Assembly: GCA_964457245.1 (NCBI GenBank)
Contig: CAYWET010000008.1
Location: forward strand, 30,270 to 94,269
Direction of reading: 5' to 3'
Length of the DNA stretch: 64,000 nt
DNA from: an uncultured Chryseobacterium sp.
Lineage (GTDB): Bacteria > Bacteroidota > Bacteroidia > UBA10329
The notes under the pieces are model-generated. The model saw only the letters and a list, made by a program, of their open reading frames with translations. It was not told the DNA's origin and ran no database searches. Of the stretch, positions 1-64,000 are shown piece after piece. Within the stretch, counting starts at the first letter, position 1, and every line of letters starts with the position of its first letter. Made by a program: the position numbers and the translations under genes.

Positions 1-1
1 G

Positions 2-241
2 GCATTCATTGACCCGAAGCGTATGGCAGCAATTCATTACACGGTTCTAGATCAGAATGGAAAAGAATTGACTGGCGGATTGGCAAGCAAACATTTCGCT
101 GGAACGGAAAGCCGCCTCAATTACATCATCGGAAGTACGTTTTACGCACTATCTGCCGAAGTGCTGGGCAAACTCGTTGAGAAAGAAAAAGAAGACGAGG
201 AAAAGGGCGAGAAGAATCGAAAGTCTAAGACTGAAAAGTAA
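2..241 (+). CDS. Hypothetical protein, 3' end only (truncated by window start)
   Basis: Frame is open from base 2 (AFIDPKRMAAIH...) to TAA at 239-241, with a charged C-terminal tail. No family recognised. Confidence 0.65.
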   Translation, partial: AFIDPKRMAAIHYTVLDQNGKELTGGLASKHFAGTESRLNYIIGSTFYALSAEVLGKLVEKEKEDEEKGEKNRKSKTEK

Positions 242-243
242 AC

Positions 244-324
244 CGTCATTGCGAGGACGCAGTCCGAAGCAATCTCTTGGAGACTGATTAAGATTGCCGC
301 GCTCGTTCCTCGCTCGCAATGACG
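244..324. repeat. Palindromic intergenic element (RPE/REP-like GTCATTGCGAG...CTCGCAATGAC)
   Basis: Perfect 12-bp terminal inverted repeat CGTCATTGCGAG/CTCGCAATGACG with an inner GCAATCT/AGATTGC stem, lying between convergent genes. A related copy is at 4341-4407. Confidence 0.8.
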
Positions 325-329
325 CCAAC

Positions 330-953
330 TTACGGCACAAGTACCGACCCCATAAGTATCAGCGTTCCGAGTACAAAACCTGCATAAACCTGTGGCGGTG
401 TGTGTGCGTTCAATCGCAAACGCGAATAGCCGACCAATCCACTGAGCAGAACTAGCGATATCACTAACGGAATGGCATCAATCTGATAGCGCAAAATCAA
501 TCCGATGATGGTGCCGACTATGCCACCCATTCCCAGCATATGAATGCTGATTTTCCATTTGAGGTTGATGGTAAAGGCAGCGGTAACTGAGAAAGCCGCG
601 CCCAAAACCAAGTTGGCAAAAAGGCTCGGCATTGGAGCTTTGGTGAAGAGATAAAATGTACTCATATGAAACACCAACACCGTCAGGAATGGCAACGACC
701 GCTCTTTGGCTGTATGCATGTGCAGCGATTCAATCAGTTTGGCTCGATAGAAGTAATAGAACACGCCCATTGGCAAAATCACCGTGTTCAGAATGGTGAC
801 GAAATAGATAAACTGTTTTACTTCTGGCGCTACGGCATAAGTGATGTATGTGTTGGCGTTGAAGATGATAATCAGCGAATACAGCGGCACAAAAATCGGC
901 TGGAAAATGATGGACAATGCCATCGCAAAATTCTGTTCAATTTCTCGGATCAT
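330..953 (-). CDS. Integral membrane protein, PAP2-superfamily-like
   Basis: About 6 hydrophobic segments; KISIH and SRLRLNAHT motifs resemble PAP2 C2/C3 motifs. Confidence 0.7.
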   Translation of the reverse strand: MIREIEQNFAMALSIIFQPIFVPLYSLIIIFNANTYITYAVAPEVKQFIYFVTILNTVILPMGVFYYFYRAKLIESLHMHTAKERSLPFLTVLVFHMSTFYLFTKAPMPSLFANLVLGAAFSVTAAFTINLKWKISIHMLGMGGIVGTIIGLILRYQIDAIPLVISLVLLSGLVGYSRLRLNAHTPPQVYAGFVLGTLILMGSVLVP

Positions 954-1759
954 AGCTTCAACTCATATTCATCTGCATCATCCAATGGTCGGAATTTGGC
1001 GCGGAAATCATCCAATTCCGTTTTGGACAACGCGACCGTTTTGATTGCTTCTTCCCCTTCTTTGAAAGAACAAAGAATCTCTCCTTTCGGGCTCACAACC
1101 AAAGAGCTTCCATCATACTCAATTCCTTTTGCGTCTGAGCCAACGCGATTCACGCCAACCACATAGCACTGATTTTCGTGGGCTCTTGCCACAAGCAGAC
1201 TTCGCCAAGCTGAAGACCGTGCCGCAGGCCAATTAGCTACATAAATTAGCAGGTCGTAGCGGTCTGACTTCAAGTTTCTGCTGAACACAGGAAACCGCAG
1301 ATCATAACACACCTGTGGCATCACACGCCAATCTTTCGGACCATCAATTAAAACTCGCTGTTTCCCTGCAGTGAAGAACTTGTCTTCCTCGGCAAAGCTG
1401 AAGCGATGCCGTTTATCATACCACGTGAAGCTGCGGTCGGGGTTTGCCCACAACATGCGGTTGTAGAACTTGCCTCCCGAACCTCCTGTTGTGCATTCTT
1501 CTCGCACAATAATGCTACCCGTAATTGTTGCTCCAAGTTCAGTTGACAGGTCTCGAACCCAAGCCACAGTTGGGCCATCCATAGGTTCAGCCAACTGACG
1601 AACGTTCATGGTAAAACCCGTGGTAAACATCTCTGGAAGAACAATCAGATTGGTCTGTCCTTTCAAAGGCCGAAGCTTTTCCTCCCAGAATTTGAGGTTG
1701 GCAGCTTTGTCTTCCCAAACCAAAGGCTGTTGACAAACGGTTACGCGCAAATTGCTCAT
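950..1759 (-). CDS. yafV: Omega-amidase, nitrilase superfamily (YafV-like)
   Basis: LPEMFTTGF, YDKRH and VCYDLRFP provide the Glu-Lys-Cys triad; coupled to a ybdL-like gene. Confidence 0.9.
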   Translation of the reverse strand: MSNLRVTVCQQPLVWEDKAANLKFWEEKLRPLKGQTNLIVLPEMFTTGFTMNVRQLAEPMDGPTVAWVRDLSTELGATITGSIIVREECTTGGSGGKFYNRMLWANPDRSFTWYDKRHRFSFAEEDKFFTAGKQRVLIDGPKDWRVMPQVCYDLRFPVFSRNLKSDRYDLLIYVANWPAARSSAWRSLLVARAHENQCYVVGVNRVGSDAKGIEYDGSSLVVSPKGEILCSFKEGEEAIKTVALSKTELDDFRAKFRPLDDADEYELKL

Positions 1760-2910
1760 AGCTTAATGAGTTTTTCGGCTGCTTTCTCCAGCGTTTCATC
1801 CTCTTTCGCGAAGCAGAAACGCAAGAACTTGTCTGCGTTCTTCTCGTGGTAAAACACCGAAACCGGAATAGAAGCTACACCAACTTCCTTTGTCAATCGC
1901 ACTGCGTAGTCGGTGTCTTTTTCATCAGATATTTTTGAGTAATCCAATAACTGGAAATACGTTCCTTCTGATGGATGAATTTTGAAATTGGAACCTTCCA
2001 GCAACTTCAAAAACGTATTCCGCTTTTCTTGATAGAACGCGCCCAATTCGAGGTAATGTTCCTTTTCTTGAAGGAAATCGGCCAAGGCATATTGCGCTGG
2101 TGTATTCACGGAAAATACGTTGAATTGATGCACTTTTCGGAACTCGGACATTAGTTCTTTCGGTGCTAACACATGACCGATTTTCCAACCGGTATTATGG
2201 TAGGTTTTCCCGAAGGAACTCACCACAACGGAGCGCTCTGCCAACTTGGGGAAACGCGCTACGCTCTGGTGTTCCATTCCATCGAAAATGATGTGTTCAT
2301 AGACCTCATCGCTTAGGATGATGATATCTGTTCCATCGGTCAATTTCTGAAGTTTGAGCATGTCACCAGCATTCATCACACGACCAGAAGGATTATGTGG
2401 CGTGTTGATGATGATCATCCGCGTACGCTGATTGACCAGTTTCTTCACCTTTTCCCAATCTATCAACTCGCCAGAAAGGTTCATTTGCACATAAACTGGA
2501 ACGCCACCATGAACTTCAATGGCTGGCACGTAGCAATCGTATGCTGGCTCGAAAATGATGACCTCGTCTCCTTCGTTCACAAATGCAGAAATGGCCGTGT
2601 AAATGGCCTGTGTGGCGCCAGCTGTAATATTGATCTGGGTGTCAGGGTCATATTTGGCTGAATAAAGTTCTTCCACTTTTTCCGCCAATCGCTCGCGTAA
2701 AATGGGCGCGCCTTGCATGGGCGAATACTGATTCAACCCCTTCTTCATGTACGAATGGGTGAGTTCTACCAATCGTTCAGGAATGGAAAAATCAGGAAAC
2801 CCTTGCGAAAGATTTACCGCACCGGTTTCGCGCGCCAGACCGCTCATCACCGTGAAAATGGTTGTGCCAACCTTAGGTAATTTGGAATGTATGGACCCTG
2901 GAAATTTCAT
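1756..2910 (-). CDS. ybdL: Methionine aminotransferase (PLP class I, YbdL-like)
   Basis: SKLPKVGTTIFTVMS, NLSQGFPDF, NTPHNPSG, DEVYEH and SSFGKTYHNTGWKIG. ATG at 2910 preferred over the 2970 start. Confidence 0.92.
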   Translation of the reverse strand: MKFPGSIHSKLPKVGTTIFTVMSGLARETGAVNLSQGFPDFSIPERLVELTHSYMKKGLNQYSPMQGAPILRERLAEKVEELYSAKYDPDTQINITAGATQAIYTAISAFVNEGDEVIIFEPAYDCYVPAIEVHGGVPVYVQMNLSGELIDWEKVKKLVNQRTRMIIINTPHNPSGRVMNAGDMLKLQKLTDGTDIIILSDEVYEHIIFDGMEHQSVARFPKLAERSVVVSSFGKTYHNTGWKIGHVLAPKELMSEFRKVHQFNVFSVNTPAQYALADFLQEKEHYLELGAFYQEKRNTFLKLLEGSNFKIHPSEGTYFQLLDYSKISDEKDTDYAVRLTKEVGVASIPVSVFYHEKNADKFLRFCFAKEDETLEKAAEKLIKL

Positions 2911-2970
2911 TGTGGACGAAGATAGAGTTTCGTCATGTTTCAAAACTTGGTTAATCCGTTCAGATAGCAA

Positions 2971-2978
2971 TACCTTTG
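2971..2978 (+). promoter_or_regulatory. Bacteroidetes -7 promoter element for trkA
   Basis: TACCTTTG matches TAnnTTTG, 15 bp upstream of the trkA ATG. Confidence 0.6.
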
Positions 2979-2993
2979 TGGCACTTATAGCCC

Positions 2994-4331
2994 ATGAGAG
3001 TAATCATTGCAGGAGCGGGAGATGTGGGGTTTCACCTTGCCAAGCTTCTTGTTCAGGAAGATCAGGACATTGCGCTGATCGATACCGATGCCGACAAGCT
3101 CAAGTACGCGGCAGAGCATTTGGACATCGCCACCATTCGGGGAAATTCCATTTCATATACCGTTTTGGAGGAAGCCAATGTTACCAAGGCCGATTTGCTG
3201 ATTGCGGCCACGAGTTCGGAAGAGGCGAATATTTCCACGTGCATCATTGGAAAGCATTTGGGTGCTAAGCGAACCATTGCGCGAGTTCGCAACACAGAAT
3301 TTCTTCTTAGGCGCGAAAAACTCGACCTGGAAACATTGGGCATTGACGAGATCATCAGCACGGAAACGTTGGCTGCGCGAGAGATCAAGCGTTTGCTGAA
3401 AGAAGTGGCGTTTACAGACTCGTTTGAGTTTGATAGAGGGCTTTTGAACTTGGCTGGAATTTCCATTGAAGAGGAAAGCCCGTTGGCTGGAAAAACGGTT
3501 TCTGAAGCGGCTTATCTCAATCCCGATAATAACTTTTTGACGGTTGCGATTCTACGCAAGAATGAAACCATTATTCCGCGTGGCGATGTGCATTTCCATG
3601 TTGGCGACCACGTGTATTTCATCGCGCAGCGAGACGCCATGCACCACATTTTGGAGCTAAGCGGAAAAGAACGCAAGCGCATCAAGAATGTGATGATTCT
3701 TGGTGGTAATGAGGTTGGATTCCATACAGCCAAAAAGCTGAGTTTGAAATTCAATGTCAAGCTTGTTGAGGCAGACAAAGACCGCTGTTTCGAGCTGGCA
3801 GATAAACTGCAGGGCACCTTGGTAATTAACGGAGACGGTAGCGATGTAGAGCTTCTGGAAGAAGAAGGAATTGACCAAATGGATGCGTTCATTGCGGTTG
3901 ACGATAACTCCGAAACCAACATCATTTCATGCTTGGTGGCCAAGAATCATGGTGTGCGGAAAACCATTGCTTTGGTAGAGAACATGGAATACATCCACCT
4001 TTCGCAAGCCATTGGTGTGGACACGATGATTAACAAGAAACTCATTGCTGCCAACTTCATTTTCCGCTATGTGCGAAAAGGCGAAGTGGTGTCTTTGACC
4101 AGTTTGCACGGAGTAGATGCGGAGGTGGTGGAGTTCGAAGTGAAAGAAAATTCGCCTGTGGTTGGCAAGGTTCTGAAGGGAATCAACTTCCCGAAATCGG
4201 CCATTGTTGGAGGCGTTATTCGCAAAGGCAAAAGCTACACGCCAAATGGCGAGTTTGTTTTTGAGCCGCTGGATCACGTAGTGGTGGTAGCTCGGCCACA
4301 ATGCATACATAAAGTAGAAAGCTACTTTTGA
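2994..4331 (+). CDS. trkA: Trk K+ transporter NAD-binding subunit
   Basis: Tandem RCK N/C domains; IIAGAGDVG and MILGGNEVG Rossmann motifs; 445 aa. Confidence 0.95.
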   Translation: MRVIIAGAGDVGFHLAKLLVQEDQDIALIDTDADKLKYAAEHLDIATIRGNSISYTVLEEANVTKADLLIAATSSEEANISTCIIGKHLGAKRTIARVRNTEFLLRREKLDLETLGIDEIISTETLAAREIKRLLKEVAFTDSFEFDRGLLNLAGISIEEESPLAGKTVSEAAYLNPDNNFLTVAILRKNETIIPRGDVHFHVGDHVYFIAQRDAMHHILELSGKERKRIKNVMILGGNEVGFHTAKKLSLKFNVKLVEADKDRCFELADKLQGTLVINGDGSDVELLEEEGIDQMDAFIAVDDNSETNIISCLVAKNHGVRKTIALVENMEYIHLSQAIGVDTMINKKLIAANFIFRYVRKGEVVSLTSLHGVDAEVVEFEVKENSPVVGKVLKGINFPKSAIVGGVIRKGKSYTPNGEFVFEPLDHVVVVARPQCIHKVESYF

Positions 4332-4340
4332 TTTCAAGTC

Positions 4341-4407
4341 GTCATTACGAGGAAAGAATGACCGAAGTAATCTCTTCGAGGAGATTGCCGCTCTTCATTC
4401 GTAATGA
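4341..4407. repeat. Second, diverged copy of the palindromic element
   Basis: TCATTACGA...TCGTAATGA arms and an inner GTAATCTC/GAGATTGC stem, in the trkA-trkH spacer. Confidence 0.7.
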
Positions 4408-4425
4408 GGTGAATATTCGAACCAA

Positions 4426-5880
4426 ATGAACATCAATTTTCGGGGCATCTTTCATGTGTTGGGGCTGTTGCTTGGTTTCAATGCGTTGTTCATGGTGTTG
4501 TGCATTCCCGCATCAATCGTTTTCAATTTTGACGATGTGGTGCCGATGGGTTTCTCAGCCACGGCAACGGGGGGCTTTGGCCTCATGCTTTGGGCGTTGA
4601 CCCGATCGGAAGAAAAACCCAATATCCGCAAGCGAGAAGGTTTCCTGATTGTGACACTCGGCTGGTTGGTGATGGCGCTTTCTGGCACGCTTCCGTACAT
4701 TATGAGCGGGAGCGTGATCAGCTTTACAGATGCGTTTTTTGAAACAATGAGCGGTTACACCACAACGGGTGCGTCCGTCATCAACGACCTTGACGTTATT
4801 CCGCGCGATATTCTGCTTTGGCGCAGCATGACGCAATGGATCGGTGGCATGGGAATTATTGTGTTAGCCGTGGCCATTCTTCCAATGCTCGGAATTGGTG
4901 GCATGCAGCTTTTCGTGGCAGAATCGCCAGGATTGAAGCCCGATAAACTCGCCCCGAAAATCCGTGATACAGCCAAGCGACTTTGGTTGGTTTATGTTGG
5001 TTTGACGGCACTTGAATTGGTGCTTCTGAAGTTGGCTGGAATGAGTTGGTATGATTCCGTGAATCATGCGCTGACCACCATGGCAACGGGCGGTTTTTCC
5101 ACCTACAATTCGAGTGCTGCGGAATTCTCGCCACTCATTCAATACATCATTACCGCGTTCATGTTCTTGGCAGGAACCAGCTTTACGCTCACCTATTTCG
5201 GACTGACTGGTCAAGTGAAAAAAATGTTCCAGAATGAAGAGTTTCGGTTCTATGCTGGCATCATTGCGCTGGTATCTGCCGTTTCAACCATCATTGTTTT
5301 CAGCACCATGGATGGAAGCATGGAAAAGGCTTTTCGCGATTCCCTTTTCATGGTGGTTTCACTCATAACCTCTACGGGTTTTGTCTCTGCGGATTACACA
5401 AGTTGGACACCATTCCTGACCATCGTTTTCTTCATGTTGTTGTTTATTGGAGGTTCTGCGGGTTCAACTGCTGGAGGAGTAAAAGTGGTGCGACACATTA
5501 TTCTCTTTAAGAACAGTTTCCTTGAATTGAAGCGGCAACTGCATCCATCGGCAATCATTCCCGTACGGCTGAACAAACGTGCCATCGATCAATCGATTAC
5601 GTACAATGTGGTGGCCTTCATCATGATGTACATCCTGATTTTCGCTATTGGCGCAATTATCATGACAACGCTTGGAGTTGATTTCGATACGGCACTCGGT
5701 TCGGTGGCAACATCACTCGGAAATGTCGGGCCAGGGATTGGGGATGTTGGCCCTGTTAACAACTTCGCGTGGCTTTCCTCAGGTGCCAAATGGTTCTTGG
5801 CCGTTCTAATGCTCATCGGCCGATTGGAACTCTTTACGGTTCTCATTCTTTTCACTCCTTATTTTTGGAGGAAAGGATGA
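4426..5880 (+). CDS. trkH: Trk K+ uptake membrane protein
   Basis: FFETMSGYTTTGA, QWIGGMGII, ATGGFS, GGSAGSTAGG, LGNVGPG and GRLELFTV motifs. Confidence 0.95.
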   Translation: MNINFRGIFHVLGLLLGFNALFMVLCIPASIVFNFDDVVPMGFSATATGGFGLMLWALTRSEEKPNIRKREGFLIVTLGWLVMALSGTLPYIMSGSVISFTDAFFETMSGYTTTGASVINDLDVIPRDILLWRSMTQWIGGMGIIVLAVAILPMLGIGGMQLFVAESPGLKPDKLAPKIRDTAKRLWLVYVGLTALELVLLKLAGMSWYDSVNHALTTMATGGFSTYNSSAAEFSPLIQYIITAFMFLAGTSFTLTYFGLTGQVKKMFQNEEFRFYAGIIALVSAVSTIIVFSTMDGSMEKAFRDSLFMVVSLITSTGFVSADYTSWTPFLTIVFFMLLFIGGSAGSTAGGVKVVRHIILFKNSFLELKRQLHPSAIIPVRLNKRAIDQSITYNVVAFIMMYILIFAIGAIIMTTLGVDFDTALGSVATSLGNVGPGIGDVGPVNNFAWLSSGAKWFLAVLMLIGRLELFTVLILFTPYFWRKG

Positions 5881-6404
5881 TGAAATTCAAATCGAAATTG
5901 GACAAGGAGGAGAACTCCGATATCTACCATTGGTTCTTTCCTGTAAGCAATGAAATTGCCGAGCAGTTCATTGATGGAACTGACCGAAGAGTTGTCTGCA
6001 TCGTCAATTCAACCGTCAAATACCATTGTGCTATTCACAGTTTTGGCGTCAACGGTTACCGCATTATGCTTAATCGGGAGCGATGCAAAAAGTTAGGCCT
6101 AGTTCGAGGAGAAGAGATTCAAGTTGAACTAGAAAAAGACCGTTCCGAGTATGGTGTTCCTATCGGGGAAGAGCTTCGCGAAGTGCTCGACCAAAACCCT
6201 GATGCTGACCGTATATTTCATTCTTTCACGAAGGGAATGCAGCGCACGCTGATTTATTGGGTCAATAACGTCAAGAACCCAGACATCAGAATAAGAAGGG
6301 CACTTGTTATGACCGATCATATCGTTACTCAGAACGGAAAACCCGACTACAAACTGCTGAACGTGGAGATCAAAGCGGCCAATCAGGCGGCCAAACTCGG
6401 TTGA
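5877..6404 (+). CDS. DUF1905 / YdeI-OmpD-associated family protein
   Basis: N-terminal barrel-like part ending VELEKD, followed by EELREVLDQNPDADRIFHSFTKG...IYWVNNVK..IRIRR. ATG overlaps the trkH stop. Confidence 0.75.
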   Translation: MMKFKSKLDKEENSDIYHWFFPVSNEIAEQFIDGTDRRVVCIVNSTVKYHCAIHSFGVNGYRIMLNRERCKKLGLVRGEEIQVELEKDRSEYGVPIGEELREVLDQNPDADRIFHSFTKGMQRTLIYWVNNVKNPDIRIRRALVMTDHIVTQNGKPDYKLLNVEIKAANQAAKLG

Positions 6405-6423
6405 CCATCTATCTTTAACCGAA

Positions 6424-7323
6424 ATGCCGTTCGGACCATTCAAAAATATCAGTCACAAACTGTTGCAAAGAATCTTGCGAGAAGACCCGCAAGCGTTTCG
6501 AAAACGGTTATCGTGGAAGCACCTGAAGCTCATTGTGGAAGAGGTGATTTTCGGTGTGGAAACTCGCTGGGGCAAAACATTTGACGTGGTACTGCTTTGG
6601 GCGATTCTGATCAGTCTCATTGCCATCATGCTTGAAAGTATTCCAGCATTTCGAGAGCAACACGGCACATCGCTTTACATCATAGAATGGGCATTCACCG
6701 TCTTCTTCACGCTGGAATACGCTCTCAGACTTTGGTCTTCTGAAAAGCCAAAGGAATACGCTTTCAGCTTTCTTGGAGTAATTGATCTGTTGGCAATCGT
6801 CCCAACGTATTTGAGTTTGATTGTTGTTGGATCGCAGTTCTTGCTGGTTATCCGTGCCATTCGGCTGTTACGGGTTTTTAGAATTCTCAAACTCGTGCGC
6901 TACCTGAAAGGCGCGGAAATGCTTATTACCGCCATAAAAGCAAGCAGAGAAAAGGTGTTCGTGTTCTTAACTGCGGTGGTCACGTTGGCCGTCATTCTAG
7001 GCACGTTGATGTACATGGTAGAAGGTGGCGAAAACGGTTTCGATAGCATTCCGCGTAGTATTTATTGGGCCATTGTAACGCTCACAACTGTTGGTTACGG
7101 AGACATTGCACCAGGCACAACAGTTGGTCAATTTTTGGCCGCTCTCATCATGATTTTAGGTTACAGCATTATTGCTGTTCCAACGGGAATTGTAAGCGTG
7201 GAGGTGGCAAAGGCGAGCAAAGAAAAACCTGAAGTTGAATGTTCGCGGTGTGGCGAAACGGAACACATTTCGGATGCACGTTTCTGTCATAAATGCGGTG
7301 AAAAGCTCCTTACAAACGAATGA
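6424..7323 (+). CDS. Voltage-gated-type K+ channel (ion transporter, Kch-like)
   Basis: S4-like RAIRLLRVFRILK, selectivity filter TTVGYGD and a C-terminal CxxC...CxxC Zn ribbon. Confidence 0.92.
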   Translation: MPFGPFKNISHKLLQRILREDPQAFRKRLSWKHLKLIVEEVIFGVETRWGKTFDVVLLWAILISLIAIMLESIPAFREQHGTSLYIIEWAFTVFFTLEYALRLWSSEKPKEYAFSFLGVIDLLAIVPTYLSLIVVGSQFLLVIRAIRLLRVFRILKLVRYLKGAEMLITAIKASREKVFVFLTAVVTLAVILGTLMYMVEGGENGFDSIPRSIYWAIVTLTTVGYGDIAPGTTVGQFLAALIMILGYSIIAVPTGIVSVEVAKASKEKPEVECSRCGETEHISDARFCHKCGEKLLTNE

Positions 7324-7913
7324 GACCTTTCACATTTTTCATTCTCCTTTTTTCCTTTTCTCTAATCGCGCAAGCGCAGAAACCAGAGCCGCTTTACATT
7401 GGAGATAAAGCACCCAATTTCGTTGCACTCGATCAATTTGAAAAGCGCGTTTCACTAAAGGAAAAATTGAAAGACGGTCCAGTCGTTGTTGTCTTCTACC
7501 GTGGACAATGGTGTCCGCATTGCAACAGGCACATGAGCAGTATTCAAGATTCGCTGCAAATGATCTTGGACGCTGGCGGTTCCGTCATTGCCATCACGCC
7601 AGAAAAGGGCGAAAAAATTGAGAAAACAGTGAAGAAAAGCGGTGCCGCTTTCAGCATTATTTATGATGAAAACCACGGCATTATGGATAAGTATAAGGTC
7701 ACTTTCAAACTCAGCGGCTGGAAACGATTCATTTATGGCCTTGGCGGAATCAACATCAATAAAGCAAGTGGAAACAAGGACAGCGCATTACCTGTTCCTG
7801 CAACTTACATCATCGCGCAAGATGGAACGATTTTCAGTTCACATTTCAATGAAGATTACTCTGAACGAATGCTGGTGAAAGACATGTTGGAGATTCTTTC
7901 GGAGATGCGATGA
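7320..7913 (+). CDS. AhpC/TSA (peroxiredoxin-like) exported redoxin
   Basis: Signal peptide, GDKAPNF, FYRGQWCPHC and LPVPATYII. Confidence 0.88.
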   Translation: MRPFTFFILLFSFSLIAQAQKPEPLYIGDKAPNFVALDQFEKRVSLKEKLKDGPVVVVFYRGQWCPHCNRHMSSIQDSLQMILDAGGSVIAITPEKGEKIEKTVKKSGAAFSIIYDENHGIMDKYKVTFKLSGWKRFIYGLGGININKASGNKDSALPVPATYIIAQDGTIFSSHFNEDYSERMLVKDMLEILSEMR

Positions 7914-10268
7914 TCAGAACTCGATCTTGTAACTGAGATTCGGAACTACCGTCCTTTCCGCAAACACCTCAACTTCGTCTGTTCGGTAATTGTAGCGATG
8001 GCCGAGATATTCCTTTGTGGCGGATGCGTTAATGACCTTGACGGCAACGGTGTGCGCTACCTTTTTGCCATTGAACGTAACGCCCAGATTGGCGTGTAGC
8101 AGATACACCAGCGGCTTGCGGTTAGAGAAGGCGCGTGTCTCATCATACACCACCTCTTGCGCGGCTATGGAAGCTGCTTCATCTACAGGAGAAATTCGGT
8201 CTCCGCCTTGCAACGTGAACTTCAAACTGGTGGAAACCCGATGTTGCTTGTGTTTCCCGAACGGCCACTCTTTTCCGCCCAGCAGATTGACCACAAAATT
8301 GGTGTTGTATCGGGTGTTGTACGTTTTGCCGTTGGCCGTGTATTCTGAATTGAAAACCGAACCCGAGAACAGATAGAAATACCCCTTTTTCAAGAAACGC
8401 TCAAAGGTGAGTTCCAAGCCGTAATTCTGCCCCGTTCCGTTATTGACCAGCGAATCGCGGAAGAACCAATCGTTATTCAGGTTAAGCAGCGCAAACGAAC
8501 CCGAAGTGCCAATCGGCAAATCGTAGAGATACTGGTAGTACGCCTCGGCCTTGAAACGCAAGGAAGGATTGATGCTCCAGTCGTACCCCAAAACCATGTG
8601 TTGCGCTTTAGAAAAACCAAGTTTTTTGTTCGGATAGATAGTGTTTCCACCAACCTGGTTCTGAATCATATAGAAATTCAGTTTTTCCAACTGTCCGTGT
8701 GTTCCGTAACCGAGACTCAAGGTGTGGTTGTCTGAAATGTTCCAAGCCATTCCGAGGCGCGGCTCAATGCTATACGTTTGGTTGAAATTGAAATACTGGC
8801 CGTGCAATCCCACATTTATCCTGAACCGCGGATGAACCCGAATCTGCGACTGAACGAAGGCCTGCGTATGGATTTCGCCACCTGTTTCTTCCACAACGGC
8901 TTGTAGGTTTTGACCTAATGTTGGTGCAACCGAAAAAGCCAGATCGTAGTTCAGATAATTGAGAATAACGCCCGCCCGTAAGGTGTGTTTGGCTCCAAAA
9001 CGATGGTTGACGCTAGATGAAAGCGTGTATTTCCATTGGTCATTTTTGATGGAAGAATACGGCTGTAGTGTAATGGTGCTATCCATACGTTCTTCGTCAA
9101 ACCGCACCAGATTTCCAGTAGTGGCAAACTGCGTTTTGATCAACGTTTTCTCCTTAACCGTTATCTGGTGGTTGATGCCAGCTGCACCCATTGCGGTAAA
9201 AACATCAGCTTCGCCTTTGTCTTGATCGTAGAACCATTTGGTCGAATCCGTTTCCGCTATCTGCCCCGAATTGTCCATCGACCCCAATCCCCAAACGGAG
9301 AATGTGCCTGCTTTCTGAGTTGGAAAGTTGACTTTGAACGAAACATCCTGATACGTGATTCCTGCCGCATCTTCTGGCAAAAGCGGAGTAAGCAATGCCA
9401 AGGTGCTGTAGCGATAATTGATAAGATATGTCGATTGCTTTCCCTTCTTGAACGGCCCTTCGGTGGACGCTTCAAGCCCATTGACACCGACCTCTGCCGT
9501 GTATTGCCGTTTCAGCGCATTGCCTTTTCGCACATTCAGGTCGAAAACACCTCCAAGCGCATTGCTGTACTCAGCAGGGAAAGCGCCTGTGTAGAAATCA
9601 GAATTATCGATCATGCGACTGCTCAGAGCCGAAAGTCCACCAGCGCCAAACGTTACCACATCGGCAAAATGGCTAGGATTGGGAATTTCCACACCTTCCA
9701 TTCGCCACAAAAGCGTGCGTGGCGAGTTACCACGAATGGCAATGCCATTGTTGCCAATGCCCCCAGCCACACCAGCGTATGATGTGGCCAAGCGTGCGGG
9801 GTCGTCAAATCCACCAGCATAGCGCGATGCTTCTTCTACATTGAATTTCCGCGCACTTACGGTCGACATAGAGTTTAGTGCTCTGTTCTTCGATTCTTTG
9901 GCCTGAACCACCACCTCGCCAAGTTCAGCGCTCGACTCCATCAGCTCAATGTTTACCTGCGTTTGTCTTCCTGTCGACACAAGAATTTCGCTCACAATTA
10001 TTGGGTCGTAACCGATAAAACTCGCCTGAATGGCCACACGGCCAATTGGCACATTCCGCAACACGAACCGTCCTGTGGTGTCGGTAATGGCTCCGATGGG
10101 CGGGTCGCTGTCAACCACCATCACGTTAGTGAACGGTAGCGGCTGTTTGGTAGAAACATCCAGCACCAGCCCTGTAACCGTTTGCGTGTAATCTTCTTGC
10201 GCCCAAGAGTTTTCGCTCAAAAATCCGAGCCAACACAACATCAATCCTAAAACACGTTTATCCAACAT
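7914..10268 (-). CDS. TonB-dependent receptor with N-terminal carboxypeptidase-regulatory-like domain
   Basis: Signal peptide, plug motif IRGNSP...EGVEIPNPSHF, DFYTGAFPAEY and C-terminal YKIEF. Confidence 0.92.
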   Translation of the reverse strand: MLDKRVLGLMLCWLGFLSENSWAQEDYTQTVTGLVLDVSTKQPLPFTNVMVVDSDPPIGAITDTTGRFVLRNVPIGRVAIQASFIGYDPIIVSEILVSTGRQTQVNIELMESSAELGEVVVQAKESKNRALNSMSTVSARKFNVEEASRYAGGFDDPARLATSYAGVAGGIGNNGIAIRGNSPRTLLWRMEGVEIPNPSHFADVVTFGAGGLSALSSRMIDNSDFYTGAFPAEYSNALGGVFDLNVRKGNALKRQYTAEVGVNGLEASTEGPFKKGKQSTYLINYRYSTLALLTPLLPEDAAGITYQDVSFKVNFPTQKAGTFSVWGLGSMDNSGQIAETDSTKWFYDQDKGEADVFTAMGAAGINHQITVKEKTLIKTQFATTGNLVRFDEERMDSTITLQPYSSIKNDQWKYTLSSSVNHRFGAKHTLRAGVILNYLNYDLAFSVAPTLGQNLQAVVEETGGEIHTQAFVQSQIRVHPRFRINVGLHGQYFNFNQTYSIEPRLGMAWNISDNHTLSLGYGTHGQLEKLNFYMIQNQVGGNTIYPNKKLGFSKAQHMVLGYDWSINPSLRFKAEAYYQYLYDLPIGTSGSFALLNLNNDWFFRDSLVNNGTGQNYGLELTFERFLKKGYFYLFSGSVFNSEYTANGKTYNTRYNTNFVVNLLGGKEWPFGKHKQHRVSTSLKFTLQGGDRISPVDEAASIAAQEVVYDETRAFSNRKPLVYLLHANLGVTFNGKKVAHTVAVKVINASATKEYLGHRYNYRTDEVEVFAERTVVPNLSYKIEF

Positions 10269-10288
10269 CTTCCGCCAGTTTGGGTTTA

Positions 10289-10296
10289 TACCTTTG
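10289..10296 (+). promoter_or_regulatory. Bacteroidetes -7 promoter element
   Basis: TACCTTTG upstream of the LuxR-family gene. Confidence 0.55.
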
Positions 10297-10350
10297 CAAA
10301 GGTGTCGGGCAGAGGCTTGGCGGTCAATACTGAATTGTCATTATTCGCGC

Positions 10351-11124
10351 ATGGATCAAGAGTTAATGGAGTTGTTTCAGGAGTATCATCGGACGCTCCA
10401 ATTGCAGAAGTTTGACATGGAAAAGTTGGACTATTCCAAGTTCGACACGCACCTGAATTACCTTAAAATGCTGCATACGCTGGATACTGCTTCGGTATCC
10501 GTTTTCGATATGGCCAAGTTGACCCACTTGTACCATTCCGAAAACTTTGGAGCATTGCTTGGCTATGATTTTACGAAGCTGGAAAATGGCGATGAGTTTT
10601 TGGACTCACGAAAACACCCCGATGACGCCAAGAGCACCATGCGAATGGGAATTTATTACCTGAAACGCGTGCTTGATATTCCGAAAAGCCAGCGCAAAGC
10701 ATATAAGATGGTTTCTGAGTTCAGAATGATGAATTCTGAAGACCGTTATATCCGCGTTTCAGAACGGTTTCAAATTCTGGAAATGGATGATGATGGTAAT
10801 ATTTGGTTGGTGCTTTCTGTTTTGGACCTGGCTGCGGACCAAAATGTTCAACTGCCTTATCGAGGTCAGGCCATAAACTTTGAAACAGGGGAAGTTATGG
10901 CTTATGAGGTGGATGGCTTGAAAGAACAATCGCCACTTTCAACGCGAGAAGTGGAGGTGTTGAACCTTATCGGAACGGGAAAACTTAGCAAGGAGATTGC
11001 CGATCAACTCAACATCAGCGTACATACGGTGAACACGCATCGCCAGCGGATTATTGAAAAGCTGAATGTTGGCAATACTATTGAGGCGTTGAACTTTGCC
11101 TCGCAACGTGGAATAATCGGCTAA
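10351..11124 (+). CDS. PAS-LuxR family transcriptional regulator
   Basis: PAS-like HPDD motif and C-terminal LSTREVEVL...SKEIADQLNISVHTVNTHR HTH; divergent from the TonB receptor. ATG 10351 preferred. Confidence 0.9.
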   Translation: MDQELMELFQEYHRTLQLQKFDMEKLDYSKFDTHLNYLKMLHTLDTASVSVFDMAKLTHLYHSENFGALLGYDFTKLENGDEFLDSRKHPDDAKSTMRMGIYYLKRVLDIPKSQRKAYKMVSEFRMMNSEDRYIRVSERFQILEMDDDGNIWLVLSVLDLAADQNVQLPYRGQAINFETGEVMAYEVDGLKEQSPLSTREVEVLNLIGTGKLSKEIADQLNISVHTVNTHRQRIIEKLNVGNTIEALNFASQRGIIG

Positions 11125-11172
11125 CGGTCAAACCAATTAGGCATGGTTTCGTAATCCGTACCTTGCTGTGAT

Positions 11173-11892
11173 TTGCGATTTCTTGCAATCATATCAATAC
11201 TTGGCCTGCTTACAACAGGAAACGCTGTCGGACAGATTGCCTGCCCAGCTATGGCCATTACGCAGGTTAATGTGAACAAGAAAGACAAGCTGGCGGGATT
11301 CAGTAAGGCCGTACGCAACGGTAAGAAAAAGACCCAGATGGGAAGTTTTTTCACCACGAAGACAAAAAAGTCTGGTCGTTTCAAAGAGTATTCGGAGTTC
11401 AGCACAAAATCGCGAAGCAGAAAAGCCTTTTTCGATAAGGACGAGTTTGCCATGCGAACCAAGAAAAAGGGGCGCTTTCGGAGTTATGATGAATTCGCAA
11501 CGCGGAGTAAACGCAGCAAAAAATTCCGCGATTTTGACGAGTTCGCGTATCGAAGCTCAAAACGAGGCAGTTTTTACGATAAAGATGAATTTGCAACCAA
11601 GCGGCAGCACAACAAGCGAATAAACATCGACTCACAGTTTTCGGTCAGATCCACAGAGAAACGCTTTAACAGTAGCAAGAGGTTGAGTTCGGGTTTCTCC
11701 TCGAAAAAGAAACGAAGCAAACAGGCGAAAAGCGAATACACGCCTTTTGCCAGCACTACATCTCCGTTTGCTGGAGAAAAGAAGCATCGTGACCCTCAAA
11801 TTGGCCTTTGGGGCGGAACGGTTGGAAATAGAAGCGGCAAGGATAAAAGGAAGATGATTCCGCTTCCTGAACCGGAGAAGAAAGGAGATTAA
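11173..11892 (+). CDS. Exported, very basic hypothetical protein with 16-aa tandem repeats
   Basis: Signal-peptide-like N-terminus (TTG start); five 16-aa xFxxxDEFAxRxKxxx units. Fills the gap between two real genes. Confidence 0.65.
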   Translation: MRFLAIISILGLLTTGNAVGQIACPAMAITQVNVNKKDKLAGFSKAVRNGKKKTQMGSFFTTKTKKSGRFKEYSEFSTKSRSRKAFFDKDEFAMRTKKKGRFRSYDEFATRSKRSKKFRDFDEFAYRSSKRGSFYDKDEFATKRQHNKRINIDSQFSVRSTEKRFNSSKRLSSGFSSKKKRSKQAKSEYTPFASTTSPFAGEKKHRDPQIGLWGGTVGNRSGKDKRKMIPLPEPEKKGD

Positions 11893-12794
11893 CGCTTCTT
11901 GGTTTTCCCCGCCACCACCTTCAACATGGAAACTTCTTTTTCTTGAAGCATGCGCCATTTACCGCGCGGCAGGTCTTTCTTGGTAAGATTGGCAAATAAC
12001 ACGCGATCCAACTTTACCACTTTATAGCCAAAGTGCTCGAACAATCGCCTCACAACCCGATTCTTCCCAGAGTGAATCTGAATTCCAAACTCAGTTCCAT
12101 CTGGCTGCTCCATTACGTAATTGACGATGTCTGGCTTCATGAAGCCATCTTCCAGCTCCACACCTTCGTTCATGGCATCGAGGTGCTCCTCCGTCATCGG
12201 CTTGTCCAAATAAACGTGGTAGATCTTCTTTACCAAGCTTGATGGATGTGTCAGGTTTTTGGCCAGGTCGCCATCGTTGGTAAACAGCAAAAGTCCGGTG
12301 GTTTCCCGGTCTAACCTGCCAACGGGGTAAATGCGTTCATTGCAAGCGCTACTGATTAATTGCATCACGGTTTTCCGGCCGCGCTCGTCAGACATCGTTG
12401 AGATAAAACCTTTTGGTTTGTTGAGCAGCAAATAGATCGGTCGTTCACCCTTAAGCAACTGACCTTGGTAAGTCACTTTGTCTCCTTGATGCACGCGCCA
12501 ACCCATTTCGCGCACTACTTTTCCATTCACCATTACTTTGCCTGTGGCAATCAGTTCATCTGCTTCGCGCCTTGAGCAAACTCCAGCGCGCGCTATGTAC
12601 TGATTTAGCCGTGGAAGATTATTGCGGTCTTCGGCTTCTTCAGGACGTTTTTTGCCCTTGCCGCCAAGTTTTGGCTTAAAACCACCTTTTTTCGGTGGGA
12701 ATTTCTTGAGTGATTTTTCCTTTCGCTCACCTCGTTTCCCCTCAGATTCATCTTTTCTGAACTTCTCGAAAGGCCGTTTTCCCTTTTCTCTCAT
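11889..12794 (-). CDS. rluB: 23S rRNA pseudouridine synthase (RluB/RsuA family)
   Basis: S4 domain RLNQYIARAGVCSRREAD, LNKPKG, PVGRLDRETTGLLLFTNDG and GKNRVVRR. Confidence 0.9.
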   Translation of the reverse strand: MREKGKRPFEKFRKDESEGKRGERKEKSLKKFPPKKGGFKPKLGGKGKKRPEEAEDRNNLPRLNQYIARAGVCSRREADELIATGKVMVNGKVVREMGWRVHQGDKVTYQGQLLKGERPIYLLLNKPKGFISTMSDERGRKTVMQLISSACNERIYPVGRLDRETTGLLLFTNDGDLAKNLTHPSSLVKKIYHVYLDKPMTEEHLDAMNEGVELEDGFMKPDIVNYVMEQPDGTEFGIQIHSGKNRVVRRLFEHFGYKVVKLDRVLFANLTKKDLPRGKWRMLQEKEVSMLKVVAGKTKKR

Positions 12795-12808
12795 GCAGCA
12801 AAGGTAAT

Positions 12809-13171
12809 TCAGGCCATTGGATAGAATGCATCTTCCATATGGTCGAGCGTTTGCTCGTTGGTCGATGTAATCACAGAGATGACATCGAAGCGTGCTTCAA
12901 GTTCAATTTCGTGCTGCTCCAAGTAATCGTTGGCCGCTTGAATAATGCGTTTCTGCTTCGCGATGGAAACCGCCTCACTTGGATCACCGAAAAACGCGGT
13001 TGAACGGGTTTTCACTTCAACAAACACTATCGTTTCGCCAATTCGCGCCACGATGTCCAGTTCATTTCTGCCACTTCGCCAATTCTCCGCCATTATGGAA
13101 TAGCCTTTTTTGCGAAGCAATTGCACCGCCAGGCTTTCTCCCTTTTCTCCAAGTTGGTTGTGGTTGGCCAT
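12809..13171 (-). CDS. yraN: YraN (UPF0102) family endonuclease-like protein
   Basis: LGEKGESLA, NWR...ELDIVA, FVEVKTR and RFDVISV. Confidence 0.92.
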   Translation of the reverse strand: MANHNQLGEKGESLAVQLLRKKGYSIMAENWRSGRNELDIVARIGETIVFVEVKTRSTAFFGDPSEAVSIAKQKRIIQAANDYLEQHEIELEARFDVISVITSTNEQTLDHMEDAFYPMA

Positions 13172-13254
13172 TCAATTTCAATGAATCTTGAAGGTAATGG
13201 AAACCTTTCTGACAACATTCACGTAAAGCCGCACACAACAAACGAAAGTTACCC

Positions 13255-13893
13255 ATGCGAATTCAAAAACTAACCGCACTCTGTCTATTTACCCTTGCTT
13301 CGGTTGGCGTGTTTGCCCAAGGCTTTGAGGGATCCATCTTCTTTACAAAATCAAACATGATGGATGTAACTCAGTACGCGTATCATGTTAAAGGAAATAA
13401 GGTGCGAATTGACGAGATGGTCGAAGGCAGCGATAAGCTGGTTGCCACCTTGATTGTTGATTTGGAATCTGGCGATATGTTCGCCTTGAGCCACGAGAGA
13501 AATCTTTGGATGAAGCGACCTTCTAAAGATGGCGATGCCAAAGTGAGCGGAGCCGAAGTGAAGGCTGGCTCATTGAAGCGTTCTATTCACGGTAAGAACT
13601 GTTCTCAGTACCGTGTAAAAAACAGACAAGCTGACCGAGAGGTGATGTATTGGGTTACAGAAGGAGATTACTCTTTCTTCCCGAAACTGCTTGAAATTCT
13701 GAAGCGAAAAGACAATTTCTCTTCTTACTATTTGGCGCTTGAAGGCCTAGGAAACAAGCTTCCGCTTATGGCAGAGGAGAATACGTTGCTTCGCGAGAAG
13801 AAAGGCTTCCTTCAGGTGGATAAGCTTGAAGAGAAGGAATTGGCAGCTGTGATGTTCGAGATTCCTGAGAGCTATGAGAAGGTCGAGCGCTAA
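13255..13893 (+). CDS. Exported protein, DUF4412-like
   Basis: Signal peptide followed by AQGFEG; I.GKNCSQY; C-terminal FEIPESY. Confidence 0.7.
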   Translation: MRIQKLTALCLFTLASVGVFAQGFEGSIFFTKSNMMDVTQYAYHVKGNKVRIDEMVEGSDKLVATLIVDLESGDMFALSHERNLWMKRPSKDGDAKVSGAEVKAGSLKRSIHGKNCSQYRVKNRQADREVMYWVTEGDYSFFPKLLEILKRKDNFSSYYLALEGLGNKLPLMAEENTLLREKKGFLQVDKLEEKELAAVMFEIPESYEKVER

Positions 13894-14802
13894 TTACGAT
13901 ACATATTGGAACTGCGAGCCGCTGTCCGTAATTCGGACAGCGGCTTTTTTGCCAAGAAAAAGTGCGCGGTTATCATCAATATGCCCTGCGGGGAAATTGA
14001 AACAAACAGGATAATTGTATTCATCCACCGCTTCGCGAATGATTTCCTCGGCTGTTTTGCCAAACGGAATGGCGTTATCGTTCATGTCGCTCATGCCACC
14101 AACGATTAACCCTTTCAGGTTGTCAAATTTCCCATTGCGTTTCAGGTTCATCATCATGCGGTCGATGTGGTAGAGGTGCTCATCCAAATCCTCTAGAAAG
14201 AGGATTTTTCCATCTGTGTTGATGTCCGATTTTGAACCAAGAATGGAATATAAAACGGACAAGTTTCCACCAATAACTTCGCCTTCCATTTCTCCATTTC
14301 TGTTGAGTGGATGCGTTGGGAATTCATAGCTGGGCAATTCGCCTTTCAACGAATTGATCAGTGTGATGATCTGCACATGATCTTCTGACAGATCTTTCAT
14401 GCTCAACGGCATCGAGCTATGCAACGTTGCAACCCCGAAATTCTGGTTGATGTGCGCATGCAGAACAGTAATATCACTGAAGCCGCAAAGCCATTTCGGG
14501 TGCTTCTCAAACTCCGAGAAATCGAGTTTATCAACGATACGAACCGTTCCATATCCGCCACGTGCACAGAGAATGGCGTTTATGTCTGGGTCATCCAACA
14601 TGCGTTGCATATCAGCTGCGCGGTCATCATCACTTCCAGAAAACTGATTCTGCGCACCGAACATGCGTTGCCCAGTTCGAACTGTAAAACCAGCATCAGT
14701 CAAAATACCAATGGTCGGTTCCAACTCCTCCCAGGTTAGTTTTCGTGCAGTGGCAACAATGCCAATTGTGCTGCCAGGTTTCAGATAAGGTGGTTCGATC
14801 AT
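13894..14802 (-). CDS. ldcA: LD-carboxypeptidase (peptidase S66)
   Basis: ARGGYG, GFSDIT, GGNLS, LFLEDL and FPAGH motifs. ATG 14802 ([10 protein letters not shown]) preferred. Confidence 0.92.
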
Positions 14803-14843
14803 GCGTGGCTGTATTGCTATCTTCGCAGGCCAAATTAACAGCT

Positions 14844-16889
14844 TTGACCGCATACAAACGACATCTCATTACAGCCGCTTTACCGTACGCCAACGGCCCC
14901 ATTCACTTGGGTCACTTGGCTGGCGCGTACCTTCCATCCGACATTTACGTTCGGTACTTGCGATTGAAAGGTGAGGATGTGCTTTTCGTGTGTGGTTCGG
15001 ATGAGCATGGAGCAGCCATTACGATCAAAGCCAAAAAGGAAGGAATTTCACCGCAGGAGGTGGTTGACCGCTACGATGGCATTATCCGAAAGTCATTTGA
15101 GGATTTCGGAATCGACTTTGATGTTTATCACAGAACATCATCCGAATTGCATCACGAAACAGCCTCCAACTACTTTTTGGAATTGCTTGAGAAAGATGCT
15201 TTCACCGTTCAGGAAAGTGAGCAGTATTACGATGCCGAAGCTGACCAATTTTTGGCGGACAGATACATCACGGGTACATGTCCCAAATGCGGAAATGAGA
15301 ATGCCTATGGAGATCAGTGCGAAAGCTGCGGCAGCGCGTTGAGTCCAACGGACCTAATTGACCCGAAATCGACCCTCAGTGGTAGCAAACCTATTCTGAA
15401 AACCACCAAGCATTGGTATTTGCCAATGCAAGATCACGAACAATGGTTGAAGGAATGGATCAACCGGGGAACCCTTGAGGGCAAACAGCACCACAACCCA
15501 AAAGAGTGGAAAAATCACGTGGTTGGTCAGTGTAACTCTTGGATTGATGGCGGATTGCAACCACGTGCCATGACCCGTGATCTTGATTGGGGCGTTCGCG
15601 TTCCGGTTGAAGGTGCTGAAGGAAAGGTGCTTTACGTTTGGTTGGATGCACCAATCGGTTACATCTCGGCAACTAAAAAATGGGCCGTAGACAACGGAAA
15701 AGATTGGGAAACCTACTGGAAAGACGAGGAAACACGGCTCGTGCATTTCATCGGTAAGGACAACATCGTTTTCCATTGCATCATTTTTCCGATTCTGCTG
15801 AAAGCACATGGCGAATTCATTTTGCCAGATAATGTTCCGGCTAACGAGTTCTTGAATTTAGAAGGAGAGAAACTGTCCACTTCGCGGAACTGGGCCGTTT
15901 GGTTGCACGAATACTTGGAGGAGTACCCTGACAGGATTGACGCTTTGCGATATTGCATTACATCCATTCTCCCAGAGAACAAGGACAGCGAATTTACTTG
16001 GGCAGACTTTCAAGCACGGAACAATAACGAGCTGGTAGCCATTTTGGGCAACTTTGTGAACCGTGCAGCAGTCCTCACTCACAAGTATTTCGGAGGAAAA
16101 GTTCCCACTTCGGATTTCGACCAAGATGTGTTGGATGAAGTGAAAACCCACTACGGAAAGGTTTCTGAGAGCTTAGAGAAGTTCAACTTCCGACAAGCAT
16201 TGAGTGAAGCAATGAATGTGGCCCGAATCGGCAACAGGTACCTAGCCGACAATGAGCCTTGGAAGACAATCAAAACGGATGAGGCTGCTGCCAAAAAAGT
16301 CATTTCAACATCGTTGGTTATTGCAGAACATTTGAAGAATGTAATTGCACCTTTCTTGCCGAATACCTCAACTAAACTTGCTCAAATTCTAAACGTTGCT
16401 GCACCGAATTGGAATGCTGAAAGCACCGTCCTTGAAGGTCATCAACTTAATAAGGCTGAACTGCTCTTCACCAAGTTTGAAGATGACGAAGTTGAAAAGC
16501 AGGTGAACAAGTTAAAGGAAGCCGCAGCAGCTGCGAAGCCAATCGAATTAGAGCTAGCCAAACCGGAAACTACATTCGATGTTTTCCAAAAGCTCGATAT
16601 CCGTATAGCAACCATCATCGAAGCAGAAAAGGTTGCCAAGACCAAAAAGCTTCTTAAACTGAAAGTCGATACCGGCATGGATGAGCGGACCGTGGTCTCG
16701 GGCATCGCGGAGTTTTATTCTCCAGAGGAAATAATCGGAAAACAGGTTTGTCTGTTGGCCAACTTAGCCCCACGCGCCATCAAAGGCATCGAAAGCCAAG
16801 GAATGGTCTTGATGGCTGAAAGTCCGGATGGTAAGCTGTCCTTCGTGTTGCCTAGTACTGAAGTCGTAAATGGCTCAGCCATTAGCTAG
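14844..16889 (+). CDS. metG: Methionine--tRNA ligase
   Basis: [13 protein letters not shown], Zn knuckles CPKC/CESC, KLSTS (KMSKS-like) and a C-terminal tRNA-binding OB domain. Probable TTG start at 14844, after TATCTTCG at 14818-14825. Confidence 0.97.
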
Positions 16890-16896
16890 AAGGATA

Positions 16897-16904
16897 TACA
16901 TTTG
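16897..16904 (+). promoter_or_regulatory. -7 promoter element of the tRNA gene
   Basis: TACATTTG, 18 bp upstream of the tRNA 5' end. Confidence 0.6.
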
Positions 16905-16922
16905 CCTTAGCCGTTAAGCAAT

Positions 16923-16994
16923 GGCCTCGTAGTTCAATGGATAGAATAGAAGTTTCCTAAACTTTTGATCTAGGTTCGATTCCTAGCGAGGCTA
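16923..16994 (+). tRNA. tRNA-Arg (anticodon CCT), CCA not encoded
   Basis: Cloverleaf: acceptor GGCCTCG/CGAGGCT, D arm GTTC/GAAT, anticodon arm GAAGT-TTCCTAA-ACTTT, T arm CTAGG-TTCGATT-CCTAG; 72 nt. Confidence 0.95.
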
Positions 16995-18507
16995 CTAAAT
17001 AGGAAACATCCAATTTTTCGTGGATTTTCCTTTTCTCAAAACTTTTGGAACCCCTGTCAATACTGAGACACAGAGCAAGGGCTTCGTTCAATTTTTTGGT
17101 TCGACATTGATTTCCGTCAAATTCAAGCATTTCCGGAAAAATCGAACTAAGCAAGTGAATTTTGGTTTTTCCCGAAGCTTTGGAAAATGTGGTTCCTAAG
17201 TGAGATAGCATTGAAACGGCCTTACGTATGACCCTTTCTCTATCTATAGAATTACCATTAAGCGCTTTCAGGTCAGCCTCTGCCTGTGATCGAATTTTCT
17301 CAAACCTAGTCTTCATTTGAATGAAATCATCTGATGAAACGATTCCATCTGCAAGATTATCCTGTAAACGCTCTATGCGGTTCTTTTGCTTTTCAATGAG
17401 GTGATTTAACTCGTCAGCTTTTTTCTTTCTTATGAGGCCAGAACCTTTTAACAAGAGGTTTATCAATTCTTCCTGAATGATCTTTGCATCTTTGGTGAAC
17501 TGGATGCTATCAAGGATTTCGGAAATGGCTTGGTTTACCTTTTCTGAACGATAACGCTCTTCGCCACAATGGTTGCAGTGATAGTAAGGGTATCTGATAC
17601 TTGCGCGGCCTCGTGACCGACTTCCTGTCATTTTACTTCCACACTTGGAACATTTCAATATTCCTCGTAACGCAAGCAATTCATCGGAGATTTTAGGGCT
17701 AATCCTCTTTTTTGATGAATTCTGATTCAGTTGGTCTTGTACTTGATAGAATAGTTGCTCACTTACGATGCCCTCGTGCTGCGCTTCAATGAGTTGATAA
17801 GGTTCGTCCTCAAATGCAGGGATTTCAATCTTCCCCATATACATGGGGTTTCTCAAAATCAGTGAGAGTTGACTTTTGCTTATCGGCGTGCCTCTTTCTT
17901 TCAGGTCAATTACTATTTGTGACTGGGGAATTCCTAATGCAACTTGCTCATAGGCATGTTTGATGGCCACGGAATACTTGTCAGGAATTATGATTGGGCG
18001 GTTGTTCTCATCACGCGAATTCTTGTACCCGTATGGAGCATTACGACTCCATCGGCCGGCTTTCAATGCTGCCCGCATTCCACCTTTAATTTTGATAGAC
18101 CTCCGGTCGTTATCCACTTCTGGAATTGCTAAGAAAACCGCAAGCATAACCTTGTTTTCCGGAATGGAGAAGTCGATAGGCTGTTCAATTGACTGTGCTT
18201 GAACACCTAGCTTCCTAAGCTCATCAATCATCCTGTAAGCATCGTAGGCATTTCGTGAGAATCGGTCCCATGAAGTGAACAGAAGCAAGTCTACCTCACC
18301 TTTGTTCTTATTCAGCCAGCAGAGAAACTCTTTGAAGGCTGGTCTATCGAAATTCTTCGCAGAATGATCTTCTCGGAATGAGTATACCATTTCGACATCA
18401 TTTCTACTACAATAGTTTTCTAACGAATCCGATTGAACGTCAAGGCTGTAACCCCTTGCCTGTTCATCACTAGATACCCTGCTCATAAGTGCTGCCCGCT
18501 TTCTCAT
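16957..18507 (-). CDS. Large serine recombinase (integrase)
   Basis: RVSSDEQ catalytic Ser, SAKNFDRP, DRFSRN, recombinase domain PYGY/NPMYMG, Zn ribbon CSKC/CNHC and a coiled coil. The last residues are read from the tRNA antisense strand. Confidence 0.95.
   Translation of the reverse strand: MRKRAALMSRVSSDEQARGYSLDVQSDSLENYCSRNDVEMVYSFREDHSAKNFDRPAFKEFLCWLNKNKGEVDLLLFTSWDRFSRNAYDAYRMIDELRKLGVQAQSIEQPIDFSIPENKVMLAVFLAIPEVDNDRRSIKIKGGMRAALKAGRWSRNAPYGYKNSRDENNRPIIIPDKYSVAIKHAYEQVALGIPQSQIVIDLKERGTPISKSQLSLILRNPMYMGKIEIPAFEDEPYQLIEAQHEGIVSEQLFYQVQDQLNQNSSKKRISPKISDELLALRGILKCSKCGSKMTGSRSRGRASIRYPYYHCNHCGEERYRSEKVNQAISEILDSIQFTKDAKIIQEELINLLLKGSGLIRKKKADELNHLIEKQKNRIERLQDNLADGIVSSDDFIQMKTRFEKIRSQAEADLKALNGNSIDRERVIRKAVSMLSHLGTTFSKASGKTKIHLLSSIFPEMLEFDGNQCRTKKLNEALALCLSIDRGSKSFEKRKIHEKLDVSYLVASLGIEPRSKV
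16973..16998 (+). other. Left att junction (attB-derived arm plus core CTACTAA at 16992-16998)
   Basis: GGTTCGA-N12-CTACTAA, formed by the tRNA T arm and 3' end. Confidence 0.7.
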
Positions 18508-18631
18508 TTACTTCTTCGATAATAATTCTGGCCAGCTCCTTGTTGAATGAGAGCATGACCTCTAGTTCCTCATCCGAATACTTTTCTTTTTTAGGGTCTA
18601 CAAGTTTTCTGCATTGCTTTAATGTCAGCAT
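18470..18631 (-). CDS. Small 53-aa protein overlapping the recombinase start (not in ORF track)
   Basis: Manual translation: MLTLKQCRKLVDPKKEKYSDEELEVMLSFNKELARIIIEEVNEKAGSTYEQGI. ATG at 18631, TAG at 18470-18472. Confidence 0.7.
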   Translation of the reverse strand: MLTLKQCRKLVDPKKEKYSDEELEVMLSFNKELARIIIEEVNEKAGSTYEQGI

Positions 18632-18709
18632 TGTTCGATAAGCTGCATCGACCTCTGTTCGTCCAGTAGGTAGATACCTGTATCAATAGGTCTGATGTGT
18701 TCAGTACCA

Positions 18710-19663
18710 TTATTTCAATTTTACTTTCCGTGTGTTTTCACATCTTACAATTGCCCCTTTTTGCGTCTTGATGGTGATGTTCTGGTAACCGTTCATGAGT
18801 ATCAGTTCCATCAATCTGGAGCCTTTATCAACAGCCCGACCTTCAGTTACCTCCATCAGGTCCATTTCACCGCGATCGTCAAATTTCACTTTGACCGATA
18901 AGACATCCTCCTCTTTCAATGCCTTAAATACAAGTGCTTCACTATCGGTGAGGAATTGGAGCTTCCCTGAGACCTTTTCAATAGGTGCTATGGTGAGTAC
19001 TTCGGCAAGCACCTCGGTAAGGCTAATGGACACATGCGACCTTGCAACCATGTCAAAGAAAGGCTGATGGTCAACGTCAGAATGCTCAAAAATGACCGGA
19101 CTGAAAACAGTACCACGGCCATTTTGGTCGATAAGAAAAGAGATGGGTCGTTTGACCAGCAGGGCAAATACAATATGACCGTCCAGATGGTTGGAGACCA
19201 TTCCTTGAGGAATAGCGGCCAATAGCTTCTCAACCATTTCAGGTTGTGAGAACATCAATCCTACTTTTTCCTGATGTTCAGGAGGGAACATGTTCACCAT
19301 TGCCTGACGCATTTCAGGGCTTTTGAGAACAGAATCCACCTTGATGGGGACGGGGGCGACCACTTCGTTACGAAACGCCCGGATGAACTCCAGTGAAAAA
19401 TTATACTCCCGCATCTTCTCGATCATCTTGATCCAGACAAACTCGGTGAGGGAAAAGTCATGCCGCTTGTTCTTTTCGTGATCAGCGATGAGAAGCCCCT
19501 TTCTGTTCCAGTCGGCCATGAGTTTGGGGTGGACGCCAGTCTCGGTGGCCCGGAAAGGCTTTTTGGTCATGGCAGCAGTGACCTCAGGGAAATCCCGTGA
19601 AATTCCAGCAGCGCAGTTTTGCAGTATCTGTGCGTATGCGGTCAAAAACTCTTGATTCATCAT
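18710..19663 (-). CDS. MerR-like HTH DNA-binding protein
   Basis: TGVHPKLMADWNRKGLL...RHDFSLTEFVWIKMIEKMREYNFSLEFIR resembles the MerR wHTH; C-terminal part not recognised. Confidence 0.65.
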   Translation of the reverse strand: MMNQEFLTAYAQILQNCAAGISRDFPEVTAAMTKKPFRATETGVHPKLMADWNRKGLLIADHEKNKRHDFSLTEFVWIKMIEKMREYNFSLEFIRAFRNEVVAPVPIKVDSVLKSPEMRQAMVNMFPPEHQEKVGLMFSQPEMVEKLLAAIPQGMVSNHLDGHIVFALLVKRPISFLIDQNGRGTVFSPVIFEHSDVDHQPFFDMVARSHVSISLTEVLAEVLTIAPIEKVSGKLQFLTDSEALVFKALKEEDVLSVKVKFDDRGEMDLMEVTEGRAVDKGSRLMELILMNGYQNITIKTQKGAIVRCENTRKVKLK

Positions 19664-19735
19664 TGAAATTAATTATATTACATAAAGGTAAAATAAAATA
19701 CCTAAATTTACATAGGTAATAACACAAAGACGACA

Positions 19736-20167
19736 ATGGCAACTTGGAATCCCCATACTCAGACGTTCGACCATTATGGATGTAAGAAATGTGGAGAATC
19801 CTTTTCAGGCAGAAAGAACCGGCAATTCTGTTCAACGGCCTGTAAGGTCGTTTTCAATAATGAACGGGCGGCCGAAAGACGGTTGAGCGACCAGCGTCAT
19901 ACGACCCCGTTGGTCAGGAACATCAGGATATTGGAAAAGGTGGTGTTGGAACAAGGTAATGGAATCGCTACTGTTCCCAGATATTACCTGAACGAACTTG
20001 GCTTTGATTCAAAAGCCCCTATGAACAAAGTCTCAATTAAGGGTGAGACGTGGTTCGCGGTCGGAGATTACATCTACAAGGTACACAAGGATAATACGGT
20101 AGAAATACTACATAAAGATTGGAGAAATGAGCACGATAATTATAGAAGACAGTTTCAGGCCGGATGA
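19736..20167 (+). CDS. Zn-ribbon protein (DUF2116-like)
   Basis: CKKCGESFSGRKNRQFCSTACK...NN, then RNIRIL and LNELGFD. Confidence 0.7.
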   Translation: MATWNPHTQTFDHYGCKKCGESFSGRKNRQFCSTACKVVFNNERAAERRLSDQRHTTPLVRNIRILEKVVLEQGNGIATVPRYYLNELGFDSKAPMNKVSIKGETWFAVGDYIYKVHKDNTVEILHKDWRNEHDNYRRQFQAG

Positions 20168-20363
20168 TTTCAAGAAGGCAAATCCGGAATCCAAACCAAA
20201 GAAACCCGAAGGTTCAGAGACCTCTCCTTGGGTTTGGGTGGTCATAGGAATTATGGCTTCCGGTGCCATCGCCTCATTGATAATGGCCGTACGAGAATAC
20301 AGGATTCCGAAGCGAGTTGAGGAGGATGAAGATCATGAGCTTTCGTTCGCCAATCGTTCCTGA
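20127..20363 (+). CDS. Small single-pass membrane hypothetical protein
   Basis: One TM segment WVWVVIGIMASGAIASLIMAV; overlaps the upstream gene. Confidence 0.55.
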   Translation: MSTIIIEDSFRPDDFKKANPESKPKKPEGSETSPWVWVVIGIMASGAIASLIMAVREYRIPKRVEEDEDHELSFANRS

Positions 20364-20797
20364 GTATCGGAATTTATCCGCATTTATGCGAATAATTCTG
20401 TGTTTATACGTGTTCACCCGAATAAATGCATTTCGGCATAATTGGATTAGTAATTAGTGAGTCGATGAGTCTTTGTTGTGTTCTTCGCTTTGACAACAGA
20501 TAGGACTGATGGGCATAGGTAATCTATATCACAGTGATTATTTTGACTTGATGCTAGTGAATACAATTCGCGATACAACATTCAACCAAATAGCTTGGTC
20601 GTGATAAGGACTGGGGTCAAGTGCATTCATGGTTTCATTAGAGATTCTACGCTTACGCGACCATTTAATGCAATTTGATGAAATGGAAAATTTCTTGAAA
20701 CGCGATTTTTCGTTGTTGATAACCTTATTGATAACTAGCTGAATCCGTTATGGGGGCTGTGATACAGTGTTGTTGAAAACTATTTTTGGTCAATTCC

Positions 20798-20829
20798 TTG
20801 ACAAATAGTCGTGTGTCAGGCTATGTTAG
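20798..20829 (+). promoter_or_regulatory. Putative promoter of the cargo operon
   Basis: TTG-N21-TATGTTAG (Bacteroidetes -33/-7 with one mismatch), with TTGTTGATAAC-like motifs upstream. Confidence 0.45.
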
Positions 20830-20999
20830 ATGTCCGCCTACCAACCAAAGAAAATGTCGAACCTCGTTTTATGGAATTCAAGAGACCTTTTGAGGCTCAA
20901 ATTATTACCTGACCGTAGGTGTAGTGTTCGACTGGCTTCTGTTTCTTACGACCAAGCTTTTTTGGGGCTCATTATTCATCCAATAAATTTTATCAGCTG

Positions 21000-23900
21000 A
21001 TGAACATTAGTACGTTGCTTAGTTTCAATTGTGTGCACATGAGTAAATATTTTAAAACGATACTGGTACCGCTCGTTTTAGTCCTCGTGTGTGCATCCTC
21101 AGGGTATGCTCAACCTATAGTGATCACCGAGACGGTTAATGATGCCAGTACCAATGGAGGCAGTGATGGGAGCATCACTTTGAGTGTGAGTGGCGGGGTC
21201 GCACCATATACGTATGCATGGGACCACGGGCCGACCACGCAGGATGTGAGTGGTCTTTCAGCCGGAAACTATGGAGTTACGGTGACCGATGCCAACAGCA
21301 CGACTGCCGATGAGGACTACGTGGTGGGAGAGCCGGCTTTGTTGAATGTAAGTGCTAATGTCATTCCTGAATCTGGACCTGCTATGGTCGATGGCTCAAT
21401 CAACCTTAATGTCACCGGAGGAGTTGCGCCATATACATATTCATGGGACCATGGGCCAACCACCCAGAACGTGAACGGCCTATCAGCTGGAACATACTGG
21501 GTTACGGTAACGGATATGAATAGTGAAAACGTATATACCAGTTTTACTGTGACCCAATCCGTTCCAGGTCTTTCAGTCACCGCGAACATCACTCCTGAGT
21601 CAGGCCCAGCGATGATGGACGGAGCAATAAGTCTGATGGTCAGTGGTGGAAGTGCCCCTTACAGTTACTCTTGGGATTATGATGCTGGCCAGACCACGAG
21701 TTATGTTGGTGGACTTAGTGCAGGAACATATTGGGTTACGGTGACGGATATGAATGGCGATGATGTTTACACGAGCTTCACGGTGACAGAGAACTCTTCA
21801 ATATTGACGGTTGTCGAGAACATCACCGATGAATCGGGTCCTGCCATGGCGGACGGATCGATAACCTTGAGCGTTAGCGGAGGAAGTGCGCCATATAGTT
21901 ATCAGTGGGATCACGGTCCTACCACCAGAGATGTGAATGGACTTTCTATGGGCACCTATGGTGTGACGATAACGGATATGATGTCTGAGCAGACCTACAA
22001 GAGCTATATGGTTCACTCTTCAAGTTCCGGCCTTTCGGTCACTGCGAACATTACTCCTGAGTCAGGACCGGCCATGATGGACGGGGCGATCAGTCTGATG
22101 GTCAGTGGTGGAATGTCTCCATACAGCTACTCTTGGGATTATGATGCTGGCCAGACCACGAGTTATGTTGGTGGACTTAGTGCAGGAACCTATTGGGTTA
22201 CGGTGACGGATATGAATGGCGATGATGTTTATACGAGCTTCACGGTGACCGAGAACTCCTCGATGTTGACTGTGGTCGAGAACATCACCAATGAATCGGG
22301 TCCTGCCATGGCGGACGGATCGATAACCTTGAGCGTTAGTGGAGGAAGTGCTCCGTACAGTTATCAATGGGACCACGGACCAACAACCAGAGATTTGAGT
22401 GGTTTGGCTCCAGGGGTTTATAATGTCACAATCACGGATATGGTCGGAGAACAGACTTATAAGACCTATTATATCTATACAGATTCTCCAGATCTTTCAG
22501 TCACAGCGAATATTACTCCTGAGTCGGGTCCCGCTATGATGGACGGTGCCATCAGTCTTATGGTCAGTGGAGGAAGCGCTCCTTACAGTTATTCCTGGGA
22601 TTATGATGCTGGCCAGACCACGAGTTATGTTGGTGGACTTAGTGCAGGAACCTATTGGGTTACGGTTACCGATATGAACGGAGATAATGTTTATCAGAGT
22701 TTTACAGTGACAGAAAGCTCTACGATGCTTACTGTAATAGAGAACATCACCAATGAGTCTCCAGCGATGTACGATGGGGCCATTACGTTGAGCGTAAGCG
22801 GAGGGAGTGCACCTTACAGCTATCAATGGGATCATGGACCTACCACCAGGGATGTTAGCGGATTGATGTCCGGAACCTATGGTGTGACAATAACGGATAT
22901 GATGTCTGAGAGCGTTTATCGCAGCTATTACGTAGCTGCTTCAAATCAAGGGCTAACTATAAGTGAGTCGATAACCTCTGAGTCGGGTCCAGCAATGATG
23001 GACGGAGCAATCAGTCTTATGGTCAGTGGGGGAAGTGCCCCTTACAACTTTGTTTGGGATCACGGGCCAACCACTCAAGCCGTATCTGGTTTATCTTCTG
23101 GTAGCTATGGAGTTACGGTTACCGATATGACCTCCAATAGCCAATACATGAACTATTTTGTTCCTCAATCTGGCCCACTGAACGTCAGTCTAACCTCCAA
23201 CTATTATACATGTATAGGTAATGGAAGAATCATGCTGAATATATCCGGAGGAACTCCTCCATACAATATGACGGCTCAAAACCCAGGAGGTGACATTGAA
23301 TATTTCTGGATGGACGGGGCACAATGGGTTACTGATATTTACCAGACCGGTTTGTATGAAGTGACCGTTACCGATATGGATGGTACCCAATTGGTTGAGA
23401 CCATTGACGTAATGGATTCTCCGGAATTGAGTATTGCACTTTCATCTCCTTATAACAGTGGTAGCTACAACGTGAGTTGTTCAGGTACTGAAGGGGTAAT
23501 TGATATTACAATCTCAGGAGGGGTTCCTCCCTTCAACATTTATGTTACCGGAGAGTCTGAAATGGCGAATGTTGAAGCAACAGCTGCTGCCGCTGTTGTT
23601 CATAGTGCTCCCATGACGTTTACCACCTCTGAGAGTACTTTTCAGTTGACGGGTCTGGCTGCCGATCGTTATTACGTGAATGTTACCGATGTGAGTACAT
23701 GCGGAGGGGGAATGGAGGAGATTGAGCTTACCAAACCTTCGATTGATCTGCAAGTTTCCCCAACAGTTTATCCTAATGGTTACTATTTCTCTTGCGCAGA
23801 TTGTGACGATGGTTTAGTAACACCCGAAGTATTGGGCGGAACAGGACCATATTCCTACTCGTGGTTTGCTCCGCCAACAGAGGTGATGGACATGGACATG

Positions 23901-24557
23901 AGAATTGAAGGAGCCAGTTTGTTTTCCACCGATGAGTTTTTGGATGACCAAGATTGGGATTTGACAGATCCAGAGGCTCAACAGTTCTTGGTTTCGAATG
24001 ATATGGATTTGACCGGGGCTTCTCCAGAGCAGCCTTATTTGGTTTATGTTGAAGATCAGAACGGTTGTTCATCTGTACAGTTGTTCCTTTTGGAGAGACC
24101 AAAGGATACTCAAGGAGTTTCTTCCAATTTGACTTCCTGTGAGGGTTTTGGGTCAGAATCATTGGGTCAATGGATAAGAGATACGGCCAAGGTCCATGTT
24201 TGTCCAGAGGTTCAAGTTGGAATTGGTACTGATGTTATTCCAGAAGGGTATGCGCTTGGAGTTGCTGGTAAGATAATGGCTGAAGAGGTTGAGGTAAGAC
24301 TTGCGGTCAACTGGCCAGATTATGTTTTCAAGGATGACTACAATAGAGCTTCTTTGGAAGATGTGAACGCCTTTATAAAAGAGAACGGCCACCTTCCAGA
24401 TGTACCATCAGCAGAGGAAATTGAGAGAAACGGAGTTTCATTGGGTGAAATGGACGCGATTCTGCTTCGAAAAATAGAGGAACTGACCCTGTATTTGATT
24501 GAGCTGAAAGGTGAGAATGAGGAATTGAGAAAGACAATTGAAGAATTGAATCACTAA
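21000..24557 (+). CDS. SprB-repeat protein with C-terminal tail-fibre/S74-chaperone-like coiled-coil domain
   Basis: Signal peptide (start may be ATG 21039). About 9 clear SprB units DGSITLSVSGG.APY.Y.W...GL.AG.Y.VTVTD, then degenerate ones. C-terminal WPDYVF...GHLPDVPSAEE...LLRKIEELTLYLI. Confidence 0.85.
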   Translation: MNISTLLSFNCVHMSKYFKTILVPLVLVLVCASSGYAQPIVITETVNDASTNGGSDGSITLSVSGGVAPYTYAWDHGPTTQDVSGLSAGNYGVTVTDANSTTADEDYVVGEPALLNVSANVIPESGPAMVDGSINLNVTGGVAPYTYSWDHGPTTQNVNGLSAGTYWVTVTDMNSENVYTSFTVTQSVPGLSVTANITPESGPAMMDGAISLMVSGGSAPYSYSWDYDAGQTTSYVGGLSAGTYWVTVTDMNGDDVYTSFTVTENSSILTVVENITDESGPAMADGSITLSVSGGSAPYSYQWDHGPTTRDVNGLSMGTYGVTITDMMSEQTYKSYMVHSSSSGLSVTANITPESGPAMMDGAISLMVSGGMSPYSYSWDYDAGQTTSYVGGLSAGTYWVTVTDMNGDDVYTSFTVTENSSMLTVVENITNESGPAMADGSITLSVSGGSAPYSYQWDHGPTTRDLSGLAPGVYNVTITDMVGEQTYKTYYIYTDSPDLSVTANITPESGPAMMDGAISLMVSGGSAPYSYSWDYDAGQTTSYVGGLSAGTYWVTVTDMNGDNVYQSFTVTESSTMLTVIENITNESPAMYDGAITLSVSGGSAPYSYQWDHGPTTRDVSGLMSGTYGVTITDMMSESVYRSYYVAASNQGLTISESITSESGPAMMDGAISLMVSGGSAPYNFVWDHGPTTQAVSGLSSGSYGVTVTDMTSNSQYMNYFVPQSGPLNVSLTSNYYTCIGNGRIMLNISGGTPPYNMTAQNPGGDIEYFWMDGAQWVTDIYQTGLYEVTVTDMDGTQLVETIDVMDSPELSIALSSPYNSGSYNVSCSGTEGVIDITISGGVPPFNIYVTGESEMANVEATAAAAVVHSAPMTFTTSESTFQLTGLAADRYYVNVTDVSTCGGGMEEIELTKPSIDLQVSPTVYPNGYYFSCADCDDGLVTPEVLGGTGPYSYSWFAPPTEVMDMDMRIEGASLFSTDEFLDDQDWDLTDPEAQQFLVSNDMDLTGASPEQPYLVYVEDQNGCSSVQLFLLERPKDTQGVSSNLTSCEGFGSESLGQWIRDTAKVHVCPEVQVGIGTDVIPEGYALGVAGKIMAEEVEVRLAVNWPDYVFKDDYNRASLEDVNAFIKENGHLPDVPSAEEIERNGVSLGEMDAILLRKIEELTLYLIELKGENEELRKTIEELNH
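21570..22952 (+). repeat. Three tandem 462-bp intragenic units (each = two SprB domains)
   Basis: Units begin at 21570, 22032 and 22494; an identical 56-bp block sits at 21672, 22134 and 22596. Confidence 0.9.
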
Positions 24558-24567
24558 TCGCTTCGTT

Positions 24568-26493
24568 ATGATCAATTCTCGAGCTGGAATATCTTGGTTG
24601 ACCCTATTGTTTGTTGCCTGCTGCGGGATCGGACGTGCTCAGGACACGCTTAAAAATATAAGCTCATCCACAGGTCTTGCTCAGTATTGTGGCTCTGATC
24701 ATGTTTTCGTATCCGAGAATCAGACAATTAATTACGAGGTTTTGGCAGATGCAAGAGCAATTGTAAAATCTCAGGGAGGCATTACGCTTAAGCCAGGGTT
24801 CAAGGCTGGTGAATTTTCAAATGAGGGTTTTTTTCTTGCTAAGATTGTCAACGCATGCGGTGAAATGGTTTGGACCGGTGCAGAATCCAGCGATTGGAAT
24901 GAACCAGGAAACTGGGAGTCTTATGGTGTGCCTGGTGCAAACGATGAGGTGGTTATTCAAGTATCCCCGAACGAGCCTGTTTATGATGGTGGTGGGAATG
25001 AAGTGATAAAGGCTCTTGCGATTCAAGGGAGTGATCTGGTGGTCAATTCTGATTTACAGATTGCTGAAAGTTTAGAGTTATCCTCAGGAGTAATTAATTC
25101 AGAGAATGGTATGATTAAATTGCTCGACAATAGTACGGTTACCGGTGGAGATTCGGATAGCTACGTTCAAGGCTACGTCAGTAAGTCAGGTGCGTCCAGT
25201 TTCGTTTTTCCGCTTGGCGACAAGGGTTTCTATCGGCCGCTAACGTTAGAAGAGCCTCTTGCTTCAGGTGTTTATCGTGCCAGATATCATGAAGAGAACT
25301 CTAATGACATCTATTCCCATGATTTCAAGGAAGCGGGAATTTCAGAAATCTCAACAACAGGTTATTGGGAATTTTATAAGGAAATTGGACCTGACGTTAG
25401 TTTAAGTGTGGGCTATGATCAGTTGCACAGTTGCGGTATTACTAACACCGCTGATGTTGAGGTTACGGTGTGGGATGGTGTTCAGTGGACATCCCAAGGT
25501 GTGTTGAATTTCTCAGGAAACGACTTGAGTGCGGCTATGTCTAGTGATGAGTTGTCAGCTTATGGTCCTTTGACTCTTAGTGTATCTGAACCGGCCCCGG
25601 AAATTGTTTTGAATCTGGTGGAAGATAGAAGCGTTCTTTACAGTGAAATAGTACCCCTCGGTAATTCCCCGGTGGCTGATGGAGGTCAACCTCCATATGA
25701 TTATCGTTGGACAGTCGCTGATGCTAATTGGAGTACCGCTGAAGTTCCAGAACTTCCCATATATAATAGTGGTCTTTACGAGTTGGAGGCTAGAGATAAT
25801 AAGGGATGTTTGGGTCTAGGTGCGGTAGATGTAGAGGTAAAACCAAGTCTGGTAATTGACCTTAGTCATCTTGGAAACCTACTGGAGGAAGACCAGTTGT
25901 CCTTGCACGTGGTTACCGAGCAGTTTGATGAGTATGTGGAAGGAGGAGTTGCATCATTCAATTACGACCTCAATACTTCAGAAACTGAGGTGGAGCTGAC
26001 CGTGGGTTCGGTGATGGAAGAAGGAACTACGAAGTTCAGTTTTGATATCAATCAATCGGGAGAGATTGAAAATGTTGCCTTCCACGAAGTTGATGAGTTT
26101 GGAAATGAGACAGATGTGATTCCACTGTCGGACAATTTTTACAACGGTATAGATGGAGGCGTTGAGTTTTATTTTGACGGAAGCGCTGCTGAACGGAAAA
26201 AACCATCTCAGGATATGTTCATATCCGAGTTGGTCGACTTGGAAGGCGGCATCTTAATGACACCGAATCAAGATGGTCAATTTGATGAATTTGGTGTTAA
26301 AATGGAAAATCCGCCCAGCTATTATTCATTGGTCATTGAAGACCGTAGAGGCAATGAACTCTATCAAACGAACGATTCCCAGGACAAGTGGGATGGAACG
26401 TATCAAGGTCAGTTCGTCAGACCAGGTGCTTACCATTATTCTATAGTGCTGGATTCCGAATTAATTCAAGGACAATTTTTAGTTGATTACTAG
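24568..26493 (+). CDS. Secreted protein with T9SS type B (gliding-motility-associated) C-terminal domain
   Basis: Signal peptide; ITLKPGF and WTGA.SSDW...GNW motifs; C-terminal TPNQDGQFD...IEDRRG...WDGTYQG...PGAYHY. Confidence 0.75.
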   Translation: MINSRAGISWLTLLFVACCGIGRAQDTLKNISSSTGLAQYCGSDHVFVSENQTINYEVLADARAIVKSQGGITLKPGFKAGEFSNEGFFLAKIVNACGEMVWTGAESSDWNEPGNWESYGVPGANDEVVIQVSPNEPVYDGGGNEVIKALAIQGSDLVVNSDLQIAESLELSSGVINSENGMIKLLDNSTVTGGDSDSYVQGYVSKSGASSFVFPLGDKGFYRPLTLEEPLASGVYRARYHEENSNDIYSHDFKEAGISEISTTGYWEFYKEIGPDVSLSVGYDQLHSCGITNTADVEVTVWDGVQWTSQGVLNFSGNDLSAAMSSDELSAYGPLTLSVSEPAPEIVLNLVEDRSVLYSEIVPLGNSPVADGGQPPYDYRWTVADANWSTAEVPELPIYNSGLYELEARDNKGCLGLGAVDVEVKPSLVIDLSHLGNLLEEDQLSLHVVTEQFDEYVEGGVASFNYDLNTSETEVELTVGSVMEEGTTKFSFDINQSGEIENVAFHEVDEFGNETDVIPLSDNFYNGIDGGVEFYFDGSAAERKKPSQDMFISELVDLEGGILMTPNQDGQFDEFGVKMENPPSYYSLVIEDRRGNELYQTNDSQDKWDGTYQGQFVRPGAYHYSIVLDSELIQGQFLVDY

Positions 26494-27037
26494 AAGCGTG
26501 GGGAATAAACTTTCAATAATAGCCATTGGAATAGCCATAGTTGCTGTGGTGTCTTCCATTTATGGAACAACAATAGGTTTGAGAATTGGATTTGTTGATT
26601 CTCAAAGGTTGGTGTACGAATATGATGGTACCAAGGAAATTCAGGATGAGTATAATCAAGAATCGATGCTGTTACGGGCAAACTTGGATTCTCTTAATGT
26701 GGAGTACCAATCCGCGCTTGAAACGTTTCAATCGAATGAGTCAGGATGGTCATCAGGAGTGGTTTCGGATGAAAGGCACAAACTGATTCGATTGAAGGAA
26801 GATTTGATTAGATATGAAGAATATGTTCAGGAACACACAGGTGAAAGAGAGCGGGAAATGATGACAGGGGTGCTTAATCAAATAAACTCTTTTATAACCG
26901 AGTATGGAAAGCAGAAAGGATATGATTACATATTGGGCACAACGTCTGGGGGAAGCATACTTTACGGGAAACCCTCAAATGATATTACGGATGATGTTCT
27001 CAAAGAGCTTAACCAGAAATACATCTTGGGCAATTGA
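26483..27037 (+). CDS. skp: OmpH/Skp-family periplasmic chaperone
   Basis: RIGFVDSQRL, long helical coiled coil, YGKQKGYDYILG and DITDDVLKELN. Exact start uncertain. Confidence 0.85.
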   Translation: MITRSVGNKLSIIAIGIAIVAVVSSIYGTTIGLRIGFVDSQRLVYEYDGTKEIQDEYNQESMLLRANLDSLNVEYQSALETFQSNESGWSSGVVSDERHKLIRLKEDLIRYEEYVQEHTGEREREMMTGVLNQINSFITEYGKQKGYDYILGTTSGGSILYGKPSNDITDDVLKELNQKYILGN

Positions 27038-27678
27038 TTAGGATTATCTCCATATTGATTTTCAGTTTGACAGTCTTTTCTGGCTGCGATAAACCCACGG
27101 TATTCCATTCTCTAGGAGCTTACAGGTCGTGGGTGTATTCTGAGAGCAGTGGTCTTTCTACTGTACAATCGGTTAACGGTGTTAAGGTTAAAGCAACCTA
27201 TTATCATCCAGAGTATTTGGTGCTTAGAAATTGCGTTGGTTGTGTGGAAGCGGAATTGGACTCGGCAAGAGCTAAATACGATAGTTCATTGACGTTTCTA
27301 TTGAATTTCGGTCCAAATGAGGAAGATGGTATTCATGGAGATATTATGAAGGTCGATGTAAAGAATTACAAGGAATATGCTGAAAGGTTTTTGAGACTGA
27401 ACTTCAATATGGCAGATTATGTCAGTTTAAGATATAATGATCTGACGGTACCAGTGACGATTTATAGTCTTGAAAACACTTTTGGACTAACCGATTCCAG
27501 AACAGCTTATCTGGTATTTAATGACGGTGCGCTGAGAAATGTTCTAAAGGATGCTTCTGGTGAAATTGACCTGGTATTTGATGCATATGAATTCGAATTG
27601 GGTCGTCTCAAATTTAGGTTTCCAGTAGAATCTATTTTGTCTAAGCCGTTGTTTCAACTCGATAATAAAACCTCATAA
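27034..27678 (+). CDS. Hypothetical lipoprotein
   Basis: Lipobox FSGC after a hydrophobic leader; translationally coupled within the operon. Confidence 0.7.
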   Translation: MIRIISILIFSLTVFSGCDKPTVFHSLGAYRSWVYSESSGLSTVQSVNGVKVKATYYHPEYLVLRNCVGCVEAELDSARAKYDSSLTFLLNFGPNEEDGIHGDIMKVDVKNYKEYAERFLRLNFNMADYVSLRYNDLTVPVTIYSLENTFGLTDSRTAYLVFNDGALRNVLKDASGEIDLVFDAYEFELGRLKFRFPVESILSKPLFQLDNKTS

Positions 27679-27679
27679 T

Positions 27680-30600
27680 ATGATTTTCATCTGGTTACGA
27701 AAACACAGAAGGTTCACACAGGTTATGTCGATGACTGTGGCGTTTAATTTGGTCTTCCAGTTATGCTTGCCGTCTGCGTTTGCGCTTACCGGAGGTCCTT
27801 CGCAACCCGAGTTTTCGAGTTTTGAGCCAGTTGCAACCACCAACTTGGTGAATGACTTTTCCGGTGATTTTACGTACAATCTTCCCGTCCTTCAGATTCC
27901 GGGGCCTGACGGAAGTGCATATGCAATGTCACTATCTTATCATAGTGGTGCTTCACCTAATGACGAGGCTTCTTGGGTCGGGTACGGATGGACATTGAAT
28001 CCTGGAGCCATCAACCGAAATGTGCGTGGCTTTCCTGATGACTGGAAAGGAGAGAAAATAACCTATCATCATAAGGCACCAGATAACATTACTGTAGCGT
28101 TATCTGGTGGTTTTTCGGTTGAGGCTTTCAGTATAGGTGGCTCTTGGAATGGAAGTATGCGCCTTAATAGCTATACAGGATTTGGAACATCTTCGTCTTT
28201 TGGTGTCTCGTTTGGTGGGGTAGTGAGTTTGGGTTACCACTACGGGGATGGAGATGGATCCTTCTCCCTTTCCGTAAACCCTGCAGCTGCGCTTAAATCA
28301 TTATCGAAGAAGTCAAAAGGGAAACAGAAGGATGGCAACACTGATAAGGAACCAGCAAAAACGAAGAAGCTTACGAAGGCTCAAAAGAAGACGAGGGATA
28401 AGATAACCAGTAAAACCATGGGTATTGCAAACATTTCGCTGGTTGGAGGTAATGGCCTGTTTACATATGGAAACGCGGCAAGACCATCCGTGGTTTCGCC
28501 TTATAAAGGGTTCTCAACAACTGTTAGCTTGGAATTAACAGGTACTATCGCACCTGTACAGGTTGGTCTTGGCGGGTCGGTTTCAGGACAATATAATTGG
28601 CAGAGTCAGGTAAACCCTGACAATGGTCAATTCCATACAGATGAAACGGTTTATGGTTATATGTATAGTTCGGAAGCTGAAGGAAACCGAAATGCTATCA
28701 TGGATTACACGGTTGAAAAGGAGCAAACATTCAATAAGCGTGACCTGAATCTCAGCATTCCTATCAACAATGCTGATGTTTACTCAGTGACGGGCGAGGG
28801 TCTTGCAGGGGGATTCAGGATGTTTAGCAAGGAAGCAGGAACGTTTAGACCAAATTATAAGAAGAATCTTACTATTTCTGCAGAGGTAGGGGTGGATCTT
28901 GATCTGGGTTGGAACAACGGTGGCGGAGCCTCTTTAGGAGCAAGTGGTCATAGACTTAGCGTGGAGAAGTGGGAAACGCACGGAACGCATTCGTTTTCAA
29001 ATTCCCTTGAGAAGGGCGAAAATGAAAACGTTGTATTCAGATTCAACAATGATCTAGGTGGGGTATTGGATAGGGGAGCTGGCTCTGATAACCTTCAGCG
29101 GGCATCTTTATATACAGTCAGTGGAGTTGGAGGAAGCAAGTCCTTTAAGGCTAATGTTGGAGGCATATCCAACGAAATAATTGAAGATGCCGAACATGAT
29201 CGGGTAGGTCGTGCTTCATATATCGGCTTTACATTGAATGAGGACTTGTTAGATGCTGGAACCGTACCACACACGGCAATTCGCTATAAGGCATATGATA
29301 AAGCGGCTGAGCTTGTGGATAGCGACCTTACGGCAAACCGAGAAGCCGCATCTGGTCAAATCGGGGAGTTCGCTGTAACCAATGAGACGGGGTTAACTTA
29401 TAATTATGGGCTACCGGTTTACGCAAAAAATGAGAGAGAAATATCGGTTGATGTGTTTGAGAAAACGATTCAACCAGATAGGTATATTGTAACTGGTAGC
29501 GAGAATGGAAGTAAGGCCAAAGTGGGAGAAGAAAGAAACGCACCTTATGCAAGTGCTTACCTTTTAACATCCATCACCACACCAGACTATGTTGACCGAT
29601 CTCATAATGGACCCTCATTAGATGATTTTGGGGGGTACACCAAGTTCAGTTACGAGAGGGTTCGAGGAGGAAATGGAAGTTGGTACAAGTGGAGACTGCC
29701 ATACGGGGGCATGATCTATCAACCGAATTCGTTGTCGGACCCAAAGGACGATCTTGCATCCTTCCAAGAAGGTGAAAAAGAGCTGTATTTTCTAAAGCAG
29801 GTGGAAACAAGAACCCATTATGCGAAATTCATAACCGGGGATAGGAAAGACGGTCACCAAGCGCAACCAAATGCATCTCAAGATGCTAACCCTGCAGTTT
29901 CTGGTTCAAGCGCACAAAAAAGACTTATGAGAATTGAGCTCTATGCTGGCCACCCTGACGATAATCTCCCGGATGAACTAATTAGAACTGTTCATTTCGA
30001 GTATGATTATCACCTATGCCAAGGTACTTTGAATTCGGAACCAGGTGGTTTAAACGGAGGAGGTAAGCTTTCGTTAAAACGGGTTTGGTTTGAGCATGGA
30101 GGTGTTGTTCATGCTTCGGTTGCTCCGTACGAATTCCAATACTCCTATCCGAATGTTAATTACCCTTCACCGTACAATAACACCGCTATTGATACCCATG
30201 GAAGTCAATTCACATCGATCCAGCAGAATCCAAACTATTCACCACAAGGTTTAGACGCATGGGGGAATTATCAGGTTGATGGCGAATCACGGTATCAGAA
30301 CATGCAACGTTGGGTGGATCAAACACCTCCAGCTACATTTGATCCGGCTGCTTGGCAACTGAAAGCTATAAAATTACCCTCGGGTGGTGAGATTCATGTG
30401 CAGTATGAACAGGCGGACTACTCTTATGTACAAGATCGGCCCACGCACGCCTTGGTTAGTTTAATTGCTAACCCAATTGACCTCTCAAATCCACCGGCTT
30501 TAGGGCGTAGAACGTTTAGTTTGGATGTCAGTGATGTTATTGACCCTACAGATTCAGCGTATCAAGAAAAACTGGATGTTATAGGACAGTTGATTAGACA

Positions 30601-33600
30601 GGAATACATCATTCCGAGAAAGCGGATGTTTTTCAAGTTTTTGTATCGGTTGAATGGATTTTCCAACGATGCCCCTCAGATTGACCACTGTAATGCTGAT
30701 TATATTTCTGGGTACTGTAGGGTCCGGTCAGTAAGTACAACAGGTGGACAACTTACGGTAGAACTTGGGGCAGATCAAGGAGTTTCCACATATATGTTAC
30801 CACGCCAAGTTTGTTTGGACTTTGTGGAAACGCAGAGGCAGGGTATGCTGAACTCAAACCCTCATTGCGATCCGACAGGCAATACTTCCATATTCGGTGA
30901 CCCGAACGATCCTGGGACAGGATTTGAAAACGTTTTTAACTATATGGCAAGTGAACTGCTTGGAGGATTTTCAGCGGCCATGCATTGTATAGAACTGAAT
31001 CACGAGTTGTCCTACCTCAGAATTCCGATTGTTGACAAGAAAGGAGGAGGGGTGAGAGTGAAGCGATTGTTGATGTATGATGAGGGTTTGGAGCCAATAG
31101 CAAACTCCACTGATGATGCAGGAAGAGTGCTTCTTGGAAGCGAATATATCTACAGAAAATACGATGAGTCTATTGGTGCTTGGGTTTCAAGCGGTGTTGC
31201 TACCAATGAGCCGGGAATAATAAGAGAAGAGAATCCATTGGTTACTGATCTGCCCAGAGGTCAACAATCGGCATTGGATAGAATTATTTCTGGGAAAGAC
31301 CGGGATCAAATGGAAGGGCCGATCGGAGAAAGCCTCCTCCCTGGACCATCGGTTGGATATTCTCAGGTAATTGTGCGCAATATTCATTCAGGAATCACCA
31401 ATCCAGGTTATTCGGTCAGAGAATTTTACACGGCCAAAGATTATCCGTTTGACCACGAAGAAACCGAAATCGAGAAACGCAAGGATTTTATGCCTTTAAC
31501 CCTAGGTGTTGTTAACTATATAGTTAATAACATTTGGTTAACCCAAGGCTATTTGTTCAAACTGAATCAGATGCATGGCAAGACGAAATCCTCTCGGTCT
31601 TATGCCGGAGATTATTCAAGCGTGTTTGCAAACCCAGATGAACCCAACCCAGATGCGGGAACCCTGATCAGTTATGAAGAGACAGAGTATTTCCAGCCGG
31701 AGGATCAGGTTCCAGTGTTAACCTCATTGAGAGAGCTTGTGAATCCCGAGGCTGACCTTCTGAGAATGTCTTTGGGTAGAGAAATGGATATAACCACTGA
31801 GTCTCGGGTTGTCAGAGACCTAAATGATGGTGGTAGCTTGGAGTTTGATGCTGACTTCGGGATGTTCGGTATGTTCCCGGTTCCATTTGCCTCTGTATTC
31901 CCATCCTATTCCAAAAGTACTGCCGAGATGCATCAGCATGTAACTTCTAAGGTTGTTTGGTATCCGGCAATTGAGAAGAAGAAAACCGTTATGAGAGACG
32001 GCATTGTAACCTCAACAGAGAATGTAGCTTTTGATCCGAGAACGGGTAAACCTATTGTAACCAGATCTTATGATGGACATCATGACATGACTCTTGGTAA
32101 TAGTCAAAATCCTCATCAGGGGTATTTTACCTCATATAGCGTGCCTGGTTGGCAAGAGTACACCAATCTGGATCAGAAAGCCTGGAACGAGAAAAGACGA
32201 GTGCTTTCTACCCCGAACTTGACCATTGATCTGAACATTGATAATGATAATGGACCATATCTAGATCTGGAGGGAGACGTTTGTGATGCTCTTGACAAAT
32301 TCACCATTGGTGACCAACTGGAAGTATATGATGATGCCGAGGTGTATGGGGTCTTCCATATTGAAGATATATGGGCTAATCGCATTGAGCTTGCACCGCT
32401 TTCATATGACGGAATGCAAGCAGACTGGGCGTCTCCTACATGGAACCCTCATGAGTGGAATTGGGCTTCTTTTGGTGGTGGTGTAGAAGAAGTGGATGTT
32501 CAGGTTCTGCGTAGTGGCCGAACCAACCAATTAGGCACAACCGTTGGTTCATTTACAACCTATGGCGAAAAGGAAACCCATGTTCATTTGGAAACGCTGC
32601 AGGAGGTAGATCCTTTGTATAGCCAGAAGCAACAATTTGTTGCTGAACTTAATGCGGCTTTGGTTTCTGGTGGAACCGTTGACGCCACTGGTATGGAATT
32701 GGTGGGACCCGATGGGGTTTGTTTTGAACTGCAGGAACCTATCAACGTATCTTCAGATGGAACTGAGGCTAACATACAGATGCCTGTTGTTAATGCCCCA
32801 ACTACCTCATCGAATTTTGTAGTGAACGGAACATTTGATGGGACATGCACAATTACGGAGAACCAATCCTGTATTGCAGAAAACAATGGTTACACTGAGT
32901 ATATAATTGATGGTAGTCCCAACTGTATCCCAAGTTGGGGAAATATATATGAGATTGAACCGTATTACATTGACCCTTCCGAGATTTGGGACACCACACA
33001 CTTTTTCTACTATCAGGAGGATTCACCAGACCCTAGGATCGTTCAAACCAATAATGAGAGTGTTCTTTATCTGACGGTTGACCGTATCGGTTTGGTCTAT
33101 CGCGTGTTAAATGACAGTTCAGGTATTTTCGAATATCAGAGTACAGTAGGAGTTTATCAAGACTTTCAATCACCGTTGACCAGTGGTAACTATAGCCTGA
33201 TGTTTGATTATGCTGGTGAAAACTTGAATATGCAATCTCTTTGGGTGAACCTACTTAACATTCAGGATACAACGCATTTTGAAGCCTATTCGCAAGAACA
33301 GGTTGAACATATTACCAATTCATTTTTGTATGAGGATAGTACATCAGTTTTCCAAGGAGTATTTATCATGCCTCTCATACCCCCTTACACATCTCTTTCG
33401 TGCTCTGAAAATCTTCAGTTTCAGCAGTATAGTTATCAATTCACCATTCCTCCTGCCCTGAATGGCCTACTAGATAGATTAACGTTTACAACAAATATGG
33501 ATACCTCTTCAGGTGACGGTTTCTTTATTGATAATGTGGTGTTGGTTAAAGAAGGAGAGGACGAGACTGGATGTAATTTTAATGTTTCTGCGGATGCAGA

Positions 33601-34882
33601 ATTTTCGCTTGATCCGGAGACAGGTACTCTGGTACTCAAACCTTTTGCTGGAGCCTGCTATACCGTACCATTCGATTGCTTTAACTTCTGCGATAAGGCT
33701 TATCCAGGAATAATCGTAGATGATGTGGTATCGTCAGAAGCCACAGAGTATGCGCACGATTGGAAGCAAGAGATTAATTGCGAACTGGAGAGTACTGTAG
33801 GTTATTGGTATCCGGAAAACCGCAATGATTTTGAAGACTCGGAAAAGGGCAAATGGCGTCCGTCTTCACAGAATGTTTATCGTACAGGTATTGAAAGTAT
33901 CGATGCTCCGCTTACAGGCTTGAGTACTGAGCGTAGTTACAACACGGGAATGTATCCATTAGAAGTGTTCAACTGGAAGCACCCACAAGGAAACAATGTG
34001 GATAAATGGTTGCAAACCTCTAAGGTTACGCGTTATTCACGCCACGGAAATGCAGAAGAAGAGAAGGATATCATGGGAATCTACAGCAGTGCCAAGTTCG
34101 GTTACGACAGAACCCTTCCATATGTCATAGCTAAGAATGCACCGTATAATTCGGTTTATTTTGAAAGTTTTGAAAAGAGTTATTCCTCAAGGTGTGCGCC
34201 TAATTCAAATACGATCAATGTCCTTGTAGAGGATGAAGTTTTACTCGATTCGGATGCTGGATACCTTCTGACAAGTTGGGGTCATTCTGGAAAAGGGTCT
34301 TTGAAGTTATTGTCTGATGGTTTTGATATTACAGGCTTTGAAGTGTCTCCTCAGCATCAATCAGTTGGTAGCGTTTGCAAACTTTGGGTATTCACTGATC
34401 GGTCTATTTCGCAGGTTCCAGTTCCTTCTCGGGAAGACATCTTGGATAACTTGGGCATAAAAGTGCTTGACCAGACAGGCACAGAGGTTAATGATGTTGG
34501 TTTTGAATTTGTGGCGGAGGTCGGGCAGTGGACGTTATTGAAATCCTATTTGGATCCAATGCCGATGCAATCGTTCGCACAAGGCGATCAGTTCAGTACG
34601 TTGCTTTATTATACGAATATCGATCCGAATTCAACCGCAATAATTGTCGATGATATTCGGATTCAGCCTGCTGATGCAAGCTCCAATGCATACGTCTATG
34701 ATCCCGGTAGCCAAAGGCTGGTTGCCAGTTTGGATGATCAGAATTTTGCGTTGATATACCAGTATAATGACGAGGGCAAGCTTACCAGAAAAATGAAGGA
34801 AACAGAGAGGGGAGTAAGAACCTTGCAAGAAACGCAATACCATACCCCTAGAGAAACCAGTAGGCCAGACGTTGTTCCTTGA
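27680..34882 (+). CDS. Giant YD-repeat protein, TcB/SpvB-like first half of a split RHS shell
   Basis: Signal peptide (SAFA|LTGG). N-terminal LVNDFSGDFTYNLPVL..SLSYHSG..ASWVGYGWTL; GGGVRVKRL; SVGYSQVIV. C-terminal DDIRIQP..AYVYDP..LDDQNF..YQYNDEGKL. Confidence 0.8.
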   Translation: MIFIWLRKHRRFTQVMSMTVAFNLVFQLCLPSAFALTGGPSQPEFSSFEPVATTNLVNDFSGDFTYNLPVLQIPGPDGSAYAMSLSYHSGASPNDEASWVGYGWTLNPGAINRNVRGFPDDWKGEKITYHHKAPDNITVALSGGFSVEAFSIGGSWNGSMRLNSYTGFGTSSSFGVSFGGVVSLGYHYGDGDGSFSLSVNPAAALKSLSKKSKGKQKDGNTDKEPAKTKKLTKAQKKTRDKITSKTMGIANISLVGGNGLFTYGNAARPSVVSPYKGFSTTVSLELTGTIAPVQVGLGGSVSGQYNWQSQVNPDNGQFHTDETVYGYMYSSEAEGNRNAIMDYTVEKEQTFNKRDLNLSIPINNADVYSVTGEGLAGGFRMFSKEAGTFRPNYKKNLTISAEVGVDLDLGWNNGGGASLGASGHRLSVEKWETHGTHSFSNSLEKGENENVVFRFNNDLGGVLDRGAGSDNLQRASLYTVSGVGGSKSFKANVGGISNEIIEDAEHDRVGRASYIGFTLNEDLLDAGTVPHTAIRYKAYDKAAELVDSDLTANREAASGQIGEFAVTNETGLTYNYGLPVYAKNEREISVDVFEKTIQPDRYIVTGSENGSKAKVGEERNAPYASAYLLTSITTPDYVDRSHNGPSLDDFGGYTKFSYERVRGGNGSWYKWRLPYGGMIYQPNSLSDPKDDLASFQEGEKELYFLKQVETRTHYAKFITGDRKDGHQAQPNASQDANPAVSGSSAQKRLMRIELYAGHPDDNLPDELIRTVHFEYDYHLCQGTLNSEPGGLNGGGKLSLKRVWFEHGGVVHASVAPYEFQYSYPNVNYPSPYNNTAIDTHGSQFTSIQQNPNYSPQGLDAWGNYQVDGESRYQNMQRWVDQTPPATFDPAAWQLKAIKLPSGGEIHVQYEQADYSYVQDRPTHALVSLIANPIDLSNPPALGRRTFSLDVSDVIDPTDSAYQEKLDVIGQLIRQEYIIPRKRMFFKFLYRLNGFSNDAPQIDHCNADYISGYCRVRSVSTTGGQLTVELGADQGVSTYMLPRQVCLDFVETQRQGMLNSNPHCDPTGNTSIFGDPNDPGTGFENVFNYMASELLGGFSAAMHCIELNHELSYLRIPIVDKKGGGVRVKRLLMYDEGLEPIANSTDDAGRVLLGSEYIYRKYDESIGAWVSSGVATNEPGIIREENPLVTDLPRGQQSALDRIISGKDRDQMEGPIGESLLPGPSVGYSQVIVRNIHSGITNPGYSVREFYTAKDYPFDHEETEIEKRKDFMPLTLGVVNYIVNNIWLTQGYLFKLNQMHGKTKSSRSYAGDYSSVFANPDEPNPDAGTLISYEETEYFQPEDQVPVLTSLRELVNPEADLLRMSLGREMDITTESRVVRDLNDGGSLEFDADFGMFGMFPVPFASVFPSYSKSTAEMHQHVTSKVVWYPAIEKKKTVMRDGIVTSTENVAFDPRTGKPIVTRSYDGHHDMTLGNSQNPHQGYFTSYSVPGWQEYTNLDQKAWNEKRRVLSTPNLTIDLNIDNDNGPYLDLEGDVCDALDKFTIGDQLEVYDDAEVYGVFHIEDIWANRIELAPLSYDGMQADWASPTWNPHEWNWASFGGGVEEVDVQVLRSGRTNQLGTTVGSFTTYGEKETHVHLETLQEVDPLYSQKQQFVAELNAALVSGGTVDATGMELVGPDGVCFELQEPINVSSDGTEANIQMPVVNAPTTSSNFVVNGTFDGTCTITENQSCIAENNGYTEYIIDGSPNCIPSWGNIYEIEPYYIDPSEIWDTTHFFYYQEDSPDPRIVQTNNESVLYLTVDRIGLVYRVLNDSSGIFEYQSTVGVYQDFQSPLTSGNYSLMFDYAGENLNMQSLWVNLLNIQDTTHFEAYSQEQVEHITNSFLYEDSTSVFQGVFIMPLIPPYTSLSCSENLQFQQYSYQFTIPPALNGLLDRLTFTTNMDTSSGDGFFIDNVVLVKEGEDETGCNFNVSADAEFSLDPETGTLVLKPFAGACYTVPFDCFNFCDKAYPGIIVDDVVSSEATEYAHDWKQEINCELESTVGYWYPENRNDFEDSEKGKWRPSSQNVYRTGIESIDAPLTGLSTERSYNTGMYPLEVFNWKHPQGNNVDKWLQTSKVTRYSRHGNAEEEKDIMGIYSSAKFGYDRTLPYVIAKNAPYNSVYFESFEKSYSSRCAPNSNTINVLVEDEVLLDSDAGYLLTSWGHSGKGSLKLLSDGFDITGFEVSPQHQSVGSVCKLWVFTDRSISQVPVPSREDILDNLGIKVLDQTGTEVNDVGFEFVAEVGQWTLLKSYLDPMPMQSFAQGDQFSTLLYYTNIDPNSTAIIVDDIRIQPADASSNAYVYDPGSQRLVASLDDQNFALIYQYNDEGKLTRKMKETERGVRTLQETQYHTPRETSRPDVVP

Positions 34883-35655
34883 TGAGATACCGTATTTCAA
34901 ATATGATATTACTTGTTCTGTTGTCTGTTTTGAACTGCAGTTTCGCCTCATTTGATGAGGTAGATACTGGTCGTTTGAATATTCTGGATGAGCAAGATTG
35001 TGAAGCGCTGATTCGAGAGGCTTGGCAGACCACGTATCATCACCAGCCTGTTGACGGAAAGGGTCTTAGGCTGGTAATGAACACAAAGGTTCAAGCATCA
35101 ATGAGTGGTGTTGAACCAATCGATGTTACACAGGAGTTGGTCACGGATGGTTCCAGAAAGTACCTGTTCAATCAGCATTTCGATGTTTTGGAAGATCCGG
35201 AGGTTACGGTTCAAATTACCAAGCCGGCCAAAGAGATTCTGATCAGACCTACAAAATCGCGAGATAGGGCATTACAGAGCTACCGTTCCAATATGTTGAC
35301 GGTGTTAGATACAATGCTGACCCTCTCATCAATTGGAAAATGCGAAAAACTCAAATCTGGAACTTATGTAAGCCTTCAGTTGACAGATGAGGGAAAACAA
35401 TTGTTTCGGGTAGATGAAGTGCTTATTGTAGTGAAGAAACTTCATGGCCTTACGCTGGCATCTAAGATGGAGGTCATTTACTCTAAAGATCACCCTAGGT
35501 TGGAGAGAAGCGTTATGGAGTTGGTGTCGTTTACGCCACATCAGCAACTCGATTTCAGGTTAAAAAAGGCGCCATTGGGTCATTTGTATGATAAGGATGG
35601 AAAACTGAACAATAAATATCAAGGGTGGGAGATCATTGATCAACGACCAGAGTAA
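34879..35655 (+). CDS. Exported hypothetical protein (possibly LolA-like fold)
   Basis: Signal peptide; beta-rich pattern; ends KYQGWEIIDQR; lies between the two giant genes. Confidence 0.6.
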   Translation: MMRYRISNMILLVLLSVLNCSFASFDEVDTGRLNILDEQDCEALIREAWQTTYHHQPVDGKGLRLVMNTKVQASMSGVEPIDVTQELVTDGSRKYLFNQHFDVLEDPEVTVQITKPAKEILIRPTKSRDRALQSYRSNMLTVLDTMLTLSSIGKCEKLKSGTYVSLQLTDEGKQLFRVDEVLIVVKKLHGLTLASKMEVIYSKDHPRLERSVMELVSFTPHQQLDFRLKKAPLGHLYDKDGKLNNKYQGWEIIDQRPE

Positions 35656-35680
35656 AGTTGAACGAACAAAAGCATTTTGT

Positions 35681-38600
35681 ATGATTCTAGAGAAAGGACA
35701 TAAAGGTCGTAGTTATCTGTTCGTTTTAAGTTTCTTAGGGCTTGCGGTTATTTGGTTATCGGTGTTTTCGACTGAGGCCCTCGCTCAGTCATTTGTTGAT
35801 CCTCAAAGCCCGCAGGTTTTCGTTTACGATAACGATGCTTTACTGGATGTTAACAATTCGACCGATTTCTGTCCTGCTATTAATCATGTAATTGGAAATC
35901 CAAGTTTTAGCCCATGTCTTGACTTTAGCTATCCTCAGGATTATGGACGATTTGAGCTGATACTGAGTTTAGACTTTGGCGAAGACTATGATCTTGGCAA
36001 TGAGCCTGTATCTGCATCATTGGAAGTGAATGTGATATTCTCAGATGGATCACCTTGCTTACAGATTCCTGAAACCTACTATCCATTCGATAATCCAGGT
36101 CAAGAAACGATGGTTTCGGCCACCTTGGAGATTGATCAGAATCAACCTGAACAATACTTTCCGATCGGTAATCGGGTATTGACAAGTGATATTCGAAACA
36201 TCGGTATTGAAGTCGTTTCTTACAACGTTAGCGGTGGTCAGCCGGCTACCAATGCGGTTCGATTTAAACTGGAATACCGTCCAAAGATTCTGATCAAACC
36301 TTTGGTTTATCCAACAAACCTTTCCGCCACTCATCAGGGCGGGGATGTATATGAGTTTTCATGGACCAATAGCTGTAATGTGGGAATGCCAGGTCATGAG
36401 TTGCAATTGCTTCATCTAGTAAATCGAACCAATATGCCCGGAAATAATTACGGCAGCGGAGACCCTATTAGCGCACCCGTTGATTGGTCTAAGTCGTTGA
36501 CCATACCAATGGACGGATCGCAGAGCAATATTAAGCTTAGCGTTGCTGAGGGGCCGGGTTACTATGCGTGGAGGGTAAGACCAATAGGGAATGTTTCCGG
36601 AGGTCATGCAAGTGCATCAGATTGGGGAACTTGGTCGGATCACTCAGGAGTGGTGGATGGAAGTACGGTTAACCCAAGCCAATTATCCGTGCCATATGTT
36701 TTTGAATTCGATCCAATTGATGCGGATAAAAATTTCATCTATAGCAGAGCTTTTGTTGAAGGAGATGGCGTTAATACGCCTATTCGGATTGGTGAGAACA
36801 TGACGTATGCAAATGGTTTGAACCAGGTTCAGCAGCAGCAAAGCCATTTAAATGGACAGGATCAGATAATAACTACCCAAACCTTAACGGATTTGGCAGG
36901 AAGACCTTCACTGACTACACTTCCCGTCCCGCTGAGTGGTCAGTCATTCTTAGCTTATAAGGATGGATTTTTACAGAAAGATAACGGTGGAACACTGCGT
37001 GCGGAAGATTATGACCTAGGTTCAAATGTTGGCAACCCACCACATGTGGAGTTAGATGATGATACCTATTACGAAAGTAATTCGGATGCTACCATTCCGT
37101 ACGCCCAAGGTTATCCTTTTAGTAGAACCATTCATTATCCGGATGGAGGCGATCGCCCAATGCGTCAGTCCGGACCAGGTGATGTGCATCGTTTAAGGAG
37201 TTCAGAGGACAGAACAGTTAGGATCAACTATGCCAATGTTACAGAAAATGAATTGATACGGGTTTTTGGAGATGAGGCTCCAGATGCCGCAACCGTTTAC
37301 AAGGTGATAACCACCGACCCCAACGCCAGCGCCAGCGTCCAGTATGTGGAAATGACCGGCAAGACGATCGCAACCTGCTTATCCTCATCAGGTGGAAATC
37401 CTCGTTTAATTTCTCTTGATAGCGAACCAGAGGTTCCGGACTTTGATGTTACTGGGATAATTGAGGAACTAGGATATCAGGGTAGTTATGCGCGTATGGG
37501 CAGCCAGACTCTGGTGCTCACGCAAGAAACAACCGTAACCTTTAACTTTTCTCTAACGCCCAAGACGGTCGAAAGCGCCTGTACGGAACTGGGTATATGC
37601 AAGACCTGCGATTATGAAGTAGAAATTTTGTTGGTCAGTGTAGATGACCCGAGTGATATTGTAGTTGTACCAAGCGATCCACCAAACAATCCCAGCGATC
37701 CGATGATTGAAACGCTCGGCTCTTACAACCCAACTAATATAGAACCTCTTCCAGAGTTAACAGACCCAGAGGGTCCGATGGATTGTCCTACTGGTATGGG
37801 TACATTCGGTGTTTCGGGTCAATCTGTTTTGGTAGAGCCAGGTGGATATAATGTCGTCCTCGTTATTCATTCAGCTAACGAAGGCTCACCGCTCGAAATG
37901 GCGAATATTCTTGAAGAGCACTTGTCGGACTTAAGAAGTGTTTATGACGAAACGTTTAGCGACTATTTAGAGAACAGCCCAGTGGTCAATGGAACGCCAT
38001 TGTTCGACTACTTGTTTCACCCTAATGACCCTGAGGCTCTTCCAGATATCGATGGCTTTTACACAGCGCTTGAGGATTACAGTTTAAGTAGTGCCAATCT
38101 GAATGCTCAAGGAGAGCTCATATCATACACCCTAGAAATTGAAGAGCTTTGTCTGGAGATTGAAATTCCTTACTTGGCCTGTGAATCGGTTCTAAATACC
38201 CCAGATGGTACGCGAACCTGCGATCCGCAATCTGCGCCCCCCGGGCTTGGGTTCATCGATTACTTTATTGATTACTGGACTAATCAAACTGGAGATATGG
38301 AGGATTTGGTTCCCGCTGCTATGTTGGATGAAGATGGAAATGCGTTAGGACATTACCCATTCCTTTATTCCCAATACTTGAACATGGCCTTCGTGGTTCC
38401 TGGCACAACGGCTTCGTCCGGGTTACCCCCAGGAACGGAAGGAGATTTTGAAGAAGTACTTGCAAATTTAGCTGCAGACATGCAACAGAATCAAGTGGAC
38501 TGTCCCAATGGAGATTGTTGTGAATATATCTGGGAATGCTGGATGTCAGTTACCGCAGCCTATGGTGGCATGCTTCAAATAGGAGGCGGGGACGGACAAA

Positions 38601-41600
38601 CAGGCGAAGTTGACCTAGAGGAGGAAGCCTCTGACATTGAGATGCCGGATGGTGTGGACAACCCAATGAGTAATGATATGGGCTACCCTGATCTACCAAG
38701 AATGTTGTTTGAATGCATTGGATGGCAATATTCAAATGATCCAGCTGGTCAGGTGGTAACAGACGACCCCGATCTGTACACTGAACATCCGTACAAATAC
38801 ATCTATTATCCATTCACCGATGATACTTATACGTATAATCCTTGTGTTGACCAATACATAGCTAGAGACCCATATCACATACTATACAATAGTACCTATG
38901 GTATATGTGCTTCAGATAATGATGTTGCAACAGCTCCATTACTGGTGGTTCCTGAAGACGAGAACACTTGGCAGATTTGTTTGGATGACCCTTACGACCT
39001 GGCCAATTATGCCGACCTTGAAGGTTTTGAAGAACCAATTGGTACCACATTGCAAGGAGAAAGCTACACAATAAGCAATGCTTGGGAGGCCTTTAAGAGT
39101 TGCTTGGAGAGTGAGCCAGATGAAGGGTTTTCTGTATATGTGAACGGCCAAGCTACCGAAGAAGGAGCGGTAGAGGCTACGGCTGAAAATCTGAACATCA
39201 ATTGCGAGGAAGTATGTGAGAGTAGAAGAGAGTCTTTCAGATTAGCGCTTATTGATGCTTATCACCAAGAAGGTATTTATGTTCAAGGAGATCAATATGA
39301 GTTGATTCCAACCAGTTACCCTGATCCAGAGGCCAGCCCGGCTCAGGTTTGGGGCGCAGCAGAGTTAACTTCTGAGGAATTGCAGCAAATTGAAGAGGGT
39401 TACTCTCAGGGCTACGAAGTAAATACGAATCTATTACTCGATCCAGATTGGATGGAAACATATGATTACATACCGAATTCTCAACTTGAGTGTATGGTTC
39501 AATCGCTGGTTGAGCATTGTATGGAAGGGTGTACTTTCGAATACGATGAGAACTCGCCTGATAGTTTTAAGGATCAGTTTCTAGCTCAACTACCTGAATT
39601 ACAGCAAGGGGCATTACATGCTTTTACGTCTCCGTTTGAAGTAGCGTTTACGGATAACGGTTCTTGCCCGGCAATCTTGGCGGAGGATCCAGTACAAAGA
39701 GATTTTAGTACCATCTCAGCCATGACCTCAACTACCACTGAAATGAGTTTTACTGGAGATGACCGAGCGTACCGAAGTCAGAGTTTTGAATTGGGAACAG
39801 ATGGAGTTTTGTTGAATGGATTCTTGTATCTACTCGGAACCGTAGATGAACTGGCTTCGAGCGGTTTAGAATTTGCCGCCCCAAATTGGGCTGGTACTAA
39901 CGCTGAGGCTAATATTTGGTTGGTAAAGGCGGATCCGAACACTATGGATGTGGTAGACAAATGGGTTTATGGAGGAAATGGCACTGTCGCAAACAAAGGC
40001 GATTGGGGCTCAAAACTACTCACTGATGGTACCAACCTTTACATAGTTGGAGGAACTGGTTCGTCAAACTTGGACAGATACAACGTTGGAGCTAGTGAAA
40101 TATGCGATTGTCCTATATACGGCCCAGACGCTGCTGGGAACTATAGTTCTGACATATGGATTTTGAAGGTGAATCAAAATGGAACGTTGTTGAAAGCAAA
40201 AACCTTCGGTGGGAATCGTTTGGAATGGCCAACGGATGCCATGATATCTGAAAATGGTCAATTGGTTGTGTTTGCTTATTCACAATCATCAGCAAATGGT
40301 CTTGTAAAGTTTTCGGATGCTGGTCTTAATGGTTCAACTCCGGTTGTTCATTCCTGGGTCTTTGGTATTGATATTAATGATGGTTCGGATTGGGATGTTT
40401 TATGGGATCAGGCTATTGGAGCATACTCGGAAGGAGAGGTATATAATTCCAATGAAGCTTTGATAATGCCAACTGCATTACATGTTGAATCGCAAGGAAC
40501 TGATAACGATGTTTATGTATCCGCATGGACAGCTGGTCAGGACGTAAATGCAAATAATTTTGATTATTCAGTTCTGTATAAATTTAGTACCAGTACGGTT
40601 ACTCTCCCTTCACCCCCAACAAATAATTTCAATGTTTTTACTCAAACACAGAAGTTAGGAGGCAATGAAAGCGTAATTAGTGATATCAACGCTCATTCGG
40701 ATGGTGGGTTGATATTGGCTGGCAGCACAATGGCGCCAGCGGACTTTAGGTTGGACGATTATCGGATTGAGGGTGTGTTAAGTGGCACAACCGATCCATT
40801 CGATTTAAATTCTGACCTGTGGCTTTTAAAGCTTAACGCGGACTTATCTTATTCTTGGGATCGCTGTTACGGGTCTGTGGTTGGTGAGGGGAGTTGTTTT
40901 TACCCTGGTCATCAATCTGGGGATCTAGCGGTACTGAATTATTTTGTGAATCAAAGCTCGAATGCGAGAATATTTAATAGCCAATACGGGGAATATGTGT
41001 TGGTTACAACAGCAGAGAACACGGATGAGGTTACCTTATCCCAAGGGGGTGTTAGGACGCATCCTGGCGCAGGAAACGCAACGCCTGAATCTCTTGATTA
41101 TTGGGTGGTTTTAGTTGATGACGAAGGTGGTTTTATCAGCGATATTGCCATTGGTGGAGATGTGCCTTCGGCTCAGGCTCAAAGTTCTTATGAGTTTTCT
41201 TCTGCCGTCATCGGCCTGAATGATGAAACCATAGCCGTCTTTGGAACATCAACCTCCGACATTGGTGCAGACAGAACATGGTCGGCAGGTGGCGAATACG
41301 ATATGTGGCTAGTGACAGTTGACCTAGGGCGATGCACCCACCCAGATTTCTGCTTCCGATGGTTGGACTTCCCGATAATTGAAGGGGAAGACGTGGAGCC
41401 GGAAGAGTGCGAGGACATCTCCGCTCAATCCATATTGAATAGCGTCTATTCGCAGGTTCAAATTCATAAAGAGGAGGCAGTAGAGGAGTTTGAAGAAGAA
41501 TATATGGTACAATGTGTGGATGATATTGAATTCACCTTCGATTACAACTACAAGGTCGGATACCACCATTACACGCTTTACTATCACGATAGGGCAGGAA

Positions 41601-44600
41601 ACCTCATTAAAACAGTACCACCAGAAGGTGTCGACAGATTGGATGAAGACGATTTGGACATCCCCGATGATGAGACCACAATGAACCGCCAAACCCATCC
41701 TAAACATAGAATGGTAACTGACTATCAGGCCAATAGTTTAGGACAACCGGTACGCCAGAATACACCTGATGGCGGTAACACGCAGTTCTGGCATAATGCG
41801 TTGGGGCAGCTACGCTTTTCTCAGAATGCCCAACAGGCCATCGATAACGAAGCCGCATATACTAAATATGACAATTTGGGTCGTGTGGTAGAAGTGGGTA
41901 AAGTGGGAACAACCGGGCCAAATGCGGATTTCACTGATTCAGATAACCTCAATGACCCCAACTTCCCATTTGTCAATACATCCGAACGCACGTTCACCTA
42001 TTATACAACACCTGCTAGTAGTTTACCTGCGCCATATGGTAGCCTTCAATTAGAGCAGCGCTACACGCAGAATAGGGTAAGCTATACTCGGACTGAACAT
42101 TTTGCTGGCCCTCAATACCCTGAAAAGTTCACGTACTACTCCTACGATCCACATGGAAATGTAGAATGGCTTATTCAGGAGATTCCCGGTTTGGATGGAG
42201 CCAAACTTATAAAGTATCGGTACGATTTGTTCAGTGGAAATGTACTTCAGGTGTCTTACCAACCTGATGAAGCAGACGCTTTTTATCATCGATATACGTA
42301 TGATGCGGATGGTAGGATAGAACAGGTGGAAACCAGTAGAGATAGCTTGATATGGGAGCGGGATGCTCGGTACGAATACTATGCGCATGGACCGTTGAAG
42401 AGAACGGTTTTGGGTGAGGATAAAGTGCAAGGTCTTGATAATGTTTACACCCTACAGGGATGGCTCAAATCCTTGAATCACCCTTCTCTTGATGATGCCA
42501 GCGACCCTGGTCAAGACGGTAACCACGCGATAAATAATGTGGGTCGAGATGCCTTTGGTATGAGTCTGTATTACCACGAAGGCGATTTTCATCACACAGG
42601 GTCTCCGTTTGATAACCCAGTAAATGGACCAAGTAATCCAGACCCATATTTATTGACCTTGGATAACGAAGGTTTATACAACGGTAACATTGCCGGGTGG
42701 GTGTCCAATATGGATGTGCCAAGCGTTGCACAATGGGATGGATTACAGGCGTGGCAGTACGAGTATGACGTGCTGAATCGAATCAGAACAGCCGACCATT
42801 ATACGCATGATGGAAGCCAATGGTCTTCAACGGTAGATTATGGCACGCAATACACTTATGATGCCAATGGAAACATCAAAACCCTACACCGAATGGGAAG
42901 TGCTGGGCTGGCTATGGACGATCTGGCCTATACATATCAAACCTCTCCCATTGTAAACAACCGCTTGACTATGGTGGTTGATTCAGAACAGGACCCTACT
43001 GCATTCAACACAGATATTGATGGTACACGATATTTCGGTTATGACGATAATGGAAACCTGACTTCCGATTTAGATGGTCAAGGAAATGGCATTGAAACCA
43101 TTGAATGGAATCTACAAGGAAAAATTCAGTCCATAGAGAGAACATCCGGCTCTGATGATGACGACCTGAATTTTGAGTATGATGCAATGGGTAATAGGGT
43201 CATTAAAAGGGTCATTGATCCTAACGACCCCACAATTAAGGAAACCTATTATGTGCGTGATGCTCAGGGAAACATCATGGCCACCTATCAAAGAGAATAC
43301 ACCGTCTGTGGTGGAGGTACAGAAGAGACTATCAAACTTACCGAACGTCCAATTTATGGAAGTTCAAGAATTGGACAGGATGTAAACGAAGTGGTACTTC
43401 GACAAACGGTTTGTAATGGCAACACGCCTCAGTTGCTTCCAAGTAATTCTCCTCGAATTCCAGACCAGCACATCATGTCCATTGTGGGAGATGTCGAGTA
43501 CCGTCAAATCAGTTTCGTATCACCTTGGGGAGGGCTGTTTCAATTTAATATTCCATATCATACAATTCAACGCTATGATGTAACTGGACCTACGCCACAG
43601 TTGACCCAAAGCAGGACCGCTTGGCTGTCCGGTAATATTACCAGCGTTACAGCTGAAGACCATAACGAAAGCTTGGTTTTCACTGGCCTCATTAGTTCCA
43701 ATTTGTTTGGGGTTCGTTTGTATCTATTCGACAATGCAAACATGCCAATTCTAGGAATGCATCACATTACAAAAGTAGCGTCAGGAACCCAGATGCTGGC
43801 CTTGCAATGGGACGATAGCCGTTGGTTGTTATTCACTATGGATCAGACAGGGCAAGTGTTTTATCATGTTATCCAGGTCGCTCCCACCATTCAGGTGATA
43901 TCTTGGGATAACCCGTTGACCGAAACAGGCGGATATGCTAATTGCATGGCATTGATAGCGGATCATTCGGAGACACACCCGTCAAGATTGTACCTCAAAA
44001 GAAGGCAGACCCGAAACACACCTTCAATGTTTTCAAGTATTGGTTTGAGCTTAGGCGGTGCGCTCCCAGCAACAGAGCAGGTTCCCGATCAAGAGGTTAC
44101 CTTCTCAAGCAACATCTTCGGGTTTAGCGGTAGTGGTAGTAGTGAGATTCAGATATCCCCAGATGGTACCAAGCTTGCCGTGGTGGGGCAAACCTCCCAG
44201 CAGGGGTCACTCCCAATTTACCACCCCATTTTCGGACCAATATTTACAAGTGTTTACGTTTCTGCGCTTTATGTGTTCGAGTTGGGAGCTGACCACAGAA
44301 TAGTTAACGCAAATCCAGACCCTTGGATACAGATGTTAGAACTCCAAGGAAACAGAAGGAAAATAAGAAGCTTTGATTTCTCACCTTCAGGAGAAAGCAT
44401 ATACTTTTCGCAAACATCCCTTTCTCAATCGGTACCTCCCGTTCTTAGAAGATGGAACCTCAGCACCAATAATGTAACCGATGTTTTTGCGGAGTACACC
44501 AGTTGTGTACGAAGAGCCGACAATGGAGATATGCATGCCTTGGCACACCCCGATTTTGTGATCATTGATGACCCAGATGGTACACCGCTGGCCTCTACTA

Positions 44601-45679
44601 TTTCTATCGGTACAAACGGTGTTGGAGGCCATATACGCCTGCAGCCGCATAGAATTTATAATAGCGAGATTCCACCGCTTACCAGAATACTAGGTAAAAA
44701 ACGTTATGAACTGAATGACCACTTAGGCAATGTGCGTGCTGTTGTTACCGACCGTAAACTGTCTACCCTGGTAGCAGGGCAACCGCAGAGTTTCAGGGCA
44801 GAAATTGCCGGGTTGAACAACTATTACCCATTTGGTATGCAAATGGAAGGCCGCGAATACTTCGATTCGCAGGGCTACAGATTCGGCTTCAACGGCATGG
44901 AGAAGGATGATGAGGTCAAGGGGAGCGGCAACAGCCTCGACTTCGGGGCCAGGATATATGATCCGAGACTTGGTCGATTCCTATCTACCGATCCTCAGTG
45001 GGTAAACTTCCCAGGGTCTGGACCATATAATTATGCGGCGAACAGTCCAATTGCATTTATCGATAAGGAAGGAGAAAATCCTTTACCAGCTTGGGTAATT
45101 AAAGCTTTGGTTAGAGCTGCGATTCAGGTGGCGGCTAATGTTACTGTAGCGAGAAAAATCGGTAAGAATTACGACAATTTGCAGGGATTAAATAAACGGT
45201 TGGACGAAATAGGCAAAGAGTTACAATACCTAGAAAATGGAGAAGTGCCTCCTTCTGGAGAGGGACCGGAATTGTTTGGGGGTGGGTCTCATGGTGGTGC
45301 TGGTGCTGGTGGTTCGTGGGTTCCGAACGATGATCCAATGATTTTAAAACGTGAAAAAGAAAGACAGCTTGCTGAAAAGGAAAGAAAGGCTGAATTTTTT
45401 CGAGAAAACCCTGATTTAAAGGAGCGCATGGAGCAACTGCAAGAGGAAAAGGCGAATTTAGAAAAACAAAAACCAGGATTAGAAAAGAAGCAAGAACGTT
45501 TGGAAAAAACTCAGGACGCCCTAAAGCAATTGAATCCAGCACAAATAATCGATAATGTCATAAACATTATTGACGCTCAGACTAAAGATGAAGAAAACTC
45601 TGATGATAGAAGTACCACGGAGATTATTGATGATGAAATAAACAAGGCGGTTGAAGCTGAGCTTGAAAAAGGCGATTAA
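35681..45679 (+). CDS. RHS-repeat-associated core protein (polymorphic toxin-like), ~3330 aa
   Basis: Signal peptide (EALA|Q) from ATG 35681. DUF6443-like TYANGLNQV..DLAGRP; YD repeats; YELNDHLGNV, YYPFGM, YRFGFNGMEKD, ARIYDPRLGRFLSTDP and autoprotease motif PIAFIDKEG, followed by a ~200-aa tip. Confidence 0.92.
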   Translation: MILEKGHKGRSYLFVLSFLGLAVIWLSVFSTEALAQSFVDPQSPQVFVYDNDALLDVNNSTDFCPAINHVIGNPSFSPCLDFSYPQDYGRFELILSLDFGEDYDLGNEPVSASLEVNVIFSDGSPCLQIPETYYPFDNPGQETMVSATLEIDQNQPEQYFPIGNRVLTSDIRNIGIEVVSYNVSGGQPATNAVRFKLEYRPKILIKPLVYPTNLSATHQGGDVYEFSWTNSCNVGMPGHELQLLHLVNRTNMPGNNYGSGDPISAPVDWSKSLTIPMDGSQSNIKLSVAEGPGYYAWRVRPIGNVSGGHASASDWGTWSDHSGVVDGSTVNPSQLSVPYVFEFDPIDADKNFIYSRAFVEGDGVNTPIRIGENMTYANGLNQVQQQQSHLNGQDQIITTQTLTDLAGRPSLTTLPVPLSGQSFLAYKDGFLQKDNGGTLRAEDYDLGSNVGNPPHVELDDDTYYESNSDATIPYAQGYPFSRTIHYPDGGDRPMRQSGPGDVHRLRSSEDRTVRINYANVTENELIRVFGDEAPDAATVYKVITTDPNASASVQYVEMTGKTIATCLSSSGGNPRLISLDSEPEVPDFDVTGIIEELGYQGSYARMGSQTLVLTQETTVTFNFSLTPKTVESACTELGICKTCDYEVEILLVSVDDPSDIVVVPSDPPNNPSDPMIETLGSYNPTNIEPLPELTDPEGPMDCPTGMGTFGVSGQSVLVEPGGYNVVLVIHSANEGSPLEMANILEEHLSDLRSVYDETFSDYLENSPVVNGTPLFDYLFHPNDPEALPDIDGFYTALEDYSLSSANLNAQGELISYTLEIEELCLEIEIPYLACESVLNTPDGTRTCDPQSAPPGLGFIDYFIDYWTNQTGDMEDLVPAAMLDEDGNALGHYPFLYSQYLNMAFVVPGTTASSGLPPGTEGDFEEVLANLAADMQQNQVDCPNGDCCEYIWECWMSVTAAYGGMLQIGGGDGQTGEVDLEEEASDIEMPDGVDNPMSNDMGYPDLPRMLFECIGWQYSNDPAGQVVTDDPDLYTEHPYKYIYYPFTDDTYTYNPCVDQYIARDPYHILYNSTYGICASDNDVATAPLLVVPEDENTWQICLDDPYDLANYADLEGFEEPIGTTLQGESYTISNAWEAFKSCLESEPDEGFSVYVNGQATEEGAVEATAENLNINCEEVCESRRESFRLALIDAYHQEGIYVQGDQYELIPTSYPDPEASPAQVWGAAELTSEELQQIEEGYSQGYEVNTNLLLDPDWMETYDYIPNSQLECMVQSLVEHCMEGCTFEYDENSPDSFKDQFLAQLPELQQGALHAFTSPFEVAFTDNGSCPAILAEDPVQRDFSTISAMTSTTTEMSFTGDDRAYRSQSFELGTDGVLLNGFLYLLGTVDELASSGLEFAAPNWAGTNAEANIWLVKADPNTMDVVDKWVYGGNGTVANKGDWGSKLLTDGTNLYIVGGTGSSNLDRYNVGASEICDCPIYGPDAAGNYSSDIWILKVNQNGTLLKAKTFGGNRLEWPTDAMISENGQLVVFAYSQSSANGLVKFSDAGLNGSTPVVHSWVFGIDINDGSDWDVLWDQAIGAYSEGEVYNSNEALIMPTALHVESQGTDNDVYVSAWTAGQDVNANNFDYSVLYKFSTSTVTLPSPPTNNFNVFTQTQKLGGNESVISDINAHSDGGLILAGSTMAPADFRLDDYRIEGVLSGTTDPFDLNSDLWLLKLNADLSYSWDRCYGSVVGEGSCFYPGHQSGDLAVLNYFVNQSSNARIFNSQYGEYVLVTTAENTDEVTLSQGGVRTHPGAGNATPESLDYWVVLVDDEGGFISDIAIGGDVPSAQAQSSYEFSSAVIGLNDETIAVFGTSTSDIGADRTWSAGGEYDMWLVTVDLGRCTHPDFCFRWLDFPIIEGEDVEPEECEDISAQSILNSVYSQVQIHKEEAVEEFEEEYMVQCVDDIEFTFDYNYKVGYHHYTLYYHDRAGNLIKTVPPEGVDRLDEDDLDIPDDETTMNRQTHPKHRMVTDYQANSLGQPVRQNTPDGGNTQFWHNALGQLRFSQNAQQAIDNEAAYTKYDNLGRVVEVGKVGTTGPNADFTDSDNLNDPNFPFVNTSERTFTYYTTPASSLPAPYGSLQLEQRYTQNRVSYTRTEHFAGPQYPEKFTYYSYDPHGNVEWLIQEIPGLDGAKLIKYRYDLFSGNVLQVSYQPDEADAFYHRYTYDADGRIEQVETSRDSLIWERDARYEYYAHGPLKRTVLGEDKVQGLDNVYTLQGWLKSLNHPSLDDASDPGQDGNHAINNVGRDAFGMSLYYHEGDFHHTGSPFDNPVNGPSNPDPYLLTLDNEGLYNGNIAGWVSNMDVPSVAQWDGLQAWQYEYDVLNRIRTADHYTHDGSQWSSTVDYGTQYTYDANGNIKTLHRMGSAGLAMDDLAYTYQTSPIVNNRLTMVVDSEQDPTAFNTDIDGTRYFGYDDNGNLTSDLDGQGNGIETIEWNLQGKIQSIERTSGSDDDDLNFEYDAMGNRVIKRVIDPNDPTIKETYYVRDAQGNIMATYQREYTVCGGGTEETIKLTERPIYGSSRIGQDVNEVVLRQTVCNGNTPQLLPSNSPRIPDQHIMSIVGDVEYRQISFVSPWGGLFQFNIPYHTIQRYDVTGPTPQLTQSRTAWLSGNITSVTAEDHNESLVFTGLISSNLFGVRLYLFDNANMPILGMHHITKVASGTQMLALQWDDSRWLLFTMDQTGQVFYHVIQVAPTIQVISWDNPLTETGGYANCMALIADHSETHPSRLYLKRRQTRNTPSMFSSIGLSLGGALPATEQVPDQEVTFSSNIFGFSGSGSSEIQISPDGTKLAVVGQTSQQGSLPIYHPIFGPIFTSVYVSALYVFELGADHRIVNANPDPWIQMLELQGNRRKIRSFDFSPSGESIYFSQTSLSQSVPPVLRRWNLSTNNVTDVFAEYTSCVRRADNGDMHALAHPDFVIIDDPDGTPLASTISIGTNGVGGHIRLQPHRIYNSEIPPLTRILGKKRYELNDHLGNVRAVVTDRKLSTLVAGQPQSFRAEIAGLNNYYPFGMQMEGREYFDSQGYRFGFNGMEKDDEVKGSGNSLDFGARIYDPRLGRFLSTDPQWVNFPGSGPYNYAANSPIAFIDKEGENPLPAWVIKALVRAAIQVAANVTVARKIGKNYDNLQGLNKRLDEIGKELQYLENGEVPPSGEGPELFGGGSHGGAGAGGSWVPNDDPMILKREKERQLAEKERKAEFFRENPDLKERMEQLQEEKANLEKQKPGLEKKQERLEKTQDALKQLNPAQIIDNVINIIDAQTKDEENSDDRSTTEIIDDEINKAVEAELEKGD

Positions 45680-45695
45680 ATCTAATTTGACTACT

Positions 45696-46208
45696 ATGTT
45701 AAGTGAAACAAGGTTTAGTAGGTTGAATCTTTTATTGGTCGTGTTCATCCTGATAGGGTGCGATACCAATACTGGGAATGACTCAACGAAAGATAAAGAA
45801 GTGCCAAGAAAGGCGGTAATTGACATTGAGGAATTGTTCACTTTGGAAGAAGAAAAACGGATAGAATCTCAGATTTCGGATGCCCTGACTAATTCTCGGA
45901 TTGCGGTTGTGGTTATTACAACGTCAAGTTATAAGCCTTTTGACAACATACAGGATTATGCCGTAGGAAAGTCGAATGAATTGGGTGTCGGGGATGCTAC
46001 AAATAATGGCGCCTTGATCGTGGTCAGCAAATCCAACGGTGCCATATGGATTTCGTTAGGGAAAGGACTGGAAAACCAAATAACGAATAATGAATGCCAA
46101 ATTATCATCAACGAGAGTATAATTCCTGAGTTTAGAAATTCCAGCTATGTGTCTGGGGTTATCTCTGGAATTCAAGAACTTGAAAACCACATGAAGGCGA
46201 CTAGTTAA
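45696..46208 (+). CDS. TPM-domain (YgcG/Psb32/MOLO-1) lipoprotein, candidate immunity protein
   Basis: Lipobox LIGC; VIDIEELFT.EE, IAVVVIT, GVGD..NNGALIVVS, ISLGKGLE, IIPEFRN..Y..GV..GI. Lacks TM helices and the Gly-rich tail. ATG 45696 preferred. Confidence 0.85.
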   Translation: MLSETRFSRLNLLLVVFILIGCDTNTGNDSTKDKEVPRKAVIDIEELFTLEEEKRIESQISDALTNSRIAVVVITTSSYKPFDNIQDYAVGKSNELGVGDATNNGALIVVSKSNGAIWISLGKGLENQITNNECQIIINESIIPEFRNSSYVSGVISGIQELENHMKATS

Positions 46209-46659
46209 CCTTTATTGTTAACGCTATGTCATCCTCAGTAGAAAAGACGAGATCGCTGCCTGACGATTTTATCTCGATTAGACTAAGCGTATCTGCATTT
46301 ATGCGAGTATAGGAATAAGGTTGTTCCCAAGGATCCAACTTCCATCCCTTTTTTAATGGATTTGTGCCAACTAGTTCCTTCATTGATATTGGGGGATGCC
46401 CTGTTTCTTGGATTATATTAGAAACTGCAGTTGCAATTTGCTCCATTTCAAGGTTGGCTTTTCTTTCCTTGATTCTATCTTGGTTTAGGGCTTTGTAAAG
46501 AATTATGCCCGTTGATCCAAGCACTATGATTAAAACTGAAAGTTTTACCGAAAGTGGAAATATTAATTCCCACAAAGACATTGACTTGTTTTTTCGATCT
46601 GAGTATTTGTAGCCTACCGCATCGAGAACAGAGGATATAATAATTTCTAATACAGTCAA
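46201..46659 (-). CDS. Orphan GspG-C-terminal-domain protein
   Basis: TM helix followed by DPWEQPYSY...IKSSGSD.VFSTEDDI, matching the T2SS GspG DPWG.PY...S.G.D...T.DDI pattern. No clear prepilin cleavage site. Confidence 0.7.
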   Translation of the reverse strand: MTVLEIIISSVLDAVGYKYSDRKNKSMSLWELIFPLSVKLSVLIIVLGSTGIILYKALNQDRIKERKANLEMEQIATAVSNIIQETGHPPISMKELVGTNPLKKGWKLDPWEQPYSYTRINADTLSLIEIKSSGSDLVFSTEDDIALTIKVN

Positions 46660-47325
46660 CGTTTCTAAGTATAGCTGCTTTGTGTAAAACCTTGGTGTGT
46701 TCCCAAGTTACAAACATCAAACGTGTAAAGAAGTACTTACAAATGAAATAATCTGTTTATAATTGAGAGTTTTGACTGGCACAACCAGAAAGCTGTTTGG
46801 AATAGGCGTCCTAAGTTAAAAGGAACATTGAACTCAAACGGGCAAAAGAGACCACGGACCACCTAGAAGGCTTCCAAGGCAAAGAATAAATTTCCCCGCC
46901 CCGCTCGCGCAAGTCTTCCGCAGGACGACTTGAGTGGAACATAACACGATCAGTTTCCGAACTGATTTAACTTGAAGCATGCTAGAATAAGACTGTCTGT
47001 TATTCTAGGTAGAGAAAACCTCATGGGTCGTAACTCATTGATACAGAGCTCTCAAAACTCCAATAATTTATCTCAAAAGGCCATTAATTCATCTCAAAGA
47101 TCCCCTAAACAATTACCAAAAGAGCTAAATCCATCTGCAAACTGATGTAAAGCAGATTTAAAGAACCATGACCCATATCAAAGGCACCCGAAACAAGTCC
47201 AAAGAAGCCGATGCTAAGGTTCAAAATAGTCTAACCCATAGCCAAAGCAGAGTAAGGCTTGTAGAAACAGCATTACATCACCCTAAGTAATCAACAATTG
47301 CCCCTAAATTGTTGATAACTACACA

Positions 47326-47356
47326 TTGCTCAAGGAACACCGATCCCATACTTTAG
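47326..47356 (+). promoter_or_regulatory. Putative promoter of the T2SS operon
   Basis: TTG-N20-TACTTTAG, preceded by a 14-bp imperfect inverted repeat at 47286-47320. Confidence 0.5.
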
Positions 47357-47378
47357 ACAGTCCTAATTTGTTCAGGAC

Positions 47379-47780
47379 ATGTATTCAAAAAAGCTAAAAG
47401 CGTTTACGCTAACAGAGCTGCTAATTGTATTGGCTATTGTGGGTATTCTGGTATTGCTGGCGCTGCCCAAACTGATGCCGCTTATATCACGTGCCAAGAG
47501 TACTGAGGCGCAACTGCAGCTCAGTCACCTACACATGCTGCAGAAAACGTATTTCTACACGCATTCAGAGTACAGCACAAGTTTTGATGACCTTGGCTTT
47601 GAGCAAGAAACCTTGGTTGATGAGGGTGGTTCAGCACAATACCTCATTGAAATAACCGAAGCAGGGCCTTCTGGTTTTTTGGCCACGGCTACTGCGGTTA
47701 AAGACTTCGATGGTGATGGCACCTTCAATGTTTGGGAGGTTGATCAGGATAAGAAACTCAAAGAAGTGGTCAAAGACTGA
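47379..47780 (+). CDS. gspG: Major (pseudo)pilin, GspG/PilE-like
   Basis: KA|FTLTELLIVLAIVGIL prepilin motif with E5; DFDGDG putative Ca-binding loop. Confidence 0.88.
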   Translation: MYSKKLKAFTLTELLIVLAIVGILVLLALPKLMPLISRAKSTEAQLQLSHLHMLQKTYFYTHSEYSTSFDDLGFEQETLVDEGGSAQYLIEITEAGPSGFLATATAVKDFDGDGTFNVWEVDQDKKLKEVVKD

Positions 47781-47785
47781 CGCAA

Positions 47786-48307
47786 GTGTCGGTTCTTCAG
47801 ACCATAGCATGGCTACTCATGGCAGCAGCATCCATTACCATAACCTACCAAGATTTCAAAGCAAGAAGCATTAGCCTTTGGACTGTGGTATTGGTTTTGG
47901 CTACTTCACTTTCATTGAGTGCTTCCAACATTGGTTTTGTTGCCACGTTGCAAAATTGGGGTCTGAATGCGGCATTTCTGGTTTTCCAGTTGTTGTTGGT
48001 CATGTTGATTTTCGGTTTGGCAAGAAAACAATGGAACTTCTTTGATACCCTAATGGGTTGGGGAGATGTCCTTTACCTGTTGTCAATCGCAGCCCTTTTT
48101 TCTACGGTTAACTTTCTGCTTTTCTATGTTTCAGCGCTATTGGTTTCACTGGTCGGGTTTCTCATTTATCGAGAGGTGTCAAAAAATAAGGACACCAATG
48201 TTCCGCTTGCTGGACTATTGGCTCTTTGCTCATTGGTTTTCGTTGCTGTTTCAGCATGCTTTGGTTATCAACCTTGGGATGAGATTCCCATTTACCTTTT
48301 GTTTTGA
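47786..48307 (+). CDS. Prepilin peptidase (A24), short form
   Basis: YQDFK and MGWGD aspartate motifs; multi-TM; no N-terminal Cys-rich methyltransferase domain. Confidence 0.8.
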   Translation: MSVLQTIAWLLMAAASITITYQDFKARSISLWTVVLVLATSLSLSASNIGFVATLQNWGLNAAFLVFQLLLVMLIFGLARKQWNFFDTLMGWGDVLYLLSIAALFSTVNFLLFYVSALLVSLVGFLIYREVSKNKDTNVPLAGLLALCSLVFVAVSACFGYQPWDEIPIYLLF

Positions 48308-49734
48308 TGAGCGTTGAGGCGAAAGAAATAACAGTTGATGCAAGTTTGCAGCAGTGCCTCACTGCCGACCAGTCGTTGAAATTCCGAGTGGTTTGTTTCA
48401 GAACCAAAAACGGTCAGTTGGATTTCTATGTGGCACAGAGCGGTCAGGAACCTTCTCTGGCAGATGAGCTCGAGCTCATTACGGGTAAGAAGGTGAACCT
48501 GACACCCGTTGAGGATGAGTTGGTGGAACGGGCGTTGAAACGATTCTTCCGACAAAGTGAGAAGAAGGAAACGACCTATCATTTCTCTGCTAACCGGGAT
48601 GTTTTGCAGGATATGCTCAAGGAAGCCAAGGACATGAATGCTTCTGACATTCACTTTGAGGTCTATGAGGACAGGGCGCGGATCCGTTTTAGAATTGATG
48701 GACATCTTATGGAGCGATATTCTGTGCCTATCGCGGAATATCCTGCGTTGGTCAACCGAATCAAGGTTACATCCAAACTGGACATTGCAGAAAGAAGACT
48801 TCCGCAGGATGGCCGCATCATGGTCAATACGGATGAGTACGCTTTCGATATCCGCGTTTCGATTGTTCCAACGTTGCATGGTGAGAAAGCCGTTTTACGG
48901 CTGCTAAGTCGTGATGCAACCGACATCCAAATTGAAAAGTTAGGGTTTGACAACTCGCAGCTGAACACGTATCTCGAAAGTGCGAGAAAACCGCAGGGCA
49001 TTATTCTTATCAGCGGTCCAACGGGCTCCGGAAAAACCACCACACTTTACGCTACTCTAAAGGTTCTGAATGAGGAAAGTCGGAACATCCTCACCATTGA
49101 AGACCCGATTGAGTACACACTGGAAGGCATCAATCAGGTACAGCTTAATGAGCGCATCGGCTTGGACTTCGGGAAAGCGCTGCGGACGTTCCTTCGTCAA
49201 GACCCGGATGTCATCATGCTCGGTGAGATTCGTGATTCGGAAACCGCGGCTATGGCAGTTCGGGCGGCACTTACAGGCCACTTGGTGCTTTCTACGGTAC
49301 ACACCAACTCTGCTTGGGGAACGATCAGCCGTTTGACTGATATGGGCGTTCCAGCTTATCTGATTGCTGAAACTCTCAACCTCTCAGTGGCCCAACGGTT
49401 GGTAAGAAAACTCTGTCCAGAATGTAAAGAGCAAGGGATGCTGGAAGAAGGACAGCTGCCCAAATCCCTGGGTAATGAGTATGTGGGAATTGACTACTTC
49501 AAACCCGTTGGTTGCGAAAGTTGCTATTACACTGGCTACAGCGGAAGAAAGGCTCTCTACGAAGTGATTCCAATAGACCACAATCTTGCGACTGAAATTA
49601 GAAAGGAACATGCTGATGTTAGGGCTGAATTGAAGAAAAGAAAGGTGCTTTCTATTCCTGATCAAGCACTGAACCTTTTGAAGAATGGAGAGACCTCGGT
49701 GGAGGAGGTTTACTCACTATTGTTAAATGCATAA
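48307..49734 (+). CDS. gspE: T2SS/T4P assembly ATPase GspE/PilB
   Basis: ASDIHFE, ERRLPQDG, Walker A GPTGSGKTT, TIEDPIE, LRQDPD, AALTGHLVLSTVH and tetracysteine CPEC/CESC. Confidence 0.95.
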   Translation: MSVEAKEITVDASLQQCLTADQSLKFRVVCFRTKNGQLDFYVAQSGQEPSLADELELITGKKVNLTPVEDELVERALKRFFRQSEKKETTYHFSANRDVLQDMLKEAKDMNASDIHFEVYEDRARIRFRIDGHLMERYSVPIAEYPALVNRIKVTSKLDIAERRLPQDGRIMVNTDEYAFDIRVSIVPTLHGEKAVLRLLSRDATDIQIEKLGFDNSQLNTYLESARKPQGIILISGPTGSGKTTTLYATLKVLNEESRNILTIEDPIEYTLEGINQVQLNERIGLDFGKALRTFLRQDPDVIMLGEIRDSETAAMAVRAALTGHLVLSTVHTNSAWGTISRLTDMGVPAYLIAETLNLSVAQRLVRKLCPECKEQGMLEEGQLPKSLGNEYVGIDYFKPVGCESCYYTGYSGRKALYEVIPIDHNLATEIRKEHADVRAELKKRKVLSIPDQALNLLKNGETSVEEVYSLLLNA

Positions 49735-51643
49735 CCAGAAACCTGTGAGAATTACTGTTTTGTCAATCCTGTTTGTTTTAGGCCTGTTGTTTCAGGTGAA
49801 TGCGCAGGACAGATTCCGTTCGCTGGAAAATCAGCTTAAGAGTTTGGTTGCAGACAACCCAGGACTGGAGTCTACGGTTGATCTTTCGGTTAGTGAAGTT
49901 CCTGTACAGGAATTCCTCAGAGCGGTAGCCATGACCAATGCATTGAACATTAGTGTTGCGCCAGAACTGAAGATTCAAGTGGTGAATACGTTTACCAATG
50001 TCACGGTCATAGATGTGCTTGTTTTCCTGTGTAAGGAGTATAACCTGAAAATAGACTTCGTTGGAAACATCATGTCGGTTACCAAATTTGAGCGACCACC
50101 TGAGGCGCCCAAAAAGTACGTGCCCAAAAAGCTTGACATAACCTACGATGGGCGGAATGAGTTGCTGAGTTTCAATCTCAAGACCGATAGTCTTTTTCTT
50201 GTTGCCAAGGAGATAACAAAGGTCTCGGATAAGAATGTTGTGCTTGCGCCTGGGTTAATCGGTAAGATGGTGTCCGGATTTGTTCAGAAGCTCGGGTTTG
50301 CAGATGCAATGGACAAGCTTGCTTTTTCCAACGGGTTGTTGATTGAGACTGGGAATGATGGTTCATATCTACTCACTGAAGCTAATCAGGAGGAGCCAGC
50401 CGTAGCAAGTTCAAGAAGGAACGGTAAGCGAGGAAACAACAAGACTGATGTTCCATCTGGACTGTTTTTAGAAGTGACCAAAGATTCGTTGCTAACCGTT
50501 GATGGTGTTGGTGTAAAGGGAAGCGAGATCATTAAGGCCATTTCATCTGAATTGGGCAAGAACTATTATCTCTTTTCAGAAATGCAGGAAGCCACCACGG
50601 TACAGGTCGAAGGTGTGAGTTACGAGGAGTTTCTGGGTTATCTGTTGAACGGAACTGATATGACCTTCAATAAGGAAGGCTCAATCTATCTTATCGGCAA
50701 GCGAAACTTAGAAGGTCTGAGAGAAACTCGCATCGTCAGATTCCAAAATAGGACCATCAAGGAAATGGAAGAATTTATCCCAGCAGAGATGAAGGAAGGG
50801 GTGAAGATCAAGGTGGTTGAGGAAATGAATGCCATGGTACTAAGTGGTTCGGAGCCACAGATCAATGAGATATCTGCTTTTCTGAAGGATATGGATCAAG
50901 TTGTTCCAGTAGTGATGATCGAGGTGATTATTGTAGATGTCAATCGGTCAAGGACGGACGAGGCAGGTTTGGATATGGGCTTGGGTGATGCTCCTGTTAA
51001 AACAGGTGGCTCTATTCTTTCAGGATTGGATTTCACCATCAATTCGAGTTCCTTCAATAGCATACTCGCAGCTCTTAGTGGGCTGGGAAGTTTCAATTTT
51101 GGTCAGGTTACTCCGAACTTCTATGTCAGTCTAAAAGCGCTGGAAAGTCAGGGGTTCCTCCGCTCTCGTTCAACACCACTTCTTTCAACGTTGAACGGGC
51201 ATAAAGCCACAATGACGATTGGAAATCAGGAGTACTATCTGGAGACGACCAATAATGTAATCGGTTCTCAGAATCCTCAGAATCAGATCACGCAGCAATA
51301 CAAGTCAGTAAATGCTGCATTGACGTTGGATATTGTTCCAGTTGTCTCTGCTGATGGTCAAGTTACCATGGACATTTCTGTGACACAGTCAGACTTTACT
51401 TCGCGGATTTCACCACAAGCACCTCCGGGACAGGTAACGCGGGATTTCCGTTCGTTGATAAGGGTTAAAGATCAGGAGATGATCATGTTGGGAGGGTTGG
51501 AAGAAAAGAGCATTTCAGAGTCTGGCAGAGGATGGCCGATTCTTTCTCGAATTCCGATTTTAAAATGGTTATTCAGTTCCCGTTCGCGGAAAAAGGATAA
51601 GACGCAGTTGAACATCTTCATCAAGCCAACCATCATCTACTAA
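49727..51643 (+). CDS. gspD: Secretin GspD/PilQ
   Basis: Signal peptide, STN-like N domains, DQVVPVVMIEVIIV, TPLLSTLNG, LGGL, P.LSRIPILKWLF and NIFIKPTII. Confidence 0.93.
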   Translation: MHNQKPVRITVLSILFVLGLLFQVNAQDRFRSLENQLKSLVADNPGLESTVDLSVSEVPVQEFLRAVAMTNALNISVAPELKIQVVNTFTNVTVIDVLVFLCKEYNLKIDFVGNIMSVTKFERPPEAPKKYVPKKLDITYDGRNELLSFNLKTDSLFLVAKEITKVSDKNVVLAPGLIGKMVSGFVQKLGFADAMDKLAFSNGLLIETGNDGSYLLTEANQEEPAVASSRRNGKRGNNKTDVPSGLFLEVTKDSLLTVDGVGVKGSEIIKAISSELGKNYYLFSEMQEATTVQVEGVSYEEFLGYLLNGTDMTFNKEGSIYLIGKRNLEGLRETRIVRFQNRTIKEMEEFIPAEMKEGVKIKVVEEMNAMVLSGSEPQINEISAFLKDMDQVVPVVMIEVIIVDVNRSRTDEAGLDMGLGDAPVKTGGSILSGLDFTINSSSFNSILAALSGLGSFNFGQVTPNFYVSLKALESQGFLRSRSTPLLSTLNGHKATMTIGNQEYYLETTNNVIGSQNPQNQITQQYKSVNAALTLDIVPVVSADGQVTMDISVTQSDFTSRISPQAPPGQVTRDFRSLIRVKDQEMIMLGGLEEKSISESGRGWPILSRIPILKWLFSSRSRKKDKTQLNIFIKPTIIY

Positions 51644-51645
51644 GG

Positions 51646-64000: not shown

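What the first reader, a model, noticed from the sequence alone, without database searches (positions are those of the whole stretch)
45074..46208. RHS toxin tip carries the TPM-protein Gly-rich tail motif, next to a tail-less TPM lipoprotein
Seen: after the DKEG cleavage site, the ~200-aa tip has no recognisable nuclease, deaminase or ADP-ribosyltransferase motif. It has an amphipathic helix, coiled coils and, internally, FGGGSHGGAGAGGSW (45275-45319). The next gene, in the immunity position, is a bare TPM-domain lipoprotein. Known: YgcG-type TPM proteins (often in lemA operons) end with FGGGSFGGGGAxGxW; this TPM copy lacks both its TM helices and that tail. Inference: the tip mimics the TPM tail to engage target TPM/LemA membrane complexes, and the periplasmic TPM lipoprotein acts as a decoy-type immunity protein. 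I know of no described toxin/immunity pair of this kind.
Basis: partly seen in the sequence, partly recalled or inferred. Interest (0 to 1): 0.8.

Follow-up and report, generated by a model that had tools for sequence, protein, structure and literature searches.

The report
RHS toxin tip with TPM-tail motif
A giant bacterial RHS toxin ends in a rare, unnamed 200-residue tip whose conserved glycine-rich loop copies the tail of a common membrane-protein family, and the likely antidote gene next to it encodes that same family's globular domain.

Summary
ORF 35636-45679 is a 3347-aa RHS protein (Rhs_assc_core ends at aa 3146). Its 201-aa tip has no family and carries FGGGSHGGAGAGGSW at 45275-45319. 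The next gene is a bare TPM lipoprotein (PF04536, 7e-24).

The genome's own LemA-TPM-TPM operon ends in FGGGSFGGGGAGGSW, 13 of 15 identical. That tail closes 21 of 21 canonical TPM proteins aligned.

The tip family is very rare: 6 true homologs among 1.84 billion representatives. All 7 tips keep the motif. A profile comparison aligns motif to tail at 96% probability.

The only other locus with context, a Chitinophagaceae orphan cassette, again has tip then TPM lipoprotein. None of 70 other RHS loci has a TPM gene.

AlphaFold2 places the canonical tail's end as a confident beta-strand. A complex prediction of motif segment plus TPM gave weak support: 0.51 against 0.00 for controls.

Most likely this is a new toxin/immunity pair in which the TPM domain recognises the tail-like loop. 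The toxic mechanism, and whether TPM/LemA is the target, are untested. The canonical tail is probably cytoplasmic and also ends non-TPM proteins.

The parts
35636..45073 (+). RHS shell of the 3347-aa protein. It has an N-terminal signal-like hydrophobic stretch, a weak DUF6443 match, RHS/YD repeats and the core.
   Evidence: ORF. RHS_repeat PF05593 at 30.5 bits and DUF6443 at 18.2 bits (below cut-off).
44822..45073 (+). RHS repeat-associated core (aa 3063-3146), ending ...PIAFIDKEG. This is the presumed autoproteolytic boundary.
   Evidence: TIGR03696, E 2e-12, 47.4 bits, model positions 1-75 of 76. Homologous tips start after D.[DNE]G in P0007, P0009 and P0010.
45074..45679 (+). C-terminal tip of 201 aa plus stop. 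It is the founding member of a rare, unnamed RHS tip family.
   Evidence: No family found. 6 true homologs among 1.84e9 representatives. Alignment A1.
45089..45235 (+). Long N-terminal helix (tip aa 6-54). Its first ~25 residues (PAWVIKALVRAAIQVAANVTVARKI) are moderately hydrophobic.
   Evidence: AF2 helix H6-54, pLDDT 72-86. Kyte-Doolittle 19-residue maximum 1.5 and hydrophobic moment 0.38-0.44. PAW..V...IK is conserved.
45275..45319 (+). Gly-rich motif FGGGSHGGAGAGGSW (tip aa 68-82), lying in the loop between the two long helices.
   Evidence: Invariant G71, G75, G77 and G80 across 7 tips. 13 of 15 residues identical to the genome's own TPM tail. hhalign probability 96.3%. The loop has pLDDT <50 in the monomer model.
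45335..45673 (+). Highly charged C-terminal helices (tip aa 88-200). In the model they probably pack back on the first helix as an antiparallel hairpin.
   Evidence: AF2 helices H88-111, H113-151, H155-171 and H181-200. 53% charged residues in aa 88-151. VIA-align's best matches are helical hairpins, Z <= 8.1, within noise.
45696..46208 (+). Bare TPM-domain lipoprotein of 170 aa from the ATG (a TTG at 45651 is an alternative start). Presumed cognate immunity protein.
   Evidence: PF04536, E 7.1e-24. Lipobox LIGC. 37% identical to the periplasmic TPM domain of the genome's canonical protein. Same gene order in L016.
45816..46184 (+). TPM domain proper.
   Evidence: Pfam match to residues 56-178 of the 185-aa reading, profile positions 1-123 of 125.

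Best explanation
This is a polymorphic-toxin cassette. A Sec-exported RHS protein carries a 201-aa C-terminal tip of a rare, so far unnamed family. The tip is followed by its cognate immunity gene, a lipoprotein that is a bare TPM domain.

The tip is a helical hairpin. Its apical loop carries a conserved copy of the GGGSFGGGGAGGSW tail that closes the LemA-operon TPM membrane proteins.

The proposed mechanism is as follows. TPM domains hold this tail as an added beta-strand, and the immunity TPM domain uses the same grip on the toxin's loop to neutralise it outside the cytoplasm. In a target cell that lacks the immunity protein, the tip acts at the envelope. It would use the loop to latch onto a resident TPM domain and/or use its hydrophobic N-terminal helix to enter the inner membrane. 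Either route would disturb the LemA-TPM membrane complex or membrane integrity.

Shown here:
- the RHS architecture;
- the motif, its conservation, and its likeness to the tail;
- the repeated tip-then-TPM gene order.

Predicted only:
- tail docking onto a TPM domain;
- binding of the loop segment to the immunity TPM.

Inferred:
- toxicity, the compartment of action and the target.
For: RHS core then tip.

The tip family is real but tiny. There were 8 hits at E<=1e-3 among 1,835,955,588 representatives: the tip itself, 6 true homologs and 1 spurious coiled coil. 3 of the 6 homologs directly follow an RHS core end.

The motif is present in 7 of 7 tips, with four invariant glycines. It is 13 of 15 identical to the tail of the genome's own canonical TPM protein. 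That tail ends 21 of 21 canonical TPM proteins. As a DNA pattern followed by a stop it occurs once each in 44 of 151 genomes of the class, and 0 times for the reversed control pattern. hhalign aligns motif to tail at 96.3% probability, E 1.7e-9. The motif regex hits only these two places in the genome.

Gene order: in L016 (a Chitinophagaceae MAG) an orphan tip 37% identical to a query-alignment sequence is followed by a lipoprotein with PF04536, E 2.1e-19. It lies in an array with other toxin-like cassettes, one Ntox44-like and one Amidase_3. 0 of 70 other RHS-core loci (431 kb) have a TPM ORF or the motif.

AF2 model of the canonical 304-aa TPM protein (21-row alignment): the Gly linker 267-294 is disordered. 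Residues 299-303 (GAGGS, the same letters as tip residues 77-81) form a beta-strand. The last block has pLDDT 85. The only sheet in the model is the TPM sheet.

Complex test of tip residues 51-100 with TPM residues 23-170 gave 'weak support'. The score was 0.51 (runs 0.51, 0.52, 0.50) and the best of 3 controls was 0.00. The runs agree in at least 90% of contacts and the partner's pLDDT is at least 76. In calibration the mark was reached by 58 of 80 solved complexes and 2 of 110 mismatched pairs. At 0.60 or under, however, it was reached by only 7 of those 80 solved complexes and by both mismatches that passed.

The immunity protein is a lipoprotein, and the RHS protein has a signal-like N-terminus. 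This fits action outside the cytoplasm.

GC content falls from 0.45-0.51 in the core end to 0.35-0.43 across the tip and TPM gene.

Ravi et al. [quoted passage not shown]
Against: - No experiment or computation here shows toxicity.
- Only 2 loci gave genomic context. The contigs of P0005-P0007, P0009 and P0010 could not be fetched.
- The complex pass is of the weak class, which the tool describes as 'more often wrong than right unless the guess was likely beforehand'. It used my own shallow alignments (7 and 31 rows). It returned no contacts, so it does not show that the motif itself is the contact.
- I could not see model coordinates. The tail strand pairing with the TPM sheet is inferred from DSSP and pLDDT only.
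- In the tip-alone model the motif loop is disordered, with pLDDT <50.
- The motif is internal, with 105-119 residues following it. In canonical proteins the W is the C-terminal residue.
- The canonical protein has one strong TM helix followed by a K/R-rich stretch, and several homologs lack the second helix. The native tail is therefore probably cytoplasmic, unlike the lipoprotein immunity.
- The tail also ends non-TPM membrane proteins.
- The two immunity TPMs are only 23% identical and are not sisters in the tree. L016's copy lacks the conserved NNG.
- 8 bare TPM genes in other genomes have no toxin beside them.
Confidence: 0.5

Rival explanations
1. The tip is a membrane-active toxin whose likeness to the TPM tail reflects ancestry rather than mimicry. 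In this reading the tip is a pore-forming or depolarising helical hairpin, working like Tse5-CT. Its hydrophobic first helix and Gly-rich loop descend from the TM-helix-plus-tail 3' end of a canonical TPM gene that lay upstream of a bare TPM lipoprotein gene. The RHS core recombined into that gene. The TPM lipoprotein became the immunity protein because it already interacted with this module. The target is the lipid bilayer, not a TPM/LemA complex.
For: The native gene order 'canonical TPM with tail, then bare TPM lipoprotein' exists in L027 (663-1466, then 1483-1971).

The tip's first helix is borderline TM, with a Kyte-Doolittle maximum of 1.5.

The TM-plus-tail region of the canonical TPM weakly matches PF25184, the YxzE-like putative bacteriocin family. 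The match is E 2.6e-4 at 22.4 bits, below the cut-off of 40.

The best fold matches are helical hairpins and alpha-pore-forming toxins (XaxA, AhlC, YaxA, IpaB), but none is significant.

A precedent exists. Tse5-CT is an RHS tip that forms ion-selective pores and has no predicted enzymatic function (PMC9637101, passages read).
Against: - 36% of the tip's residues are charged, and it has only one moderately hydrophobic helix.
- hhalign aligns nothing beyond the 17 motif columns. The first helix is not recognisably a TPM TM helix.
- YxzE does not hit any tip at E<=10.
- Strict conservation of the motif letters (GG..GG.GA.GSW) over tips only 30-50% identical is more than a hinge would need.
- Tsi5, the immunity protein of the pore former Tse5, is an integral membrane protein, not a soluble lipoprotein.
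Confidence: 0.25
2. The tip is not a toxin/immunity pair but a trafficking or anchoring module. In this reading the TPM lipoprotein is a chaperone-like assembly factor that holds the RHS C-terminus by its tail-like loop during export or surface display. The tip's coiled coil is structural.
For: Aravind and co-workers propose that TPM domains assist the assembly of membrane-linked complexes. [quoted passage not shown]

The RHS gene lies in a run of T9SS/SprB-type surface-protein genes.

The tip has no enzymatic motif.
Against: - The tip sits after the RHS core boundary, exactly where toxins sit.
- In L016 the tip and TPM gene occur as an orphan cassette without an RHS shell, among other toxin-like cassettes. 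That arrangement is typical of toxin/immunity modules and pointless for a trafficking factor.
- The immunity-like TPMs sit on very long branches, 1.75 and 4.49 against a median of 0.4. This is expected of immunity genes under arms-race divergence.
Confidence: 0.1
3. The resemblance is coincidence. The Gly-rich stretch is a low-complexity linker that resembles the TPM tail by composition. The TPM gene is an ordinary neighbour unrelated to the tip.
For: The similarity covers only 15-17 low-complexity residues. BLASTP with composition adjustment reports nothing there.

Bare TPM lipoproteins are common housekeeping genes.

Only two loci support the linkage.
Against: - The motif is conserved letter by letter in 7 of 7 tips.
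- It occurs nowhere else in the 4-Mb genome except the TPM tail.
- The pairing recurs in a second locus, from a Chitinophagaceae MAG, whose tip is 37% identical to a query-alignment sequence.
- 0 of 70 other RHS loci have a TPM gene.
- The genes are 16 bp apart here and overlap in L016.
Confidence: 0.08
4. The tip is an IF1-like inhibitor of F1Fo ATP synthase. Its segment from the Gly motif into the charged helix resembles mitochondrial ATPase inhibitor IF1 (aGGsfG followed by an EE-rich helix and coiled coil).
For: The tip profile's best hits among PDB sequences are IF1 chains. 9b0x_J scores E 9.1e-5 at 25.5 bits, and several orthologs score E 0.0025-0.12.
Against: - The scores are marginal and lie in charged coiled-coil sequence.
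- No IF1 family appears among the Pfam hits of the tip halves even at E<=10.
- A lipoprotein immunity protein outside the cytoplasm does not fit a cytoplasmic F1 target.
Confidence: 0.02

Closest known systems
RHS/YD-repeat polymorphic toxins with C-terminal toxin tips and downstream immunity genes (WapA- or Tse5-type)
   Same: It has RHS repeats and the Rhs_assc_core boundary. A variable tip of about 200 aa follows the core, and a small tightly linked gene comes next. An orphan tip plus immunity cassette exists in another genome. Like WapA (recalled from memory), the protein has a Sec-type N-terminus rather than a PAAR or T6SS domain.
   Different: The tip belongs to no described toxin family. 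It is a charged helical hairpin with a Gly-rich loop. The immunity protein is a TPM domain. I found no report of a TPM domain serving as an immunity protein. The search 'TPM domain' + 'immunity protein' + 'toxin' found 3 papers, of which 2 were listed. I read passages of one of them, and for the other I saw only the listing.
Tse5-CT (Pseudomonas aeruginosa RhsP1 tip), a pore-forming RHS toxin
   Same: It is a non-enzymatic RHS tip with no predicted catalytic function that acts on the cytoplasmic membrane (PMC9637101, passages read). PMC10684867 was seen only in a search listing.
   Different: Tsi5 is a two-TM integral membrane protein, whereas here the immunity protein is a soluble-domain lipoprotein. 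No sequence or fold comparison with Tse5-CT was run. The tip here is far more charged.
LemA-operon TPM membrane proteins (YgcG / Psb32-like, PF04536 plus TM helix plus Gly-rich tail)
   Same: The downstream gene is a TPM domain 37% identical to the periplasmic domain of the genome's canonical copy. The tip's loop matches the family's tail. [quoted passage not shown]
   Different: The domain and the tail are on two separate proteins, in reverse order. The motif is internal and flanked by long helices. The TPM copy lacks the TM helix and tail, and falls outside the canonical clade (support 97/100).
TPM domains fused to T9SS-associated lipocone polymorphic toxins (Burroughs/Aravind, eLife 2025)
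   Same: This is a TPM domain in a polymorphic-toxin context in Bacteroidota-type secretion surroundings (PMC12419801, passages read).
   Different: There the TPM domain is fused within the toxin protein and is proposed to aid trafficking. Here it is a separate lipoprotein in the immunity position, and the toxin carries the tail rather than the domain.

Membership tests
RHS/YD polymorphic toxin | RHS/YD repeats forming the shell | tested here: met
   PF05593 at 30.5 bits (cut-off 22) on aa encoded by 41000-43000, and 20 bits on the next piece. The whole 3347-aa protein gave no Pfam hit at E<=0.01.
RHS/YD polymorphic toxin | RHS repeat-associated core domain marking the end of the shell | tested here: met
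   TIGR03696, E 2e-12, 47.4 bits against cut-off 32.5, at aa 3063-3146.
RHS/YD polymorphic toxin | Autoproteolytic release of the tip at the core boundary (the DPxGL-type motif, recalled from memory) | not testable with these tools
   The boundary reads PIAFIDKEG-E. Homologs read D.[DNE]G-[EM]. Cleavage itself needs an experiment.
RHS/YD polymorphic toxin | Variable C-terminal tip with a tightly linked downstream immunity gene, also found as an orphan cassette | tested here: met
   The tip stop is at 45679 and the next ATG at 45696. L016 holds an orphan tip with an overlapping TPM gene.
TPM domain (PF04536), downstream gene | Match to the Pfam model over its gathering score | tested here: met
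   84.6 bits against cut-off 22.1, profile positions 1-123 of 125.
YgcG-type / LemA-operon TPM membrane protein, downstream gene | TM helix and Gly-rich tail ending in W after the TPM domain, in a lemA neighbourhood | tested here: not met
   The protein ends 7 residues after the domain. It lies outside the canonical clade. No lemA gene is nearby, and the genome's lemA operon is on contig C5.
ClyA-type alpha-pore-forming toxins (XaxA, YaxA, AhlC) | Significant fold match | tested here: inconclusive
   Foldseek E 0.32-1.9 with TM-score <= 0.28. The model has pTM 0.49.
PspA / Vipp1 / ESCRT-III | Helical hairpin plus further helices matching solved members clearly above background | tested here: inconclusive
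   VIA-align Z 7.4 (4whe PspA), 7.0 (Vipp1) and 6.8 (CHMP4B, Snf7). All are tied with unrelated hairpins. The tool warns that Z below about 13 is common for long helices.
Mitochondrial ATPase inhibitor IF1 | Match to a family profile, or sequence similarity beyond composition | tested here: inconclusive
   Best PDB sequence hit is 9b0x_J, E 9.1e-5, 25.5 bits. No IF1 family appears among Pfam hits at E<=10, although HMMER filters drop most hits above about 0.1.
Tse5-CT-like pore-forming RHS tips | Sequence or fold similarity to Tse5-CT; membrane depolarisation | not tested
   No Tse5 sequence was fetched or compared. I read only passages of the paper.

The most novel reading that the evidence does not exclude
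The GGGSFGGGGAGGSW tail is a portable ligand for TPM domains. This RHS toxin family has copied it into an exposed loop in order to hijack the near-universal LemA-TPM envelope complex of competitors, either as a receptor or as the poisoned target. The immunity protein is a decoy TPM domain that soaks up the loop. If so, the pair would be a non-enzymatic 'molecular mimicry' toxin/immunity system. It would also give the first direct experimental handle on what TPM domains and their Gly-rich tails do.
Probability: 0.2. Interest if true: 0.8.

Novelty: new variant of a known kind. Interest (0 to 1): 0.62.

Why it matters
RHS toxin cassettes are well known. This tip family, however, is unnamed and extremely rare: 6 true homologs among 1.84 billion representative proteins. 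It also has no catalytic signature.

Its pairing is unusual. The toxin carries the conserved tail of a housekeeping protein family, and the presumed immunity protein is that family's globular domain. I found no description of such a pair in the papers searched.

TPM-domain proteins of the LemA operon matched in 277 of 401 sampled genomes of this class (the count includes one unpublished genome, G180). Their function is still debated: phosphatase or assembly chaperone. The role of their glycine-rich tail is unknown.

If the TPM domain really grips the tail-like loop, the pair gives a simple assay for a TPM-tail interaction, using toxin, immunity protein and a peptide. It would also give an example of immunity by target-like decoy.

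Tried and rejected
Context searches
Narrower alignments were used instead.
- The genome-contig scan gave one true locus, L016, and nothing with A3.
- The two metagenome scans gave no true relative. L017 is a 754-aa protein without the motif, matched through its charged region, and was discarded.
- Scans with P0007 and P0006 gave 70 RHS loci and none, respectively. An HMM of the tip found the tip in none of the 70 loci.

Whole-genome searches with the tip profile
- In 401 genomes of the class, only the window's genome has the tip. The 7 other genomes gave short matches to Gly tails or coiled coils. Those in L008, L009, L011, L012 and L013 were inspected. L010 and L014 were not inspected further.
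- In 301 genomes of the family of L016's genome, only that genome has the tip.

Word-based protein searches
- The TPM lipoprotein found only itself.
- The tip alignment found P0010 and a 101-aa fragment, P0013.

Other look-ups
- The ESM Atlas gave no usable hit.
- PHROGs gave one 17-bit hit of unknown function.
- Foldseek against the PDB gave no hit at E<=0.001.
- VIA-align wide gave Z <= 8.1, generic helical hairpins.

Rows left out of the TPM alignments
- L040, where the TPM domain lies at the end of a 324-aa ORF and has no tail.
- L041, a canonical copy cut by a contig end.

Tree
- The tree did not show a single origin of the two immunity TPMs. Both are on long branches and are not sisters.

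Literature
- The YgcG search (38 papers, 15 listed) showed no title on function.

Supplements
- Supplementary figures of the Psb32 preprint (S9-S11) and of the eLife and mSystems papers were not seen. They may hold more on the Gly-rich extension and on TPM contexts.

Full report
WHAT IS THERE

The window holds one very long ORF, 35636-45679 on the + strand, of 3347 aa.
- It begins with a signal-like hydrophobic stretch.
- A piece of it matches RHS_repeat (PF05593, 30.5 bits).
- It matches the RHS repeat-associated core TIGR03696 at aa 3063-3146 (E 2e-12, 47.4 bits, cut-off 32.5).

The core ends ...NSPIAFIDKEG, and the next residues are ENPLPAW. The C-terminal tip is therefore 201 aa, at 45074-45676.

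The motif FGGGSHGGAGAGGSW is encoded at 45275-45319.

The tip has no Pfam or NCBIfam family. Even at E<=10 only coiled-coil families below their cut-offs appear.

Sixteen bases after the stop an ATG (45696) opens a 170-aa protein.
- It has a lipobox (...VFILIGC).
- It has a full TPM domain (PF04536, 7.1e-24).
- It has nothing after the domain: no TM helix and no Gly tail.

The window's genome is 4.03 Mb and 98% complete. It has three TPM matches. One is the gene above. The other two are a tandem pair on contig C5 behind a LemA gene (PF04011, 3.4e-64):
- a 144-aa TPM protein without a signal peptide;
- a 304-aa protein with signal peptide, TPM domain, TM helix and a Gly-rich tail ending ...FGGFGGGSFGGGGAGGSW-stop.

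The last 15 residues of that tail are identical to the tip motif at 13 of 15 positions.

I searched 401 genomes of the class with the TPM lipoprotein. 277 had a TPM match (this count includes one genome flagged unpublished, G180). That search returned 29 loci, L019-L047:
- 20 hold a canonical lemA-TPM-TPM arrangement whose last protein ends in this tail. With the window genome's own copy, that makes 21 of 21.
- 8 hold bare TPM genes without a tail.
- Two were left out: L040 (TPM at the end of a 324-aa ORF) and L041 (cut by a contig end).

As a DNA pattern (GGGAGG[S/T/R]W followed by a stop), the tail occurs once each in 44 of 151 genomes. The reversed control pattern occurs 0 times.

IS THE RESEMBLANCE MORE THAN CHANCE?

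In a six-frame scan of the whole genome, the regex GG.{1,3}GG.GA.G.W hits exactly two places: the canonical TPM tail and the RHS tip. A looser regex adds two unrelated Gly-rich stretches.

BLASTP with composition adjustment reports nothing between the tip and the 304-aa protein, as expected for low-complexity sequence.

A profile-profile comparison of the tip family with the canonical TPM family aligns exactly the motif to the tail. The alignment covers 17 columns at 76% identity, with probability 96.3% and E 1.7e-9, and nothing else aligns.

The DNA of the two motifs is not alike, so this is not a recent gene conversion.

THE TIP FAMILY

phmmer of the tip against 1,835,955,588 representative proteins gave 8 hits at E<=1e-3:
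- the protein itself (P0004);
- six true homologs, P0005-P0010, 34-50% identical;
- one spurious repetitive coiled coil (P0011).

Three of the six (P0007, P0009, P0010) show the end of an RHS core directly before the tip. The boundary reads D.[DNE]G then [EM].P.PAW.

All 7 tips share four features:
- the first helix, PAW[VI][IV][RK]..V...IK;
- the motif GG..[GS]G.G[AV].G[SK][WF]G, with four invariant glycines;
- a 'PMT.EE' stretch;
- a charged coiled coil, with 105-119 residues after the motif.

The family is very rare. The tip profile found it in 1 of 401 genomes of the class, the window's own. It found it in 1 of 301 genomes of the family of the second locus.

GENOMIC LINKAGE TO TPM

Only one further locus with flanking DNA could be obtained, L016, a Chitinophagaceae MAG. 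There the tip homolog P0008 (187 aa) is an orphan module at 3998-4561. It is overlapped at its end by a 176-aa lipoprotein gene (4512-5042) that is again a TPM domain (PF04536, 2.1e-19). The locus also holds an RHS C-terminus with a weak Ntox44 match and an Amidase_3 module, each with small downstream genes. That genome also has a canonical TPM pair elsewhere.

So the tip-then-TPM-lipoprotein order is seen in 2 of 2 loci with context.

As a background check I used 70 other RHS-core loci (431 kb) fetched with P0007's core end. None has a TPM ORF or the motif and none has this tip. Some of these loci are cut by contig ends, so not every downstream region is complete.

In the other direction, 8 bare TPM genes in other genomes have no tip beside them. 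A bare TPM lipoprotein is therefore not in itself a toxin marker.

The two toxin-linked TPMs are only 23% identical. They sit on very long branches (1.75 and 4.49, against a median of 0.4). They lie outside the well-supported canonical clade (97/100) and are not sisters. Fast divergence fits immunity genes, but a single origin is not shown.

The window's copy is nearer to the periplasmic canonical domain (63.5 bits, 37% identity) than to the cytoplasmic paralog (23.5 bits).

STRUCTURE PREDICTIONS

The tip alone was modelled with a 7-row alignment, giving mean pLDDT 75 and pTM 0.49. It is all-helical: H6-54, H88-111, H113-151, H155-171 and H181-200. The motif lies in a low-confidence loop, residues 63-82 at pLDDT <50.

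Foldseek found nothing at E<=0.001. Its top rows, XaxA, AhlC, YaxA and a dynein stalk, are not significant. VIA-align's best matches are antiparallel helical hairpins: IpaB 74-242 at Z 8.1, a dynein stalk, PspA at Z 7.4, prefoldin and ESCRT-III hairpins. All are within the range the tool calls common for long helices. I read this only as 'a helical hairpin with the Gly loop at or near its apex'.

The canonical 304-aa TPM protein was modelled with a 21-row alignment, giving mean pLDDT 78.
- The TPM domain is confident.
- Two helices follow, at 220-248 and 252-266.
- The Gly linker at 267-294 is disordered.
- Residues 299-303 (GAGGS) form a beta-strand, and the last block has pLDDT 85.

The only sheet in that model is the TPM sheet. 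I infer that the end of the tail is predicted to add a strand to a TPM domain. I could not inspect the coordinates, so the partner strand is unknown.

The same six letters, GAGGSW, are tip residues 77-82.

THE COMPLEX TEST

I sent tip residues 51-100 (alignment A1) and TPM lipoprotein residues 23-170 (alignment A5). The verdict was 'weak support'.
- The score was 0.51 (three runs: 0.51, 0.52, 0.50).
- The best of 3 controls was 0.00.
- The runs agreed in at least 90% of contacts.
- The partner's pLDDT was at least 76.
- In calibration the mark was reached by 58 of 80 solved complexes and 2 of 110 mismatched pairs.
- At 0.60 or under it was reached by only 7 of those 80 solved complexes, and by both mismatches that passed.
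- The tool therefore calls such a pass weak, 'more often wrong than right unless the guess was likely beforehand'.
- No contacts were returned, so it does not show that the motif itself is the contact.

Given the independent genomic and motif evidence, I take it as a modest increase in the odds that the loop segment and the TPM domain bind.

COMPLICATIONS FOR THE SIMPLE MIMICRY STORY

(a) The tail is not exclusive to TPM proteins.
- A 255-aa multi-TM protein in two genomes (L009, L012) ends in the same tail. It has no Pfam or NCBIfam family.
- A polytopic protein in L011 (a 403-aa frame) also ends in the same tail.
- The tail behaves like a portable C-terminal module.

(b) Topology.
- The canonical protein has one strong hydrophobic helix after the signal peptide, followed by a K/R-rich stretch.
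- Several homologs lack the second helix.
- By the positive-inside rule the native tail is probably cytoplasmic. There the operon's signal-less 144-aa TPM protein would be its natural partner. This is inference and is untested.
- The immunity protein is outside the cytoplasm. The toxin's loop and the immunity TPM could therefore be re-using a TPM-tail grip in a different compartment.

(c) In the tips the motif is internal, whereas the canonical W is the last residue.

(d) The gene order 'canonical TPM with tail, then bare TPM lipoprotein' exists natively in L027. The cassette could have arisen when an RHS core recombined into the 3' part of such a gene. In that case likeness by descent and likeness for function cannot be separated on present data.

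MOST LIKELY MECHANISM, AND RIVALS

I commit to the following reading, at about 0.5. This is a toxin/immunity cassette in which the TPM lipoprotein neutralises the tip by holding its tail-like loop. The tip acts at the envelope of cells that lack the immunity protein.

How it kills is open.
- A membrane-active hairpin in the manner of Tse5-CT I put at about 0.25. Tse5-CT is a non-enzymatic RHS tip that forms ion-selective pores (PMC9637101, passages read). Two facts count against this rival: 36% of the tip's residues are charged, and Tsi5 is an integral membrane protein.
- A trafficking or chaperone role for the TPM protein I put at about 0.1. Aravind's group suggests this for TPM domains fused to T9SS-linked lipocone toxins (PMC12419801; PMC11237479). 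It fits poorly with the orphan cassette in L016.
- Pure coincidence I put at about 0.08.
- An IF1-like ATPase inhibitor (best PDB sequence hit E 9.1e-5) I put at about 0.02.

COMPARISON WITH WHAT IS KNOWN, AND NOVELTY

The architecture is that of a member of the RHS polymorphic-toxin kind. The repeats, the core, the tip plus immunity gene and the orphan cassette are all met.

The downstream gene is a member of PF04536, but it is not of the YgcG/LemA-operon type. The TM-plus-tail feature was tested and not met.

Two things are new. The first is the tip family itself. The second is the pairing of a toxin that bears the family's tail with an immunity protein that is the family's domain.

Literature searches:
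- 'TPM domain' + 'immunity protein' + 'toxin' found 3 papers, of which 2 were listed.
- 'TPM domain' + 'LemA' found 2.
- 'TPM domain' + 'glycine-rich' + 'C-terminal' found 1.

In the passages and listings I saw, none describes a TPM immunity protein or a function for the tail. [quoted passage not shown] Its supplementary figures were not available to me.

I rate this a new variant of a known kind, with interest 0.62. The genomic pattern is clean and testable with simple experiments. It rests, however, on two loci, seven sequences and predictions of modest strength.

Noticed in passing
L009:1501-2268 (-), L012:802-1569 (+), L011:376-1584 (+): The tail ...FGGGSFGGGGAGG[SG]W-stop also ends non-TPM polytopic membrane proteins. 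One is a 255-aa family found in two genomes, with no Pfam or NCBIfam hit. The other is the polytopic protein in L011 (403-aa frame). The tail looks like a portable C-terminal module.
   Followed up: partly
L027:663-1466 and 1483-1971 (+): In one genome the canonical tail-bearing TPM gene is followed directly by a bare TPM lipoprotein gene. This is the same order as tip then TPM lipoprotein, and could be the evolutionary source of the cassette.
   Followed up: no
G000 contig C18: L005:859-1890 (-) and L006:775-1854 (-): These are two small secreted proteins (343 and 359 aa) with near-identical N-terminal halves. Each has a partial RHS-core end (TIGR03696 positions 42-76, below cut-off) and a different C-terminal part. 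Each is followed by a small signal-bearing gene. They are probably short polymorphic toxin/immunity modules.
   Followed up: no
window 21000-35655 (+): The RHS gene ends a run of same-strand, tightly packed genes:
- an SprB-repeat protein (1185 aa);
- a CHU_C T9SS-signal protein (641 aa);
- an OmpH-like protein;
- a 214-aa protein, a 2400-aa protein and a 258-aa protein, all with no family hit.
The RHS protein may belong to a larger surface-protein operon.
   Followed up: no
window 46201-51643: Type IV pilus / T2SS-like genes lie just downstream:
- a minus-strand 152-aa ORF with a weak T2SSG match;
- a pilin with an N-methylation motif and a ComP_DUS-like domain (47379-47780);
- a weak prepilin-peptidase match (47786-48307);
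- a T2SSE ATPase (48304-49734).
   Followed up: no
window 45275-45500 (tip aa 68-140): The tip family profile's best hits among PDB sequences are mitochondrial ATPase inhibitor IF1 chains (E 9.1e-5 to 0.12). They share 'aGGsfG' followed by an EE-rich helix. The scores are marginal and the match is probably compositional.
   Followed up: partly
L001:1276-2190 (aa 223-286): The TM helix plus Gly-rich tail of the canonical TPM protein weakly matches PF25184, the YxzE-like putative bacteriocin family (E 2.6e-4, 22.4 bits, cut-off 40). No tip matches that family.
   Followed up: partly
window 45300-46800: GC content drops from 0.45-0.51 at the end of the RHS core to 0.35-0.43 across the tip, the TPM gene and the following minus-strand ORF. 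This fits a swapped-in cassette, but it also fits the K/E-rich composition.
   Followed up: no
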